From NCBI GenBank assembly GCA_046351255.1, contig JAXLYU010000009.1, forward strand, positions 293,975 through 357,974: a stretch of DNA of 64,000 nt, given 5' to 3'. Position 1 is the stretch's first letter; every line of letters begins with the position of its first letter. The translations under genes were made by a program, and so were the position numbers. Source of the stretch: Labilithrix sp. (GTDB taxonomy: Bacteria; Myxococcota_A; Polyangia; Polyangiales; Polyangiaceae). Under the pieces are notes generated by a model, which was not told the DNA's origin, ran no database searches, and saw only the letters and a list, made by a program, of their open reading frames with translations. Of this stretch, positions 1 to 64,000 are shown one piece after another.

Positions 1-2
1 GC

Positions 3-248
3 ACGCACGACTGCACGCCGGACGCGGACGGTCGCGTGTCGACGGGCGTCTCGCTCACGCCCGGTGACTTCTTCGGCTTCAAGGCGACGCTCACCGATTG
101 CAAGGTCACGGTCACCTACCTCGCGAGCGATCGGATCGTCGGCACGTTCACAGTCGAGGGCCACGCGCCCGAGGGCAGCAGCCTCGACGGCACGGTCTCG
201 AAGGCCACGGGCGCCTTCGACGTGCCGCTCGAGACGTCCAAGCTCTGA
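3..248 (+). CDS. 3' end of an upstream gene (partial C-terminal fragment, hypothetical protein)
   Basis: Open frame runs from the window edge to the stop at 246-248. The amino-acid composition looks protein-like (..TLTDCKVTVTYLASDRIVGTFTVEGHAPEGSSLDG..) and the gene has the same orientation as the operon downstream. No motif recognised. Confidence 0.4.
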   Translation, partial: THDCTPDADGRVSTGVSLTPGDFFGFKATLTDCKVTVTYLASDRIVGTFTVEGHAPEGSSLDGTVSKATGAFDVPLETSKL

Positions 249-267
249 GGACGTCTCCAAGGCGCGC

Positions 268-296
268 GCCGGGGGTTGCTTGCACTAGCCCCCGGC
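268..296 (+). terminator. GC-rich hairpin (8-bp perfect stem GCCGGGGG/CCCCCGGC, 13-nt loop) between the upstream gene stop and the WGR gene start
   Basis: Read directly from the sequence. There is no U-tract, so the role is ambiguous: a terminator for the upstream gene, or an attenuator or RNA-stability element for the operon. Confidence 0.35.
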
Positions 297-312
297 CGAT
301 ACGACGGGGGTC

Positions 313-1491
313 ATGCGTCGCTTCGAGCTCGTGGACGGCACGTCATCGAAATTCTGGGAGATCGACGTGGAGGGCAAGTCCACGACCGTTCGCTTCGGAA
401 AGATCGGGACGAACGGCCAGACCCAGACGAAGTCCTTCCCCACCGAGGCCAAGGCCCTCGCCGAGCGCGACAAGCTCGTTCGCGAGAAGACGGGCAAGGG
501 GTACGTCGAGAAGACGGGGACGGCGGCCGCTGCGCCCCTGGCCGCTCCGGCCGCCGCGCCCGCCGCGCCCGCCCCGAAGAAGAAGGCGGCCGCGAAGAAG
601 CCGCCAGCGGAGGCACCTCCGCCAGCGGCGGCCGGCTGGGTCCCCGCGGAGGACGGCTATGCGCTCGCGCTCCGGGACGGAAAGATCGTCGCGCGCAGCC
701 CGAAGGGCCAGGAGCTCTCGTCGGTCCCGAAGGACCTGAAGGCAGGCGCCGCGTACGGCGAGCTCGAGAACGTGAAGGAGTGGCTCCTCGCGCACGAGAA
801 GGAGTGCCTCGCCGAGGTCGAGACGTGGATGCTGCGCTCGCTCCCCACGCCGCGCGCGGTGCTCGCCGCCGTCTTCGAGGACGAGGCCTGGCGGAAGGCG
901 CTCGAGAACGCGGTCGTCGTTCCCGGCGGCGACGCGGAGGCGGGGCTCTTTCGCGGCGTCGATCCGGAGAAGGGGATCGGCCTGGTGACCCTCGACGGCG
1001 AGACGCGATGGACGCGCGCGGAGACGATCATGATCCCGCATCCCGTGCGCGTCCCCGAGCTCGACGACTTCCGGTCGCTCTCCGCCGAGCTCGGGCTCGT
1101 GCAGGGGATGAGCCAGCTCTTTCGCGAGACGTTCGCGCCGCCCGCGAGCCTCGACGCGTCGGCCACGACCGTGGGCGACTTCAAGAACGGGAAATTCCAG
1201 ATGCTCCAGCACGCGCTCGGCGTCGCGCGCAAGCACGGGTTCCGCGTCTCGGGCGGCAACGTCCTCTGCCGCGTGTGGCAGGAGGGGAAGGTGTTCGAGG
1301 CGCGCTACTGGATCGGCTCCGAGGACCCGACCATCGAGACGTACACGGACGACCTCCTCTGGGTCGACGAGAAGGAGCGGCCGATGAAGATCGCAGACGT
1401 GCACCCGGTCGCGTACTCGGAGGGCATGCGCATGGCGAGCCTCGTCTACGCCGCGCGCGTGATCGAGAAGACGGAAGAGGTGGCCTCGTGA
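313..1491 (+). CDS. WGR-domain protein (MolR-like N-terminus, 392 aa)
   Basis: N-terminus [44 protein letters not shown] closely matches the WGR domain consensus (W-G-R motif, here F-G-K-I-G). A Lys/Ala/Pro-rich linker and a C-terminal region of about 250 aa with unknown function follow. The stop overlaps the start of the next gene (GTGA at 1488-1491). Confidence 0.8.
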
Positions 1492-4400
1492 GCGGCCTCG
1501 AGGCGAGCGCGGTCGTCCGCGCGGGCGGCATCGTCCCCACGGACGCGAAGGTCAGCACCGACGTGCGCGTGGGCGAGGTGGCCGCGCGCCGCTACGCGCA
1601 TCCGGCGCTCCCGGGCCGCACGATCGTACGGATCATCCCGGATGTGATGGCGCCCGGCGCGGACGTGGAGATGGAGACGCTCGGCTTCGCGCGTGGTGAG
1701 GTGAGCGGCAAGCTGGGGAAGGGGCGCTTCCGGTCCCTCGGGTTCCCGGGCTGGGCGCTCGTCCACGACCCGGCGCGCGCGAAGTTCGCGCTCGAGGTCA
1801 TGAAGGACTTCAAGCGCGCCGCGAAGCAGGTGAAGAGCAAGCCCGGCAACGCGCGCGACGCGTTCGTCGAGATCGGAAAGCTCCTCGCCCGCTCCGTACC
1901 TCACTTCCTCCCCTCGTTCTGGGAAGAGGCGGGCCGGCGCTTCGTGGCGGAGGACTCCACCACCTTCGCGGCGCAGGCCTTCGAGAAGGCGCGGCAGGCC
2001 GAGAAGGAGCACGCGCTCCCCGTGGACGAGGACGTGCGCAGCGCCGTCTACCTCGAGTTCGCGCTCGCGGGCGCGATCGCCGCGAAGTCGCTCGCGGGCT
2101 ATGCGAAGGAGCTCGAGGAAGCGTACGGCGCAGAGGCCGCGTACCCGCGCTACCTCGAGCTCGCGACCCGGCGCGTCCTCGGCGGAATGCCGCCGTGGAC
2201 CGGGCTGGCGAAGGAGCTCCGCGCCCTCGCGAAGAGCGCCAAGAAGGACGTCGCCGCGGAGGACGACGCGTTCCTCGCCGCGATCCTCGACGCGCCCGCG
2301 ATCTCGCGCGCGCCTGGCGAGCTTTGGACCACGTACGAGCCCGCGATCGCGCGGCTCGCGAAGCGGTCGCCCGCGGTCCGGCGCCGGCTCCGCCACCTCT
2401 ACCCGGAGCCGTCGTCCCGCGCGAAGGACTTCGGCACGTGGTGGTTCGATCTGCTCGTGCGCACCGGCTCGCTCGAGGGCCTGTGGGACGAGAGCGTCGA
2501 TGCGGCGGAGGCGGAGGCGCCGGGCGCCACCGCCGAGTGGCTCGGAAAGGCGATCCGCTTCACGAAGGGTGCGCCGGCCCTCTTCGACCTCCTGCCGAAG
2601 CTCCTGCCGCGCCTCGTCCGCGAGGCGAAGCCGGTCGCGGTGCTATGCGCGACGGCGCGGCGGCAGGGCATCTCCCTCGACTTCGCCGAGACGCTGCTCG
2701 CCGCGGGAGCGCCGATCGCGGAGCCGCCGCGCTGGTGCAGCATCGATCTGGCGGAGCCGTTCACGTGCGATCCCGTCCACGTCGAGGCCGACGCCGTGCT
2801 CGGGCCGCGCCTGCTCCTCGCCATAGAGGACGTGCTCGGTACCCCCGAGTTCGAGGCCCGATCCTCGGGGAAGAAAGGCCTCGCGCGGGTGCGTCGCGCC
2901 TGGCTCGAGCGAGAGGTGGGGCGCCTCGAAGGGCGCTGCCTCGTCGAGCTCGGCTACGCCTGCGCGCGTCTGCAAGCGAAGGTGCGCCCGACGCTCTGGG
3001 CGGAGCACCCCGACCTCGTCCAGCGCGTGCAGGGCACCGACGTGGTGCCCGCGCTCACGCGCACGCTCCGCGGCGGCGTCTTCGCGGAGTGGACGTGGCC
3101 GGTCTACGAGGAGCTCGTGGCGCGCGAGAAGGTCGAGCTCAAGCTCGACGGCGCGTGGCCGTTCCCGGTCTTCCGGACCGCGACGAAGGGCTTCGTGCTC
3201 GGCGCGGACCGCATCCTCCTCGAGCACGACTTCGTCCTGCCTCCGAAGGCGTCCGTGCATCGCTGCGTCTTCATCGAAGGGGACCTCCTCGTCACGCTCT
3301 CCATCGTCGGCTCCACGATGCGAGCGTACTGGGCGTCGAGCCCGAACGATCTCTTCGACCTCGAGGGCTACCTCTACTGGCGCGATCTCCCGACGTCGGT
3401 CGCGGCCCCCGGCGGCGGCGTCTCGCTCGGCGAGCGCGCGATTCACCGCGGCGATCGCGTCATCAAGATCGGTAACGGGCTCGTCAGCGACGGCGAGACG
3501 CTCTGGACCTCCGGCTACGAGGACGGGCGCATGAAGCTGTTCGAGCTCGACCCGAAGACGGGCGCGAAGGGGCGTGCGTCCTGGCCGGCCTTCGTGCAGG
3601 CCGCCGCGAGCACGTCCGACGACACGTCCCGCTTGCACGCGGTCTCGCTCGCCCCCGCGCCGGAAGGCGTCACCGCGTCGCCGCTCGGTCAGAAGGACGG
3701 GCTCCTCGGCGTCTACGTCCGCGGGCCCGCCCTGCACGCCACCGGCGCGCGCGAGGTGGTGCGGATCGACGGCCTCCGATGGACCGGCACGGGGACCCAG
3801 GCGCCGTCCGCGCTCGCGACCTGGCCCGGCGACCCGGCCCCGCGCGCTGTCTTCCAGCGGCGCCAGCTCCGCGTGGACGGAGGCTACGGCACCCCCGAGC
3901 TCCATCTCGAGGACCCTGCCGGCGCCATCTTCGCCGCGCTCGGCCCCGAGACCCCGTACCGCGCCGGCTGGACCGCGCTGCCTCATCTCTCGCTGTGGTG
4001 CTACCTCCGCCCGCGCGACGAAGCGGCGAGCCGCGCCCTCCGCGCGATCTCCGACGCGACGGCGAAGGCCCTCCTCGAGGGCGACGTCCTCACCGTGCTC
4101 CCCGAGGTGAAGGCGAAGGCGCTCGCGGAAGGGATCGCGGCCATCGCCGCGCAGGCGGTCGCCTTCCGCGCGGACCTCGCCAAGCTCGCGGCCTCGACCA
4201 CCTCCGAGGCGAGCGCGGCGCCTGCCGCCAGCGCCACGACGGTCGAGGACTCGGAGCTCGCGGCCGCGCTCGGGCCTCTCATCGAGATGCGCCGCTGGTC
4301 GAGCTCGCAGGTCACCGACGAGATCGCCGCCATCTCGGACGCGGTCCGGGGCAAGGGCACGCGCTCGTTCTCCGAGAGCTGGGCACCGTGGGATCGGCTC

Positions 4401-6242
4401 GTCGGGCGCCTCCGCGGCGTCGCGCTCTTCGCGATGCTGCCGGGCACCTCGGCGGAGCATCGGGCCACCATCGCGGCGCTCCTCGAGGCGTTCGCGCCCA
4501 CGGTGTTCGTCGATCCGGCGTACCGCATCCGCTGGTTCGCGGGAAAGATGACCAGCGCCTCTCCCGCGCGTCCAGGGACGGCGCACACGTGGATCGCGGA
4601 GAGCGGAGGGAGCACGTACGTCTTCCGCGACCTGAACGCGATCGTGCCGACCGCCACCGAGTGGGACATCCAGGCGCTCGAGCTGCGCGCGGACGACGCC
4701 TTCGTCCCGCCGCCCGGCGTGACGATCCGCGAGGAGCGGAAGATCGTTCACGATGGCGACGCCGCCTTCCTCGCGGGCTTCGCCGAGATCGCGCGGCAAG
4801 CGCTGCCGGCCTGGGATAACGGCGCCGCCGACGCGTTCGCGGCCGAGGCGGGCGTCACCCGCGCAGAGGCGACGCTCGTGCTCGCTGGGATGCCGAACAT
4901 GCAGACATACGCGGCAGACTTCCTCGGGAAGGAGCTTCGCGAGAAGCTGGGGCTGAAGACCTCGGACGCGAAGATGGCGCGCGAGTCCCTCCAGGGCCTC
5001 CCGAAGTCGAAGCTCCTCGACGTCTACGCCCTCGCCGCGCCGGCCGACGCGCGCGATCTCGTCCGCCCCTGGTCCGAGAGCGGGCTCGCGCTCCGGCTCG
5101 GTCGCGCGTTCGGCGAGGTGTTCGGCGCGCGCGTGGCGCTGCGCGAGGAGATCGTCACGGCGTGCGAGCGCGAGCTCGACCCGCCGCTCGCCTCGACGAC
5201 GCTCCTCGCGGCCGTCGCGTCGAGCGGCGAGCCTTCCTTCTTCAGGCGCCCGGAGCCGACCTTCGACGCCGCCTTCAAGTGGCAGCAGAAGCCGCCGAGC
5301 GATGTCCTCTCTCCCGCCGCGCTCACGTCGCTCGTGGGGCTCGTCTCGTGGCTCTACCTCGCGCTGCCGAGCGGCGATCCCTACCGTGACGCGGTCCCGC
5401 GCCTCGCGACCGCGATCGATCAGCTCCTCGACGATCCCAAGCTCGTGCTCCCGCTCCGGTTCCTCCAGGGCACCGACGCGGCCGCCGTGCGCTCCCTCGT
5501 CGACCTCGTGCGCGGCGACCCTGCGCCCGTGACGCTGAACAACGACCCCGCGCTCCATGCGGTCGACAGCGGCGCGATCGCGGTCGGCACGTTCCGCGAG
5601 GGGACGACGGCGGGCTTCCTCTTCCGACCCGCGAAGGTCCGGCCCGAGGATCCGATCGGCCGCGCCATCGCCTCGTCGAACCTGCCGAGCTGGGGCATCG
5701 GGACGGGGATGGCCTGGAACGCGGTCGCGCTCCTCCGCTCGCGCGGTCTCCGCGCCATCGTCGCGCGGATCGCGAGCGGCGGGCTCCCCAAAGGCGCGTA
5801 CGAGGCGAATCCCTCCGTCTCGATGCCGGCGCTCGTCGGCGCCGTCGCCAAGGCGAAGAAGCTCTCCGAGGAGGCGGCGTGCCACTACCTCCAGCTCCTC
5901 GGGCTCCTCGAGCCGACGGCGAAGGCGGTCCAGACCTGGAACGGCTGGAAACCTGCACAATACAAGAAAACCTGCGAGGAGCTCCTCGCGAAGAAGCTCG
6001 TCGTCGCGGGCAAGCGCGAGCGCGCCGGACGAGAGGTCTTCCTCCCGGGGGCGTGGGAGAAGGGGCGGGAAAAGAACCTCCCCACCGAGGGCTGGAAGAA
6101 GGCGCTCTACGACGAGCGGGTCGAGGGCGGCGCGCTCGTCGTCCTGCCGCGCACGTTGCCGCTGCGGCCGCTCCCCGAGATCTGGACCGACGCCTGGAAG
6201 CGGATCGAAGCGGGCGACATCCCGAAGCTGGAAGAGGTCTGA
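1488..6242 (+). CDS. Giant hypothetical protein (about 1584 aa), candidate YehI/MolR-body-like (DUF4132-type?) partner of the MoxR-VWA cassette
   Basis: Continuous ORF in frame with the 276..6242 ORF. I take the GTG at 1488, which overlaps the WGR stop, as the start; an ATG at 1654 is an alternative. Composition is protein-like (not Arg-rich garbage) and the gene has the same frame economy and orientation as its neighbours. I recognise no catalytic motif. The family call rests on gene-neighbourhood analogy only. Confidence 0.6.
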
Positions 6243-6243
6243 G

Positions 6244-7416
6244 ATGGCGAAGAAGATCGAAGCGCCCGAGGCCGAGCAGGCGGCGCCGGCGGAGACCATC
6301 TGGGCCGAGGAGCTCGCCTTCCTGCGCCAGTGGGACGACGCCCCGCGACCGCCGGGCTGGCTCCTCTCTCCGCGCGCCGTCGTCACGTTCGTGATGGGCT
6401 CGAAGGACGAGAAGCTCGCGCTCCCGAAGACGGCGAAGACCGAGGGCCCGCGCACGCTCGCGATCACGGAGAAGTTCGTCGGCGAGCGCGCCATCGTCGA
6501 GCGCTCCGTGGTCACGCTCGCCGGCGAGCGTGGCCTCCTCCTCGTGGGCGAGCCAGGCACGGCGAAGTCGATGCTGAGCGAGCTCCTCGCCGCCGCCGTG
6601 TGTGGGACGAGCGCCCTCACGGTGCAGGGGACGGCGGGGACGACCGAGGACCAGCTCCGCTACGGATGGAACTATGCCCTGTTGCTCGCGAAGGGGCCTT
6701 CGCGCGAGGCGATGGTCCCTTCGCCGGTCCTCTCCGCGATGCGACGTGGCAGCATCGCGCGCGTGGAAGAGGTGACGCGCTGCCTCCCCGAGGTGCAAGA
6801 CGCCCTCGTCTCCATCCTCTCCGATCGGCGCATCGCCGTGCCGGAGCTCGCCGACGTCGCGGACGAGGCGCACGTCGAGCCGGCGCGGCCCGGCTTCAAC
6901 CTCATCGCCACCGCGAACCTCCGGGACCGCGGCGTGTCGGAGATGAGCGCGGCCTTGAAGCGTCGCTTCAACTTCGAGACGGTGCCGCCGATCCCGGATC
7001 TCGCGCGCGAGGTTCACCTCGTGAAGCGTCAGGCGACGACCATGCTCGCTCGCACGGGGGCGCCGATGAAGGTCGATGACGCCGTGCTCGAGGTGCTCGT
7101 CACCGCCTTCCGCGATCTGCGCGCAGGGCGATCGAAGGAGGGCTGGGCGGTGGAGAAGCCGAGCACCGTCATGAGCACCGCGGAGGCGGTGGGGGTGGCG
7201 GGCGCGATCGGTCTCCAGACCGCGTATTTCGCGAGCGATCGCGATCCGCTCACGCTCGTCCCCGGCTACCTCCTCGGCGTCGTGCTGAAGGACGATCCGA
7301 AGGATCGCGCACGGCTCCTCTCGTACTGGGACTCGGCCGTGAAGCGGCGCGCGGAGGACAAGCAGCGCGTCTGGCAGCAGCTCCTCGAGCTCCGCTCGGT
7401 GCTCGAGGAGGTCTGA
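6244..7416 (+). CDS. MoxR-family AAA+ ATPase (YehL-like)
   Basis: Walker A is LLLVGEPGTAKS. The Walker B region is GSIARVEEV. The MoxR-typical segments PEVQDALVSILSDRRIAV, GFNLIATAN and AALKRRF (Arg finger) are present. The ATG lies 1 nt after the upstream stop. Confidence 0.85.
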   Translation: MAKKIEAPEAEQAAPAETIWAEELAFLRQWDDAPRPPGWLLSPRAVVTFVMGSKDEKLALPKTAKTEGPRTLAITEKFVGERAIVERSVVTLAGERGLLLVGEPGTAKSMLSELLAAAVCGTSALTVQGTAGTTEDQLRYGWNYALLLAKGPSREAMVPSPVLSAMRRGSIARVEEVTRCLPEVQDALVSILSDRRIAVPELADVADEAHVEPARPGFNLIATANLRDRGVSEMSAALKRRFNFETVPPIPDLAREVHLVKRQATTMLARTGAPMKVDDAVLEVLVTAFRDLRAGRSKEGWAVEKPSTVMSTAEAVGVAGAIGLQTAYFASDRDPLTLVPGYLLGVVLKDDPKDRARLLSYWDSAVKRRAEDKQRVWQQLLELRSVLEEV

Positions 7417-7418
7417 GC

Positions 7419-10400
7419 GTGGAGCCCGCGTCGGCCGTCTCTCTGCTCGCGGGGAGCGTGGCGCCGTTCGTCATTGGCGTGCGCCACCACTCGCCCGCGT
7501 GCGCCGCCGCGATGCCCGTGCTCCTCGACGCGTTCGCGCCCGATCGCGTCCTCGTCGAGCTGCCGGCCGATCTCGATCCGTGGCTGCGGTGGCTCGCGCA
7601 TCCCGACACGAAGGCGCCGATCGCGCTTGCCGCCGCGAGCGAGGACGGCCGCCACCTGTCCTTCTATCCGTTCGCCGACTTCTCGCCCGAGCTCGCCGCC
7701 ATTCGCTGGGCCGCCGCGCACGGCGTGCCCGTCGAGGCCTTCGATCTGCCCGCCGGTGCGCGCGAGGGACGCCGTGCATCTCGCGCGACGCGCGCGGAGA
7801 GGGACTCGCTCGTCCGGCGGCTCTCGGAGGCCCACGACGCCGACGACGTCGAGTCGCTCTGGGATCGCATGGTCGAGGCGCGCGCGGTGAGCGGCGCGGA
7901 GGAGGCGACGCGTCGCGCCGCCCTCCTCTTCGGCTGGGCGCTCCGCGTCGACGAGCACGCCGCGGGCGGCGTCTCCGTCGAGGACCTCCGCCGCGAGGCG
8001 TACATGCGCCGGGCGCTCGCGAGGGCGAAGGGCCGTGTCGCCGCCGTCGTGGGCGCGTTCCACGGGGGCGCGCTCCTCGACGCGCCGATCCCGGCGCCGG
8101 TGCCGCCCGCGGACGAGGTGGTCCCGCGCCACGTGGTCTCCTCGCTCGTCCCGTATGCGTTCCCGCTCCTCGACTCGCGCTCCGGCTATCCGGCGGGCAT
8201 CCGCGATCCGATCTGGCAGCAGCGCGCGTACGAGGCGCTCGCCGCGGGGGGCGAGACCAGCGCGATCGTGGCGACCACGATGACGGAGATCGCGCGCGTC
8301 GTGCGCCGCCGTGGCCACGTGGCGTCGTTCGCGGACGTGAAGGAGGCGACGCGCCTCGCGCGCGACCTCGCGACCTTGCGTGCGCTGCCGGGGCCGGGAC
8401 GGCGCGAGCTCATCGAGAGCATCGAGAGCGCGATGCTGCAGGGCGAGCGGCTCGGGCGGGGGCGCATCGTGGCGCGCGCGCTCGAGGAGGTGCTCGTCGG
8501 TCAGGCGCGCGGGACCCTGCCGCGCGACGTGCCGCGCTCCGGGCTCGCGCCCCATGTGATCGCGCTCCTCGCGGAGGACGCGCTCCCGGGCCCGCCGGGG
8601 GAGGGCGCCTCGAAGGAGACGGTGCTCGATCCGCTCCGCTCGCACCTCGATCGGCGCCGGCAGCGGACGCTCGTCCGGCTCCGCACCGCGGGGATCCACT
8701 ACGCGGAGGAGGACGAAGATCGCGCCGGCGCCGGTGGCGGGGAGGCGCTCACGACGAGCTGGTCGATCCGCTGGAGCCCCACCACGGAGGCGACGATCGA
8801 GATCGCGAGCCTCCTCGGGGTGACGCTCGCACAGGCCGCGCGCGGCGCGCTCCTTCGCGACGTCGAGCGCGCGAAGGCCGAAGATCGCTGGGGCGCGGCC
8901 GCGCTCCTCGCCCACGTGCGCGCCGCCGCCGCGTGCGGCCTCGGCGAGCTCGTCACGGAGGGCCTCGCGCGCTTCGCGGACGAGGAGCTCGCCCACGCCG
9001 GTCTCTCGGAGGTGACCGCGCTCTCCGCGCTCGTCGACCGCCTCCTCCGCGGACACGTCTCGGCGCTGCCGGTGGAGCCGACGCCCGGCTTCGACTCGTT
9101 CGTCTTGCCGCCGAGCCTCCGCCGCGACGACGTCGCGCAGGCGCTCGTCCGCGCCGTCGAGGGCCTCGCCGGATCGACGCGCCTCGAGGACGCGCGCGCG
9201 CTTCTCGTCGTGGTCGAGCACCAGCTTCGTGAGCGTGATGCAGACGCGGACGACACCGCAGCGCGGAGTCGCGAGCCGTCCGAGATCCATCCTTTCGCCG
9301 ATGGCCGCATCGGCTTCGCGCTCGACACGCTCGCCCGTGACGGATCGCCGTTGATGCAGGGCGCGGGCGGCGCGGCCCGCGTCCTCCTCGGGCGCGAGGA
9401 CGCGGAGACGTTCGGCGTGCGTGTCGGCTCTTTCGTCGACGCGGGCGGGCCCGATCTCGCCGATCGCATGAAGGGCGCGCTGGTCCTCGGCCTGCCGCTG
9501 TTCGAGGCGCATCCCGGCTTCGCGGAGCGCCTCCTCGACCGACTCGAGGCGGTGGATGACCGCACGTTCCTCGAGCGCTTGCCTGCGCTCCGCGGCGGCT
9601 TCGCGGTGCTCGCGCCGGCCGCGCGAGAGCGCCTCCTCGCGGCGCTCGCGCCGAGGCTCGGCGACGGGCTCGGCGATCTCGAGAAGGCGCTCGAGCTCGC
9701 GAGCGGGCCCGAGCTCGCGGCCCGCGCGGCGCGAGCGGATGACGCCGCACGCGCCGCCGTCGCCGCGCTCGGCCTCGCTCTCCCACCGGCTCCCGCGCCT
9801 CGGTCCGCGCCGGGTCCACGCCCGCGCCGGAGCGCTCCTGGCTCGGCGATCTCGCTCGCGGATCGGATCCGGCTCGCGCTCGGGCGCGAGAACGAGAAGC
9901 TCGCGCCGCGCTCGCTCCCCTACGCCATCGCGCTCGACGAGCTCTACGGCCGCGGGCGAGGCGAGGGCTCGCGCCAGCTCGGCCCGCGCGGCGGCAAGGA
10001 CGCGCCGTTCCCGACGGTGCGCGAGTGGGCGGAGGAGCTCGAGGCGCTCTTCGGCGCAGCCGTGCGCGAGGAGATCCTCGGCGAGGCGGCGGGCGCGGGT
10101 CGACCCGCGGCCGCGCTCATGCTGGACCCCGACGTGGTGCGCCCCTCCGTCGAGCTCCTCGAGCAGGTGCTCTCGCTGAAGGGCGGCCTCGCGGAGCGCG
10201 ACCTCCATCGCCTGCGGGCCCTCGTGCAGCGCATCGTCGACGCGCTCGTCGAGGCCCTCGCGGTACGGGTCCGTCCCGCGCTCACGGGCCTCGTCACGGC
10301 GGCGCCCACGCGCCGCGCGATCGGACCGCTGGATCTGCGGCGAACCGTGCTCGCGAACCTGCGCACCGCGCGTCGCGCGGACGATGGCTCCGTCGCGATC

Positions 10401-10940
10401 GTCGCGGAGCGCCTCTTCTTCCGGCAACGCGCGAAGCGATCGCTCGACTGGCGCATCGTCCTCGTCGTCGACGTGTCCGGGTCGATGGAGGCATCCGTCA
10501 TCTACAGCGCGATCATGGCCGCGATCCTGAGCGCGCTCCCCGCGATCACGGTTCATTTCGTCGCGTTCAATACGACGGTGATGGATCTCTCCGAGCGCGT
10601 CGACGATCCGCTCGGCCTCCTGCTCGAGATCTCCGTCGGCGGCGGCACCGACATCGGACGAGGTCTTCGCTACGCGCGCGGCCTCGTGAAGGTGCCGCAG
10701 CGCACGATCGTCGTCGTGGTCTCGGACTTCGAGGAGGGGGCCTCGGTGCCCGCGCTCGTGGCGGAGGTGCAGGCCCTCGCGGAGAGCGGCGTCCGCGTGC
10801 TCGGCCTCGCCGCCCTCGATGATCGTGGTGCGCCGCGCTACCACGCGGGCGTCGCGAAGCGCATCGCGGACGCGGGCGCCTCCGTCGCCGCGCTCACTCC
10901 ACTCGAGCTCTGCCGCTGGGTCGGAGAGCAGATCCGCTGA
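7419..10940 (+). CDS. Large protein with a C-terminal von Willebrand factor A (VWA/MIDAS) domain and an N-terminal uncharacterised region (DUF5682-like; YehM+YehP-like fusion)
   Basis: The C-terminus carries a complete MIDAS: LVVDVSGSM (DxSxS), GGGTDIGRGL (Thr) and VVVVSDFEEG (Asp). The N-terminal roughly 900 aa are Ala/Leu/Arg-rich with no motif I can name. The GTG start is 2 nt after the MoxR stop. Confidence 0.8.
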   Translation: MEPASAVSLLAGSVAPFVIGVRHHSPACAAAMPVLLDAFAPDRVLVELPADLDPWLRWLAHPDTKAPIALAAASEDGRHLSFYPFADFSPELAAIRWAAAHGVPVEAFDLPAGAREGRRASRATRAERDSLVRRLSEAHDADDVESLWDRMVEARAVSGAEEATRRAALLFGWALRVDEHAAGGVSVEDLRREAYMRRALARAKGRVAAVVGAFHGGALLDAPIPAPVPPADEVVPRHVVSSLVPYAFPLLDSRSGYPAGIRDPIWQQRAYEALAAGGETSAIVATTMTEIARVVRRRGHVASFADVKEATRLARDLATLRALPGPGRRELIESIESAMLQGERLGRGRIVARALEEVLVGQARGTLPRDVPRSGLAPHVIALLAEDALPGPPGEGASKETVLDPLRSHLDRRRQRTLVRLRTAGIHYAEEDEDRAGAGGGEALTTSWSIRWSPTTEATIEIASLLGVTLAQAARGALLRDVERAKAEDRWGAAALLAHVRAAAACGLGELVTEGLARFADEELAHAGLSEVTALSALVDRLLRGHVSALPVEPTPGFDSFVLPPSLRRDDVAQALVRAVEGLAGSTRLEDARALLVVVEHQLRERDADADDTAARSREPSEIHPFADGRIGFALDTLARDGSPLMQGAGGAARVLLGREDAETFGVRVGSFVDAGGPDLADRMKGALVLGLPLFEAHPGFAERLLDRLEAVDDRTFLERLPALRGGFAVLAPAARERLLAALAPRLGDGLGDLEKALELASGPELAARAARADDAARAAVAALGLALPPAPAPRSAPGPRPRRSAPGSAISLADRIRLALGRENEKLAPRSLPYAIALDELYGRGRGEGSRQLGPRGGKDAPFPTVREWAEELEALFGAAVREEILGEAAGAGRPAAALMLDPDVVRPSVELLEQVLSLKGGLAERDLHRLRALVQRIVDALVEALAVRVRPALTGLVTAAPTRRAIGPLDLRRTVLANLRTARRADDGSVAIVAERLFFRQRAKRSLDWRIVLVVDVSGSMEASVIYSAIMAAILSALPAITVHFVAFNTTVMDLSERVDDPLGLLLEISVGGGTDIGRGLRYARGLVKVPQRTIVVVVSDFEEGASVPALVAEVQALAESGVRVLGLAALDDRGAPRYHAGVAKRIADAGASVAALTPLELCRWVGEQIR

Positions 10941-12648
10941 TGCTCCGCGCGGCGCCCACGCTCCTGTCGGCCCTCGCCGCGGCGGCGCCCGCGCGCGTCG
11001 TGAAGAAGCTCGACGCGGACCGCGAGGTCGCGCGGAGCTGGACGTGGATGGTCGGCCCCGACGGCGGCACGGTCGCGATCGCGGGCGGTGAGACGGTGAC
11101 CGTCCGCGCGAGCGACGGGCTCGTCACCGAGCCGACGGCGTTCACGTGCTCGTGTCTCCTCACGCCGCGCTGCTTTCACGTGCTCGGCGGTCGCGGCGGC
11201 GCTCGAGGTCTCGCTCGACGACGCGCCGGCGCCGGCCGCGGCCGCGCCCGCCCCCAGCGCCGGCGACCGCGGTCGCCGTGGACGCCTCGCGGCGCGCGGT
11301 GGCGGAGCGCGCGCGCGCCGTGACGTCGGACGTTCTCGCCGCTGGCGCGCGTGGCGTGGGCACGATCCTCGAGGGCGAGCTCCTCCGCGTGGTCCACCTC
11401 GCGCGCGTGGCCGGGCTTCATCGGCTCGCGGCGGCTGGCCTGCGCGTGGCGCGCGACGTGCGCGATCTCGCGTCCGAGGCGGACGACTTCGACGCGAACG
11501 CGCTCGTCGAGGATCTCCGCGAGCTCTCGGTCACCGCACAGCTCTTGAGCCGCGACGAGGTCACGCCCGACGTCATCGGCGTCGCGCGCCGGGCGTACGA
11601 GCGGATCGGTCACCTCCGTCTCGTCGGCCTCGCCTCCGAGCCCGTCGTGGCGGGGCGAGGCTACGGCGGCGTCGTCACGCACGTCATCGCGGACGACGGC
11701 ACGCTCTACTCCATCAGCGACGTGATGCCTGGCGGCGAGGCGCGCGCCCGCGGCGCCTACGACGGCTCTCTCGTGATGGGCGACACGACGATCACGCATC
11801 GTGCCCTCTCGCGTGGCGGCCTCTTCGTCCAGGACGCGACCTCCTCCGAGGATCATCGCCTCGGCGCGGGCAAGGACGTGAAGGCGGTCCGCGCCGCGAA
11901 CGAGGCGGGCTGGGCGGCGCCCGCGATCCGCGCGCGCTTCGAGGAGCCGCTCGCCGCGCAGCTCGCCCGCGCCTACGACGCGCTCGGGATCCCGGCCACG
12001 CGACGCTCGCGCGGCGCGACCCTCGTCTTCCTCCGCGGTCACGTCGTCGGACACGACGCCTCCGCGCTGCTCGTCGCGGGCGAGGGCGGCCCTGTGCGGC
12101 TCATCGCGCCTCCATCGCACGGGACGCTCTTCACATTCGAGAACATCCGCCAGCTCTCGAGCGCGGAGGGGCTCGGGCTCGAGGTCCTCGCCGATCTCGT
12201 CCCCGACGCGCCGCGCACGCTCGCGCTCGTGGCCTTCGGGCCATGGGCGAAGGACGCCGCGCCCGTACGCCTCGTCCTCCCGCCCGAGTGGCGCGGCGTG
12301 GTGAACGCCGGCTATGACGTCATCCAGGGCTCGCACCTCGAGGGCCGCGCGTCGCGCTCCGCGGCCGCGGCTCCGCCCGCGGAGGCCGTCTTCGATCCGC
12401 TCTCGCCGCTGCGTCGCCGCATCGTACGCGTCGCGCTCCTCGGCACTCGGAGCCTCCCGCCGGAGGCGACGGCAGAGATCGATGCCGATCGCGTCGCCCT
12501 CGGGCGCCTCTTCATGTTCGGCGCGGTCGAGGTCCTCGGCGCGCTCTCCGCGGGCGCCCGCCGGCGCGGAGAGCTTCGGGACGCCTGGCTCGCGGCCGCG
12601 ACCTACGCGCATGCGGCGAGCATCGCCCTCTGGCGTGACGCCTGGTGA
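10940..12648 (+). CDS. SWIM zinc-finger protein (YehQ-like); reading frame disrupted around 11160-11290 (frameshifted or pseudogene, or sequence error)
   Basis: The start ATG overlaps the upstream stop (TGATG). The N-terminal ORF 10940-11323 contains FTCSCLLTPRCFHV, a CxCx5CxH SWIM motif. It then runs into an Arg/Gly low-complexity stretch and a stop. The long protein-like ORF 11146-12648, in the +2 frame, carries the rest (..VAVDASRRAVAERARAVTSDVLAAG.. through ..IALWRDAW). The third frame would read CFHVLAVAAALEV, which is a more canonical continuation after the SWIM motif. Confidence 0.6.
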
Positions 12649-12658
12649 GAGTACATCG

Positions 12659-14143
12659 GTGAGTCCATGGCATGATGCTCTCGTGCCAGCTCCTGCCTCG
12701 CCGTCACCTCCGCTCGTCGCGGCCCTCGATGCGCTCTTCGGTCGTAGCCCCGACGCCGTCGTGCTGCTCGGCGCCGGAGGGGAGACGCTCTATCGAAACG
12801 ATGCCGCCGGAGCCGATCCGTGGGCGGCCGGGCGGAGCGAGGTCGATGCCGCGCTGCCCTCCGTGCTCGCGGGTGAGGCGGTGCAGCTCGAGGCCGGGGA
12901 CACCGGACCGAGCGGCGTCCGTAGCTGGTACGCGTGCACGTTGTCGCCGGTGAGCGAAGGCGGCGCCGTCGTCGGCGTGCTCGCGGTGTCGAAGGACCTC
13001 ACCGCGCTCAAGCGATCGGAGGCGCGCCTTCGCCGGAGCGAGCAGCTCTTGGTCGACACGCAAGGCGTCGCCCATCTCGGCACGTGGGAGTGGGACATCA
13101 GCGAGCCGCACGCGGTGTGGTCGGCGGAGCTCTATCGCATCTATGGGCTCACGCCCGAGTCGTACACGCCGAGCTACGAGGCCTACCTCACGAAGATCCA
13201 CCCCGACGATCGCGAGCGCGTCATGGAGGCGACCAACCGAGTCTTCGAGGAGCACGTCCCGTACTCGCACGACGAGCGGATCTTCCGGCCGGACGGCTCG
13301 CTGCGGTACCTGCATACCTGGGCGTTCCCCGTGCTCGACGAGGCCGGCCAGCTCCGCAAGCTCGTCGGAGTCTGTCAGGACATCACGGATCGGAAGGTGG
13401 CGGAGGAGGAGGTCCATCGCCTCAACGAGAGCCTCGAGCTGCGCGTCGCCGAGCGGACGCGTACCATCGAGCGGTCGCTGAAGGACCTCGAGGCGTTCCA
13501 GGCGATGGTGAGCCACGACCTCCGCGCGCCGCTCTCCGTGATCTCCGGGAGCTGCGGCCTCCTCGAGCAGGAGCGAGGACACCTCCCCGCGACCGCCTCG
13601 AAGAACGTCGAGCGCATCCAGCGCGCGGTCTCGCAGATGACGCGGCTCGTGAACGATCTGTTGACCCTGGCGCACGTGGGCAACTCGCCGCTCGAGATGG
13701 CCGAGATCGATCTCTCGGCGCTCTGCGACGACATCGTCGCGAACCTCCGGCAGAGCTCCACCTCCGTCTCGCCGGCGGTGGTGTCAATCGAGCCGGGCCT
13801 GAAGTGTCGTGGCGACGCGGCGTTCGTCCGGACGATCCTCGAGAATCTCCTCGGCAACGCGTGGAAGTACTCCTCGCGTGTTCCGGCCCCTCGCATCGAG
13901 GTCGGCGCCAGGCCCCACGAGGACGAGGTCGCCTTCTACGTGAAGGACAACGGCGTCGGCTTCGACATGAAGGACGCGGATCGGATCTTCGCGCCGTTCG
14001 AGCGCCTGCATCGGGCGACCGAGTTCGCGGGGACGGGCGTCGGCCTCGCCGCCGTGCATCGCATCGTCGAGCGCCACGGCGGGCGCATCTGGGTCGACAG
14101 CGCCCCCGGGCAGGGCGCGTCGTTCTCGTTCACGCTCGCGTGA
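12659..14143 (+). CDS. PAS-domain sensor histidine kinase (cytoplasmic)
   Basis: PAS-like region (WEWDISEPHAVWSAELYRIYG..IHPDDRERV). H-box is MVSHDLRAPL. N-box is LLGNAWKYS. G1 is KDNGVGFD and G2 is GTGVGLAAV. The GTG at 12659 is in frame and no receiver domain is present. Confidence 0.8.
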   Translation: MSPWHDALVPAPASPSPPLVAALDALFGRSPDAVVLLGAGGETLYRNDAAGADPWAAGRSEVDAALPSVLAGEAVQLEAGDTGPSGVRSWYACTLSPVSEGGAVVGVLAVSKDLTALKRSEARLRRSEQLLVDTQGVAHLGTWEWDISEPHAVWSAELYRIYGLTPESYTPSYEAYLTKIHPDDRERVMEATNRVFEEHVPYSHDERIFRPDGSLRYLHTWAFPVLDEAGQLRKLVGVCQDITDRKVAEEEVHRLNESLELRVAERTRTIERSLKDLEAFQAMVSHDLRAPLSVISGSCGLLEQERGHLPATASKNVERIQRAVSQMTRLVNDLLTLAHVGNSPLEMAEIDLSALCDDIVANLRQSSTSVSPAVVSIEPGLKCRGDAAFVRTILENLLGNAWKYSSRVPAPRIEVGARPHEDEVAFYVKDNGVGFDMKDADRIFAPFERLHRATEFAGTGVGLAAVHRIVERHGGRIWVDSAPGQGASFSFTLA

Positions 14144-14250
14144 GCGTTGCAGCGTCGTGGATCGGCGCCCGCATCGTGGACCGGCGTTCGGCACGGCGAG
14201 AAGTCTTGCTCGAAGCACGCAAAATCGAGGCGCCGAGCTAGCATGGCGCG

Positions 14251-15717
14251 GTGAATCAGCATCGAGTGTGGGGAATCGCGATCGTGGCCGCTTCGGGCGC
14301 GCTTGGCTGTGCGGAGACGTATACGCCGCGGCCAGCGGCGGGCTTCGCGGCGAACGCAGGGCCGCTCACGTCGGCCTATGCCGCCGCCGAGACGCATGCG
14401 GACCCCGAGGCGGGGCGCGCGGGCACGCCGCTGCCGCCGAAGGCGGTCGAGCTGTTCGGCGCCGAGACGGTGCGCGCGGGCTCTCCGCCGGGTCCCACCA
14501 TGAACCTCGAAGAGATCGTGCGGCTCGCGGTGCTCCGCGATCCGGCGATCCGCGCGGCGTTGGCGGACGTCGAAGCGGCGAAGGCCGACGTGGTGCGCTC
14601 GCGCACGCTGCCGAACCCGACCGTCCTTGCCACCCAGTCGCTCGTGCCGTTCCCCGGGCGGCCGTTCACGGAGGAGAAGACGGGAGGTCCGCCGCAGCTC
14701 GACGTCATCCTCGGCTATGCCCTCGATCGCATCGTCTTCGGCAAGCGCGGCGCGGCGGTCGCGCGGGACAAGCTCGCGGTCGACGCCGCGAGCGCGGCGC
14801 ACGCGGATCGTATCCGCACGCGCGTCGCCGAGGCGGTGACGGCGTACGTCGACGTCCTGCAGACGCGAGCGCTCTGGGTCCTGGCGACCGAGGTCTACGG
14901 TCACGCTCGCCGTCTGCAAGCGGTGACGAACGCGCGCAACGGCGACACGGCGGCGGCCGAGCTCGGACGCGTCCGGATCTACCACCTCACGACGCACCGC
15001 GCGGTGATGCACACGGCGGCCGATCTCGACAGCGCCCGTGCGCGCCTCCGCGAGCGCCTCGCGCTGCAGCCCGACGAGCCGACCCCGGAGCCGGCCGGCT
15101 TTCCCATCGTCGATCATCCCGCGCCGCCGCCGTCGGAGGAAGAGGCGATCCGCGAGGCGTTCGCGGCCCGGCCCGATCTCGAGGGGAGCCGCCGCGACGC
15201 CGAGCGCGCGCGTTCGGCGGTGGTCTCGGAGAAGCGCGAGGGCCTACCCGTCCTCGGCGTGGTCGGCATCGTCTCGCATCAGTTCCAGTCGCAGGCGCTC
15301 GGCGCGCCGAACGTGTGGTCCTACGGCTTCGGCCTCTTCGGCACGCTCCCGGTGCTCGATCGCAACCAGGGCGGCATCGCGCGCGCTCGTGCGACGGTGA
15401 CGCTCGCCGACGCGAACCAGTCCTCCACCGCGCTGCGCGTGGAGTCCGAGGTGCGCACCGCTCTTGCGGAGTACCGCGCGGCGTATCAAGCCATCATCGA
15501 GGGCAACGAGGGCCTCCTGCGCGGCGCGGCCGAGATGCGCTCCGGCATCCGCGACGCCTACGCGGCGGGCGCGAAGAGCCTCGTCGAGGTGCTCGACGCC
15601 GAGCAAGCCTTCTCCGACGCCATGCGCCTCGAGATCGAGGAGGAGGCCGGCTACATCCGCGCGTACCACCTCCTCAACGCCGCGGTCGGCCGCGCCATCC
15701 TCTCGAGCGAGCCCTGA
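14251..15717 (+). CDS. TolC-family outer-membrane efflux protein (outer membrane factor lipoprotein)
   Basis: The signal peptide ends at LGCAE (lipobox). The two-repeat coiled-coil/beta-barrel architecture of OMF proteins is present (..LTLEEAVRLAL-like NLEEIVRLAVLRDPAIRAA..; ..GAKSLVEVLDAEQA..YHLLNAAVGRA). Confidence 0.75.
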   Translation: MNQHRVWGIAIVAASGALGCAETYTPRPAAGFAANAGPLTSAYAAAETHADPEAGRAGTPLPPKAVELFGAETVRAGSPPGPTMNLEEIVRLAVLRDPAIRAALADVEAAKADVVRSRTLPNPTVLATQSLVPFPGRPFTEEKTGGPPQLDVILGYALDRIVFGKRGAAVARDKLAVDAASAAHADRIRTRVAEAVTAYVDVLQTRALWVLATEVYGHARRLQAVTNARNGDTAAAELGRVRIYHLTTHRAVMHTAADLDSARARLRERLALQPDEPTPEPAGFPIVDHPAPPPSEEEAIREAFAARPDLEGSRRDAERARSAVVSEKREGLPVLGVVGIVSHQFQSQALGAPNVWSYGFGLFGTLPVLDRNQGGIARARATVTLADANQSSTALRVESEVRTALAEYRAAYQAIIEGNEGLLRGAAEMRSGIRDAYAAGAKSLVEVLDAEQAFSDAMRLEIEEEAGYIRAYHLLNAAVGRAILSSEP

Positions 15718-16140
15718 CCCACGGACGGACCGTTCGGGCTCACGAACGTGCAAGGCACTGCACCGCACGGCTCTCCTCTGCACTCCGTCACGCGTCACGA
15801 CTGTGGTCGCGGGCGGCTCAAGGCCGATGGAAGCGCCTCCGGCGCGTACCGGATCGCCTTCGAAGTCTCCCCGACCGCGCCGAGCGCGCACCGCTCGTCG
15901 TCGCGCGCGCGCACGACGTCGATCGCGAGGCCCTTCGCGTGATCGCGGCCGCGTCGGTCCAGAAACCCGTCAAGCGCCGCGTGCGTTCCCCGTCCACTCT
16001 TTCCGGCGAATGTCAGCAAGTCGTGCATGGCTCGTTCACGAGGTGGCGCCGGTCGTGTCGAGACGACGAGGGCAAGGTCGCGCTTCCCGTGACGCGCGGA
16101 GCCTCGTCCGTCGTAGCGCGGACGTGCGCCGCTCGTCTGG

Positions 16141-18894
16141 TTAGCGGCGCCTGGCCGTCTCTTTCCGCCTCGGGTCGTCGAACCAGGTACGCGCGGCGAG
16201 GGCGCTCGCGGCGGCGCGCTCGAGGAGGCTCGACGCCTCTGCCCGTGTGGCCACGTGGCCTCGCGCGAGCTCGTTCGTGAGCCAGCCGGTGCCCTCCGGA
16301 TGACACTCGAGCGCGGCGATGAGCTCCGGCGCTGCGTCGAACGGGCTCCGGAGCCTCAGCGTGAGGCGGCGGCGACCATCGGCGCTGCCGTGGTCGACCC
16401 CGACGCCGAGCGCCTGGAGCCTCGTGGTCTCGTCGAGCCCGAGCTCGGCCAGCGCGGCTCCGAGCGTGGCGTCTGCGAGCTCACGCCAGCGATAGCCGTG
16501 CGTCTCCTCCATGATGTCGGCGACCATCCGGTGGACGACGCGCGTGAGCGCCTGGTGCTCGGCGAGGGTGGGCGCGACGAGCGGGTCGGCGTGAAGGCCC
16601 ACGAGTCGCCGCTTCGAGCCGGTCCCCACCTCGCGAAAGAAGATGCCGGCGAGCGCCGGCTCGCCCGGGAGATGCTTCTGCCAGCGCGGGAGCGTGAGCC
16701 GCTCCGTCCATTCCCCATCGAGGAGCACCGCGTAGGCACCGGAGTGCCACCACAAGCCGAACGGATTGACGGTCGCGCGGTCCTGAGCCTCGAACCCACG
16801 GGCGCCGCCGACCAGCGGGCGAGGCTCGATCTCGATGGTGACGCGCCGGAGGCGCTCGACGCGATCCTCGATCAACGCGATCGCCCAGTCGAGGGCGCCT
16901 GCGAGCGCTTCGCGCCCTAGCTCGAGGGCAAGGTGATCGTGACCGTGGGAACCGAGCGTGACCTGGCTCTCCGTGCCGTCGGCATGGAGGGTGATGCGCT
17001 TGTCCGCCCTGGTCATGGCCTCGGCCTTCGTGACCGGGTCCGGCACGAGCGGGCGTTGCTGGTTGCCGTGGCCGAGCGAGTAGTAATCGAACGTGATGCC
17101 GAGCTTCGATACGTGACGGACGACGCGTCCGATCTCTTCCGGCAAGTGGAGATTCGCGCCGTCCATGCCCAGCGAGAGCAGCGCGACGACCTCGGGTTTC
17201 GTCTTCCTGGCAGGCGCGTCCTCCGACGGCGCGTCGAGCGGGGGATCCACCGTCGCGCCCGGGAAGCGGGCGAGCGCCGCGCGGAGACGCGGCTGCTCGG
17301 AGGGGCGAAGCTTGGTTCGCTTCGGGTCCATCGCGATGACGTCGAGGCTCGCCGGCGGAAACGACTCGAGGAGGTGGACGATGTCGCCATACGTGGCTCG
17401 TACCGCGAGCCGGCGGAAGGGACCGACCGGCTCGGTGCGCTCGACGCGATAGACCACCTCTGCGCCGGCCAGGCGATCCGCCCAGCGATCGGGCCTCACC
17501 TCGATCGTCTTCGGGCCGGGCACGCTCGCCAGGTCTGCGAAGACCTTGTGGACGTCGATCTGACCGTCCGTGTTCCTCAACATGAGCCGCTCGATCCGTC
17601 GAACGATGGGCCACGACGGCAGGGACGCGACGGCGCTCGCGTGCCAGCGCGTGCAGGCGACGCCGAGCGTCTTCAGCGCGGGAAGCGCGGTGGTCGCGGC
17701 GAAAGGATGCCTGGCGTCGAGCGCCAGCGCACCGTCTCGCAGGACCTCCACGATCTCGAGGCGCTCGAGCTTACGGAGCGCGCCGCTCTCGAGCACGGGC
17801 AGGACGTCGTCGGCGCCGATGTTGGTGAGCTCGCGGAGGCCCGGGAGGCGGGTCAGGAAGGCGAAGCCCACCGAGCGGTCCCAGGGCTCGGGCCACTCGA
17901 GATCGATCGCGCGTACGTGCGACCACGCGGGATGCTCGACCTCCGGATTCTCCCGGCGCTCGAGCTGGCCGCCCGCGAAGAACCCCTCCTCGTAGCGCCG
18001 CGTTCCACGCTTGAAGTGCCGTGCGACCGGCCAGTCCCAGCCCGTGTGGTCGTCGGCGATCTTCTCCGTGAGCGCGCGCTCGCGGCGCTCCACCTCCTTC
18101 ACCAGGCCCGCGGCCGCGGCGCGTCGCGCGATGCCGAGCGTGATGAGCTCGCCGCGCGGGTCGCCGTTCTCGGTGAGCCAGTCGGCGAACACGGTCTTGG
18201 CCGTGGTGTCCGACGGGTCGGCGTAGATGGCCTCGAGGAACTCGGCCGCCGTCGTCTTCGTCGCGGTCTCGGCGCGAGCCGTGCCCGCGAAGCGCGCCTC
18301 GAGCGCCGCGACGCGCGCCTCCGCGTCCGGCTCGAGCTGCTCGATGCGCTCGAGCTTCGCGAGGATGTCGGGCAGCTCTTCGCGCATCGCACGAGCGCGA
18401 TCGTAGAGGCGCGCGAGGTCGGTGACCTTCTCCTGCACGACCACGCGCGAGCGAGGATCTTCGAGCAGGACGAGATGGCGGAGCATCTGGAGCTGGAGAC
18501 CATGAGACGCCTGGCTCTCGTACGGTGGATCGGTGAACGTGCGGATGAGGAGCGCGGCCACGCGTGGGTCGGGCCCCCACGACGCGATCCGGTCGAACCG
18601 TACTCTCCCATCACGCCACTGCTTGGGCCATGGGTCGGCGAGGAGACGCTCGACGTCGACGAGGTCGTGGTCCTTCTCCGCCTCGAGCCATGCGGCGAGC
18701 CGGAGCTTCACCGTCTTTCCGGCGATCGCCGTGCGTCCGGCGGCCGCGAGCGACGAGATCCGCGCCGCCACGCTCGCGATCCGCGGGTGACGCTGCGCCT
18801 GCCATGCGGCGATGACCTCGGCGAGCGCCGCGGTCGCGTCGTCGCGATCGAGGGCGGCGGCGGCAGAGTCGAGTCGCTGGACGAGCGGCGCCAT
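16141..18894 (-). CDS. Large hypothetical protein (917 aa) carrying a TIGR02996-type motif; possible C-terminal metallophosphoesterase-like segment
   Basis: The motif TVFADWLTENGDPRGELITLGIARR matches the WLxExGDPRGEfI signature of the myxobacterial/planctomycete TIGR02996 repeat-companion domain. The C-terminal half has His-rich motifs (SLGHGNQQ, LGSHGHDHL) reminiscent of the GNHE/GHxH motifs of calcineurin-like phosphoesterases, a weak match. The overlapping plus-strand ORF 16933-18912 is Arg-rich garbage. Confidence 0.6.
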   Translation of the reverse strand: MAPLVQRLDSAAAALDRDDATAALAEVIAAWQAQRHPRIASVAARISSLAAAGRTAIAGKTVKLRLAAWLEAEKDHDLVDVERLLADPWPKQWRDGRVRFDRIASWGPDPRVAALLIRTFTDPPYESQASHGLQLQMLRHLVLLEDPRSRVVVQEKVTDLARLYDRARAMREELPDILAKLERIEQLEPDAEARVAALEARFAGTARAETATKTTAAEFLEAIYADPSDTTAKTVFADWLTENGDPRGELITLGIARRAAAAGLVKEVERRERALTEKIADDHTGWDWPVARHFKRGTRRYEEGFFAGGQLERRENPEVEHPAWSHVRAIDLEWPEPWDRSVGFAFLTRLPGLRELTNIGADDVLPVLESGALRKLERLEIVEVLRDGALALDARHPFAATTALPALKTLGVACTRWHASAVASLPSWPIVRRIERLMLRNTDGQIDVHKVFADLASVPGPKTIEVRPDRWADRLAGAEVVYRVERTEPVGPFRRLAVRATYGDIVHLLESFPPASLDVIAMDPKRTKLRPSEQPRLRAALARFPGATVDPPLDAPSEDAPARKTKPEVVALLSLGMDGANLHLPEEIGRVVRHVSKLGITFDYYSLGHGNQQRPLVPDPVTKAEAMTRADKRITLHADGTESQVTLGSHGHDHLALELGREALAGALDWAIALIEDRVERLRRVTIEIEPRPLVGGARGFEAQDRATVNPFGLWWHSGAYAVLLDGEWTERLTLPRWQKHLPGEPALAGIFFREVGTGSKRRLVGLHADPLVAPTLAEHQALTRVVHRMVADIMEETHGYRWRELADATLGAALAELGLDETTRLQALGVGVDHGSADGRRRLTLRLRSPFDAAPELIAALECHPEGTGWLTNELARGHVATRAEASSLLERAAASALAARTWFDDPRRKETARRR

Positions 18895-18969
18895 GGCCTC
18901 GTTCTACGGTGAAGCGGCCGCCCCGATCAATCATCGCCGCGCGTCACCGATCGATAGAATAATGAGCGC

Positions 18970-19884
18970 GTGACGCGACTCCTCGGCCTCGTCGTCGCCG
19001 CTCCGCCGCGGCGGGTCGGTCCGCTTCCGAAGCTCGAGGTCCAGGCGGTGGAGGCGACCGGGCGGAATCCGAAGGGCGTCATCCTCTCGCACGATCGCAA
19101 GACGCTCTACGTCACGAACTTCGGCGAGCTCTCGAACAAGCGCGTCGTCTCCGTCTACGACGCCGAGACGTTGCGCCTCCGGACCGAGCTCGACCTGCAC
19201 GCAAACGTCGTCGAGGCCGCGCTCTCTCCAGACGATCGGACGCTCGCGAACTGGTCGGGCGACTCCGTCTCGGAGGTCGACGTCGCGCGGGCCGAGGTCG
19301 TGCGCACCCATCCGGTGGGGAAGAACCCGCGCGGGCTCGCCGTGACCGGGAAGGGGACGCTCTACGTCGCGAACTTCTACACGGAGTCGATCGACGTCTT
19401 CGAGGGCCCCGACCGGGAGCGCCGGCATCGGGTCAAGTCGTGCAAGTGTCCGCGGCATCTCGCGCTCTCCCCGGACGAGAAGACGCTCTATGTCTCGTGC
19501 CTGTTCCAGTCGGAGCTGCAGGCGCTCGATCTCGAGACGGAGACGGTCGTTCATCGCGCTCCCCTCGGCTCTTACCCGAAGAGCATCGCGGTCTCCGCGG
19601 ACGGGAGGTACGTGTATTCCGCAGACTACGGCACGACGTGCAGCGCGTCGGTCGTGGACACCACGGACTGGACCTCGCGCACCTTCATCGTACCCGGCAT
19701 GGACCGGGGAAGCGGGATCGTCGTGGGCGCGGGCGGCCAGCATGCGTTCGTCACTGGCTGGTACGACGCGCACCTCTACCGGGTCGGCTTCGAGGGCACG
19801 GGCGGCGATCCCGAGGCTGCGCGCGCGAAGATCGCGCAGTGGCAGCACCGGCCGTTCAGCGCCGATCCTGGCGATGGCCAGTAG
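18970..19884 (+). CDS. YVTN-family beta-propeller repeat protein
   Basis: Repeated units of about 40 aa of the type KTLYVTNFG.., GTLYVANFY.., KTLYVSCLF.., RYVYSADYG... GTG start. Confidence 0.7.
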   Translation: MTRLLGLVVAAPPRRVGPLPKLEVQAVEATGRNPKGVILSHDRKTLYVTNFGELSNKRVVSVYDAETLRLRTELDLHANVVEAALSPDDRTLANWSGDSVSEVDVARAEVVRTHPVGKNPRGLAVTGKGTLYVANFYTESIDVFEGPDRERRHRVKSCKCPRHLALSPDEKTLYVSCLFQSELQALDLETETVVHRAPLGSYPKSIAVSADGRYVYSADYGTTCSASVVDTTDWTSRTFIVPGMDRGSGIVVGAGGQHAFVTGWYDAHLYRVGFEGTGGDPEAARAKIAQWQHRPFSADPGDGQ

Positions 19885-20034
19885 CCACCGCGGAGGTCAC
19901 TCGGGGCGCCATAGAGCGCCCAGGCGGCCAGCGGCGTCATGCACCCAGCGTAACGGGACGCAAGCTTTGCGTCGCGAATTTGCGGTGGCTCGTGCCCTGA
20001 ACGCTCGCGCCGTGGCGGCCGTTCGAGGATCAGC

Positions 20035-22002
20035 ATGGTCGCATCGCAGCTCGTGGCGCTCCTCGACTCGGCCGACATCGGCACGTTCTGTGTTTCCCTC
20101 GCGACGGGGGAGACGGTGGTGTCGCAGAAGCTGGTCGAGCATCACGGCGCGCTGCCCGGGCCTGGCACCTACATGGTCCAGGAGGTGCTCGACGCACTGC
20201 CGCTCGAGACTCAGCAGCAGATCATCGGCGGGCTGGCCGGGTGCGCCGAGACCCCGGCGCGGTTCGAGTGCTCGCTCGGCCGGGATGGGCTCGAGCGAAA
20301 CCTCCGTCTCTTCGCGGTCATCGAGCGAGACGACGGCGTGCCGGTCGCGCTCCGCGGCCTCGTCGAGGACGTGACACAGGAGCGGGCGACGGAGCAGATC
20401 CTCGTACGCGCGCGCGCAGAGGCGAGCGCCGCGTCGCACGCGAAGACGCGCTTTCTCGCGAACATGAGCCACGAGATCCGCACCCCGATGAACGCGGTCC
20501 TCGGCATGACGCGCCTGATGCTCGACACGAGCCTGACGGGCGAGCAGCGCGAGTACCTGCGCTCCGTCGAGGTGAGCGGCGAGGCGCTCCTCGGTCTCAT
20601 CAATGGCGTCCTCGACATCTCGAAGATCGAGGCGGGCAAGCTCGTGCTCGACGAAGGCCGCGTGCGCATTCACGATCTCGTGCACGACGTGGCGAGCTCG
20701 CTCGCGATGCGTGCCCACGAGAACGGCGTCGAGGTGATCGTGGACGTCGACGCCTCCGCGGACGTCGAGATCGAGGGCGACGCCAAGCGCCTCCGCCAGG
20801 TCCTCACGAACGTGCTGGGGAACGCCGTGAAGTTCACGGCCGCGGGCACGATCGTGGTGTCGGCGACGATCACGAGCGATCGCGCCAGGGGTGACGAGCT
20901 CGTCCTTGCGGTCGAAGACACCGGCATCGGCATCGCGGAGGATCAGCTCGAGTCGATCTTCACCGCCTTCCACCAGGTCGATCGCGAGGCGACGCGCGAG
21001 TATGGCGGGACGGGCCTCGGGCTCTCGATCTCGCGTGAGCTCGTTCACCTCATGGGCGGCGAGATCTCGGCGCGGAGCGAGGTCGATCGCGGGAGCACCT
21101 TCGAGGTGCGCGTCCCGATCCGGAATCCGCGTCCGGTCGGCCGATCGCTGGACGGCATCGTCCAGCCACGAATCGGCCTCCTCCTCGGCGAGCCCGAGCT
21201 GGCGCGGCGCCTCTCGGCGCGGCTCCAGGCGATGGGGGTCGACGTCACCGTCTTCGCCGATGCGGCCGCGCTCCTCGGCTACTCGCTCCACGAGCACGCC
21301 GAGAAGCTCCACCTCGTCCTCGATCAGGACCTCGGGCGCGGTATTCAAGGCATCGCGGTCGCGCGGCGCCTGGTCGGCTGCCCCAGCTTCGAATGCATTG
21401 CGCTCCTCGCTCGCCTCCCGGCGCACTTCACGAGCGACGAGCTCCAGGCGGCCGGCATCGCGACCCATCTTCGCAAGCCGATCCGGCCCGAGACGATCCT
21501 CGACGTGATCCGGAAGCGTCAGGCGTGCGCCGCACCGGCCGTCGCGCTGCCGGTCGTGTCGCGCCCGACCGCGCTCGTCACCTTGCCGGCGCCGCCGAGC
21601 GGACCGCTCGAGCGCGTGCTCATCGCGGAGGACGATCCGCTCAACGCGCGTCTCGCCTGCGCGCTCGTGCAGAAGCTCGGCTTTGCGCCCATCCTCGTAC
21701 GTGACGGCCGGGCGGCGGTGCAGGCGTCCGCGGCGGAGCCCTTCTTCGCGATCCTCATGGACCTCCAGATGCCAGTCATGAACGGCCTCGCGGCGACCGC
21801 CGAGATAAGGCGCCGGGAGCTCATGACGAATACTCACACGCGGATCTACGCCCTCACGGCGAACGCGATGGCCGAAGATCGCGAGGCCTGCATGGCGGCC
21901 GGAATGGACGGCTTCATCGCCAAGCCGTTCAGCATGCGCGAGCTCGACGATGCGCTCCACTCGGGCGAGAGCAGAGGGGTCGGCGATGCACGCTCTGCCT
22001 GA
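20035..22002 (+). CDS. Hybrid sensor histidine kinase/response regulator
   Basis: H-box is MSHEIRTPMNAVLG. N-box is LTNVLGNAVKFT. G1 is DTGIGI and G2 is GGTGLGLSI. A C-terminal receiver follows (RVLIAEDDPLN..ILMDLQMPVMNG..ALTANA..GMDGFIAKP). Confidence 0.85.
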   Translation: MVASQLVALLDSADIGTFCVSLATGETVVSQKLVEHHGALPGPGTYMVQEVLDALPLETQQQIIGGLAGCAETPARFECSLGRDGLERNLRLFAVIERDDGVPVALRGLVEDVTQERATEQILVRARAEASAASHAKTRFLANMSHEIRTPMNAVLGMTRLMLDTSLTGEQREYLRSVEVSGEALLGLINGVLDISKIEAGKLVLDEGRVRIHDLVHDVASSLAMRAHENGVEVIVDVDASADVEIEGDAKRLRQVLTNVLGNAVKFTAAGTIVVSATITSDRARGDELVLAVEDTGIGIAEDQLESIFTAFHQVDREATREYGGTGLGLSISRELVHLMGGEISARSEVDRGSTFEVRVPIRNPRPVGRSLDGIVQPRIGLLLGEPELARRLSARLQAMGVDVTVFADAAALLGYSLHEHAEKLHLVLDQDLGRGIQGIAVARRLVGCPSFECIALLARLPAHFTSDELQAAGIATHLRKPIRPETILDVIRKRQACAAPAVALPVVSRPTALVTLPAPPSGPLERVLIAEDDPLNARLACALVQKLGFAPILVRDGRAAVQASAAEPFFAILMDLQMPVMNGLAATAEIRRRELMTNTHTRIYALTANAMAEDREACMAAGMDGFIAKPFSMRELDDALHSGESRGVGDARSA

Positions 22003-22390
22003 GCCTCCCCCCGTGAAGCGCGTGCTGGTCGTCGACGACCTCGCGCTCATCCACCGCGTGGCCGCGCGCACCCTCGAAGCGGTCGGGTTTGCCGTCGAGG
22101 GCGTCGAGAGCTCGGACGAGGCGATCAAGCTCCTTCATCGGCAGTCGTTCGATGTCCTGGTGACCGACGTCTACATGCCCGACGGCGACGGCTTCGAGCT
22201 ACTCTCACACGTGCGCGAGCACTTCCCCGAGCTGAAGATCGTCGTCATGTCGGGCCGGTTCAGCATCGACTCGTACGGCACGGCGCTGATGCATTCGCTC
22301 ACGGATCTCGGCGCCCACGCCGTGCTCATGAAGCCGTTCCGGCCAAGCGACCTGCTCGACGCCATCGAACAGGCGATCTCGACGGCGTAG
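21986..22390 (+). CDS. Single-domain response regulator (CheY-like receiver)
   Basis: Receiver signature RVLVVDDLALI..DVLVTDVYMPDGDGFEL..IVVMSG..VLMKPF. Its ATG overlaps the last codons of the hybrid kinase. Confidence 0.75.
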   Translation: MHALPEPPPVKRVLVVDDLALIHRVAARTLEAVGFAVEGVESSDEAIKLLHRQSFDVLVTDVYMPDGDGFELLSHVREHFPELKIVVMSGRFSIDSYGTALMHSLTDLGAHAVLMKPFRPSDLLDAIEQAISTA

Positions 22391-22397
22391 CGCCGGG

Positions 22398-22673
22398 TCA
22401 GTCCGCGGCGGAGCAGAAGCCGATGCAGCTACCGAACGGATCCGCGGTGTTGCAGTGGCTGCCTTTGCCCGCCTTGGACACGCACTCGTCGTCCGTCTTG
22501 CACGAGTACTGGCAGCTCTTGTCCGCGACGCACGACGGCGACAGGCACGTGAGGCCGTCGGAGCAGTCGCCGTCGCTCTGGCAGGAGTCGCCGAGCGTGT
22601 CTCCGCAGCCCCAGGTCGCCGCGATGATCAGCCCCACCGTCATCATCGCCAATGCATGCTTGATGGTCCTCAT
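22398..22673 (-). CDS. Small Cys-rich secreted lipoprotein (91 aa, 12 Cys)
   Basis: Signal peptide plus lipobox (MRTIKHALAMMTVGLIIAATWGC). The mature part is dominated by spaced Cys/Asp/Gly/Ser (CQSDGDCSDGLTCLSPSC..CQYSCKTDDEC..HCN..CIGFC). Confidence 0.5.
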   Translation of the reverse strand: MRTIKHALAMMTVGLIIAATWGCGDTLGDSCQSDGDCSDGLTCLSPSCVADKSCQYSCKTDDECVSKAGKGSHCNTADPFGSCIGFCSAAD

Positions 22674-22814
22674 TTCCCCTCGATCGAATGGTTAAGTGGG
22701 CCGGTGCATCGGCTCAACGAGCATCTGCATCCGTAAAACAAATGACTATGTCCGTCCTCGAACACGGCCTGCGCGCCGAGCTCGGTGGCGTGCGGCTTGC
22801 AACGCGACGGCGCC

Positions 22815-23627
22815 ATGCGAGACGACAAGGTGCGCGAGCTCACGGTCACCGTCGAAGGTCAGCCGGCGCGCGTGTTCGTTGGCGGCGAGGCAGAGCCGCT
22901 CTTGCTGATCCACGGCGGCTGGGGCGGGGCACGCGTTCACTGGGGCGCGATCTGGGAGCGGCTCGCCAGGTCCTTCCGGATCATCGCGCCGGATCTTCCC
23001 GGGATCGGGCGGAGCGATCAGCCGGGGCTCGGCCCCATCGGGGCCTACGCGCGATGGCTGGACGCGCTCCTCGGCGCGCTCGACGTCCCGAGCGCCTGGA
23101 GCGTCGGCAACTCGTTCGGGGCGTCCGTCGCCTGCCGCGTCGCGAGCGACTACCCCGCGCGCTGCCGCGGCCTCGTCCTGGTCAATGGCATCCCGTTGCC
23201 GCGGTCCCCGCGCGCTCTCCGCTGGCTGGGCGAGCGCCGGCTCGGGCAGCGGCTCATCCGCGCCGTTCAGAAGCGGGTCGCGTACAGCCCGTCCGCGCTC
23301 GAGCGAGCGTTCGTTCACTCCGCGAACGTGCCCGTCGAGGTGCGGTCGCTCGTTCGTTCGAAGTCTCCGCCCCAGCTCGACGCCTTCGTCGACATCCTCG
23401 TGCGCGGGGGCTCGCCGCCGCCGCTCGATTTCCATCCGCTGCTCCTGTGGGGCGAGGATGATCGCCTCCCGGGCACGAGCGCTCGCGCCGCCCGAAGGCT
23501 GCAAGCGAAGTGGCCCGGAGCCCGGCTCTCGTTCGTGAGCGGCGCCGGTCACCTGCCCCAGGTCGAGAACCCCGACGCGTTCGTCGCGGCGCTCGCGTCC
23601 TTCGTCGCCGAGCCGCCTCCGAGGTGA
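22815..23627 (+). CDS. Alpha/beta-hydrolase fold protein
   Basis: HGGWGG oxyanion-region motif, nucleophile elbow VGNSFG (GxSxG), and a C-terminal His (SGAGHLPQVE). Confidence 0.7.
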   Translation: MRDDKVRELTVTVEGQPARVFVGGEAEPLLLIHGGWGGARVHWGAIWERLARSFRIIAPDLPGIGRSDQPGLGPIGAYARWLDALLGALDVPSAWSVGNSFGASVACRVASDYPARCRGLVLVNGIPLPRSPRALRWLGERRLGQRLIRAVQKRVAYSPSALERAFVHSANVPVEVRSLVRSKSPPQLDAFVDILVRGGSPPPLDFHPLLLWGEDDRLPGTSARAARRLQAKWPGARLSFVSGAGHLPQVENPDAFVAALASFVAEPPPR

Positions 23628-23697
23628 CGTCGCGCTGCCGCAGCAGAGCGGCACGAGTGAACGTCGAAGAGATCCGCGAGCGCCGCCCGTCTGACGT

Positions 23698-25086
23698 TTA
23701 GGTCGGCGTGTTCCAGCCGCCGACGCCTTCCGTCAGCTTGTCGGCTTCGCTCGGACCCCAGGTGCCCGGCTCGTAATCGAACATCGGGCTCGGGCCATGA
23801 ATGACCGGGTCCACGATCGCCCACGCCGCCTCGACGACGTCCTGTCGCGCGAAAAGCGTGGGGTCGCCGTTCATCGCGTCGCCGAGGAGACGCTCGTAGG
23901 CCTCCATCGGACCGTCTTTCCCGGGGAGCGCGGTGTCGGTCGCGACGAGCTCGACGGGCTCGCCCTTCATCTTCTCCCCGGGCGACTTCTTGCGGGCGCC
24001 GATCGCGATCTGCACGTTCGGGCTGACGCGGAAGCGGACGTAGTTGCCCATGCTCGGCGCCGGCTCGTTGAACACGACCTGCGGCGGGTTGTTGAACTCG
24101 ATCATGACCTCCGTGACCGTCTTCGCGAGCGACTTTCCGGCGCGAACGAAGAACGGAACGCCCTCCCAGCGCCACGAGTCGACCCACATGCGAAGCGCGG
24201 CGTACGTCGCCATGTAAGAGTGAGGGCTCACGCCCGGCTCCTCGCGATACCCGCGGAACTGGCCGCGGATCATGTCATCGGCGCTGAGCGGGCGAATCGT
24301 CTTGAGGACCTTCGCCTGCTCGTCGCGGATCGCCTCCGGGATCGTGCTCGCGGGCGCCTCCATGGCGAGATAGCTCACGACCTGGAGGAGGTGATTTTGA
24401 ATGACGTCGCGGATGACGCCCGTCTCCTCGTAGAACTTCCCGCGCCCGCGCACGCCGAACGACTCGGCGAGCGTGATCTGGACGTTCTCGACGTAATGGC
24501 GATTGAGGATCGGCTCCAGGATCGCATTGGCGAATCGGAAATAGAGGATGTTCTGCACCGCCTCCTTGCCGAGATAATGGTCAATCCGGAAGATCGACTC
24601 CTCGGGGAACGCGTCGCGCAACGTGCCATTGAGCTCGCGGGCCGAGGCGAGATCGCGGCCGAAGGGCTTCTCGATCACGACGCGCGCGTTCTTCGCGAGG
24701 CCGTGCGCCTTCAGCTGGCCGACGACCTGCGGAAATGCGCTCGGCGGGATCGCGAGGTAATGCAGCGGTCGCTCGGCGCCGCCGAGGGCGCTCTTGATCG
24801 CGTCGAAGGTGGCCCCGTCGCCGAAGTCGCCGTCGACGTAGTGGAGCCTCGTCGCCAGCTTCGAGAACGCGGCCTCGTCGATGCCACCGTACTCGGTGAC
24901 GCTCGCACGAGCGCGGTCGACGAGCTTCTCGCGCGTGAACGCGGATTTGCCGACCCCCACCACCGGGACGTCGAGGCGCCCGCGGCCGACGAGGGACTGG
25001 AGGGCGGGGAAGATCTTCTTGTAGGCGAGGTCGCCCGTCGCCCCGAAGAAGACGAGCGCGTCCGAGGCGAGCGGCTTCTGGCTCAT
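23698..25086 (-). CDS. zwf: Glucose-6-phosphate 1-dehydrogenase
   Basis: N-terminal NADP-binding FGATGDLA motif, active-site signature RIDHYLGKE, and a length of 462 aa typical for Zwf. Confidence 0.9.
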
Positions 25087-25194
25087 CCCGGCATCGTACG
25101 CAGTCAGGTGCCCGCTGCGAAGTCGTGACCGTCGGAAAGGTCGGCCAAGACGTCGGCGCGATGCTCTTCGGGTCGAGCCCGAGGCCGCGCCGGG

Positions 25195-25644
25195 TCACTT
25201 CCGCGTGGCGCGCTTGGCCTTCGCCTTCGCCTTGGCCTTGGCCTTCGCCTTCGGCGGGGGCGCGCTCGCGGCCTCGCGCGCCCCCGCGTCGAGCTGCGCG
25301 ATGAGCTTCTTCGGCGCCTGGGCGCGGTAGCTCTCGTCGATCCATTCCTTCAGCATGTCGACGGGCACCGCCTCGTTGGGGCCGAACGAGGCGCTCACCC
25401 AGCCGCTCTTCCCGAGGCCGTACTCGGTGGGCTTGGTGAACGGGAGGCCGAGGGCGGCCGCGCTCGACTGCGGAAGCTTGCAGGAGATGCCGAAGGGCTC
25501 GCCCTCGATGCTCAGGTACGCGAAGGTCTTGTCCTTCACCGCGAGGTCCTTGTGACCCGGCCACGGGCTCTTCAGGTGAGCGCCGGGGTAGGTGAGGCCA
25601 AACGCGCGAAGCTCCTGGATCGCGGCATCGGTCTTGGTCTTCAT
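25195..25644 (-). CDS. YjbR/MmcQ-family (predicted DNA-binding) protein with a (KA)n C-terminal tail
   Basis: The N-terminus MKTKTDAAIQELRAFGLTYPGAHLKSPWPGHKDLAVKDKTFAY is characteristic of the YjbR/MmcQ family. The C-terminus is PPPKAKAKAKAKAKAKRATRK. Confidence 0.65.
   Translation of the reverse strand: MKTKTDAAIQELRAFGLTYPGAHLKSPWPGHKDLAVKDKTFAYLSIEGEPFGISCKLPQSSAAALGLPFTKPTEYGLGKSGWVSASFGPNEAVPVDMLKEWIDESYRAQAPKKLIAQLDAGAREAASAPPPKAKAKAKAKAKAKRATRK
25214..25254. repeat. Hexanucleotide tandem repeat (GCCTTS)x7 encoding the (KA)n tail of the YjbR-family protein
   Basis: cttggccttcgccttcgccttggccttggccttcgccttcgg seen directly. Confidence 0.7.
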
Positions 25645-25687
25645 GGGTAGAGCGTACCTTCCTTCTCGACCTCTCATCGGGCTGCGA

Positions 25688-26764
25688 TCACGGGTCGATC
25701 GTGCGGCAGCACCGAAATCCGAGGTGATAGTTCGTGTGGATCGCCTGATCGATCGGCTCGACGTGCCAGCGCGGGTCGAAGTTGCAGTGATCGGGGTAGG
25801 CCGCGTCCTTCATCATCGTCGTCGGGAGAGGAGGCTGCCCCGGCTCCTTCGCCAGCTCGACGTAGAACCACGCGCTGCCCTTCAGCTGGGTCACGGTCTG
25901 CGTGCCCTCCTTGCGGGTCATCACCTCCGCGACGTTGCCATGCTGATCGAAGACACCGAAGCGCGATCGACAGCGCGGGAAGGCGCCGCTCGGCTCCGTG
26001 TCCGTCGAGCACGTGCCCCACGCGGTCGCGGGGCCGCGTGGATCGCAGGCCGTTCGATGAGCGAGGTGCGTGTTGCAGGCGTCGAGATCGAGCTTGTCGC
26101 CGTACGCGTAGCGCCGGTCCGCGCCGCCGTCCGGGTCGCCGCGGCAGGCGAGGTTCCATTCGACGTCGGAGCAGAGGCGCTTGCCCTGCAGCTCGCACAC
26201 CTTCTTCGCGGCCGGAGGCGGGGTCCACACCATCGGGAGCTCGCAGGCCCGGTTCGGGAACTCGAACACGTCGATACAGTAGGCCGGCGCCTGTCCGTTC
26301 TTCCATACCGGCACCATGTTCTCGAGCCCGCCGCACTTCGCGCGCTGCTCCGGCGTCTGCACGACGATCCCGCTCGCGCGGAGCGCCTCGAGGCAGGTCG
26401 CGCGATCGATGAGGTGACGCGCGATCGCCCGGTTGCCCTGGTTCATCCGCGTCGGCCCCTCGGTCCCGAACGTGCGCGCGAGAAAGGTCGTCGCGTCGGC
26501 GGCGTCCGGGCTCTGGATCGCGAAGAGCGAGAGCAGCCCTTCGCGCGTGGACTGGTGCAGCTCCGCGGGCGCGGCTGGCGCCATGACGACGGCCTCCGCG
26601 TCGGGCGGCGTGCCCGCGTCGGCGACGACCTGGATCACGGCGGCGTCCGGCGACGGGAGGTTCGCGTCGGGGGTCGGCGTCCGCGCGACGTGGCTCGGCG
26701 ACTCCGGTCCATGACACGCCGCGAAGAGCCCGACGGCGCCGAGGAGCGGATGGAGCGGCTTCAT
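25688..26764 (-). CDS. Formylglycine-generating-enzyme (FGE/SUMF1)-family lipoprotein
   Basis: Signal peptide plus lipobox (MKPLHPLLGAVGLFAACHG). C-terminal FGE-sulfatase-type motifs: FGVFDQHGNVAEV, GSAWFY, NYHLGFRC. Confidence 0.75.
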   Translation of the reverse strand: MKPLHPLLGAVGLFAACHGPESPSHVARTPTPDANLPSPDAAVIQVVADAGTPPDAEAVVMAPAAPAELHQSTREGLLSLFAIQSPDAADATTFLARTFGTEGPTRMNQGNRAIARHLIDRATCLEALRASGIVVQTPEQRAKCGGLENMVPVWKNGQAPAYCIDVFEFPNRACELPMVWTPPPAAKKVCELQGKRLCSDVEWNLACRGDPDGGADRRYAYGDKLDLDACNTHLAHRTACDPRGPATAWGTCSTDTEPSGAFPRCRSRFGVFDQHGNVAEVMTRKEGTQTVTQLKGSAWFYVELAKEPGQPPLPTTMMKDAAYPDHCNFDPRWHVEPIDQAIHTNYHLGFRCCRTIDP

Positions 26765-26923
26765 GTCGAGATCGCGGGGCGACGGGATCGATGGTACGCG
26801 GGGCGTGCCGCGCTGGCAGAACACCTCGGGCCCCGCGAGATCCACCCAGGTCCGCGAGGCGCCGGCGATTCCAGCGTGTATGGCGCGGTCCTACACGGGC
26901 ACGCGTCGTGCAGGACCGGGGGT

Positions 26924-27724
26924 GTGCGCCTTCGCCTCGCCCTCGGTGTGAGCCTCCTTTTGATCGCCTGCACGAGCGCGAAGGGCGGGGAAGGTACCTC
27001 CGAGGACGAGGTCGCCGGGCATCGCTACGTCGATGTGAGCGCCGCTGCCCCGATGACCGGCGTGGCGCGCCAGAAGATGCTGCGCGCACTCGCGAGGCTC
27101 GACCGGGTTCTGCACGAGGCGCAGAGCCCGCTCCGCCGCGATCTCGCGACGGAGGTCCTCGCGCGCATCCAGAGCGGTGACGTGCTCCTCGGGTCGATCG
27201 AAGCCTCGCGCGGCATCGATCGCTGGCACATGTGCAAGGACTACGGCATGCCGGCGTGCGAGGGCGCCCCACCCGCGAGCGATGACCGCACGTGGCTCGG
27301 CGACGACGCGCTGGCGGAGAAGCTCCGCACCGACCTCGCCGGCTATCAGTGGGGCAACCGCATCTACTTCACGCTCGGCGAGGACACGGACGTGAACGAG
27401 CTCGCGGCCACGCTCGTCCACGAGACGGTGCACGTCGCGCATCGCTCCGAGTGCAACTACTACACGGTCATCGATCGGCACGTCGTCGAGCCCGATCCGG
27501 CGTACGTGGAGGAGTACCGCTCGTTCCTCGCCGAGTGCTACTTCGCCGACGACGCCGCGAACGTCGATACGTGCACCGCCTACGCGAAGGGCCGCACCGA
27601 CGAGTACGGGTATGCGGCGCAGGTCCAGGGCCGCGCCGCGCTGACGGAGGAGCTCCTCGCGAAGGACATCGTCCCGCGGAAAAATGGCTGGCCGTCGGCG
27701 TTCGGCGCGTGCTCGCCCCGATGA
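26924..27724 (+). CDS. Lipoprotein with an HExxH motif (putative zinc-metallopeptidase-like)
   Basis: The GTG start is followed by a signal peptide and lipobox (VRLRLALGVSLLLIACTS). HETVHVAH contains HExxH. It is divergent from the FGE-family gene. Confidence 0.5.
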   Translation: MRLRLALGVSLLLIACTSAKGGEGTSEDEVAGHRYVDVSAAAPMTGVARQKMLRALARLDRVLHEAQSPLRRDLATEVLARIQSGDVLLGSIEASRGIDRWHMCKDYGMPACEGAPPASDDRTWLGDDALAEKLRTDLAGYQWGNRIYFTLGEDTDVNELAATLVHETVHVAHRSECNYYTVIDRHVVEPDPAYVEEYRSFLAECYFADDAANVDTCTAYAKGRTDEYGYAAQVQGRAALTEELLAKDIVPRKNGWPSAFGACSPR

Positions 27725-27797
27725 GCGTCGCGCTGGCGCTTGCTTGCCCTCGAAGTTCCTCTACGGTTTAACCGCGTTGAGCCCGCGTTCCATCCGT

Positions 27798-28400
27798 ATG
27801 CCGCTCCTGGCGATGCAGGTCGCGACCGTCGCGACGCTGATGCGAAGCGTCGCGCTCGACCGGTGGATCACGGTCGCCGCCTGTCTCGTGCTCCTCGCCG
27901 CCTCGGCCGCCGGCTCGCGCGGACGGACGTGGGGCGTCGCGCTCGCGTTTCCGCTCGGCGTGACGTTCCTCGGGATCTGTGCGCTCGGGATCGCGCCGCC
28001 GTGGTTCGCACTGCTCGGCCTGCTCGCGATCCGGCCTTTCATGCGGATGTGGCGTCACTTCTTCGCCTTCGACCGCGGCGCCACCGTGCTCCTCACGTCG
28101 GCCGCGACCGCGCTCGGCGCCGCCGGCGCCGTCGCGTGGAAGACCTACGCCCACGCGCTCTTTCAGGCGGTGCCGGCGCTCGTCCCCAGCATCTATCCGC
28201 ATCACGGCGTCCTCGTCCTCGCCATCGGCGCGCTTGCCTCCGTGGCGGGTCTGCTGCAAGGCCGGGCCGAGGAGCGAGCGGATGCGGCCCAGCCCGCCGC
28301 CGCTCGCGTGCGCATCGCGGATCCTGTCGCGGAGCCTTCCTACGAAGAGCTCGAGGAGGCCGAGGTCGAGCACGAGACGCCCGCCAAGATGTCGCGCTGA
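27798..28400 (+). CDS. Integral membrane protein (about 200 aa, 5-6 predicted TM helices)
   Basis: Successive hydrophobic stretches (LVLLAASAAG, VALAFPLGVTFLGICALGIAPPWFALLGLLAI, VLLTSAATALGAAGAVAW, VLVLAIGALASVAGLL). The C-terminus is acidic. Confidence 0.45.
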   Translation: MPLLAMQVATVATLMRSVALDRWITVAACLVLLAASAAGSRGRTWGVALAFPLGVTFLGICALGIAPPWFALLGLLAIRPFMRMWRHFFAFDRGATVLLTSAATALGAAGAVAWKTYAHALFQAVPALVPSIYPHHGVLVLAIGALASVAGLLQGRAEERADAAQPAAARVRIADPVAEPSYEELEEAEVEHETPAKMSR

Positions 28401-28402
28401 CC

Positions 28403-30589
28403 TCAGCGCATGCGCGCGAGCAGCGCGAGCGCGCCGGCGCGCGCGCTGCCCGTGGCCGATCGAAGGGCGCCGGCGAAGGCGGTCTGGAGCTGCGGGGTTC
28501 GCATGCGGCCGGCCTCGACCTGGGCCGCCATGCGGGTGACCGCCTCGAGGTCGATCGCCTCGAGCTCGTGAAGACCGACCACCGCGGCGAGGCACACGCC
28601 GTCGTCCTCGTGCGTGAGGAGCTGGAGCAGGACCGAGCGCGCGCGCGTGCCCCACACCCGCGGCAGCGCGCGCGCGGCGGCGCGCGCCACGCTCGGCACC
28701 GGCGAGCGCGCGAAGCCGAGGACGAGCCGGCCCACGAGCTCGTCTTCGCCGTTCGGCACGCCGAGGAGGACGTCCTCCGCGAGCTCCGTCCCGCCGCGGC
28801 TCCGGCCCGCGGCGACGAGCTCGACCAGTCGCTCGAGCGCGGCGCGCACGACGGGGCGTGCCGCCGGTCCGAGCGACTTCATCGTGGTCACGAAGGCCAC
28901 GCGGACGTGCGACTCGGGCGGGAGCTTCGTGCGCGCCGCGTAGAGCGCCATCGCGCCCGCGGTGCGCGCCTGCGCGATGAGCTTCGACGCCACCTCCCGC
29001 TGCGGATCCTGCGCCGCCATCTTCAGGAAGCCGATCGCGATCGGGAGGAGGAAGTCGGGATCGGCAAAGAGGCGCGCCGTCGCGACCAGCGCGCTCCTCC
29101 CCGCATCGTCGCGGACGCTGTCGGCGAGACCCGTGACGACCACGAAGATACGCGAGAGCGTCTTCACGTCGGCGCGCTGCGCGAGGACTCGCGCTGCGCC
29201 GTCGAGCTCCTCGAGTCGCCGGAGCAACGCGCGCGGGCTCTGCTCGCGAGCCAGCTCGCCGAGCCATGCGCTCGCGTCCTTCGCGAGCCGGTCAGCGAGC
29301 GCATTCGCCGGCGCTTGCGAGGCCTGGATGTCGTAGCCGCTGCCGCGCTCGAGCCAGTCTTCGTCGGACGGCGGCGGCGCGGGACGGCGAGAGGACGGCG
29401 CGGGCTCGAACGACGAAGAGGGCGTCGGCACCTGGAGCACCGGCCCCGATGGCGCCGGCTCGGCGACGAGGAGCGCCTTCAGCTCGGCGCGAAGCTCCTT
29501 CATGCTCGGCTGGCGCTCCTCGCGATCCTTCGAGAGGGCCCGCTGCACGATGCGCTCGAAGCGCGGGTCGATGTCGGGGCGCCTGGAGGAGACGAGCGGG
29601 GCGGGCGAGCTCACGTGCATCTGCCGGAGCGTCGCGGCGTCGTTCGCGAAGAACGGCACCAAGCCGGTGGCGAGCTCGTACATCATGACCCCGCACGCAT
29701 AGAGATCGCTCCGCGCGTCGAGCTCCTCGCCGAGGCATTGCTCGGGCGACATGTACACGGGCGTCCCCGCCAGACGCTCGGCCACCTCGCCGGAGACGCT
29801 CGGCGGCACCGCGAAGCCGAAATCGAGCACCTTGATCGTCTCGACGCGGTTCCCGTCGTCGTCCTCCGTGGTGACGATCATGAGGTTGTCGGGCTTCACG
29901 TCACGATGGATGAAGCCGCGCGAGTGAGCGTGGCCGAGCCCGGCACAGACCTGGAGCATCAGCGCGACGATGCGGGGGATGTCGAACCTTCGCTGGTCGC
30001 GCTGCTGGAGCTCGCGCAGCGTCGCACCCTCGATGTACGACATCGCGATGTACAGCAGCCCGTCCGGCTCCTGCCCGAAGTCGAGGACGTTGATGAGGTT
30101 CGCGTGATTGAGGCGACTCATCGCGAGGGCCTCGGCGTAGAAGCGACGGCAGAACTCCGCGTCCTTCTGGAAGGCCTCGTGGAGGATCTTTACCGCCACG
30201 TCGCGCTTCAGCGTCGTGTGGCGGGCGCGGTAGACAGCGCCGATGCTGCCCTTGCCGATGCGCGAGAGGATCTCGAAGCGCCCCCCCGCGAGCGACGTCC
30301 GCCCGCGATCCGTTTTTCGGGTTCGATCGCTCGAGGGCTTCCCGGCGGTCGGTCGCGGGTGGAGGCGGAGGGCGCTGCCGCGCTCGTCTCCCATGCCGAG
30401 CGGCTCGGCGAGCAGCCGGATGGGCGCATCGCCATCGGCGGTGTAGATCTCGAGGACGTGCAGGCCGTCCCGCGCCGGCTTCTGCTCGAGCGGCACCCAG
30501 ACGTCGCCGCCCGCGCGCGCGGTCTCCTCCAGCGCGCGCGCGGCCTGCGCGGTGAGCGCCGCGATGAGGATCGGCAGCTTCTCGCCCAT
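28403..30589 (-). CDS. Ser/Thr protein kinase with a long C-terminal helical-repeat region
   Basis: Gly-loop GKGSIGAVY, VAVK, HRDVKPDNLM, DFG and SPEQ motifs. The C-terminal roughly 350 aa are Ala/Leu/Arg-rich. Confidence 0.85.
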   Translation of the reverse strand: MGEKLPILIAALTAQAARALEETARAGGDVWVPLEQKPARDGLHVLEIYTADGDAPIRLLAEPLGMGDERGSALRLHPRPTAGKPSSDRTRKTDRGRTSLAGGRFEILSRIGKGSIGAVYRARHTTLKRDVAVKILHEAFQKDAEFCRRFYAEALAMSRLNHANLINVLDFGQEPDGLLYIAMSYIEGATLRELQQRDQRRFDIPRIVALMLQVCAGLGHAHSRGFIHRDVKPDNLMIVTTEDDDGNRVETIKVLDFGFAVPPSVSGEVAERLAGTPVYMSPEQCLGEELDARSDLYACGVMMYELATGLVPFFANDAATLRQMHVSSPAPLVSSRRPDIDPRFERIVQRALSKDREERQPSMKELRAELKALLVAEPAPSGPVLQVPTPSSSFEPAPSSRRPAPPPSDEDWLERGSGYDIQASQAPANALADRLAKDASAWLGELAREQSPRALLRRLEELDGAARVLAQRADVKTLSRIFVVVTGLADSVRDDAGRSALVATARLFADPDFLLPIAIGFLKMAAQDPQREVASKLIAQARTAGAMALYAARTKLPPESHVRVAFVTTMKSLGPAARPVVRAALERLVELVAAGRSRGGTELAEDVLLGVPNGEDELVGRLVLGFARSPVPSVARAAARALPRVWGTRARSVLLQLLTHEDDGVCLAAVVGLHELEAIDLEAVTRMAAQVEAGRMRTPQLQTAFAGALRSATGSARAGALALLARMR

Positions 30590-30775
30590 CTTGCTCCACG
30601 TTATCAGGGGATCCGAGGCTCTCGCGTGGATGCGTACCCGTCTCGCAGCGACGCGCGGTCGTCATTTCGGCCGCCTGATGACCGCGCCGTGGCGACCTCG
30701 TGGGCCAAGGTGGGACGGGCGCGCATCGGCGGCTGCGTTCGAGCCTCGGCTGTCGTAGCCTCTTGGGTTGGGCCC

Positions 30776-31165
30776 ATGTCTCATCGGATCCTGCTCGTCG
30801 AAGACAACGAGACGAATCGAAATCTGCTCGTGCGACGGCTGTCGAAGCGTGGGTTCGAGATGACCATCGCCACCACGGGCATCGAGGCGCTCGAGAAGGC
30901 GCGGGCCGAGAAGCCCGATCTCGTGCTCATGGACCTCAGCCTCCCCGAGATGGACGGGTGGGAGGCGATGCGGCGACTCCGCGCAGACCCCGACAGCGCC
31001 ACGCTGCGCATCATCGCGCTGACCGCGCATGCGATGGCCGACGATCGGCGGAAGGCGACCGAGGCTGGCTGCGACGACTTCGACACGAAGCCCGTCGACA
31101 TCGATCGCCTCACGACGAAGATGATGGCGCTGCTCGCACGGCCCCACGGAGGCGCAGGGCCATGA
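30776..31165 (+). CDS. Single-domain response regulator (CheY-like receiver)
   Basis: RILLVEDNETNRNLL..DLVLMDLSLPEMDGWE..IIALTAHA..GCDDFDTKP. Its stop overlaps the start of the next gene (ATGA). Confidence 0.8.
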   Translation: MSHRILLVEDNETNRNLLVRRLSKRGFEMTIATTGIEALEKARAEKPDLVLMDLSLPEMDGWEAMRRLRADPDSATLRIIALTAHAMADDRRKATEAGCDDFDTKPVDIDRLTTKMMALLARPHGGAGP

Positions 31166-32946
31166 GCGAGCCCGTCGCGTCGTCGGGAAATCCCTCGTCG
31201 GGAAAGCCTCCGTCGTCGCCGATGCACATCCTCGTCGTCGACGACAACGAGGACAACCGGAACCTCCTGGCCCGCCGGCTCAAGGGGAAAGGGTACCTCG
31301 TCGACGTCGCGATCGATGGTCCGTCGGCGCTCGAGGCGTGCGCCAACGTCACGTACGACGCGATCCTCCTCGACGTGATGATGCCGGGTATGAGCGGCAT
31401 CGAGGTCCTCACGAAGCTCCGCGAGACGCACGCGAAGACCGAGCTCGCCGTCATCATGGCGACGGCGAAGAACGACAGCTCCTCCGTGGTCGATGCGCTC
31501 AAGAAGGGCGCGAACGACTACGTCACGAAACCCATCGATTTCCCCGTGCTCCTCGCGCGCCTCGAGACGCACCTCGCGATGAAGGCGGAGACAGCGAAGG
31601 CGGCCGCGGCCGCGGCCACCAAGGTCGACGTGACCTTCGGCATCACGCCGGGCACCGTCCTCGCCGACCGCTACGAGATCCTCGAGAAGTGCGGCGAAGG
31701 CGGCTTCGCGGTCGTGTATCGTGCGCGCCAGCTCTCGACGGATCGCGAGGTCGCGCTGAAGCACCTCCGCCCCGACGTCCTCGGGGCACACAGCGATCGC
31801 GTCCATCTCGAGCGCTTCGAGCGCGAGAGCAAGCTGATCGGCGACCTCAATCACTCGCACGTCGTTCGCCTGATCGACTCCGGCAGCGTGGCGGTGCGTC
31901 CGGGCTCGCCGCCGATCAAGCCGAAGGACGACAACGATCCCGCGGCGACGCCCACCCAGACCCGAAAGCGCCAGCCCGACGTCGACGCGATGAGCGTCCC
32001 GTACATCGTGATGGAGCTCCTCAAGGGTGAGTCGCTCGGCGATCTCATCGACCGCGAGGCGCCGCTCGAGGCGTCCCGCGCCATCGACATCATCCTCCCC
32101 GTGCTCAGCGCGCTCCACGCGGCGCACCTGAAGGGGGTCATCCATCGCGACGTGAAGCCGAGCAACATCATGCTCTCGACCGACGCGCGCGGCGTTGTGG
32201 AGCCGAAGGTGCTCGATTTCGGCATCGCCAAGCTCACCAAGCAGGACGACAAGGACCTGACGATCACCTCGTCGCTCGTCGGTACGCCGCGGTACATGCC
32301 GCCGGAGCAAGCCTTCGGCAAGAAGGACCTCGACACGCGCGTCGACCAGTTCTCCGCCGCCGCCGTGCTCTACCAGATGCTCACCGGTCGTCCGCTGTAC
32401 AGCGGCGAGAGCTATCTCGAGCTCGTGAGCAACGTGCTCGCGGGCACGTTCGCGCCGATCGACGAGGCGAGGCCCGGCCTCGAGCCGGACCTCGTCGCGG
32501 CCGTCACCCGCGCCCTCTCGAGCAAGCGCGAGGACCGTTACCCGACCATGCTCGCGTTCGGGCGCGTGCTCTTGCCCTTCGCGACGGAGCGCGGGCGCCG
32601 CCGCTGGACGGACGAGTTCGCGAACGCGTCTCTCGGACCGCCGCCGCCCGAGCTCCTGACCACGAAGAGCGAGGCGAAGCCCGAGCCCATCAGCGAGCCC
32701 GAGCCGAAGACGCCGCCCACGCTGCCGGAGGAGAAGGCGAAAGGCGAGACGGTCGCCGAGCCCGCGTCCGAGCCCGCGCCGGCGTCCGAGCCCGCGCCGG
32801 CGTCCGAGCCCGAGGCGCCGTCCGAGCCCGAGGCCGCGCCCGTCGCGCTCGCCCCCGCGCCGCGGACCGGGCCGAAGTGGGAACGGATCGCGCTCTTCGC
32901 GTTCGCCGTCCTGATCGTCTCGTACCTACTCGCTCGTTATCTCTGA
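31162..32946 (+). CDS. Receiver-domain / Ser/Thr protein kinase fusion with a C-terminal TM anchor
   Basis: N-terminal receiver ([34 protein letters not shown]). The kinase domain has [26 protein letters not shown] and PPEQ. A PASEPA tandem repeat linker precedes a terminal hydrophobic helix ([19 protein letters not shown]). Confidence 0.85.
32761..32836. repeat. 18-bp tandem repeat x4 encoding PASEPA/PSEPEA units in the REC-STK fusion linker
   Basis: gcgtccgagcccgcgccg unit repeated with minor substitutions. Confidence 0.7.
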
Positions 32947-35238
32947 TTCGGGCAAGTGATCGAGCCCGATCCGCGTCCGGATCTCGTCGGCGATCAGCGT
33001 GAGTAGCTCCGAGCGGCTGTGCGCCTTCTTCTCGATGACCTGCTGCGTGGTCGCGGCGAGCCTCTCGCGGTCCGCGTCGGTGAGCATCTGCGCCGTCGCC
33101 ACGATCACCGGTACGTGCGCGTAGCGCTCCATGGCACGGAGGTGGTGGAGGAACATCATGCCGTCCATGACGGGCATCATGAGGTCGAGGACGATGACCT
33201 GCGGGTTGGCCTCGTCGAGGCGATCGAGGGCGATCTTCCCGTTCGCCGCCTCGACGACGATATGCCCGGCGGAGCGGAGCGTGCGCGTCATCAGCTCACG
33301 GGTCGGCTCGTCGTCCTCGACGACGAGGACGCGGCCCGTATCGGTCGGCACGTGGCGGCGGAGCACCTCCACGAGCGTGCGCGGCTGGAGCGGCTTGATG
33401 AGGTAGTCGACGGCTCCGAGGGCGCGCCCGACCTCCTCCTGGTGCATCACGGTGAGCATCACGACCGGGATCGACGAGGTCTTCTCCGACAGCTTGAGCG
33501 CGGAGAGCACGTCCCAGCCGCTCATCCGCGGCATGTTCACGTCGAGGACGATGGCCGCGGGGCGGAGGCGCGCGGCGAGCTCGATGCCGGTCTGGCCGCT
33601 CGAGGCGACCTCGACGTGGAAGCCGCGCTTCGAGAGGACACGCGCGACGAGCTCACGGTCGTTCTCCTCGTCGTCGATGACGAGGATGACGGGCGCGTTG
33701 CTGGCGCTGTCCTCGCGGGCCGCGCTCTCGGCGTCGGACCTCCCGTCTCCGGGCGGGAGGCAGATGCGGATCGTGGTGCCTTTGCCCTTCTCGCTCTCGA
33801 GCTCGATCGTCCCGCCCATCATCTCGGTGAGGCGCTTGCAGATGACGAGACCGAGGCCCGTGCCACCGTACTCGCGCGTCGTCGAGGAGTCGGCCTGGAC
33901 GAAGGGCTGGAAGAGCTTCGCTTGCTGCTCCTTCGTGATGCCGATGCCCGTGTCGGTGACGTCGAACTGGACCCAGCGCACCCCGTCTCTCTCGACGTTT
34001 CGCGCCGAGATCGACACCGTCCCTTCCTTCGTGAACTTGTTCGCGTTGCTGACGACGTTGAAGAGCACCTGCCGGAGGCGCGTGCGGTCGGCACGGACCA
34101 GGCTGATCCCGTCCTCGATCGTCGCCACGATGCGGTTCTTGTTGTTCTCGGCGACGGGCTTGATCGTCTCCTCGACGCTGCCGATGAGATCGGAGACGGG
34201 GAAGTTCTCGGTGACGAGCTCGACGCGATCGGCCTCGATCTTCGAGATGTCGAGGACGTCGTCGATGAGGGTGAGGAGGTGGCCGCCCGCCTTCCGGATG
34301 ACCTTCATGTCCTCGTGCATCTGGGAGTCGGCGTCGAGCTCCTCCATCGCCATCTCGCTGTAGCCGATGATGGCGTTGAGCGGCGTCCGGAGCTCGTGGC
34401 TCATGTTCGCGAGGAACTCGCTCTTGGCGCGGCTCGCGGCGAGCGCGGCGTCACGCGCCTTCTCGAGGGCGCGGTTCGCCTGGACCATCGCCTCGGCGCG
34501 CTCGAGGCGCTCGGTGATGTCGCGCTTCACGGCGACGTGGTGCGTGAAGCGGCCGGATTTGTCGGCGATCGGCACGATCGTGGTGTCGAAATGGATGTAG
34601 CGGCCGGCGCGCGACTTCGAGACGAACGTGCCCTCGAACGTCTCGCCGCGCGTGAGCGTGTCGTCGAGGTTCTTCCAGAACTCGGGCGGGTGGTAGTCGC
34701 TGCGAACGAGCTGCGCCGGCGTTTTGCCGATCGCCTCCGTCCGCGCGATCCCGAGGACGCGTTCGTAGGAGGGATTCACGTACTGGAATCGCGCCTGCGG
34801 ATCCGTCACCTCGATGACGTCGCTCGTGCGCTCGATGGCGAGGGCGAAGAGTCGGTGCATCGTGCGGTCGCGCCAGGTCGGCTGGACGCCGAGGTAGGTG
34901 ACGCGCATCGCGACCTCGCCGGGCTTCGTCGGCTTGAGCACGAAGTCGGACGGGAGGCGCACGAGGTCGATGGCGCGCGGCGCTTCGCTGGGCTCGAGCA
35001 CCGCGAGGATGTGGCAGTGCACCTGGCTCGCCGCCTCGACGGCGGCGAGGCCCTCGACGACCGCCACCACCGCCTGCGGCGGCGCAGGCTCGTCGGGCTT
35101 CCAGTTGACGACGATGTGTCCGGCGCCGGCGAGCTCGGCGGTGAGCGGACCGCGCGCCTCGTCCGACACCGAGAGCAACACGAAGACGCTGCGTGGAAGC
35201 ATGGCGTGGGACGCCTTGAACGATTTCGGGATGCTCAC
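32926..35238 (-). CDS. Hybrid sensor histidine kinase with PAS domain and two C-terminal receiver domains (plus a degenerate N-terminal receiver-like region)
   Basis: PAS ([28 protein letters not shown]). H-box is [18 protein letters not shown]-box is [13 protein letters not shown]1 is DTGIGI and G2 is GGTGLGLVI. Receivers: [26 protein letters not shown] and [25 protein letters not shown]. The start may be the internal Met at 35202. Confidence 0.85.
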
Positions 35239-35279
35239 GCCCGCATCGTAGAATCAGGCGGCGGCCACGGCTACCGTCC

Positions 35280-35999
35280 TCAGTAGGCGTGGGCCACGTA
35301 ACCGGCGGCTTGCGAATACTCCCGGTACGCCTCGAGGACGATCTTCGTGTACTCGCCATTGATCTGCGTGCAGCTCTTCGTGCTGCCGTAGCTGTTGTAG
35401 TTGCCAATGGCCATCATGGTGTACTGGTCCGTGGTGCAGCCGGGGAACTGCTCGACCACCTGCCCGCGGTTCCCGGCGATCCCCGACACGCCGACGTCGA
35501 TGTTCACATCCGGGTTGAAGACGGAGCCGGCGTAGCCCACCGCCGACGTATCGGTGGTGAGGTTCGGGTGGCCGTTCGAGAGCAGCACCGTCTTCGGGGT
35601 GCTGTTGCACGCGGGCACGATCTGCATGAGGCCGTAGCAGCGGGACTCCTCGTTCGTCCAGCCGGCGGGCTGGTTGCACGGGAGGTTCGGGCAGGCCACC
35701 GACGTGCGATCGAAGCGCGACTCGACGTAGATGATGGCCTTGAAGATCATCGGGTCGGGCTCGTGGTACTTCGCGGTCGCGGCGAGGATCGCGCAGTCGA
35801 AGGCGTCCACGTTGACGCCCGTCTGCTTCGCGACGAGCCCGGTCCGTAGCTTCGACGCGTCGCACCCCGTGGCGGGGGTGACGCCTCCCGCGTCGCTCCT
35901 GCCCGCGCCCGCCCCCGCGCCCGCGTCGCTCGCGCTCGGCTCATCGGAGCTGCACGCCGCCAGACCGACCAAGGAGAAGAGGAGAAGCGCGCTCCGCAT
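35280..35999 (-). CDS. Lytic transglycosylase (SLT-domain)-like lipoprotein
   Basis: Signal peptide plus lipobox (MRSALLLFSLVGLAACSS). SLT-type motifs IIYVESRFD (catalytic Glu-Ser) and YGLMQI. Confidence 0.6.
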   Translation of the reverse strand: MRSALLLFSLVGLAACSSDEPSASDAGAGAGAGRSDAGGVTPATGCDASKLRTGLVAKQTGVNVDAFDCAILAATAKYHEPDPMIFKAIIYVESRFDRTSVACPNLPCNQPAGWTNEESRCYGLMQIVPACNSTPKTVLLSNGHPNLTTDTSAVGYAGSVFNPDVNIDVGVSGIAGNRGQVVEQFPGCTTDQYTMMAIGNYNSYGSTKSCTQINGEYTKIVLEAYREYSQAAGYVAHAY

Positions 36000-36130
36000 G
36001 GTCTCGTCGGCGTAACACACTTCCGGGAGCGGTGCCGATGCGCCAATCGCTTGTCCCCATGCGCCAGCATCACGTTTGCCGCCGCGCTACGCAGCGGCCT
36101 CGTGGACACTTCGAGATCGGAGGAATCCCG

Positions 36131-36526
36131 ATGAAGAAGCGAAGCTTGATCGCCGGCGCGACGGCGCTCGTCTGCGCGACGATCGCCGCCGTGGTCGTCG
36201 CCGCGCCGAACGACCGGCCCGGCAACGGAGGCGCACCGCGCGGAAATGATGACGAGAACTGGCCGGCGTCGTGCGCGGGGCCGACCCTCGTGGACAAGGT
36301 CCTCTGCCCGAGCTCCATCAACTACAACGAGACGACGAGCGCGCCGGGCTGGTCTCCGAATACGGAGGTGAAGAGCGCGCCCTTTGCCGGCTACGAGATG
36401 GGGCCCAACGCGAAGCTCCAATGCAATTACACGGCGGACGGCACGGACAAGCTGACCATCCACAAGACGAGCCCGAAGGCCTGTGTGGCCGCGAAGAAAT
36501 TCGGCGGCTTCAACTGTTGCAAGTGA
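36131..36526 (+). CDS. Small secreted protein (131 aa) ending ..GGFNCCK; paralog of the next gene
   Basis: Signal peptide MKKRSLIAGATALVCATIAAVVVAAP. Six Cys in the mature part. C-terminal ..KKFGGFNCCK. Confidence 0.5.
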   Translation: MKKRSLIAGATALVCATIAAVVVAAPNDRPGNGGAPRGNDDENWPASCAGPTLVDKVLCPSSINYNETTSAPGWSPNTEVKSAPFAGYEMGPNAKLQCNYTADGTDKLTIHKTSPKACVAAKKFGGFNCCK

Positions 36527-36536
36527 GAGGGAAACC

Positions 36537-37112
36537 ATGAGCTACAGATCGACGCTCGCGCTCGCCGCCGTGATTGGTATTTCGCTAGTCGCGATTCCCG
36601 GACCCGCCGACGCTCAACCCCAGTGTCAGTCTCCCTATGCCTGGGCCGTGGCCTGCAACAAATGCGTGCATCAGTCGGCCGAGCGATGCTGCGCCTCCGG
36701 CGTGGTCGTGCAGGCGAGCCAGGCGTGCCCCGCGCAGGCAACGCCCGGCAAACCGGGAATCACGCCGCCGAGCAATCCCGGTAGTCCGGGGAGCGGCGGT
36801 GTCCTTCCGGGCGGGGTGCATTCGAGCGGCTGCACATCGAACTTCGATTGCCCGGCTGCGAGCACGGTCAACGTCGTTCGCACGCCGATCGCGCCGGCGG
36901 GCTGGAGCGCCGGGCAGGGCTCGACCGCCCACGTCACGAAGATCTCCGACGAGAACAGTGATCGCACGCTCGACACGACCCAGGCGGACGGCATCATGAC
37001 CTGCCGCTACGCGATGGGCGCGTCGATGGTGGCGATCAAGCGCCGTCGAAACGAGGGCGGCAAGACGTGCACCGCCATCTCCTCGATCGGCGACGGCTTC
37101 TGCTGCCAGTAG
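36537..37112 (+). CDS. Small secreted protein (191 aa) ending ..GDGFCCQ; paralog of the preceding gene
   Basis: Signal peptide MSYRSTLALAAVIGISLVAIPGPADA. Cys-rich with a Pro/Gly/Ser linker. The C-terminal architecture is the same (..GGKTCTAISSIGDGFCCQ). The ATG is 10 nt after the previous stop. Confidence 0.5.
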   Translation: MSYRSTLALAAVIGISLVAIPGPADAQPQCQSPYAWAVACNKCVHQSAERCCASGVVVQASQACPAQATPGKPGITPPSNPGSPGSGGVLPGGVHSSGCTSNFDCPAASTVNVVRTPIAPAGWSAGQGSTAHVTKISDENSDRTLDTTQADGIMTCRYAMGASMVAIKRRRNEGGKTCTAISSIGDGFCCQ

Positions 37113-37121
37113 CGCAGCTGG

Positions 37122-37748
37122 TCAGGGGGCCGCGGGCGCGGGCGCGGGCGGTGGTGGCGTGGTGCAGATCGCCGGCACCTTCGTTCGCGTCTTGCACTTC
37201 GCTCGCGCGTCCGCCTCGGCGGTGGTGTCGCCCGCCGCCTTCTCCAGCTCGGCCAGCGCGGCGTACGCGTGGGCGCTGCCCATGAGGTCCTTGTCGCGAA
37301 GCGTGCGGAGCATCGTCGTCGCCGTGGCGGTCTGCGCCGGGATGCGCGAGAGGATCTCGCCGTAGTCCGCCTGCGTCGCCGGATCGGGCTTCGCGCCGAG
37401 GACCTGCCGCTCGTAAATTTTCTTCGCCTCCTCGCGGTTCGCGGCCGTCGACTTCGGGTCACGCGAGAGGAGCAGCGCCCTGGCGCGGGCCGCGCGACGC
37501 ACGAGCCCTGGGGGCGGAGGGACGGTCGGGCCGTCGATGTGCAGGTTTCGTTCCTCGGCCTTCTTCGCGTCGTTCAGGTAGCCGTAGACCCAGTCGAGCC
37601 ACTTCTTCGCCTTGTCGAGATCGTTCGCGTCGAGCGCCGCGTCCACCACCTTGAGGTTCTTGACGCTCTGCTCCATGTCCGCCTGCGTGGCGTTGAGGCA
37701 GAGCACGGCGAGGATCGAGGCGGCGAAGGCGGGGAGGTGGGCGGCCAT
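37122..37748 (-). CDS. Secreted hypothetical protein (about 208 aa)
   Basis: The internal Met at 37748 is followed by a signal-like segment (MAAHLPAFAASILAVLCLNA) and then a helical Lys/Ala/Asp-rich body. The N-terminal extension of the ORF is Arg/Ser-rich and unlikely to be translated. Confidence 0.4.
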   Translation of the reverse strand: MAAHLPAFAASILAVLCLNATQADMEQSVKNLKVVDAALDANDLDKAKKWLDWVYGYLNDAKKAEERNLHIDGPTVPPPPGLVRRAARARALLLSRDPKSTAANREEAKKIYERQVLGAKPDPATQADYGEILSRIPAQTATATTMLRTLRDKDLMGSAHAYAALAELEKAAGDTTAEADARAKCKTRTKVPAICTTPPPPAPAPAAP

Positions 37749-37884
37749 GGCGCTTCCGTGCTTGGACGGACCTTGCCTCGGATCCTTCAAACGCGCCGCC
37801 GAGGATCGCGCATCCGACGTGATATCCGGCCCTTGCGCGGGTCCGGTCGCGTGAGCATATCCATGCCGGCCGAGACCATGCGTC

Positions 37885-38322
37885 ATGACCTCCCTCGAGC
37901 CCAGCCTCGTCCTGCGCATCCCACGCGCTGCGCTCGCACGTCGTGACGCGGTCCAGCGCCTCTCGGCCACCTGGCAGGGACGGAGCCTCTTTGCCTTCAA
38001 GTGTGACGAGCTCGAGTTCGCGCGCGCTCTGCTCGAGCGGCGCACGAACCTGTGGCTCTATCGCACGAGCCAGCGCGCGTTCGCGGGCGACTTCCTCGTG
38101 GTCGACGTATCGAGCCCGCCCGCCCAGGCCGGCCGCCGCCGCGTCGTCGTCGTCGAGCTGAAGCGCGGCGATCCGTTGCGCGTCGCGCAGCCGACCGCGG
38201 TGCAGCTTCGCAACACGCCGGCGGCCGTCCGTGAGCTCGCAGAGACCGGCGTGGTCAACGAAGGCTGCGACGTGCGCGCCGTCATCGGCGACGCTGACGC
38301 GGTCCTCGACTACCTGTCCTGA
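37885..38322 (+). CDS. Small hypothetical protein (145 aa) with a PD-(D/E)xK-nuclease-like core motif
   Basis: GDFLVVDVS..(12 aa)..RVVVVELKRG. A hydrophobic strand ends in Asp, followed by a hydrophobic strand and E-x-K. This is the spacing of restriction-endonuclease-fold active sites. It is a motif-level call only. Confidence 0.4.
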   Translation: MTSLEPSLVLRIPRAALARRDAVQRLSATWQGRSLFAFKCDELEFARALLERRTNLWLYRTSQRAFAGDFLVVDVSSPPAQAGRRRVVVVELKRGDPLRVAQPTAVQLRNTPAAVRELAETGVVNEGCDVRAVIGDADAVLDYLS

Positions 38323-38378
38323 GCGTCAGGCGAGCGCGCTCGCTTTTGACCGACTCGTGACGAGACCGTGACCGGTGC

Positions 38379-40616
38379 TCAGGCGCGATCGGCGGCGCGC
38401 ATCTCGGCGAGCGCGGTCAGGAAGGAGAGCGTCGACTCGGCGCCCTGGTTCTCGTTGAGGCGATCCGCGTGGATCCCGTCGCGGCAGCCGCCGGTCCGGG
38501 CGTCGTAGACCTGCGCGTCGCGGGAGTTGTGACCGAGGAACCAGTGAAACGCGAGCCGCGCATGCTCGAGGAAGCGCGGCTCACCGGTGATGCGCTGGGC
38601 GTCGAGGCACGCCGAGACCATGCCGCACGCCTCGACCGGCTGCTGATCGTAGGTCGCGCGCTGCTCGCCGCGCACGTGAAAGCCATTCGAGCCGATCGGA
38701 GAGAACGCCCCATCCGGCCCGATGTGCTGCTGGATGAGCCAGCTCAGCGAGGTGCGCGCGACCTCGGTCATCTCGGCGTCGCCCATGCGGGCGGCGGAGA
38801 CGAAGAGCGCCTGCGGGAGCCGCGCGTTGGAATAGGTGAGGCGGTCCTCGAACCACGGCCAGTCCTGGCTCTGGGCCGACCGGAAGCACGACATGAGCTT
38901 CGCCGTCAGCTCGGCGCGGATCGCGGCGACGCTGCTGTCGCCCTCGAACGCCCTGAGGTACTCGTCGATCCCGAGCAGCGTGTACGCCCACGCCCGCGGG
39001 CTCGTGAGCCTGGTCGCGGCCGGCAGCGACCGCTGGAAGATGCGGGTGCCGAGGCCGCGGCGGCCGGAGTCCGAGGAGCATCCGATCACGGCGCCGAGCG
39101 CCCAGATCGCGCGCCCGTGACTGTCGTCCGAGCCCGGCTCCTCGTGCCAGTGCCTCGCGTAGGTGAGGAAGTTGTGGAATCGCCCCGTCGACTCGTCGAA
39201 CGCGTGGTTCACGAACGCCAGATATCGAGTCGCCAGCGCGCGCACGACGGCGGGGCTCTCCGCGCCCACCTCTTCGAGGCGCGTCATCAGCAGGAGCGCC
39301 CGCGCGTTGTCGTCGAGGCAATAGCCGTCGCTGTAGCGCGGAATGTCGAAGGTGGCGTGCTGGAGGATGCCGGTGTCGTCCGTCATCAAGCGGACGTGCG
39401 CGAGGTCGATCTCGGGAAGCTCCGGCCGGCGCCTGGTCACGGACCGCGCGGCGGCGCCCGCGCGTCCTCGCTGAGTGTGCGTCGTACGCGCCTGCTCGAA
39501 CGCCTCGAGGTAGCGGCGAGCGACGCTCGGCCAGCTCATCGTCCGGCCGAAGGCGGCCGCGCGCTGCTGATAGAGCGCGCACTGGCTCGGCTCGTCGAGG
39601 AGACCGACCACCGCGCGACCGACGGCGGCGGAGTCCCGGGCCGGAACGAGGATGCCCCGGCCGTCTCCGAGGAGCTCGCGCGCATACCGGTAGGGCGTCG
39701 AGATGACGGCCTTCCCGCAGCCGACCGCGTAGGCGAGCGTGCCGGACGTGCTCTGCTCCTCCTTGAGATACGGAGTCACGTAGAGGTCGGCCGCGCCGAG
39801 GAACTCGACGAGCTCCTCGTGGCTGACGAAGCGATTGTGGAAGACGACGTTCGCCTCCACGCCGAGGCGCTGGGCGCGGATCTGCAGCATGTGCCGGTAA
39901 GCCTCGCCGTGTTGCTGCTTCACGTGAGGGTGCGTCGCGCCGAGCACGATGTAGACGGTGCTGGGGTGCTTCGCGAGGATCGCCGGCATCGCGTCGATCA
40001 CGTACTCGATGCCCTTGTCGGGCGAGAGGAGGCCGAACGTGAGGATGATCGAGTGCCCCTCGACACCGAGCTTGCTCTTGCTCTTGCGCTCGGGCGCGGC
40101 GGGGATGCCGTGGGGAATGACGTCGATCTTCGATGGATCGACGTCGTGCACCTGCTCGAGGAGGGTCGCGCCGTCGCGGCTCATGACGACGAGCCGCTCG
40201 GAGACGTGGACGATCCCGTTCATCACCTCGCGCTGCACCGGATCGGGCTTCGCGAGGACGGTGTGGAGCGTCGTGACGATGGGCATGCGCAGATCACGCA
40301 GCAGCTCGAGGACGTGCGCGCCCGCCTTCGGCCCGAAGATCCCGTACTCGTGCTGCACCGACACGACGTCGACGTCCCGCACGTTCAAGAAATCGGCGGC
40401 GCGGCGGTACGCGATCGGGTCGGCCTCGGGGACCTCGAACTGGACGCGCGGCGGATAGGCGTGGTGGACGCCGGGATCGTTCATCGCGACCACGAAGCCA
40501 TCGAGGTCGGGAATCTCGCGCTCGATGGCGTCCGCCAGATCGGTCGTGAACGTTGCGATCCCGCAATGCCTCGGGAGGTGATTGCCGAGCATCGCGATCG
40601 TTCGAATTTGCACCAT
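38379..40616 (-). CDS. GT4 glycosyltransferase fused to a C-terminal roughly 380-aa domain of unknown function (possibly alpha/alpha-toroid, GH-like)
   Basis: The N-terminal half has the GT-B/GT4 layout (..VSVQHEYGIFG.., ..ILTFGLLSPDKGIEYVIDA.., ..LYVTPYLKEEQSTSGTLAYAVGCGKAVISTP..). The C-terminal half (..YCLDDNARALL..WHEEPGSDDSHGRAIWALG..) has no motif I can name. Confidence 0.75.
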   Translation of the reverse strand: MVQIRTIAMLGNHLPRHCGIATFTTDLADAIEREIPDLDGFVVAMNDPGVHHAYPPRVQFEVPEADPIAYRRAADFLNVRDVDVVSVQHEYGIFGPKAGAHVLELLRDLRMPIVTTLHTVLAKPDPVQREVMNGIVHVSERLVVMSRDGATLLEQVHDVDPSKIDVIPHGIPAAPERKSKSKLGVEGHSIILTFGLLSPDKGIEYVIDAMPAILAKHPSTVYIVLGATHPHVKQQHGEAYRHMLQIRAQRLGVEANVVFHNRFVSHEELVEFLGAADLYVTPYLKEEQSTSGTLAYAVGCGKAVISTPYRYARELLGDGRGILVPARDSAAVGRAVVGLLDEPSQCALYQQRAAAFGRTMSWPSVARRYLEAFEQARTTHTQRGRAGAAARSVTRRRPELPEIDLAHVRLMTDDTGILQHATFDIPRYSDGYCLDDNARALLLMTRLEEVGAESPAVVRALATRYLAFVNHAFDESTGRFHNFLTYARHWHEEPGSDDSHGRAIWALGAVIGCSSDSGRRGLGTRIFQRSLPAATRLTSPRAWAYTLLGIDEYLRAFEGDSSVAAIRAELTAKLMSCFRSAQSQDWPWFEDRLTYSNARLPQALFVSAARMGDAEMTEVARTSLSWLIQQHIGPDGAFSPIGSNGFHVRGEQRATYDQQPVEACGMVSACLDAQRITGEPRFLEHARLAFHWFLGHNSRDAQVYDARTGGCRDGIHADRLNENQGAESTLSFLTALAEMRAADRA

Positions 40617-40640
40617 CGCCGCCCACGATGCGGCCGGGGG

Positions 40641-41669
40641 CTAGCCGACGCAAGCAGCGCGGCTACGAATGACGTTTTCGTAAATTGCGACATACGAGTC
40701 GGCCATTCGATCGACGGTAAAACGCGCGGCGACCGCCGCGCGACACGCGGCGCGGTCGATCTCGGCGAGCCTCGCGATCGCAGCGACCGCCTCATCGACG
40801 CTGTCGACGAGAAAGCCCGTGACGCCATCGTCGATGAGCTCGCGCATCGAGCCGCGATCGCGAGCAATGACCGGTGTCCCGCATGCCAGCGCCTCCACCA
40901 CGGAGAGGCCGAAGGGCTCGTCGAAGTCGATGAGGTGAAGGAGCGCGTGCGAGCCGCCGAGGAGGCGCGTGCGCTCCGTCCCGCCGACCGGGCCGTCGTA
41001 GACGACGCGGTCGCCGTCCACGAAGGGCGCGACCTTGCGCTCGTAGTAGCCCTGGTCTTGCACGATGCCCGCCATCACGAGGCGGCGGCCGGCGCGGCGA
41101 GCGACCTCGATCGCCTCCGCCGCGCCCTTGTCGGGATGGATGCGGCCAAAGAACAGCAGGTCGTCGCTGCCGAGCGGGTCGAACGGGAAATCGTCGAGCG
41201 GGATGCCGTGATGAATGGTCGCCGCGTAGCGAAGGTCGGCGTGCCGGTCCGACTCGCTGATGGCGACGTAGTCGACGCGATCCTGATAGCGCTGGTAGAC
41301 CGGAACGATGCGCTCGGACGAGAAGCCGTGGATCGTGGTCACGATCGGCGTGTCGACGAAGCGCGAGAACGCGAGCGGCACGAAGTCCGCCTGGTTGTGA
41401 ACGAGATCGAACTCGCGTGCACGCTCGAAGACGTGCGCGATGTGGAGGAGCTCCCAGACCTTGGCGTCGATCGTGGGATCCTCGGAGTACGGACGCGGGC
41501 ACACCCCCGCCAGCGCACCGGAGGTGATCGAGTCGAGCGTCGCGAACAGCGTCACGTCGACCCCGCGCGCGACGAGCGCCTCGGTGAGGAGGCTCGTGAC
41601 GAGCTCCCAGGGGCCATAGTGGCGTGGCGGAGTACGCCAGGAGATGGGCGCGAGCATGGCGACGCGCAT
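40641..41669 (-). CDS. GT4-family glycosyltransferase
   Basis: ..LLFFGRIHPDKGAAEAIEVA.. and ..EPFGLSVVEALACGTPVIA.. (E-x7-E GT4 motif region). The ATG is 1 nt downstream of the GH13 stop (ATG-N-TGA arrangement). Confidence 0.75.
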   Translation of the reverse strand: MRVAMLAPISWRTPPRHYGPWELVTSLLTEALVARGVDVTLFATLDSITSGALAGVCPRPYSEDPTIDAKVWELLHIAHVFERAREFDLVHNQADFVPLAFSRFVDTPIVTTIHGFSSERIVPVYQRYQDRVDYVAISESDRHADLRYAATIHHGIPLDDFPFDPLGSDDLLFFGRIHPDKGAAEAIEVARRAGRRLVMAGIVQDQGYYERKVAPFVDGDRVVYDGPVGGTERTRLLGGSHALLHLIDFDEPFGLSVVEALACGTPVIARDRGSMRELIDDGVTGFLVDSVDEAVAAIARLAEIDRAACRAAVAARFTVDRMADSYVAIYENVIRSRAACVG

Positions 41670-41670
41670 G

Positions 41671-43248
41671 TCAGGCGAGGACCACGCCCTCGTTGGGCGC
41701 GAGGAGGAGGCGCTCGCCGGCGAGCGTCTCGCCCGGCGTGATCGTGGAGACGAGCTGCCACTCGACCCAGTCCGGGAGCACCGCCTCACGTGACTTCGCG
41801 CTCAGGTTCAGCGCCACCAGCACACGCTCGTCGCCGTGCGTGCGCTCGTACATGAGGACGTCGGCGCTCTTCGCGTCGAGCATGCGAATCGCGCCGACGG
41901 CGAGCGCAGGGTGCTGGCGGCGGAGCGCAAGGAGCCGGCGATGCAGCTCGAGGATCGAGCCGCGCTCCGCGTCGAGCCGCGTGACGTTGCGCTCGCCGTG
42001 GTCGGCATGGAGCGGGAGCCAGGGCTCGCCCGTGGTGAAGCCGGCCTTTGCGGTGGGATCCCAGGGCATCGGCGTGCGGACCGGATCGCGCCCGAGGCCG
42101 AGCCCGGGCTCGCGCAGCTCGCGGGGATCCTGCGCCCGCTCCGCGGAGATCTCGACAGACGGGAGACCGAGCTCGTCGCCGTAATAGATCGTCGGCGTCC
42201 CGCGCAGCGTGAGGAGGAGCATCGCGGCCACGCGGGCCTGCGCCTCGCCGACGCGAGAGGCGATGCGTGGGCGGTCGTGATTTCCGAGGACCCAGTTCGG
42301 CCAGCCGCCCTTCGGAAGCGCGGCCTCGTACGCCTGGATCATGGCGCGGAGCGAGGGGGCGTCCCAGCGCGCCTCGACGAGCTGGAAATTGAACGGCAGA
42401 TGAACGCCGCTGCCGTCGGCGCCGTAATAGGCCATGAGCCGCTCCACCGGCAGGTAGATCTCCCCGATGAGGACGCGATCTCCATAACCGTCCGCAATGC
42501 GCCGCATCTCGGCGGCGATGGCGTGCACCTCGGGCTGGTCCGTCGAGTGGAGCTGCAAGACGCGGTGCATCTCTCCCATCTCCGGCCGGTAATCGGGATT
42601 CGGCGGGTTGTCCGGGAGGCCGGCCGCCTTCACGAGGTGCCAGAGGACGTCGATTCGGAAGCCGTCCACGCCGCGCTCGAACCAGAACCGAAGGACGTCG
42701 TACATCGCGCTCTGCACGGCCGGATTTCGCCAGTCGAGGTCCGGCTGCTCCTTCAGAAACGTATGCAGGTAATACTGGCCGGTCGCCTCGTCCCATTCCC
42801 ACGCCGAGCCCCCGAAATCGCTGACCCAGTTGTTGGGCGGTCCGCCGCCGGGGGCCGCGTCGCGCCAGATGTACCAGTCACGCTTGGGGCTCGTGCGCGC
42901 GCGCTTGCTCTCGAGGAACCATGGGTGCCGATCCGAGGTGTGGTTGGGGACGAAATCGAGAATGACGCGGACGTTCCGAGCATGGGCCGCGGCGAGGAGA
43001 TCGTCGAAGTCGGCGAGGGTTCCGAAGCGCGGGTCGATATCGCAGTAGTCCGCGACGTCATATCCGAAGTCGGCCATCGGGGAGGGGAAGATGGGCGATA
43101 GCCAGATCGCGTCCACGCCGAGGTCGGCGAGGTAGTCGAGCCGGGCGATGATGCCGCGCAGATCTCCGACGCCGTCGCCGTTGCTGTCCTGAAAGGAGCG
43201 CGGATAGACCTGATAGACGACGCCTCGCTGCCACCATGTCGCGTTCAT
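41671..43248 (-). CDS. GH13-family alpha-glucosidase / oligo-1,6-glucosidase-like enzyme
   Basis: N-terminus WWQRGVVYQVYPRSFQDSNGDGVGDLRGI..LGVDAIWLSPIF. DGFRIDVLWH (nucleophile region), GEIY (acid/base) and NHD are present. The start overlaps the upstream stop (ATGA). Confidence 0.85.
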   Translation of the reverse strand: MNATWWQRGVVYQVYPRSFQDSNGDGVGDLRGIIARLDYLADLGVDAIWLSPIFPSPMADFGYDVADYCDIDPRFGTLADFDDLLAAAHARNVRVILDFVPNHTSDRHPWFLESKRARTSPKRDWYIWRDAAPGGGPPNNWVSDFGGSAWEWDEATGQYYLHTFLKEQPDLDWRNPAVQSAMYDVLRFWFERGVDGFRIDVLWHLVKAAGLPDNPPNPDYRPEMGEMHRVLQLHSTDQPEVHAIAAEMRRIADGYGDRVLIGEIYLPVERLMAYYGADGSGVHLPFNFQLVEARWDAPSLRAMIQAYEAALPKGGWPNWVLGNHDRPRIASRVGEAQARVAAMLLLTLRGTPTIYYGDELGLPSVEISAERAQDPRELREPGLGLGRDPVRTPMPWDPTAKAGFTTGEPWLPLHADHGERNVTRLDAERGSILELHRRLLALRRQHPALAVGAIRMLDAKSADVLMYERTHGDERVLVALNLSAKSREAVLPDWVEWQLVSTITPGETLAGERLLLAPNEGVVLA

Positions 43249-44345
43249 GCGAAGCGCTCCTTCGTGACATGAGTGATGCGGCAAGCGAGATCGGCCTCGC
43301 CCGACGCGACGACGTAGTGGTCCCCGCCGTCGGCGATGCCGGTGGTGAAGACGACGGGGGTGGGCAGGTACATCTGGTGCGCGATGGATCGCGTGAGCTC
43401 GGGGTTCGCCTCGAGGAGCGGCGTCTCGTCCTCGAGACGGAGGATCCGGCTCGGATCGTCGAGGTCGAGGAGGGCCCAGAAGCTCCGGTAAACGCCCACC
43501 GCCTCGCGGGGCTCGACGCCGTGATAGATCGCGAGCCAGCCGCCGGACGTGCGGATGGGCGGGGCGCCGCCGCCGACCTTCATGCTCGACGTCGACCCCT
43601 TCCGCGCCCGGATGCCCGGCCGGTCGAACGGCTTCCAGTGGAGCGCGTCGGGCGATTCCGCGAGGTGAATCGACGGCCCGCCGGCGTACGGGCTGTCTTC
43701 CGGGTACGCGAAATACACCTCGCCGAGGGGCCGCGTGAGGGCGACGAAGCGGTCGCCGACCTTGCCCTCGAAGAGGATCACGTCCTTGTTCTGATGGTCG
43801 AGGATGACGCCTTCGAGCATGTATCGGAGCCCGTCGCTCGAGACGTGCAGGGTGGTGCAGTGACGCTCGGCGCTGACGGAGCACGTCGTCATGTACCATC
43901 GGTCCCCGACCTTGCTGACGCGGGCGTCCTCGACGCCGTACTCCTGATACGAGGCGGCGGGCTCGATCGCGTGCTCGTAGTGGACGGCGACGACCCCGGC
44001 GCCATCGGAGGAGAGCTCGACGGGGAGCAGCCACGAGAGTGACGTGAGCCCGAGGAGGCGATGGGGACCGCCGCGAAGCGAGAACTGGCGCGGATCCTTC
44101 ATGTTCACGGCGTCGAGCGGATATCGATCCAGCACGTAGCCCGCGGGCGTCCAGCGGATGGCGCGCACGTGTCCGTCGGCGACGGGGTCGCCGAGCGCCT
44201 CCGCGACGCGCACGATGAGGAGCAAATTGCCATTCGGCAGTCGCGTGAGGCCGGGATTGAACGCGCCGAGCACGTGGGTCGGTACGTCGAGCGAGCGGCG
44301 GAGCGGCGACCGGCGGAGGTCGACGTCGTGGGGCCGAAAGACGAG
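43245..44345 (-). CDS. GH130-like beta-propeller glycoside phosphorylase/hydrolase (paralog 2; start codon uncertain)
   Basis: N-proximal VLGAFNPGLTRLPNGNLLLIVR and C-terminal GGAPPIRTSGGWLAIYHGV..YRSFWALLDLDDPSRIL match the characteristic GH130 segments. There is no in-frame ATG or GTG immediately after the upstream stop at 44366, so the true start is unresolved. Confidence 0.55.
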   Translation of the reverse strand, partial: LVFRPHDVDLRRSPLRRSLDVPTHVLGAFNPGLTRLPNGNLLLIVRVAEALGDPVADGHVRAIRWTPAGYVLDRYPLDAVNMKDPRQFSLRGGPHRLLGLTSLSWLLPVELSSDGAGVVAVHYEHAIEPAASYQEYGVEDARVSKVGDRWYMTTCSVSAERHCTTLHVSSDGLRYMLEGVILDHQNKDVILFEGKVGDRFVALTRPLGEVYFAYPEDSPYAGGPSIHLAESPDALHWKPFDRPGIRARKGSTSSMKVGGGAPPIRTSGGWLAIYHGVEPREAVGVYRSFWALLDLDDPSRILRLEDETPLLEANPELTRSIAHQMYLPTPVVFTTGIADGGDHYVVASGEADLACRITHVTKERFA

Positions 44346-44365
44346 ACGGTCGGCGCTATGCCGCT

Positions 44366-45808
44366 TCAATGGGGGAAGCGCGCCAGCAGGTCGGGTAGCG
44401 AGATCGTGGCAATGCTCGTCATGCTGTCGGACACGGCGTAGGGGAGGATCAGGTGGTCGCGGTGGCGCAGCGCCCCGCACGAGTACACGACGTTCGGGAC
44501 GTAGCCGTCGCGCTCGTGCGCGTTGGGCACGAGCAGCGGCTCGCTCAGTGAGCCGAGCACCTTCCAGGGATCCTCGAGGTCGAGGAGGAGCGCGCCGATC
44601 CAGTACTGCCGCATGGGACCCACGCCGTGCGTGAGGAGCAGCCAACCGACGTCGGTCTCGATCGGCGAGCCGCAGTTACCCACCTGGACGAACTCCCAGG
44701 GATATCGTGGCTCGTAGATGACCTTCGATTCGTTCCAGAAGTGGATGTTGTCCGACGAGAGGAGCTGGATGTTCTCGCCGTCGATGCGCGCCGCCATCAG
44801 GAACTTGCCGCCGACTCTTCGCGGGAAGAGGGCCATGCCTTTGTTCTGGACGCAGGTGCCGTTGAGGGTGTTCACCTTGAAGTAGCGAAAGTCGCTCGTC
44901 TCGATGAGCTGCGGCAATATCCGAAGTCCGTTGTAGGCGGTGTAGGTCGCGTAATACGAAATACGACCGTCGGGATGGGTGAACCGGACGAACCGCGCGT
45001 CCTCGATGCCGCGGCTCTCGTTCTCGCTCACCGGAAAGATCACGCGCTCGGAGAGCTCGGCGTCCGGCGAGAAGTCGAGCTCGTAGTTCGAGTGCGCGAG
45101 CCAGAGCATGCTGTCCGTCAGCTCCTGGTACTGCGTGCGCCCGTGCGCCGGCCAGCAGCGTCCGATGGCGTAGGTCAGGTCGCTGATCGTGAACCGGGTA
45201 TCGAGGATGGCGAGGATGGGCTCGGCGAGCGGCGTGTGCGCCTTCATCTCGCGGAGCTTCCTGACGTAGCTCTCCTTGTCGTAGAGCGCGTCATCCTCGG
45301 GACGAGCGGTGAGCGCGAAGCGCGTCGGCGGATCGATCGTGACCGCGTGCAGCGCGTCCACGATCCCCGATCGAAACTCGATCGACGAGATGTGTCCTTC
45401 GCCGCACGCGCGCAGGCTCATCACGAACCGCAGCGCGCCGGGGGCCACGCCGTTCTGATCCGGGTGCGCGACCATCGACGGGTTGAAGAGCGCGACCGAC
45501 TCGAGCGAGTACTCGTTCGTGAAGTAGGCCCCGAGCAGGAGACGACGCTCCGCGTTCGGCTCGCGCGCCTCCCCGAGCAGGCCGATCGCCGTCGCGTAGT
45601 TCTGCCGGAAGATCCCGCGCACGTCCTTGTGGCGCTGCCGGTAGTCCTCGAAGAGCGCGGCGACCATCGTCCCCACCTCGGCGTCCGAGAGCGCGGCGAC
45701 GCGCTCGATGACCTTCCGGATGCGCTGGGTACCCCCGGGAATGAACGATCGGGCGATCACCCGGCGGGGATCGGCGGCCAGGCGCAGCGGCAGGCGAGTG
45801 ACGTCCAT
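44366..45808 (-). CDS. GH130-like beta-propeller glycoside phosphorylase/hydrolase (paralog 1, 480 aa with an extra N-terminal roughly 100 aa)
   Basis: ESVALFNPSMV and C-terminal DVGWLLLTHGVGPMRQYWIGALLLDLEDPWKVL parallel the paralog-2 motifs. Confidence 0.55.
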   Translation of the reverse strand: MDVTRLPLRLAADPRRVIARSFIPGGTQRIRKVIERVAALSDAEVGTMVAALFEDYRQRHKDVRGIFRQNYATAIGLLGEAREPNAERRLLLGAYFTNEYSLESVALFNPSMVAHPDQNGVAPGALRFVMSLRACGEGHISSIEFRSGIVDALHAVTIDPPTRFALTARPEDDALYDKESYVRKLREMKAHTPLAEPILAILDTRFTISDLTYAIGRCWPAHGRTQYQELTDSMLWLAHSNYELDFSPDAELSERVIFPVSENESRGIEDARFVRFTHPDGRISYYATYTAYNGLRILPQLIETSDFRYFKVNTLNGTCVQNKGMALFPRRVGGKFLMAARIDGENIQLLSSDNIHFWNESKVIYEPRYPWEFVQVGNCGSPIETDVGWLLLTHGVGPMRQYWIGALLLDLEDPWKVLGSLSEPLLVPNAHERDGYVPNVVYSCGALRHRDHLILPYAVSDSMTSIATISLPDLLARFPH

Positions 45809-45905
45809 TCAGCTCGCTTATAGCCCGGCAGGCAAAACGGGGTCGCCCGGGTTGCGTGTGACCCGGCGCCGCCCCTTCGATGTCGTCGACGACGCGACGC
45901 CACGG

Positions 45906-47597
45906 TCATCGCGCGGCGGCGTGCTTGCGCGACTTCGACGCCTTCTTTTTCGGCTTCGGGCGCGAGGGCGGCGGCGCGGGGGCCGGCTCCTCGGGCGCGC
46001 TCTCCATCGTGACCGCGGGCTGCGTCTCCGTCGCGGCGGTCGCGATCGCGGTCGCGGGTGGCGCCGGCCGCTTCGCTTCCTCGTTCTCGATCGGGGGCGG
46101 CGCCGGCTTCTCGTCCGGGCGCGCGAGGTCCTCGTAGGCCGGATCGCCATAGACCTGCTTGCGGCGGCGAAAGAGGGCCTCGAAGTTCACCTCCACGCTG
46201 ACGGAGAAGACGTGGGTGAAGGCCCGGTACTCGCCATTGTTGATGACGGGGAGGTCCTTGCCGCTCGCGTCCTTGGAGTCACCGCGGATGTTGTTCTTGA
46301 GGAGGACAGCGCCGTTGGTCACGGTGCGCGGCTCCGAGAAGACGGCGGCGTAGGCGAGGTTCGCCGCGAAGGCGCCGTGGGAGATGCCGATGCCGGCGGT
46401 GGCGGCGTACTTCGCCATCGTGTTCGTCCCGAGGCGCGTATACGGGTCGTCGGTGGCAGCGCTATCGAAGAACCCACCTGCGCGGAGGGTGAGCGTGGGC
46501 CGCTCGCCATCACCGAGCGGGATGTTGTACGCGCCGCCGGCGCGAAGGCTGAAGGTGTCCTTCCAGTGCGGGTCGTCGGCGATCTTCACCTTGCGACCGG
46601 CGGCCTCGGTCTCGACCTCGGGCCCGCTCGTCGAGCTCCACGCCTCGTAGGTCGCATCGAGCTCGACGTCCCACGCCTCGCGCTTGCCGGTGCCCTGGTC
46701 GAGCGGCACCATCGAGACGTAACGGATGCCGCTGCGGAACACGAGCGGGAGCTTGAGCGTGAGCTTCGCAGGGCTCGGTGCTTGCTCCTTCGTGCCCAGC
46801 TTCACCTGCGTCGTGCCCTCTGCCTTGATCGTGAATGGCGAGCGGAGCTGGGCGCCGATCTGGATCGACTCGGTCGGGCGCGCCATCACGCCGACGCTGC
46901 CGCCCGCCCCGCCGCCCTTCGCCTTGAAGTGACCTTCGATATCGCACCGCCGATCTTCGGCATACTGGCAGCCGGTATCCGCATATGCGTTTTGCATCTG
47001 ATCGAAGTCCGCGACCGCGAGCGACGCGCCCAGGCCGATATCGATGTGCTCCGTGACGCGCACCGCGGCCGCGGCGGTGGGAAAGAGGACCACGGAGCTG
47101 CCCGCGCTCCAGTCGTAACGAGCCGGCGACGGCGCGCCGTTGACGCCGAGCTGGAAGGTGCGTCCGGCCGCGGCGGGCCCGAAGACGCCGACGCCGAACG
47201 TCACGCGATCGAGGCCGAGGTCGGTCGTCGCGAGGAGCATCGGGAGCATGAACGACGGCTGCTTGTTCTCGACGAGGGGATAAGGTTTTCCCGCCCAAGG
47301 CGTCGCGGGATCGGCGGGGTCGCCGGCGTAGCTGCCGTCGCGCTGGAACGTCATCGACGAGAACTGGAAGTTGGCGCTCAGCTGGAGCTTCGTTCCGCGC
47401 TGCCGCGCGAGCCCGGCCACGTTGTAGTAGAGGGCCGTCGCGTCATCGGCTTTCGCGGTGAAGGTCGCGCCGCGGCCGAGCGCCTGCGCGCCCTGATCGG
47501 GGAGCTCGTCGATGCCGCCTGCGCGCGCGGGCGGCGCAAAGGCCAGCGTGGTCGCGAGCGCGGCCACGAGCGCGGCCACGAACGTGGAGAGCTTCAT
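45906..47597 (-). CDS. FadL/OmpP1-like outer-membrane beta-barrel protein with an unusual Pro/Lys-rich C-terminal extension
   Basis: Signal peptide MKLSTFVAALVAALATTLAFAPPARA. Alternating amphipathic beta-strand pattern through ..HVFSVSVEVNFEALF (barrel-terminal aromatic). Then about 90 aa: ..KPAPPPIENEEAKRPAPP..PSRPKPKKKASKSRKHAAAR. Confidence 0.55.
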   Translation of the reverse strand: MKLSTFVAALVAALATTLAFAPPARAGGIDELPDQGAQALGRGATFTAKADDATALYYNVAGLARQRGTKLQLSANFQFSSMTFQRDGSYAGDPADPATPWAGKPYPLVENKQPSFMLPMLLATTDLGLDRVTFGVGVFGPAAAGRTFQLGVNGAPSPARYDWSAGSSVVLFPTAAAAVRVTEHIDIGLGASLAVADFDQMQNAYADTGCQYAEDRRCDIEGHFKAKGGGAGGSVGVMARPTESIQIGAQLRSPFTIKAEGTTQVKLGTKEQAPSPAKLTLKLPLVFRSGIRYVSMVPLDQGTGKREAWDVELDATYEAWSSTSGPEVETEAAGRKVKIADDPHWKDTFSLRAGGAYNIPLGDGERPTLTLRAGGFFDSAATDDPYTRLGTNTMAKYAATAGIGISHGAFAANLAYAAVFSEPRTVTNGAVLLKNNIRGDSKDASGKDLPVINNGEYRAFTHVFSVSVEVNFEALFRRRKQVYGDPAYEDLARPDEKPAPPPIENEEAKRPAPPATAIATAATETQPAVTMESAPEEPAPAPPPSRPKPKKKASKSRKHAAAR

Positions 47598-47611
47598 GGT
47601 CGGGCCTGGTC

Positions 47612-48886
47612 CTAGGAACAGCCGTCGGTGCCCGGGGGGAGCTGGCTGCACGGCGCGCAGAGCTCGCCGTCCGGACAGTCTCGCGTGATCATCTCGGCGA
47701 AGCGGCTCTTCAATCCGAGGATGGTGCAGTCCGAGACGCAGATCCCCTTGTTGCCGAGCAGCGTGCAGGGCCGGGCAGGCGACACCTTCACGAGGGGATT
47801 CGGGGCGCAGATCGGCGTGTCGCCGGTGCAGGTGTCCGGGCCGAGCGTCCCGTTCGTCGCCGCGTCACCGACCGCCGCCTTCGGAACGCATCGCCCTCCT
47901 TCGCCGCAGCACGTGGCGAACATCTTCGGCTTCTCTTTCGGCTGATCGCAGGTCGACTGGTGGCAGACCCCCGTGTCCTCGGCGGTACGCGGGTCGAAGC
48001 AGGGCGCGCAGCGCTCGTCTGCATCGCAGATGTCGCGCGGGAGAATGGCCTTTTGCTCGTTGATCGCCGGAATTCCCACGTTCGCGCAGCGGCCCTCGGC
48101 GCCTCCGATCGCCTTGCAGGTCTTCGGAATGAAGTTCCCGGCGCGGAGGATCGCCTTGAGCGGGGCGCAGACGCCCTTGGAGCAAGGACGGAGCTTCGCT
48201 GCCTGTTCGCCGACGAGCCCCTTGTCGACGCACGCCATGTTCGGCGTGCAGTCGAGCGGCGGCAGGTTCTCGGCGTCGAGGATCGGCTCCTCGAGGGGGC
48301 ACGCGAGGCTCGACGCGAGACCGCCCTTCTTGGGGTTGGCGGCCTCCTTTGCCTTGCACTCCGGTGACGGCGGCTCGCCGAGCGAGCAGATGCCGGTGTC
48401 CTCGCCCGTCAGCGGGTTCTGGCAAGGCGCGCAGACCTGCTCACCCTCGCACTGGTCCTCGGTCTGGCTCTTGAGGAAGTCGTACTTCGCGAGGAGCTCC
48501 TTCGCGAGCGGCCAGAAGCAGCGACCCTCGAGATCGCGGACGGTGCACTTCTTCAACGTGACGTTCGAGCCATTCTTGACGAGCGTCTCGGGCATGCAGA
48601 CCTGTGTGTCCTTGCACCCCGCCTGCTCGAACTTGTCCGCGAACACGCCGAGGAACACCTTCGGCGTGCAGCGCCCGGCGGAGCCCTTCGTGCCCTTGCA
48701 TGCGGTGAGGATCGAGACGTCCGGCATGCCGGCCATCGGCGCGCGACACTCGGCGGCGGTCGTCACGGACTCGGTCTTGATGTCCTGGCTGAGGTCGCCA
48801 TACGGGTCGACCTTCGCGCACGCAGCGACGAGCAGTGCAACCGTTGCCGTGACCGCGAGACCGCGCATGAGCGCCGCCTGCAGCAA
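47612..48886 (-). CDS. Cys-rich repeat lipoprotein (424 aa, about 40 Cys, four degenerate modules)
   Basis: Signal plus lipobox (MRGLAVTATVALLVAACAK). Recurring modules CxPCx(2-6)TGEDTG(I/V)C, i.e. QVCAPCQNPLTGEDTGICS, ERCAPCFDPRTAEDTGVCH, GELCAPCSQLPPGTDGCS. Confidence 0.55.
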   Translation of the reverse strand: MLQAALMRGLAVTATVALLVAACAKVDPYGDLSQDIKTESVTTAAECRAPMAGMPDVSILTACKGTKGSAGRCTPKVFLGVFADKFEQAGCKDTQVCMPETLVKNGSNVTLKKCTVRDLEGRCFWPLAKELLAKYDFLKSQTEDQCEGEQVCAPCQNPLTGEDTGICSLGEPPSPECKAKEAANPKKGGLASSLACPLEEPILDAENLPPLDCTPNMACVDKGLVGEQAAKLRPCSKGVCAPLKAILRAGNFIPKTCKAIGGAEGRCANVGIPAINEQKAILPRDICDADERCAPCFDPRTAEDTGVCHQSTCDQPKEKPKMFATCCGEGGRCVPKAAVGDAATNGTLGPDTCTGDTPICAPNPLVKVSPARPCTLLGNKGICVSDCTILGLKSRFAEMITRDCPDGELCAPCSQLPPGTDGCS

Positions 48887-49033
48887 TCGACGTACCCTCC
48901 ACTGTTACGCGAAATTTCCGCGGTTCTTCCGATCCCAGCCGCGCGGGCGCCTGTTTCCCGGGAGTTACACAAGGTGGGCCCCAGATCCGGCGCCCTTCGC
49001 CTACACGCCGCGGCCAGGTGCGACGGTGCGCGG

Positions 49034-49450
49034 TCAGGCGACGCCGCGCGGCGGTGCGTTCGGACCGGCGAGGGCACGCCACATCTCGGCGGGGCTCGTC
49101 ACGCGGAGGATCGGGCCGAGCTCCTCGTGCGCGGCGTCGTCGAGGGCGCCGGCCTGGCGCTCCGCTTCCGCCGAGGTGACGAGGGCCGAGGCGGCTCCCA
49201 CCTCCGACTCGAACTGCACGACGAGCCGCGCCGCGGTGGCGAGCTCGAAGACGAAGTCGCACGCGCCGCGGAGCTCGCCGATCAGGTTCATCATGCAGCC
49301 GTCGAAGTCGAAGCCCCAGATCTCGATCTGCGCGGTCGGCAGGTCGAGGCGGCCCTCGCCGTACTCGTCGACCTTGCCGTAGCGTGCGATCACGTCCGAG
49401 GCGGCGCGATACTCCTCGTCCGTCATCTCGAGCTCGGCGTACGTCTCCAT
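49034..49450 (-). CDS. Small acidic hypothetical protein (about 138 aa)
   Basis: Internal Met METYAELEMTDEEYRAAS... Protein-like composition. No motif. Confidence 0.35.
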   Translation of the reverse strand: METYAELEMTDEEYRAASDVIARYGKVDEYGEGRLDLPTAQIEIWGFDFDGCMMNLIGELRGACDFVFELATAARLVVQFESEVGAASALVTSAEAERQAGALDDAAHEELGPILRVTSPAEMWRALAGPNAPPRGVA

Positions 49451-49541
49451 CGCGCCCGTGAACGGGCTCTTTCGCGCCCGCGGCGGACCGCGATGCGTGC
49501 CGCGAACGGCGATCTCGATTCCCACCCGGCGGGCCGCTCCG

Positions 49542-50621
49542 TCAGGGAGGCGCGGAGCCTGGCATCTCGCTCGCGGCGGAGCTCGCCGCCGAGCGCGCTG
49601 CCCGGTACGGGCGGACGTATTTCTCGAAGAACTTCGCCTTGAAGTCGCGGTACGAGCTGACGCCGCCGAGGAGGCGAAGGAGGCAGATGAGGCCCCACGC
49701 CGTGTCGAGCTGCCACCAGAGGAAGCCCGAGCGCGCGCCGCCCGGATAAGCGTGGTGGTTATTGTGCCACTCGCCGGAGACGGTGCCGGCGAAGAGCTGG
49801 TTGATCGACAGATCCTCGCGATTGAAGTCGACGCCGTCGCGCCGCTTGTCCTTGCCGCAGCCGTGCGCGTCGTAGTTGAAATCGCGAATGCCGACCGCCC
49901 AGATGGCCGAGAGCCCGAAGATCGCGCAGGCGAGGCCGTGGCCGCCCATCAGGTAGAACGCGCCGTACCAGAATGCCCAGTTGAGCGCGTAATGGGCATA
50001 CGCCCGCGCCGGATGGGTGACGGTGCCCCAGCGCTGGTACTGCTCGTAGTCGTTGCAGATGAGGCCCGTGTGCTTGAGCATCGAGACCGCGCGGCCGTAG
50101 TCCTCGCGCGAGAGGTTCTGCGCGATGCCCTGATGCAGCTCTCCCGCGAGGAGGCAGTAGAGGCGGCCACCGTGGACGTTGTACGGATCGCCCGGCTGCT
50201 CCGTGAATGCATGATGCACGTGATGGGAGAGGACGTACGCCTCCTCCGGCACGATGCGGATCGTCAGGTTGCGGATGACGAAGCGGTAGATGGGATGGCT
50301 GAACGTGAACGCGCGATGCGTGCAGTACCGGTGCAGCCACACGATGTTGACGGTGCCGAGCCCGACCATCGCGTAGAGGAAGCCGATCAGCAGCAGCGGC
50401 CAGCTGAAGTAGCGCGTGAAGAACACGACCGCGAACGGCAGGAGGCACAGCGTCCAGAACCAGCCCGAGAACGCGAACCAGTTCTTCCGCGTGCGGAACG
50501 GGTTCACCTTCGTGATCCAGTACGCCATGATCTCGCGCACGGTCGGCGCGTAGAACTGACCGTCCCGCGACCAACCGTACGCGGGCGGCTCGAGAACGCG
50601 GCGGAGGAAGGAATCGTTCAT
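49542..50621 (-). CDS. Membrane fatty-acid desaturase (acyl-CoA/acyl-lipid desaturase family)
   Basis: Three His boxes: HRYCTHR, HHVHH and HNNHHAYP. TM segments lie between them. Confidence 0.85.
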   Translation of the reverse strand: MNDSFLRRVLEPPAYGWSRDGQFYAPTVREIMAYWITKVNPFRTRKNWFAFSGWFWTLCLLPFAVVFFTRYFSWPLLLIGFLYAMVGLGTVNIVWLHRYCTHRAFTFSHPIYRFVIRNLTIRIVPEEAYVLSHHVHHAFTEQPGDPYNVHGGRLYCLLAGELHQGIAQNLSREDYGRAVSMLKHTGLICNDYEQYQRWGTVTHPARAYAHYALNWAFWYGAFYLMGGHGLACAIFGLSAIWAVGIRDFNYDAHGCGKDKRRDGVDFNREDLSINQLFAGTVSGEWHNNHHAYPGGARSGFLWWQLDTAWGLICLLRLLGGVSSYRDFKAKFFEKYVRPYRAARSAASSAASEMPGSAPP

Positions 50622-50793
50622 GAACGTACCCTGAGGCTACGAGTCTCCGGGTTAGGTGCCCCCGAATCGGTGCGGCGTAAATGAGTTTCGCGACCGTCCC
50701 GGTCGAGCTTCCGCCGGGCCCCCCGAAGACCAACAATCCTCGCATTTTCGGGGGGTGACGAGCGCGAACGCCGATCGTGGCTACGCTCAAGGT

Positions 50794-51849
50794 ATGGCCA
50801 GCAGTTGGGGCCGCGGTCTCCTCGGTGCAGCGTGGTTGTCGCTTCTCGTGCTTCCCCACGGTTGGGATGGCGGCGGAGAGGCCCGCGCCGCGGACTCCTC
50901 CCCCGAGATCCCGATGCTCCCGCCCGACCCGCTCGCGATGTCCGCGACGCTGGAGCAGGGATGGATGGTGCGGGTGTTCGACACCTCATCCATCGCGGCG
51001 ACCCTCGGGGAGCCGGAGGTCCAGGTCGGCGCGACGTACGTGAACGATCACTCCTTCGTGCAGGCGACGGACGGCACCTGGCACATGTTCGGCATCTGGC
51101 ATCGCGAGCCCTTCGGTCCCGAGACCGAGGTCGACTTCATCCACGCCGTCGCGCGTGAGCCCGACCCGGCAAGGTGGGACGAGGGCACGTTCGAGGTCGC
51201 GGCGCGTCCGTACACGGTCGCGCTCCACGCCGACGCGGCCATCGGCGAGACGCACATCTGGGCGCCGCACGTCGTCGCGGCGGAGGGGCGTTACTGGATG
51301 GTCTACCAGGGCGGCGGCGCGGATCGCGATCGCTCGTCGATCCGCCTCGCCGAGTCCACCGATCTGTATCGATGGACACGCGTGGGCCAGCTCCCGCTCT
51401 TCGAGGACATCTGCGAGGCGCGCGACCCGATGCTGGTCCGCAAGGACGGTCTCTGGGTGATGTACTACACGCGCTGCGAGTCGACGTCGTCGCGCACGAG
51501 CGGCGTCGCCTATCGACTCTCGCGAAACCTCACGCAGTGGTCCGAGCCGCACATGGTGCTCACGCTCGATGACGCTCCGCACATTCCCAACTCGGGTTAC
51601 ACGGAGTCGCCATTCGTCTTCGAGCGAAACCAGTATCATTATCTCTCCGTGACCTCGTATCCGTTGCGCTGGGACACGACGATGCTGTATCGCTCCCCCG
51701 CGCCGTACGCCTTCCCGGACGCCCCCTTCACCCGTCTTCGCGGCCACGCCGGCGAGTGGCTCACCAGCGCGAGCGGCCGCCGCGTCTACCTCACCCACGC
51801 CGGCCCCGGCCAGAGCGGGGTCCTGATGTCCGAGATCACGGGCCTCTGA
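50794..51849 (+). CDS. Secreted GH43/GH32-superfamily-like beta-propeller glycosidase
   Basis: Signal-like N-terminus (LGAAWLSLLVLP). Blade-like segments with conserved Asp/Glu in W-rich contexts (DGTWHMFGIWH, IWAPHVVAAEGRYWMVYQ, DPMLVRKDGLWVMYYT, ESPFVFERNQYHYLSV). Family-level call only. Confidence 0.55.
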   Translation: MASSWGRGLLGAAWLSLLVLPHGWDGGGEARAADSSPEIPMLPPDPLAMSATLEQGWMVRVFDTSSIAATLGEPEVQVGATYVNDHSFVQATDGTWHMFGIWHREPFGPETEVDFIHAVAREPDPARWDEGTFEVAARPYTVALHADAAIGETHIWAPHVVAAEGRYWMVYQGGGADRDRSSIRLAESTDLYRWTRVGQLPLFEDICEARDPMLVRKDGLWVMYYTRCESTSSRTSGVAYRLSRNLTQWSEPHMVLTLDDAPHIPNSGYTESPFVFERNQYHYLSVTSYPLRWDTTMLYRSPAPYAFPDAPFTRLRGHAGEWLTSASGRRVYLTHAGPGQSGVLMSEITGL

Positions 51850-51920
51850 TCGCGGCCCAGAGCCGCCCGCGCAAGAGCGCCGTGTCGACACGAGCGGGCA
51901 ACACCCTCTAGGCTTCGCAC

Positions 51921-52694
51921 GTGGAGTTTGGCGCGGACGAGCTCACGAGCGACGCCATCACCGCGTCCTTCCGGCTGATCCAGCGACGGCGCGGGCATCG
52001 GTTCTCGGTCGATGACCTCGCGACGGCGTGGGAAGCGGTGCACGCCGCGCCCGACGCGACCACGTTCCTCGATCTCGGCTGCGGGATCGGGTCCGTGCTC
52101 CTGATGGTCGCCTGGCGGCTCCCCGCCGCGCGCGGATTCGGCATCGAGGCGCAGGACGTCAGCATCGAGCTCGCGCGGCGCAACGTGCGGGAGAACGGCC
52201 TCGACGAGCGCGTGCGCCTCTTCCACGGCGACCTCCGCGAGGTCACGCGCGGCTGGCCTCATGGCACGTGCGCGCTCGTGACGGGGACGCCTCCGTACTT
52301 GCCGCTGGGCACCGCGTCGCCCTCGCCGGATCCGCAGCGCGCCGCGGCTCGGATCGAGCTCCGCGGCGGCGTCGAGGACTACCTGGCGGCGGCCTCTCTC
52401 GTGCTCTCGCCGGACGGCGTCGTCGTCGTCTGTGCCGACGGTCGCCATCCCGACCGCGTGACGCGCGGGGCGGCGGCGGCGGCGCTCGTGCCCGTGCGGC
52501 GCGTCGACATCGTTCCTCGGGCCGGCCGCGGCGCGCTCTTCTCCGTGTGGACGTGCACCCGTGCCTCGCGCGGCGCGCTCGATCACGGGGAGGTGATCAT
52601 GCGCGACGAGAACGGCGAGCGCACCGAGGCGAGCCTGGCGATGCGCCGTACGTTCGGCCTCGATCAGCCTCTCGTCACGAGCACCTCATCATAA
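51921..52694 (+). CDS. Class I SAM-dependent methyltransferase with a (D/N)PPY-type motif (N6-adenine/N-methyltransferase-like)
   Basis: Motif I is FLDLGCGIGSV. VTGTPPY is a PPY catalytic motif. GTG start. Confidence 0.7.
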   Translation: MEFGADELTSDAITASFRLIQRRRGHRFSVDDLATAWEAVHAAPDATTFLDLGCGIGSVLLMVAWRLPAARGFGIEAQDVSIELARRNVRENGLDERVRLFHGDLREVTRGWPHGTCALVTGTPPYLPLGTASPSPDPQRAAARIELRGGVEDYLAAASLVLSPDGVVVVCADGRHPDRVTRGAAAAALVPVRRVDIVPRAGRGALFSVWTCTRASRGALDHGEVIMRDENGERTEASLAMRRTFGLDQPLVTSTSS

Positions 52695-53491
52695 CGCCCG
52701 ACGCGCTCGAAGCCGAGCTCGCGATAAAGGGCAATCGCTGCCGCGTTGTCACTGGCGACATTGAGGCCAATCAGGTCGATCGACTGGCGGGCGAGGGATT
52801 GACCGACGGCCGCGGTGGCGACGCGCGCCAGGCCCTGCCGGCGCGCGGCGGGGGCGGTCGCGATATTACCGAGGGCCGCGACGCGGAGCGCACGCGACAC
52901 GACGTGCACACCCGCCACGCAGGCGAGCTCACCGTCTCTCCGAACTCCGAAGTACGTCCCCGTCTCGAGCATGCGTGCGTCGAACCAGTTGCCTGGATAG
53001 GCCCCGCGATAGAACGCGAGCGTGGCGTCGATGTCGCCGGAGCCGAGCGCGATCGCCTCCGCCGAGTCGATCGCCTCGAGCCGCGCCGGAGAGGTGAGGA
53101 CCATCCGATCGTGCAGGCCGTGGGGCTCGCGCGTCATGGAAGGCAACGCGTCGAGGATCCCTGGCACGAGATGCGCGTAGAAGCGCGCCGGGAGCGCGGG
53201 CTCGAGCTCGATCAGGAGCCGGCGGGCCGCGTCTCTCCCGTCCTCACCGCCGAGGAGGAGGAGGACCGGCAGCTCGGTGGCGCGGTACATCAGCGCCAGC
53301 GCCTCGATCTCTCCATTCGCCGCGGCGAGCGCGTGCCACTCCGTGTGCGGCCAGAAGAAGTCGTCCAGATCGCCGAGCTCGTAGAGATGCATCGGGGCAT
53401 CGCGGCGTAGCCAGCTTTCGATGGCGCCTCGGTCGTGCAATCGGACGAGCGGCATGCGCCGAGGATACGCGGGGCTGCGGTCGTGGTTCAT
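52664..53491 (-). CDS. GNAT-family N-acetyltransferase
   Basis: C-terminal acetyl-CoA-binding pattern (..ALGNIATAPAARRQGLARV..; ..NAAAIALYRELGFERVG). The start may alternatively be the MPLVRL Met 12 codons downstream. Confidence 0.6.
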   Translation of the reverse strand: MNHDRSPAYPRRMPLVRLHDRGAIESWLRRDAPMHLYELGDLDDFFWPHTEWHALAAANGEIEALALMYRATELPVLLLLGGEDGRDAARRLLIELEPALPARFYAHLVPGILDALPSMTREPHGLHDRMVLTSPARLEAIDSAEAIALGSGDIDATLAFYRGAYPGNWFDARMLETGTYFGVRRDGELACVAGVHVVSRALRVAALGNIATAPAARRQGLARVATAAVGQSLARQSIDLIGLNVASDNAAAIALYRELGFERVGRYDEVLVTRG

Positions 53492-53631
53492 CTTTGCCTC
53501 GATGATCTCTTCATCGGGCGGCGAAAACCGATGACGAAGACGCCTCCGAGCTCGGCACCGATGCGGTCGCCGCGCTGGAGGCGCATTCGTGGCCCGGGAG
53601 TATTCCCGAGGTGCGAAACGTGGTGGAGCGA

Positions 53632-54816
53632 CTATTTCTTTTCGCACTTGCTGGCGACGCAGCTGAGCGCCTTGTCGCAGGCCTGCGCGTTCACGCAGAC
53701 GCCGCCCTGGACGGAGCCGCTGAAGCCGCCGCTGAAGCCCCCGCTCACCGCCCACCCGCCGGAAATGCTCCCGCTCACGCTCCCGCTGAAGCCGCCGCTG
53801 AAGCTGCTGTTGAAGCTGCTGTTGAAGCCTCCGTTGACATTGCCGTTGATGTTGCTGCTGATGCTCCCCGAATATCCCCCCGAGAACCCGCCGGTGTAGA
53901 AGGCGCTCGACGACCAGCTCGCGGAGTAGCTGCTGGAATAGCCGCCGTAGAGGCTGCCGCTGATGCCGCCCTGGACCTGGAAGCCGCCGGCGATGACGAT
54001 CTGGCCGTCGGCCTGAAAGGACCACGGCGCGCCCCAGACGATCGCGCCCGCGTTTCCGGTCCAGCTCGCGCAGGTCTTGTCGTCGTCGCGCTCGGCGTCA
54101 TCGGCGTGCGGCGTCAGCGAGGCCCACGACGAGTTTACTTTGACCCCGGCGTGGAGCTCGACGCTCGGCCAGATGAGGCAGACGTTGATGGCGTCGATCT
54201 TCACGCTCGCCGCGTCCTCCACCTTCGGACCATCGGCGTCACGAGAGTCGTCCATCGAGGAGCTCGGGTCGTCCGAGTGGTCGGGCATCGAGTCCGGCGT
54301 CGACTCGGGCGCCAGGGTCTTCGCCTCGGTGGTGGCGGAGACGTTGCCGAGGTCGAGCTCGCCGGCGGAGCTCGCGCCGAACCACTGGCTCGAGCCCGAG
54401 CCGCTCTCGAAGGAGACGTGGCCGATCTTCACCTGACCGCCGCCGACGAGCTGGTTCACGAAGACGATGCGGTACGACGCACCGACGGGGACCTCCAGGG
54501 TGAACTCGCCGTCGTGATCGAGAAACGACCAGTACGTCGTCTGATCCTCCGCGATCGCCAGCGCACGCGTGTTGTCGAGCGCGATGGTCGACTCGGCGAG
54601 CTTGCCGCGGACGACGGTGACGCCCGCGCCGCCGTTGGTCTTTGCGTCGCCGGACTTCGCCTCCGGCGTCGCCGGATCGGCCGGCGCCGAGCCGTTGCTC
54701 GCCGCGACGTCATCGGCGCCCGGCGCGGGCTGTTCGTCCGACGCGTCGTGGCCGCAGCCCGACGCGAAGGCGAGGATGACAACCGAGGCAAACGAGAGAG
54801 CGAGGCTGGTGCGCAT
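53632..54816 (-). CDS. Lipoprotein with a Gly/Ser-rich (GGFSG/SSFN) repetitive C-terminal region
   Basis: Signal plus lipobox (MRTSLALSFASVVILAFASGC). The C-terminal roughly 120 aa are almost entirely G/S/F/N/Y repeats (GGFSGGYSGSISSNINGNVNGGFNSSFNSSFSGGFSGS..). The protein ends CVASKCEKK. Confidence 0.5.
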   Translation of the reverse strand: MRTSLALSFASVVILAFASGCGHDASDEQPAPGADDVAASNGSAPADPATPEAKSGDAKTNGGAGVTVVRGKLAESTIALDNTRALAIAEDQTTYWSFLDHDGEFTLEVPVGASYRIVFVNQLVGGGQVKIGHVSFESGSGSSQWFGASSAGELDLGNVSATTEAKTLAPESTPDSMPDHSDDPSSSMDDSRDADGPKVEDAASVKIDAINVCLIWPSVELHAGVKVNSSWASLTPHADDAERDDDKTCASWTGNAGAIVWGAPWSFQADGQIVIAGGFQVQGGISGSLYGGYSSSYSASWSSSAFYTGGFSGGYSGSISSNINGNVNGGFNSSFNSSFSGGFSGSVSGSISGGWAVSGGFSGGFSGSVQGGVCVNAQACDKALSCVASKCEKK

Positions 54817-55123
54817 TGAGGTTCTCCTTGTCGCGAGTACGCCGACAACGACTGCAGCCCCGATGCCACGTGCGGTGACGCCGAAGTTTTCTCGGGAATG
54901 TGCACGGAACGCCGTCCTCGAGGCGCACCCGAGGCGCTCGCCGCGGAACCAGGAGTTCCGTTTTGCGGAACGACGACTTCCGCGAGCTCCTCCCACGGCT
55001 GTGACCGCCGAGGTGGCCCAGGAACGATCCGTGAGACCAACGAAAGGACAATGAAATCATAGGCCAAGCGATGCGGGCGCCGGCCATCAAGGGCGGCACG
55101 TCCACTGCAATCCTCCATGGACG

Positions 55124-56311
55124 ATGAAACGCGGAGCCACCCTCGCCGTCTCGACGCCGACCCTCTTCACGGACCTGGACGAGGAGAGCGGGATTCGCGT
55201 CCGGCCTCCGAGCGTGGTCTCGGACGCGATCGCATCGGGTGGGATGGCGTCCGTGCATCTCGTCGCGAGCGGTGATGATGGCCGGCTCTTCGCGGTGAAG
55301 CGTCTCCATCCACATCTCGCGAAGGACGAGTACTTCACCTCGATGCTCCTCGACGAGGCGACGCTCGCGGCTGCCATCCGTCACGAGAACGTGGTGACGA
55401 CGTACGGGATCGATCACTACGAAGGTACGCCGTGCGTCGTCATGGACTACGTGCCCGGGCTCAGCGCGAGCGACGTGATCCGTCTGGCGCATCCGGCGGG
55501 CGTGCCGATCCCATTCGCGCTCAAGATCGCGGCCGACGCGCTTCGCGGGCTGCATGCGGCGCACGAAGCCTGTGACGCCTTCGGTCGCCCCCTCCAGATC
55601 GTCCATCGTGACGTGTCCCCTCAGAACATCCTGGTGGGCGCCGACGGCGTCACGCGGATGCTCGACTTCGGCATCGCGAAGGCAGCGCATCGCATCCACT
55701 CGACGCGGCCGGGCGACGTCAAAGGCAAGCTCGCGTACATGTCGCCCGAGCAGCTCATGGGCGCCGACGTCGATCGCCGATCCGATCTTCGCGCCGTTGG
55801 CGTCGTGCTCTGGGAGATGCTCACCGGTGCTCCGCTCTTCCACATGAAGCGCGAGGAGGACACGGTCGAGAAGATCATCCGGGGTCGCGTCCGGCGACCG
55901 AGCGAGCTCGTGAGCGACCTGCCGGCGGAGATCGACGCGATCGTGATGCGCGCGCTCTCGCTGCATCCCGCGGATCGCTTCGCCACCGCGCTCGAGATGG
56001 CGCAGGCGATCGAGGCGGTCGCGTTTCGCTATTTCGTCACCGCGCGGCAGGTCGGCGAGTGGGTCCACTCCATTGGCTTCGAGGTGCTCGACGAGCGCGA
56101 GCGCGTCAGCGCGAACCTCCAGGACACGATCTCGTTCATGCCGACGCTCGTCCGTCCGAGCCAGGCTCCGGCTCCGGAGCCGAAGCGCGCATGGACACCG
56201 AAGCGGCTCTTCTCGCGGCTGAGCGAGCCCGCGCTCCTCGTCTTTTCGGCGCTCCTCGTCGCCGCTGGCAGCGGGTTCTACCTGACCCGCGCGCGGATCA
56301 TTCGCAAGTAG
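55124..56311 (+). CDS. Ser/Thr protein kinase with a C-terminal TM anchor
   Basis: GGMASVHL, AVKRL, HRDVSPQNIL, DFGIAK and SPEQ motifs. Terminal hydrophobic helix ALLVFSALLVAAGSGFYL. Confidence 0.85.
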   Translation: MKRGATLAVSTPTLFTDLDEESGIRVRPPSVVSDAIASGGMASVHLVASGDDGRLFAVKRLHPHLAKDEYFTSMLLDEATLAAAIRHENVVTTYGIDHYEGTPCVVMDYVPGLSASDVIRLAHPAGVPIPFALKIAADALRGLHAAHEACDAFGRPLQIVHRDVSPQNILVGADGVTRMLDFGIAKAAHRIHSTRPGDVKGKLAYMSPEQLMGADVDRRSDLRAVGVVLWEMLTGAPLFHMKREEDTVEKIIRGRVRRPSELVSDLPAEIDAIVMRALSLHPADRFATALEMAQAIEAVAFRYFVTARQVGEWVHSIGFEVLDERERVSANLQDTISFMPTLVRPSQAPAPEPKRAWTPKRLFSRLSEPALLVFSALLVAAGSGFYLTRARIIRK

Positions 56312-57636
56312 CGCTCGCCGATCCCGGACGCGGACGCGGCGCGCGCGACGTCCCCGGCGTGAACCTCGAGGAGGTGCGTCACGTAGCGACGCTCGAACTC
56401 GCGGGTGACGAGCTCGCGGGCACGCGCGAGCTCGAGGTTCTGCGTCACGACATCGTCGATGAAATCCGTCTCGCTCGCGGCGGGGTCGGGCGAGACCGAA
56501 GGCCGTCGCTGCATGAAGAGCTCGCCGTCGCCTTCGCCGAGCGCGGCGAGTCGCGCGATGGTGTTCGCGAGCTCGCGCACGTTTCCGGGCCACGAATGGC
56601 TCTCGAGCCTCGGGAGCACGTCGTCCGGAAACGCCTGGGTGCCGCCAAACTGCTTCCAGAAGAACCGCGCGAGCAGCTCGACGTCTTCCGCGCGCTCGCG
56701 GAGCGGCGGCAGAACGATGCGCGCGACGGCGAGCCGGAAGAAGAGGTCGTCCCGGAAGCGCCCTGCCTGGACCTCGGCGTCGAGATCGCGACGCGTGGCC
56801 GCGAGGATGCGGACATCCACCTTGATCCAGCGATCGCCGCCGAGCCGGCGCACCTCCGCCTTCTGGATCGCGCGGAGGAGCTTCGCCTGCAATGACTTGT
56901 CGAGGTCGCCGATCTCGTCGATGAGCAGCGTGCCGCCCTCGGCCTCCTCGAAGACGCCGGGCTTCGAGGTCGCCGCGCCGGTGAACGCGCCGCGCTCGTG
57001 ACCGAAGAGCGCCGCCTCGATGAGGGATCCCGGCACGGCCGTGCAGTCGAAGATGACGAAGGGCTTGCTCGCGCGCGGTCCCTGCGCGTGGATCGCCTCG
57101 GCGAGCGCTTCCTTGCCAGTGCCGGTCTCGCCCTCGATGACGAGCGGCACGTCGGCGCGCGCGAGTCGCTCGCACATGGGATACAGGCGACGCATCGCGA
57201 GGCTCCGCCCGAGATAGGAGCCGAAGCCGTCGTCGCTCGAGATCGCGGCAGGCCTGGCGGCGGCGTCGCGCGTGACCTGGAGCGCGGTCTCGGCGCCGAG
57301 CTCGATCGTCTCGCCGCCCTGGAGGAGCGCCTCGACGACGCGGAGGCCGTTCACGCGCGTGCCGTTCGTCGAGCCCAGATCGCGGAGGCGGAGCCGCGCA
57401 TCCTTCACCTCCAAGCTCACGTGGCGCCTCGAGATTTCAGGGTCGCGGAGGCGGAGGTCGACGACCTCGCTCGTGCCGACGAGGAGCGGCTGCGCGGCGG
57501 ACTCGTCGACGACGAGCGCGGCGCCCGTGTCGGGACCACGCACGGCCTCGATCTTGAACGCAGAGGCGCCGATGACGGGCGACTTCTTCAGCGTCGTCGG
57601 CGCGTTGCTGAGCCAGGAGAGATCGCTCTTGGGCAT
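56278..57636 (-). CDS. FHA-domain sigma-54-dependent transcriptional activator (Fis-family EBP)
   Basis: N-terminal FHA (LRLRDLGSTNGTRVNG). The AAA+ sigma54-interaction domain has GETGTGKE, GAFTGA and the GAFTGA-flanking ESELFGHE-like EAALFGHERGAFTGA. C-terminal HTH (..AASASGIGERYLRMIRAR). Confidence 0.85.
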   Translation of the reverse strand: MPKSDLSWLSNAPTTLKKSPVIGASAFKIEAVRGPDTGAALVVDESAAQPLLVGTSEVVDLRLRDPEISRRHVSLEVKDARLRLRDLGSTNGTRVNGLRVVEALLQGGETIELGAETALQVTRDAAARPAAISSDDGFGSYLGRSLAMRRLYPMCERLARADVPLVIEGETGTGKEALAEAIHAQGPRASKPFVIFDCTAVPGSLIEAALFGHERGAFTGAATSKPGVFEEAEGGTLLIDEIGDLDKSLQAKLLRAIQKAEVRRLGGDRWIKVDVRILAATRRDLDAEVQAGRFRDDLFFRLAVARIVLPPLRERAEDVELLARFFWKQFGGTQAFPDDVLPRLESHSWPGNVRELANTIARLAALGEGDGELFMQRRPSVSPDPAASETDFIDDVVTQNLELARARELVTREFERRYVTHLLEVHAGDVARAASASGIGERYLRMIRARVR

Positions 57637-57664
57637 CCGAAGACCGCAGGCGAGGATAGCAGTC

Positions 57665-58366
57665 ATGAAGGCGTGCGCCGTGGCCATCGTGATGACGACG
57701 GGAGCCATCGGCATCGGCTGCGCGGGCGTGCTCGGCATCACGGACGTCCACGCCGTCGACGAGCCCGACGGCGCTGCGGCGATCGTGGACGCGGACGTCG
57801 CGCGCGACGCCCCGGCGATCTCGGAGGGCGGGACGACGGAGCCCGTCGACGGCGGGAAGGAGGGGGGAGCCCTCATCCCCGGCCGTCGCGTGTTCGTCAC
57901 GTCGTCGGCGATGAACGGCGCGATCGGCAGCGCGAAGAACGCCGACGCGATCTGCGCGACCGCGGCCCAGGGCCTCGGCGGCGCGTGGGTGGCGTGGTTC
58001 TCGACGCCGGACTCGAACGCGCCCGAGGGGCGTTTCACCTACGAGGGACCGTGGTCCCTCCTCGACGGGACCTTGGTGGCCAACGATCTCGGGCAGCTGA
58101 AGAGCGGCACGCTCGCCCATGCCATCTCGCTCAACGAGAAGAAGCAGGCGCCAGCGGCAGGGATGCTGGTCTGGACGGGCACGAAGGCGAACGGCTCGAC
58201 CTCGACCACCAACTGCACGAACTGGACGGACGCCACCGGGACCGTCTTCGGAGAGGCGGGCTCGCCGGAGCGCGCGGACGCGGCGTGGACGGAGTCGAAC
58301 ACGCTCGGCGGTCCCTTCTTCGTGGCCTGCAACTCGGCCGCGCTCCTCTACTGCTTCGAGCAATGA
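57665..58366 (+). CDS. Lipoprotein of unknown function ending ..LLYCFEQ (DUF1554-like?)
   Basis: Signal plus lipobox (MKACAVAIVMTTGAIGIGCAG). Terminal CNSAALLYCFEQ. Confidence 0.45.
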   Translation: MKACAVAIVMTTGAIGIGCAGVLGITDVHAVDEPDGAAAIVDADVARDAPAISEGGTTEPVDGGKEGGALIPGRRVFVTSSAMNGAIGSAKNADAICATAAQGLGGAWVAWFSTPDSNAPEGRFTYEGPWSLLDGTLVANDLGQLKSGTLAHAISLNEKKQAPAAGMLVWTGTKANGSTSTTNCTNWTDATGTVFGEAGSPERADAAWTESNTLGGPFFVACNSAALLYCFEQ

Positions 58367-58372
58367 GCTCGC

Positions 58373-59245
58373 TCAGCGATACCAGACGAGGGTGACCCCC
58401 GCCGCGTCTCGCCCCACGTTCGCGGTGAGATGAAGCGCGACGCCGGCGGCGAGGATGGTCGCGCCGCCGATGATGCCCACCGTCGCGAGCGTGGCCCAGG
58501 TGCGTGCCGTGTCGACGTCCCTCTGCTGCTGGCCCGCGATCGCGCGCGGGCAGCCGGCGTCGGGACACGCGCTCTCCACCGAGCGCCAGTAGGTGAGGGC
58601 GATCGTCCCCGAGACGAGCCCGGCCGCGAGGAGGGCCCCGCCTCCGATCTCCATGCCGATCCCGACCGTACGGCGCGGGCTCGGCGATGCGGCCACGAGC
58701 TGTGGGATCGTGACGGTGAGCGATTGCCCCTCGGCGAGCTCGACCGTCGTCTGCCACGGCTCGTGGTCCGGCGAGGTGGCGGCGATGACATGACGTCCGG
58801 GATCGACCGCGATCGCGGCGTCGAGGGTGGCCGCCTCGATGGCGGTGCCGTCGCGGGTCACGGTCGCGCCCTTCTTCGTGGCGACGATGGTGAGGCGCGG
58901 CACGCGCGGTTGGAGCCGCTCCGCGCCTTTGCGCGCGTGGTCGACGCGAGGGTCGTGCATCGTCTCCGCGAGCGTGATCGCCTGGCGGTAGGCGAGCCAC
59001 GACTGCGCGAGCTCGTTCAGGTGCTCGTGGCATTCGCCGAGGTTGAGGAGCGTACCGACCGCGGGCGACAGCTCCTGACTGCGCGTGAAGCGCTTGCACG
59101 CTTCCGTGTAGTTTCCCTGCAATGCGAGGCGATGCCCCTCGTCGAACAGGCTCTCGGCGGCGGCCAGCGTGGGATTCGCTGCGCTCGCGTCGCGGACGAG
59201 AAGGAGGAGGACTCCGGTGAGAACGAACGCGCGGGCCCGACTCAT
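58373..59245 (-). CDS. Secreted/TM protein with an N-terminal TPR-like helical region and a C-terminal TM helix
   Basis: Signal peptide MSRARAFVLTGVLLLLVRDASA. Ala/Leu helical repeat region. Hydrophobic segments GIGMEIGGGALLAAGLV and ATVGIIGGATILAAGVAL. The ATG overlaps the kinase stop (ATGA). Confidence 0.45.
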   Translation of the reverse strand: MSRARAFVLTGVLLLLVRDASAANPTLAAAESLFDEGHRLALQGNYTEACKRFTRSQELSPAVGTLLNLGECHEHLNELAQSWLAYRQAITLAETMHDPRVDHARKGAERLQPRVPRLTIVATKKGATVTRDGTAIEAATLDAAIAVDPGRHVIAATSPDHEPWQTTVELAEGQSLTVTIPQLVAASPSPRRTVGIGMEIGGGALLAAGLVSGTIALTYWRSVESACPDAGCPRAIAGQQQRDVDTARTWATLATVGIIGGATILAAGVALHLTANVGRDAAGVTLVWYR

Positions 59246-60582
59246 CGATGGTCCAGGTCGTGGTCGGGCGTCGGGGCCGGCGGGGACGGGGCGGGCGCGG
59301 GCGGCAGCACCGGGGGCGGAGCGGGCGCGGCCGACACACGCACCCTGGGCGAGCGCCGGATGGGCGGCCGCGTGAGCGTGATGGGCGGCGGGTCGATCGG
59401 GCTCGCGGAGGCGGACGGCGCCGTGGTCGCGGTGGGCAGCGGGGGCGGGGGCGGGAAGGGCGTAGCCGCCGCGAGCGCATCGCTGGGCTCGGGCGCCGCG
59501 CGAAGCCCGGCGATGACGCCGACGCTCCCGATCGCCGCCGCGATCGGGAGCACGAGCCACGTTCGCCGCCGCGGCGCGGGAGCGAGCGCTCCAGGCACGG
59601 CCCGAGCGGGATCCGTGAGGAGCTCCTCGACGGACCGGCTCGGATCGGTGGGGACGGTCTGCTGAAGCTCCTTTTGCTTCGCGATCTGCGCGGCGCCGAC
59701 GCGGCGGACCCACGCGCCGACCTCCTCGTCGGAGGCGGCCGTCTCGATCGCGAGCGCTTCGTAGAGGTCTCGCGCGTGCGCATATCGGTCGGCCGGCTCG
59801 CGCGCGGTCGCCTTCGCGACGATGGCGTCGAGCTCGGGAGAGACATCGGCGCGCGCCGTGCTCGGCGCAGGAACGTCGGCCGTCATCACGCGCGCCATGA
59901 CGACGCGCGCGTCGTCCGACTCGAAGGGGAGCCGCCCCGTCAGGAGCTGCCAGGTCATCACTCCGGCGGAATAGACATCGGTCTGCCTCGTCACGGGCCG
60001 CTCGAGCAGCTGTTCGGGCGCCATGTAAGCGAACTTGCCGCGCACCTGTCCCGTTTGCGTCGCGGGCGCGAGCCGACCCATGGCCTTGGCGATGCCGAAA
60101 TCGATGAGGCGCGGCACCCCGTCCGCCCCCACCAGCACGTTTTGCGGCGACACGTCGCGATGGACGATGCCGAGCGGAGAGCCGTCGGCGCCCGTCGCCT
60201 CGTGCGCCGCGTCGAGCCCGCGGAGCATCCCGCGAAGGATCGCGATCGCGATCGGGCGTGGCACCTCCTCGCCGAGCGCTCTGGCCTCGTCCATCAGCGT
60301 GCCGAGCGCCGCGCCTTCGACGTACTCGAGCACGAGCCCGAACGCCCCGCCAGCGGCCACGAGGTCGAGCGTGTCGATGATGTTCACGTGCCGGAGCTGC
60401 GACGCGAGTCGCCCCTCGTCGACGAGCATCGCGACGAGCTGCGGATCGGAGGCGTGGTGCGGATGCAGACGCTTGATCGCGACGAGCCGCGAGAACCCGG
60501 CGCTCCCGGTCATGCGCGCGAGATAGACCGTCCCCATGCCGCCCGAGGCCAGCGTGCCGATGATGTTGTATCGACCGGACAT
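59242..60582 (-). CDS. Ser/Thr protein kinase with a Pro/Ala-rich C-terminal tail
   Basis: [30 protein letters not shown] and APEQ motifs. The start is placed at Met MSGRYNII. The ORF extends to 60669 (MTAEG..). Confidence 0.8.
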   Translation of the reverse strand: MSGRYNIIGTLASGGMGTVYLARMTGSAGFSRLVAIKRLHPHHASDPQLVAMLVDEGRLASQLRHVNIIDTLDLVAAGGAFGLVLEYVEGAALGTLMDEARALGEEVPRPIAIAILRGMLRGLDAAHEATGADGSPLGIVHRDVSPQNVLVGADGVPRLIDFGIAKAMGRLAPATQTGQVRGKFAYMAPEQLLERPVTRQTDVYSAGVMTWQLLTGRLPFESDDARVVMARVMTADVPAPSTARADVSPELDAIVAKATAREPADRYAHARDLYEALAIETAASDEEVGAWVRRVGAAQIAKQKELQQTVPTDPSRSVEELLTDPARAVPGALAPAPRRRTWLVLPIAAAIGSVGVIAGLRAAPEPSDALAAATPFPPPPPLPTATTAPSASASPIDPPPITLTRPPIRRSPRVRVSAAPAPPPVLPPAPAPSPPAPTPDHDLDHR

Positions 60583-60718
60583 GAGCGTCTGCCGCCGCGC
60601 CCCCGCGAGCCGCTGCGGTCGTCGTCGAATGTAGCATACGGCGGCACGCGCAGTGCCCTCGGCCGTCAACCTCGGAGCATCGCGATGAGGTCCGTGACGC
60701 CGGGGTCGTGGCCCGTGC

Positions 60719-62965
60719 TCAGTGCGCTTTCTTCATGTCCGCGAGGATGCGCGTGCTCTCGTCGACCCAGAGGTCCTTCGCGAGCGTGTCCTTCCACTTG
60801 TCGAGGCGCTTCTGGATGCGCGGGTCCGGGGACGGCGCCTCCTGCGTGAGCGACGACACCTCCATCAGCGGCTTCGGCTCGTGCTTCTTGGGATCGAGGG
60901 CCTCGAGCTCCGCCTTCATGCGCTTGTGATCGGCCTGCCACGCGTCACGCGCGAGGGGGACGAGCGTCTTGTCGCGGCGCTGCTCCATCAGCTTCGCGAA
61001 CTTCGTGACCGTGATGAGGTCCGCGTTCGCGCTCGTACGCGCGGTGCTCGCGGCGGCGAGGTCGGCCGTCTTCCAGGCGTGAGGCAGCTTCGTGAACGGG
61101 GCAGGCGCGATCGTCGACCAGGGGATGGCGTGGAACAGCGTGCGCTCGCCCGACTCGACGAACGACGTGGGGTCGGGGAGGAGGACGTCGGGCACGACGC
61201 CTTTCAGCTGGGTGGAGCCGCCGCTGACCCGGAAATACTCCTCGATCGTGATCTTGTAGACGCCGAGCGGATCGCCCTTCGTGGGCTGACGCGAGTTGCG
61301 ATCGAGGTCGAGCACGGCCTGCACCGTGCCCTTGCCGTGGGTCGCGCTCGAGCCGACCACGACCGCGCGCTCGTAGTCCTGGAGCGCGCCCGCGACGATC
61401 TCCGCGGCGGAGGCGCAGAAGCGGTCGACGAGCACGACGACGGGGCCGTCGAAGGCGATGGACGTGTCGGTGTCGCGGAGGACCTCGATCGTGCCCTTGC
61501 CGTCCTTCGTCTGGACGACGGGGCCTTCCTTGATGAACAGCCCGCCGATGTCGCGCGCGTGCGTGAGGAGGCCGCCGCCGTTGCCGCGGAGGTCGAAGAC
61601 GAGCGACTTGACGCCCTTCTTCGTGAGCTGGTTGAGGATGGTGCGCATGTCGTCGGTGGCGTTGCGCTCGCCGGGCTTCTTCGCCTTTCCGGACTCCCCA
61701 TAGAAGCCTGGAAGATGCACGTAACCGACCTCGCCGTCCGTCTTCGTCTTGAGGACGGCGCCGCGCGCGTAGGTCGCCTCGATGCGGATCAGGTCTCGCG
61801 TGATCGGGATGGTCTTGATCTCCCCGTCGGGCTTCTTCACGGTCAGGATGACCACTGTGCCCTTCGGCCCGCGAATCATGCTCACGACCTTGCCGATCGG
61901 CATGTCGGTCACGTCGACCGGCTCCTTGCCCTCCTGGGCGACGGCCTGGATGAGGTCGCCGATCTCGAGCTTGCCCTGCTGCCAGGCCGCGCCGCCGGGG
62001 ACGAGGTCGTTCACGAGAATGTAGTGATCCTGCTCCCGGAGCGTGGCCCCGATGCCCTCGAGGCGGCCCGTGAGCTGGATATCGAAGTCGGCCTCCTCCG
62101 CAGGCGGGAGGTAGTTCGTATGCGGATCATAGACCGCATTGAGCGCGTTGATGAACGTCTGGCTGGCCTGGAGCTTGTCGGCGGTGGCGAGCCTCGCGAA
62201 CTGCGTCGCGAACTGACCGGCGAGCTCCTTCTGCACCTTGTCGCGGCGTCCCTCGAAGGTCGGGGGGATCTCGCCGAGCGCCTTCTCCGCCGCCGAGTCG
62301 CGCTTGGCGTCATCGGCATCGACGGGCTTGTCCTCGGGCTTCGGGTTCTTGCGACGCTCGAGCGTGTCTTCGAGCTGCTGCGCGCGCTCGAGGACCTGGA
62401 GCTTCAGCACACCCCGCCAGCGCGCCGCGAGCTCTTCTTCCGTCTTGCAGAACCCTCGCTTCTTCGCGTCGGTCTCGATCGACTCGTTCGCGGTGAAGTC
62501 GAGCGGCGTGGCGAGCGTGCGCGCGATGATGTCCGCGACCACCTTGCGACGGCTCGTGAGCAGCGCCACGCCCTTGCGACCGAGCGTCAGGTCGCCGGCC
62601 TTGAGCTCGTCATCCATGTCCGTCTCGAACCGCGCGAGCCGCTGGACGTCGCCCTCGAGGAAGAACAGCTTCCCGCCGTCGAGCTCTTCGATGAACCTCG
62701 AGAACGCCTCCTTGGAGACGGCGTCGTCGATGGCTCGCGCCCGGACGTGCTCGGCGCCGAGCAGCGAGGCGGCCGCGTTGGCGAGCGCGGCCTCGCGCGG
62801 GTCGCGCGGGGCCTCGGCGAGCTCGGTGTCGATGACGCGCGCGGATCCCGCGGCGGAGGCGGTGGGAGCCGAGGCGGTCCCGTCGTGCTTGTCGGCGGGA
62901 CGCCGAGACCCGCACGCAGCCGCGAGCAACAAGAGGAAGAGGGCGGGGCGAGCCGAACGACGCAT
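60719..62965 (-). CDS. S41-family C-terminal processing (tail-specific) protease lipoprotein
   Basis: Signal plus lipobox (LFLLLLAAACGS). PDZ region (..LVPGGAAWQQGKLEIGDLIQAV..). The S41 catalytic core has LVFDLRGNGGG, and Ser/Lys-dyad-type segments VVVLVDRFCASAAEIVAGALQD and ATHGKGTVQ. Confidence 0.85.
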   Translation of the reverse strand: MRRSARPALFLLLLAAACGSRRPADKHDGTASAPTASAAGSARVIDTELAEAPRDPREAALANAAASLLGAEHVRARAIDDAVSKEAFSRFIEELDGGKLFFLEGDVQRLARFETDMDDELKAGDLTLGRKGVALLTSRRKVVADIIARTLATPLDFTANESIETDAKKRGFCKTEEELAARWRGVLKLQVLERAQQLEDTLERRKNPKPEDKPVDADDAKRDSAAEKALGEIPPTFEGRRDKVQKELAGQFATQFARLATADKLQASQTFINALNAVYDPHTNYLPPAEEADFDIQLTGRLEGIGATLREQDHYILVNDLVPGGAAWQQGKLEIGDLIQAVAQEGKEPVDVTDMPIGKVVSMIRGPKGTVVILTVKKPDGEIKTIPITRDLIRIEATYARGAVLKTKTDGEVGYVHLPGFYGESGKAKKPGERNATDDMRTILNQLTKKGVKSLVFDLRGNGGGLLTHARDIGGLFIKEGPVVQTKDGKGTIEVLRDTDTSIAFDGPVVVLVDRFCASAAEIVAGALQDYERAVVVGSSATHGKGTVQAVLDLDRNSRQPTKGDPLGVYKITIEEYFRVSGGSTQLKGVVPDVLLPDPTSFVESGERTLFHAIPWSTIAPAPFTKLPHAWKTADLAAASTARTSANADLITVTKFAKLMEQRRDKTLVPLARDAWQADHKRMKAELEALDPKKHEPKPLMEVSSLTQEAPSPDPRIQKRLDKWKDTLAKDLWVDESTRILADMKKAH

Positions 62966-63024
62966 CGCTCGAAAGTATCACGCGTCCAGCGCGTCGCCTC
63001 GCGACCTTGCATACTCGTGCCGGC

Positions 63025-63771
63025 TCAGTCGCGCTGCGTCGGAAGACCGCGTTTCGACCAGTCGCTGTAGCTGCCGGGGTAGAGCTTGCCCTCGCGTCCG
63101 GCGAGGTGGGCGCGGTGAAGGACGACGCAGGCGGTGACGCCCGAGCCACAGTAGACGACGAGCTCGCCGCCAGGGATCGCCTTCACGCTCTCCAACGATG
63201 CCTCGCTCCACGGGGCGTTGAGGGCGCCGGGGATACGGCCGGGCGGCTGGTCGACGGGGTTGGGCTCTCCACGCCACCGGTTCGCCGCGCGCGCGTCGAC
63301 GAGCACGAGCTCACCCTGCCCCTGACCTGGTCCTTGCCGCCGAGCGAGCTGCTCGCTCAGGGCTTCCGCGTGGATGACGTCATCCTTCCGCTCGCGCGGG
63401 GTGAATGTCGCCGCGGCGATTCCTTCGGTCCCGGCTCCCGTCTCCAGCGGTCCGCGCCACGAGGCGAGGTCGATGACGGCGCACGCGTCGTGACCGAAAT
63501 GGCGGAGGAGCCACCACAGCCGTTCGGCGCCGCCCATCGAGCCGTAGGCGACGACGAACACGCCCTCGCCGATCCCGGCCCGTCCGGCCGCCTGTGCAAA
63601 CCGCGCCGCCGAGGGCAGGGGATGACGTCCCTGTCCCTCGATCGAGGTGTCGGAGAGGTCGGTCTCGAGGTCGAGGAACGAAGCGCCGGGAATGTGTCCT
63701 GCGAGATAGAGCTCGCGTCCGCGCTCCCTCGCGCCAAGCTCCCAGCGACAGTCGACGAATTGATAGCGCAT
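63025..63771 (-). CDS. Rhodanese-like sulfurtransferase (two-domain thiosulfate/3-mercaptopyruvate sulfurtransferase type)
   Basis: The N-terminal rhodanese module (HIPGASFLDLETDL) is inactive. The C-terminal module is active, with a catalytic Cys loop CGSGVTA. Confidence 0.8.
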   Translation of the reverse strand: MRYQFVDCRWELGARERGRELYLAGHIPGASFLDLETDLSDTSIEGQGRHPLPSAARFAQAAGRAGIGEGVFVVAYGSMGGAERLWWLLRHFGHDACAVIDLASWRGPLETGAGTEGIAAATFTPRERKDDVIHAEALSEQLARRQGPGQGQGELVLVDARAANRWRGEPNPVDQPPGRIPGALNAPWSEASLESVKAIPGGELVVYCGSGVTACVVLHRAHLAGREGKLYPGSYSDWSKRGLPTQRD

Positions 63772-63844
63772 GCCCCGATCCTACGGCGACCCGGGCGTCG
63801 CTGGGTACCGAGACGCCGCGGGGCAGATGGTTCTCCGTCTGGAC

Positions 63845-63870
63845 AATGATTTCAAAATCAGTTAATCATT
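63845..63870. promoter_or_regulatory. AT-rich nested palindrome (AATGATTTCAAAATCAGTTAATCATT) in the divergent rhodanese/VOC intergenic region
   Basis: TGATTT-CA-AAATCA inverted repeat nested inside AATGATT...AATCATT. GC is about 23% within a genome of about 70% GC. It lies 9 bp upstream of the VOC gene ATG. Confidence 0.45.
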
Positions 63871-63878
63871 CACTCATC

Positions 63879-64000
63879 ATGAACCCACCCCCCAAAGGCT
63901 GGCCCAGGCTCTCCGGCTCCGTCTACTACGAGGACCCCCGCGCTGCGATCGAGTGGCTCTGCAAGGCGTTCGGCTTCGAGAAGCGGCTCGTCGTCGAGGG
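63879..64000 (+). CDS. 5' end of a VOC/glyoxalase-family (PhnB-like) gene (partial)
   Basis: The ATG at 63879 is followed by MNPPPKGWPRLSGSVYYEDPRAAIEWLCKAFGFEKRLVVEG. This is the typical N-terminus of PhnB-like VOC proteins. The gene is truncated by the window edge. Confidence 0.4.
   Translation, partial: MNPPPKGWPRLSGSVYYEDPRAAIEWLCKAFGFEKRLVVE

Follow-up and report, generated by a model that had tools for sequence, protein, structure and literature searches.

A gene for an AAA_5/MoxR ATPase adjoins a gene for a VWA protein with an intact MIDAS in the RavA-ViaA, CbbQ-CbbO, NorQ-NorD, CoxD-CoxE, and CobS-CobT systems, and the principle expected of such pairs, by analogy, would be ATP-driven remodeling of a client held by the MIDAS. 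In midasin (Rea1/Mdn1), a single eukaryotic polypeptide of about 4700 to 4900 residues that acts on pre-60S ribosomes, six AAA modules (AAA_5) are combined with an extended helical body and, at the C terminus, a MIDAS that holds substrates so that they can be removed mechanically. In MoxR-vWA ternary conflict systems (VMAP and β-propeller types), MoxR and vWA proteins are accompanied by a third large protein. The Escherichia coli K-12 cluster yehF/yehH(molR)-yehI-yehK-yehL-yehM-yehP-yehQ, with all genes on one strand, includes WGR (YehF) and DUF4132 (YehI) domains upstream, the proteins YehM (DUF5682) and YehP (VWA), and a zinc-motif protein at the 3' end. A literature search found no experimental characterization of such cassettes, in agreement with a preliminary description of the DNA examined here.

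Between positions 313 and 12648 of the window (the whole 64,000-nucleotide stretch of Labilithrix sp. DNA that was analyzed), sequence comparison identifies a single conserved system of five proteins, encoded on the plus strand, that belongs to the YehL branch of the MoxR-VWA AAA+ machines. The genes were predicted to encode a 392-amino-acid (aa) WGR and DUF4132 protein (g1, 313 to 1491), a 1584-aa giant protein (g2, 1488 to 6242), a 390-aa MoxR-type AAA+ ATPase of the YehL subfamily (g3, 6244 to 7416), a 1173-aa DUF5682 and VWA fusion equivalent to E. coli YehM plus YehP (g4, 7419 to 10940), and a SWIM-like zinc-motif protein (g5, 10940 to 12648), whose gene is frame disrupted in the window. 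Genes g1 and g2 overlap in GTGA (1488 to 1491), g2 and g3 are 1 nt apart (6242/6244), g3 and g4 are 2 nt apart (7416/7419), and g4 and g5 meet in TGATG (10938 to 10942). The open reading frames (ORFs) of g1 to g4 and all four junctions are as the preliminary description gave them; on the whole, its observations were partly confirmed and its interpretation was partly supported. The 64-nt gap between the stop codon of the upstream gene (246 to 248) and the g1 start contains a GC-rich plus-strand hairpin (268 to 296; 8-bp stem GCCGGGGG/CCCCCGGC, 13-nt loop; ViennaRNA fold of positions 246 to 315, −30.9 kcal/mol), the stem of which is retained, with one loop change, in a 97%-identical contig (L004). 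This hairpin may act as a terminator for the upstream gene or as part of a leader, and its membership in the five-gene system is uncertain.

Of the 79 loci with enough flanking sequence, nearly all have the genes in the order g1-g2-g3-g4-g5, which was seen in Myxococcota, Actinomycetota, Planctomycetota, Riflebacteria, a Selenomonadaceae MAG, and Acidimicrobiales. Homologs of g1 lie 5' of the giant gene in 73 of these 79 loci, the two traveling as a pair immediately ahead of the MoxR-VWA genes, and g1-g2 fusion proteins of 2013 to 2032 aa exist. At least 581 species genomes encode a member of the giant-protein family, and the identity of g3 between phyla is 65 to 86%. The genes flanking the unit vary from locus to locus. 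The proposal that the five genes belong together is borne out by this neighborhood comparison, and the one-system reading follows from the conserved order, the g1-g2 fusions, and the overlapping or near-overlapping stop and start codons.

The WGR domain of g1 (aa 3 to 68; 319 to 516) matched Pfam PF05406 (E = 1.6e-19) and PDB 2ra8 (E = 1.4e-12) and is 40% identical to E. coli YehF. It was found in only 6 of 73 g1 homologs; by this sequence count the WGR is an accessory of a small g1 subclade and therefore cannot define how the family works. An Ala/Pro/Lys-rich linker, read from the translation, follows (aa 69 to 131; 517 to 705), and many myxobacterial g1 homologs have a Lys/Ala-rich N-terminal tail where the WGR would be. 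The DUF4132 domain (aa 132 to 310; 706 to 1242) matched PF13569 over the full model length (E = 4e-19). The WGR domain had been recognized earlier, whereas DUF4132 had been missed in this small protein and attributed to the large one.

No Pfam, NCBIfam, or PADLOC model matched g2, consistent with its earlier description as lacking any recognizable motif. Secondary structure of the two AlphaFold2 models (pLDDT 92) revealed an all-alpha TPR/solenoid-like region (aa 88 to 530; 1749 to 3077), supported by DSSP and invariant columns, and a beta-rich propeller-like region (aa 550 to 830; 3135 to 3977; DSSP strands 552 to 818), and there is a highly conserved C-terminal winged-helix-like domain (about aa 1442 to 1518; 5811 to 6041). 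The most conserved motifs (GFPxW, aa 85 to 89, and a 10-residue motif, aa 138 to 147) lie in the all-alpha region, which gave weak Foldseek matches to kinesin light chain TPR domains (E = 0.04 to 0.07). Weak matches to the beta region included BBS1, prolyl-oligopeptidase, DDB1, and WD40 propellers (E = 0.014 to 0.1). The fold search envisaged for the giant protein thus recovered solenoid, propeller-like, and winged-helix folds and no significant enzyme-fold match in either model. With these three kinds of module alone recognizable in the models, g2 would probably be a scaffold.

The g3 product matched Pfam AAA_5 (E = 4.6e-39) and is 50% identical to E. coli YehL at full length (378 aa; blastp, E = 1e-114); the closest solved structures are midasin AAA domains (E = 2.6e-7). 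Its Walker A motif, GEPGTAKS (aa 102 to 109; 6547 to 6570), is invariant in 9 of 9 aligned sequences, and the Walker B acidic pair E175-E176 (6766 to 6771) is EE, not DE, invariantly in the family, including YehL. The MoxR ATPase is intact, as had been stated.

DUF5682 (Pfam, E = 1e-145), one of the folds suggested for g4, spans aa 34 to 918, and a C-terminal VWA domain (aa 947 to 1168; 10257 to 10922) matched VWA_CoxE over the full model length (E = 4.4e-54). By blastp, g4 aligns to YehM (28% identity, E = 2e-24) and then to YehP (38%, E = 2e-57), as expected from the fusion proposed earlier. The MIDAS motif D1018-V-S1020-G-S1022 (10470 to 10484) was located from the translation and homolog alignment, and among 54 homologs, one of them YehP, conservation of D-x-S-x-S, GGGTD, and SDF is 95% or more; the VWA at the end of this protein is complete, as described. 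Invariant columns in 25 sequences, including YehM, mark an N-terminal domain (aa 16 to 220; 7464 to 8078) with G20-x-R22-H23-H24, E47, PFADFSPE (84 to 91), R192-E193-x-x-M196, and G212-x-x-H215. The domain had no PDB sequence match; one member each weakly matched Pfam TraB_PrgY_gumN (E = 0.0057) and ChaN (E = 0.1), and in hhalign with YbaP just the RE..M..G..H motif aligned, insignificantly (E = 0.03 to 0.07). Its His/Glu motifs are offered as a hypothesis only, that of a candidate TraB/Tiki/ChaN-like hydrolase-type site.

The zinc motif of g5, CxCx5CxH (C70-S-C72-LLTPR-C78-F-H80, aa 70 to 80; 11147 to 11179), is invariant in 31 of 31 family members. The Pfam SWIM model did not match the window protein; PF04434 is found in two homologs, and NCBI gives a minority of those listed the name "SWIM zinc finger family protein." The earlier SWIM assignment is thus upheld by the motif and not by the Pfam model.

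The likeness to the E. coli cluster, described earlier as a mirror, holds for yehL, yehM, and yehP and stops short of equating g2 with YehI and g5 with YehQ: blastp and hhalign detected no similarity of g2 to YehI or to the product of the yehH pseudogene and none between g5 and YehQ beyond the CxC..CxH motif. Two E. coli genes, yehM and yehP, correspond to the single fused g4, and DUF4132 occurs in E. coli toward the C-terminal end of proteins of about 1200 aa, whereas the window has it in g1, followed by the separate g2. A yehK equivalent and a LexA-type box are absent from the window. The system differs from RavA-ViaA and the related pairs in that g3, with its EE Walker B, belongs to another MoxR subfamily, the VWA is joined to the end of a DUF5682 body of 900 aa, the ATPase and VWA proteins have three additional conserved partners (DUF4132, giant, and zinc-motif proteins), and no known client enzyme lies near the operon. 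The parts shared with midasin are split over several genes, with no ribosome link.

The regulon of PafBC (RecA-NDp) comprises about 150 genes, not all of them repair genes. In 28 of 33 actinobacterial loci, an exact bipartite TGTC-N12-TAnnnT lies 53 to 121 nt 5' of the g1 homology start, at the place expected of the published PafBC motif tGTCgg(N10)tA(N3)T (PMC8635444). These loci cover at least 12 genera in four families (motif background, 7.5e-6 per nt), and none of 26 non-actinobacterial loci had the motif upstream of g1. An independent Streptomyces megaplasmid locus contains the sole match in 22.9 kb, 86 nt 5' of the annotated DUF4132 start. The sites are sequence predictions of DNA-damage promoters; no paper listing the operon in the PafBC regulon was found. 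In E. coli, CTGGATAAAATTACAG lies 10 nt 5' of the yehF/molR ATG, and a published list of LexA genes for which an SOS box is known includes molR (PMC6590174); this box is molR's, and yehL and yehM, which are H-NS/StpA silenced (PMC3686432), lie further downstream. In Deinococcus radiodurans, DR2173 (WGR) and DRA0165-0166 (DUF4132), which have domains alone in common with the window operon, are strongly derepressed on DdrO depletion (PMC8533742). The window is non-actinobacterial and has no PafBC motif 5' of g1, and no damage-type operator was found upstream of g1 there or in other Myxococcota; for the window, the link to damage is thus an extrapolation from other phyla.

An ATP-driven remodeling complex tied to DNA damage is the best reading of the family, with an about even chance of being correct. 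By analogy with RavA-ViaA, CbbQ-CbbO, NorQ-NorD, CobS-CobT, and midasin, a g3 hexamer would be coupled via g4 to a client, the g4 MIDAS would grip an acidic residue of that client, and ATP hydrolysis would pull on or remodel it. The g1-g2 pair and g5 would serve as a dedicated scaffold, sensor, or client, with the WGR or Lys/Ala-rich tail, the winged helix, and the zinc motif as candidate nucleic acid contacts, although modules of the winged-helix and SWIM kinds can bind other proteins instead of DNA. The five proteins yielded no domain of a nuclease, helicase, glycosylase, or any other repair enzyme.

DNA of 70 to 76% G+C gives many long spurious ORFs, and g2 is without a Pfam match, so the five genes might be unrelated neighbors or the giant ORF a chance open frame. 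This reading was rejected, and its probability is negligible: g2 has 438 homologs, nearly all full length among the matches listed, its N-terminal half matches 707 clusters at 50% identity, a 61-sequence alignment has 48 invariant columns, the models are confident (pLDDT 92), and synteny is kept between phyla. The giant ORF is conserved, hence not spurious. Decay of the system in this genome is a more serious possibility, albeit one we think somewhat less probable than an intact system. The g5 span of 1709 nt, previously taken as a single ORF, is not one: the starting frame stops at 11323, the remainder lies in another frame (11146 to 12648), and a GC3 frame plot shows the same switch. A near-identical strain in another sample (L088) has an intact allele (569 aa, 97% identical), and pairwise DNA alignment with it (98% identity) located two plus-strand indels (11186 to 11256), 68 nt apart, that break the frame after residue 82: an extra G at about 11186 (CTCGGCGG versus CTC-GCGG) and 2 nt missing at about 11255 (CGCCCC--CAGCG versus CGCCCCCGCGGCG). 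With g5 so disrupted, this copy of the system may be inactive, g5 being a true pseudogene and the five-part machine nonfunctional here though the family is functional. Against this, both indels lie in G or C runs, typical places for assembly or sequencing errors, g1 to g4 are intact over their combined 10.6 kb, and no further break interrupts the alignment of the last 1.4 kb of g5 to homologs (32 to 41% identity) or, at full length, to the intact allele. A reconstruction (10940 to 11185, skipping 11186, 11187 to 11255, skipping 11256, which stands for the 2-nt deletion, and 11257 to 12648) gave a 568-aa product 97% identical to P0241 over 100% of the length.

Two other functions were weighed against a DNA damage-linked remodeling complex. 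An NTP-dependent conflict system, directed against phages or mobile elements, would have the MoxR-VWA pair switch on g2 as sensor or effector, and control by damage regulons would then reflect the sensing of incoming DNA or of prophages being induced. The literature counts MoxR-vWA ternary systems among conflict systems (PMC10910872), g2 has a propeller-like region, g3 has a subthreshold Pfam match to bpMoxR of MoxR-vWA-β-propeller systems (23.2 bits versus a cutoff of 27), the g1 WGR weakly matches PADLOC WGR_XIII (E = 1e-5), one g4 homolog weakly matches VMAP-M8 (E = 0.041), and yehL/yehM are H-NS silenced, as horizontally acquired genes often are. This suggestion of the preliminary description nevertheless seems unlikely: no PADLOC model matched g2 to g5, VMAP and effector-associated domains are absent from the window proteins, and domain and fold searches found no toxic effector domain, whether nuclease, protease, TIR, pore, or other, the lack of nuclease, protease, and TIR domains having been noted before. 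None of 50,697 phage records contains the family, and only 12 of 72,556 plasmid records do, most of them megaplasmids of 0.4 to 5.7 Mb and one chromosome sized (11.85 Mb). An upstream flank common to several Dactylosporangium species suggests stable, vertical chromosomal inheritance, and the identity of g3 between phyla is unusually conservative for a fast-evolving defense gene. Class I chelatases similarly combine an AAA+ motor and a VWA adaptor with a protein of >1200 aa, which counts toward a dedicated chaperone for maturation or metal-cofactor insertion like CoxD-CoxE, NorQ-NorD, CbbQ-CbbO, CobN-CobS-CobT, and BchH-I-D, in which the MoxR-VWA motor of this system would load or activate g2 as its client or catalytic subunit. 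The g4 VWA belongs to the CoxE-type Pfam family (E = 4e-54) and weakly matches a cobaltochelatase NCBIfam model, chaperone-like maturation is the role described for characterized MoxR-VWA pairs (PMC3893208), and molR was named for a molybdate utilization phenotype (Lee et al. 1990, as cited in PMC8533742). Such a role is nonetheless improbable, given that g2 has no similarity to CobN/BchH or any metalloenzyme and no recognized cofactor-binding fold, that no candidate metalloenzyme is conserved in the variable flanks of the compared loci, and that D. radiodurans moeA and moeB are not coregulated with the WGR/DUF4132 genes (PMC8533742). Control by three different DNA damage regulons would also be unexpected for a cofactor maturation chaperone.

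The remodeling complex we favor would act in the DNA damage response, for example, by remodeling or removing protein complexes on damaged DNA, a role suggested by the predicted actinobacterial PafBC promoter, the E. coli molR LexA box, and the DdrO-repressed Deinococcus WGR/DUF4132 genes. The new point is regulation: the family bears a DNA damage signature that the preliminary description did not foresee.

Four plus-strand genes, g1 (313-1491), g2 (1488-6242, with a GTG start inside the GTGA overlap), g3 (6244-7416), and g4 (7419-10940), were recovered from the ORF list and translations together with the junctions that the preliminary description had assigned to them. The G+C content of the operon region was 70 to 76%, and no internal promoters or terminators above chance were found within positions 1 to 13200 of the window. 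A GC-rich hairpin (8-bp stem, 13-nt loop TTGCTTGCACTAG) was observed at 268-296, inside the 64-nt gap preceding g1; in contig L004, which is 97% identical, the stem was unchanged and the loop differed at one position. The hairpin could be a terminator of the upstream gene or a leader element.

The g1 product (392 aa) contained a WGR domain (PF05406, aa 3-68, E 1.6e-19), as had been claimed for the first protein, followed by DUF4132 (aa 132-310, E 4e-19), and its sole PDB match was the WGR domain, to 2ra8. The g3 product (390 aa) matched AAA_5 (E 4.6e-39), and the motifs GEPGTAKS, E175-E176, IATAN (N225), and KRRF (R240/R241) were invariant in an alignment of nine sequences. Walker A, Walker B, sensor 1, and arginine finger elements of AAA+ proteins were all found, in agreement with the earlier reading of an intact MoxR ATPase. 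The Walker B acidic pair, E175-E176 (6766-6771), consists of Glu-Glu in place of Asp-Glu; it was invariant across the family, E. coli YehL included, and might serve to mark YehL-type ATPases as a subfamily. The g4 gene starts 2 nt past the g3 stop codon on the same strand, such that the VWA gene adjoins the MoxR gene. Its 1,173-aa product contained DUF5682 (aa 34-918, E 1e-145) and VWA_CoxE (aa 947-1168, E 4e-54). The MIDAS metal site, expected to be complete in a VWA domain closing this protein, was complete, with D1018/S1020/S1022, GGGTD, and SDF at least 95% conserved among 54 sequences. Beyond the Pfam results, NCBIfam and PADLOC searches of the window proteins returned only weak partial matches, and PDB sequence and profile searches with g2, g4, the g4 N-terminal domain, and g5 returned no match.

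In an alignment of 25 DUF5682 proteins (YehM among them) over their N-terminal ~270 residues, G20, R22, H23, H24, E47, PFADFSPE (84-91), R192, E193, M196, G212, and H215 were invariant. The order and spacing of the resulting GxxH, E, R..M, and GxxH motifs resemble what we take to be the pattern of the TraB/Tiki/ChaN superfamily. In E. coli YbaP, the four motifs occur in the same order with similar spacing (27 residues in g4 versus 29 in YbaP between the first two motifs, and 22 versus 24 between the last two). Pfam matches to TraB_PrgY_gumN (E 0.0057) and ChaN (E 0.1) were weak, each in 1 of the 25 members, and hhalign comparison with a YbaP family alignment covered no more than the last two motifs, with E values of 0.073 and 0.029. 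The presence of a TraB/Tiki-like hydrolase site in this domain is put forward as an unproven candidate, with roughly even chances of being real.

The last gene, g5 (10940-12648, 1,709 nt), had been described as encoding a protein with a CxCxnCxH zinc finger. The motif was present, but the span was not a single ORF, as two indels shift the frame: the frame bearing CxCx5CxH ends at a stop codon at 11323, and the remaining 1.4 kb sits in a different frame. Homologs of g5 were single ORFs of 518 to 705 aa (mostly 560 to 660) with CFHVLAV..AALE at the point of the frame switch in the window. When the reconstructed protein was used as a database query, an intact 569-aa allele (P0241) that was 97% identical was retrieved, and the contig carrying it (L088) was 98% identical to the window g5 at the DNA level. 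In this alignment, the window had one additional G at ~11186 and lacked two bases at ~11255; the intact-frame readings of these sites are CTCGCGG and CGCCCCCGCGGCG. The GC3 phase along g5 shifted in step with the indels, both of which fall in G/C runs. The disruption may reflect either assembly errors or a true pseudogene, and the activity of the window's operon copy depends on it. Residues C70, C72, C78, and H80 of the CxCxnCxH signature were invariant in 31 of 31 sequences. The Pfam SWIM model did not match the reconstructed window protein even at an E value of ≤1; PF04434 was found in two g5 homologs, and for a minority of homologs the NCBI name is SWIM zinc finger family protein.

Pfam and NCBIfam searches with the 1,584-aa g2 product were empty, as anticipated for a protein described as having no recognizable motif. 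The protein was modeled in two AlphaFold2 jobs, each with a 61-sequence alignment, covering aa 1-905 (pLDDT 92.4, pTM 0.80) and aa 906-1584 (pLDDT 92.3, pTM 0.89). The N-terminal model began with a small α/β unit and further comprised an all-α region (aa 88-530) with an invariant GFPxW and a second invariant 10-residue motif, and a β-rich, propeller-like region (aa 550-830). The C-terminal model comprised helical bundles alternating with β-sandwich-like units and closed with a winged-helix-patterned segment of high conservation. In Foldseek searches against the PDB, neither half had a match at an E value of ≤0.001; β-propellers, MarR-type winged helices, and TPR domains were matched weakly. 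From these models, we conclude that g2 is probably a scaffold or adaptor without a recognizable catalytic fold.

A total of 438 g2 homologs were found; among the matches listed, nearly all were 1,530 to 1,660 aa in length, and a few were DUF4132-fused proteins of 2,013 to 2,032 aa. Relatives of g2 were present in at least 581 genomes in a scan of one genome per species, and an exhaustive HMMER search with the N-terminal half yielded 707 clusters at 50% identity, 407 of which had E values of ≤1e-30. A spurious giant ORF is ruled out by these 438 homologs, the invariant alignment columns, and the AlphaFold2 pLDDT of ~92. Synteny was examined by tblastn with the window proteins in 79 fetched loci. 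The order g1-g2-g3-g4-g5 was seen almost everywhere that the flank sufficed, in Myxococcota, Planctomycetota, a Selenomonadaceae metagenome-assembled genome (MAG), Acidimicrobiales, and many Actinomycetota (Dactylosporangium, Catellatospora, Micromonospora, Streptomyces, Kitasatospora, Catenulispora, Saccharothrix, and others), as well as on a Riflebacteria contig and a 9.9-Mb Polyangiaceae chromosome. This retention of gene order across phyla bears out the proposal that the genes form a single system. Sequence identity across loci was highest for g3 (65 to 86%) and lowest for g2 (29 to 48%).

Departures from this arrangement were also found. Six loci from Kofleriaceae, Haliangiales, and Planctomycetaceae (L010, L012, L016, L017, L020, and L029) carried g1-g2 alone, followed by unrelated genes, with no g3-g5 within 9 to 10 kb downstream. 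A Polyangiales MAG (L063, 2149-12007) had the permuted order g3-g4-g5-g1-g2 and contained the closest relatives in the genome collection of g3 (86%), g4 (64%), and g5 (58 to 70%). In Luedemannella helvata (L064, 10001-19551), two tandem giant-protein genes of ~4.8 kb each precede g3. The WGR domain was detected in 6 of 73 g1 homologs, most of which were DUF4132-only proteins of ~300 aa, and it is not family-wide. Many myxobacterial g1 homologs (L009, L010, L012, L015, L016, L017, L020, L023, L027, L032, and L050) instead bear a Lys/Ala-rich N-terminal tail resembling histone H1 (e.g., MAKAKAKPKAAKKVAKPSKPK...); the WGR domain and this tail may be interchangeable nucleic-acid-binding heads.

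Candidates for a sixth component were rejected. In two Streptomyces loci (L085, 6933-9016; L076, 6867-8911), g1 is immediately preceded by a 692-aa HEAT-repeat gene whose 5′ end bears a PafBC-like motif with one mismatch; this gene was not conserved elsewhere. Downstream of g5 in the window, the neighbors were unrelated to the system: an unassigned ORF at 12934-14241 (a PAS histidine kinase occupies the same position in L088), an outer-membrane efflux protein at 14251-15717 (Pfam OEP), and a hybrid histidine kinase at 20035-22002. On the megaplasmid of Streptomyces sp. NBC_00984 (L089), the g2 homolog (8986-13905) is named "DNA-binding protein" by NCBI, which is an annotation and not a test; its neighbors are annotated as a DUF4132 domain-containing protein, an AAA family ATPase, a DUF5682 family protein, and a hypothetical protein.

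The operon had been likened to the molR-yehI-yehLMPQ genes of E. coli, which in K-12 are annotated as yehF (WGR), yehH (pseudogene), yehI (DUF4132), yehK, yehL (MoxR), yehM, yehP (VWA), and yehQ (SWIM). The likeness held for several components. The g3 product matched YehL along the whole protein, with 50% identity over 378 aligned aa (E 1e-114), and the WGR domain of g1 was 40% identical to YehF. The two halves of g4 matched YehM (28%, blastp E 2e-24) and YehP (38%), and YehM itself matched DUF5682 (E 2e-98), in keeping with the suggestion that a YehM-like region and the VWA domain are fused here in one protein. DUF4132 is shared as well, in an upstream protein of ~1,200 aa in E. coli and in the 392-aa g1 product here. 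The likeness did not extend to g2, which had no blastp match to YehI, the yehH product, YehM, or YehQ; a profile comparison with YehI gave an hhalign E value of 0.39, and homology to YehI/MolR, YehM, or YehQ, including the proposed equivalence of the giant to YehI/MolR, was rejected. The g5 gene shares its position and an N-terminal CxC..CxH motif with yehQ, and comparison of the g5 family with the single YehQ sequence gave no blastp match and an hhalign E value of 0.097. Given matches for g1, g3, and g4 and none for g2, the common core consists of DUF4132, a YehL-type MoxR ATPase, DUF5682, and VWA, with a 3′ zinc-motif protein, and the 1,584-aa giant is specific to this variant.

Links to DNA damage have been reported for relatives of these genes. 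In Deinococcus, DR2173 (WGR) and DRA0165-0166 (DUF4132) are strongly derepressed on DdrO depletion, and E. coli molR is a member of the LexA regulon (PMC8533742) and appears in a review's list of genes known to carry an SOS box (PMC6590174); CTGGATAAAATTACAG lies 10 nt upstream of the yehF ATG. The PafBC promoter motif is tGTCgg(N10)tA(N3)T, in which GTC is strictly conserved and the 3′ part is −10-like (PMC8635444). Of 33 actinobacterial loci, 28 had an exact TGTC-N12-TAnnnT on the coding strand, at a distance of 53 to 121 nt before the point where g1 homology begins. The loci are phylogenetically related, such that a binomial P value overstates their independence, and still cover four families and no fewer than 12 genera. 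In three of the other five loci, the layout was unchanged except that the −10 element read CAnAAT. The N12 spacer differed among genera while the motif ends and spacing were constant. Other matches numbered 12 in 1.6 Mb (7.5e-6 per nt), and none occurred in the 26 nonactinobacterial loci. A Streptomyces megaplasmid locus, found independently, had a single match in 22.9 kb, which precedes the annotated DUF4132 start by 86 nt. The actinobacterial operon orthologs are thus predicted to lie behind a PafBC DNA-damage promoter.

A Cheo-type LexA box (GAAC-N4-GTTC) was not enriched over background upstream of actinobacterial g1. In the window, the PafBC motif was not found near g1; dyad enumeration over 26 upstream regions in Myxococcota revealed no operator, and no element comparable to the damage promoters was found in the window or the other Myxococcota. 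Two related MAGs from Myxococcales or Polyangiales (L008, ~8795-8815; L014, ~8798-8818) have a near-palindrome, GACGAA-N6-TTCGTC (containing GAAT/GAAA-CTCG-GTTC), immediately before the g1 start; it is absent from the window and could be an operator. In E. coli, yehL and yehM expression rises in hns/stpA mutants, with an H-NS-bound intergenic region (PMC3686432), and the MoxR half may be silenced independently of LexA-controlled molR; the yehK-yehL gap corresponds to 16290-16597 of the compared locus (L007).

The comparisons themselves establish which parts make up the system, that these are conserved together, and that damage promoters are predicted in relatives; the motor mechanism is modeled on characterized MoxR-VWA pairs and midasin. 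By this analogy, g3 would form a ring ATPase, the MIDAS site of g4 would connect this ring with a client, and ATP hydrolysis would remodel the client, with g1-g2 and g5 acting as system-specific scaffold, sensor, or client. Contact with nucleic acid might be made by the WGR domain or basic tail, the winged helix, or the zinc motif. The most likely role of the whole package is damage-induced remodeling or clearing of DNA-associated proteins, a reading that holds about half of our confidence. A conflict system, as suggested previously, seems improbable: the sole PADLOC-DB v2 match was that of g1 to WGR_XIII (E 1e-5), over the WGR domain, and the proteins were not assigned to a known antiphage defense system. 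No family match was found in phage records. The MoxR-vWA-β-propeller/VMAP ternary conflict type was likewise not supported, as g3 scored 23.2 bits against bpMoxR (cutoff, 27) over aa 73-121 only and no VMAP domains were matched in the window proteins. A cofactor-insertion chaperone is considered equally unlikely; homology of g2 to CobN/BchH of the class I chelatases (CobNST/BchHID) was sought, and no Pfam, NCBIfam, or PDB profile match was obtained.

Beyond damage-induced remodeling or clearing, a broader and distinctly more tentative proposal is that the family and molR/yehI/yehLMPQ constitute an unrecognized DNA-damage-response machine. In this proposal, a MoxR-MIDAS motor would be brought to damaged DNA by the DUF4132, giant, and zinc-motif proteins and would act there on trapped proteins by extracting or processing them, perhaps aided by a TraB/Tiki-like hydrolase site within the DUF5682 body. 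Its recruitment by three unrelated damage regulators, LexA, PafBC, and DdrO, would have been independent. If true, it would be a functional counterpart of the eukaryotic AAA+-plus-protease routes that clear protein roadblocks.

The YehL subfamily of MoxR ATPases was named previously (PMC3893208). A MoxR-VWA system of this subfamily is of a known kind. No description of the fixed five-gene architecture, the giant family, or the PafBC/LexA/DdrO convergence was found in the searchable literature, in which DUF5682 had no papers, DUF4132 papers were not functional, and yehL, yehM, yehP, and yehQ occurred only in lists; the statement that experimental characterization was lacking agrees with this search. 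To our knowledge, few AAA+ systems are as widespread as MoxR-VWA pairs, for which few clients are known, and we know of no function assigned to the YehL branch, including six E. coli K-12 genes, since the MoxR subfamilies were defined. This branch contains a fixed five-component system, present in at least 581 species, and a 1,584-aa protein family without a Pfam model or solved relative. In Actinomycetota, placement of the operon behind a predicted PafBC promoter parallels the LexA box of molR and DdrO control of the Deinococcus WGR and DUF4132 genes. An annotation gap thereby becomes a concrete hypothesis that is testable in E. coli, Streptomyces, or Myxococcus.
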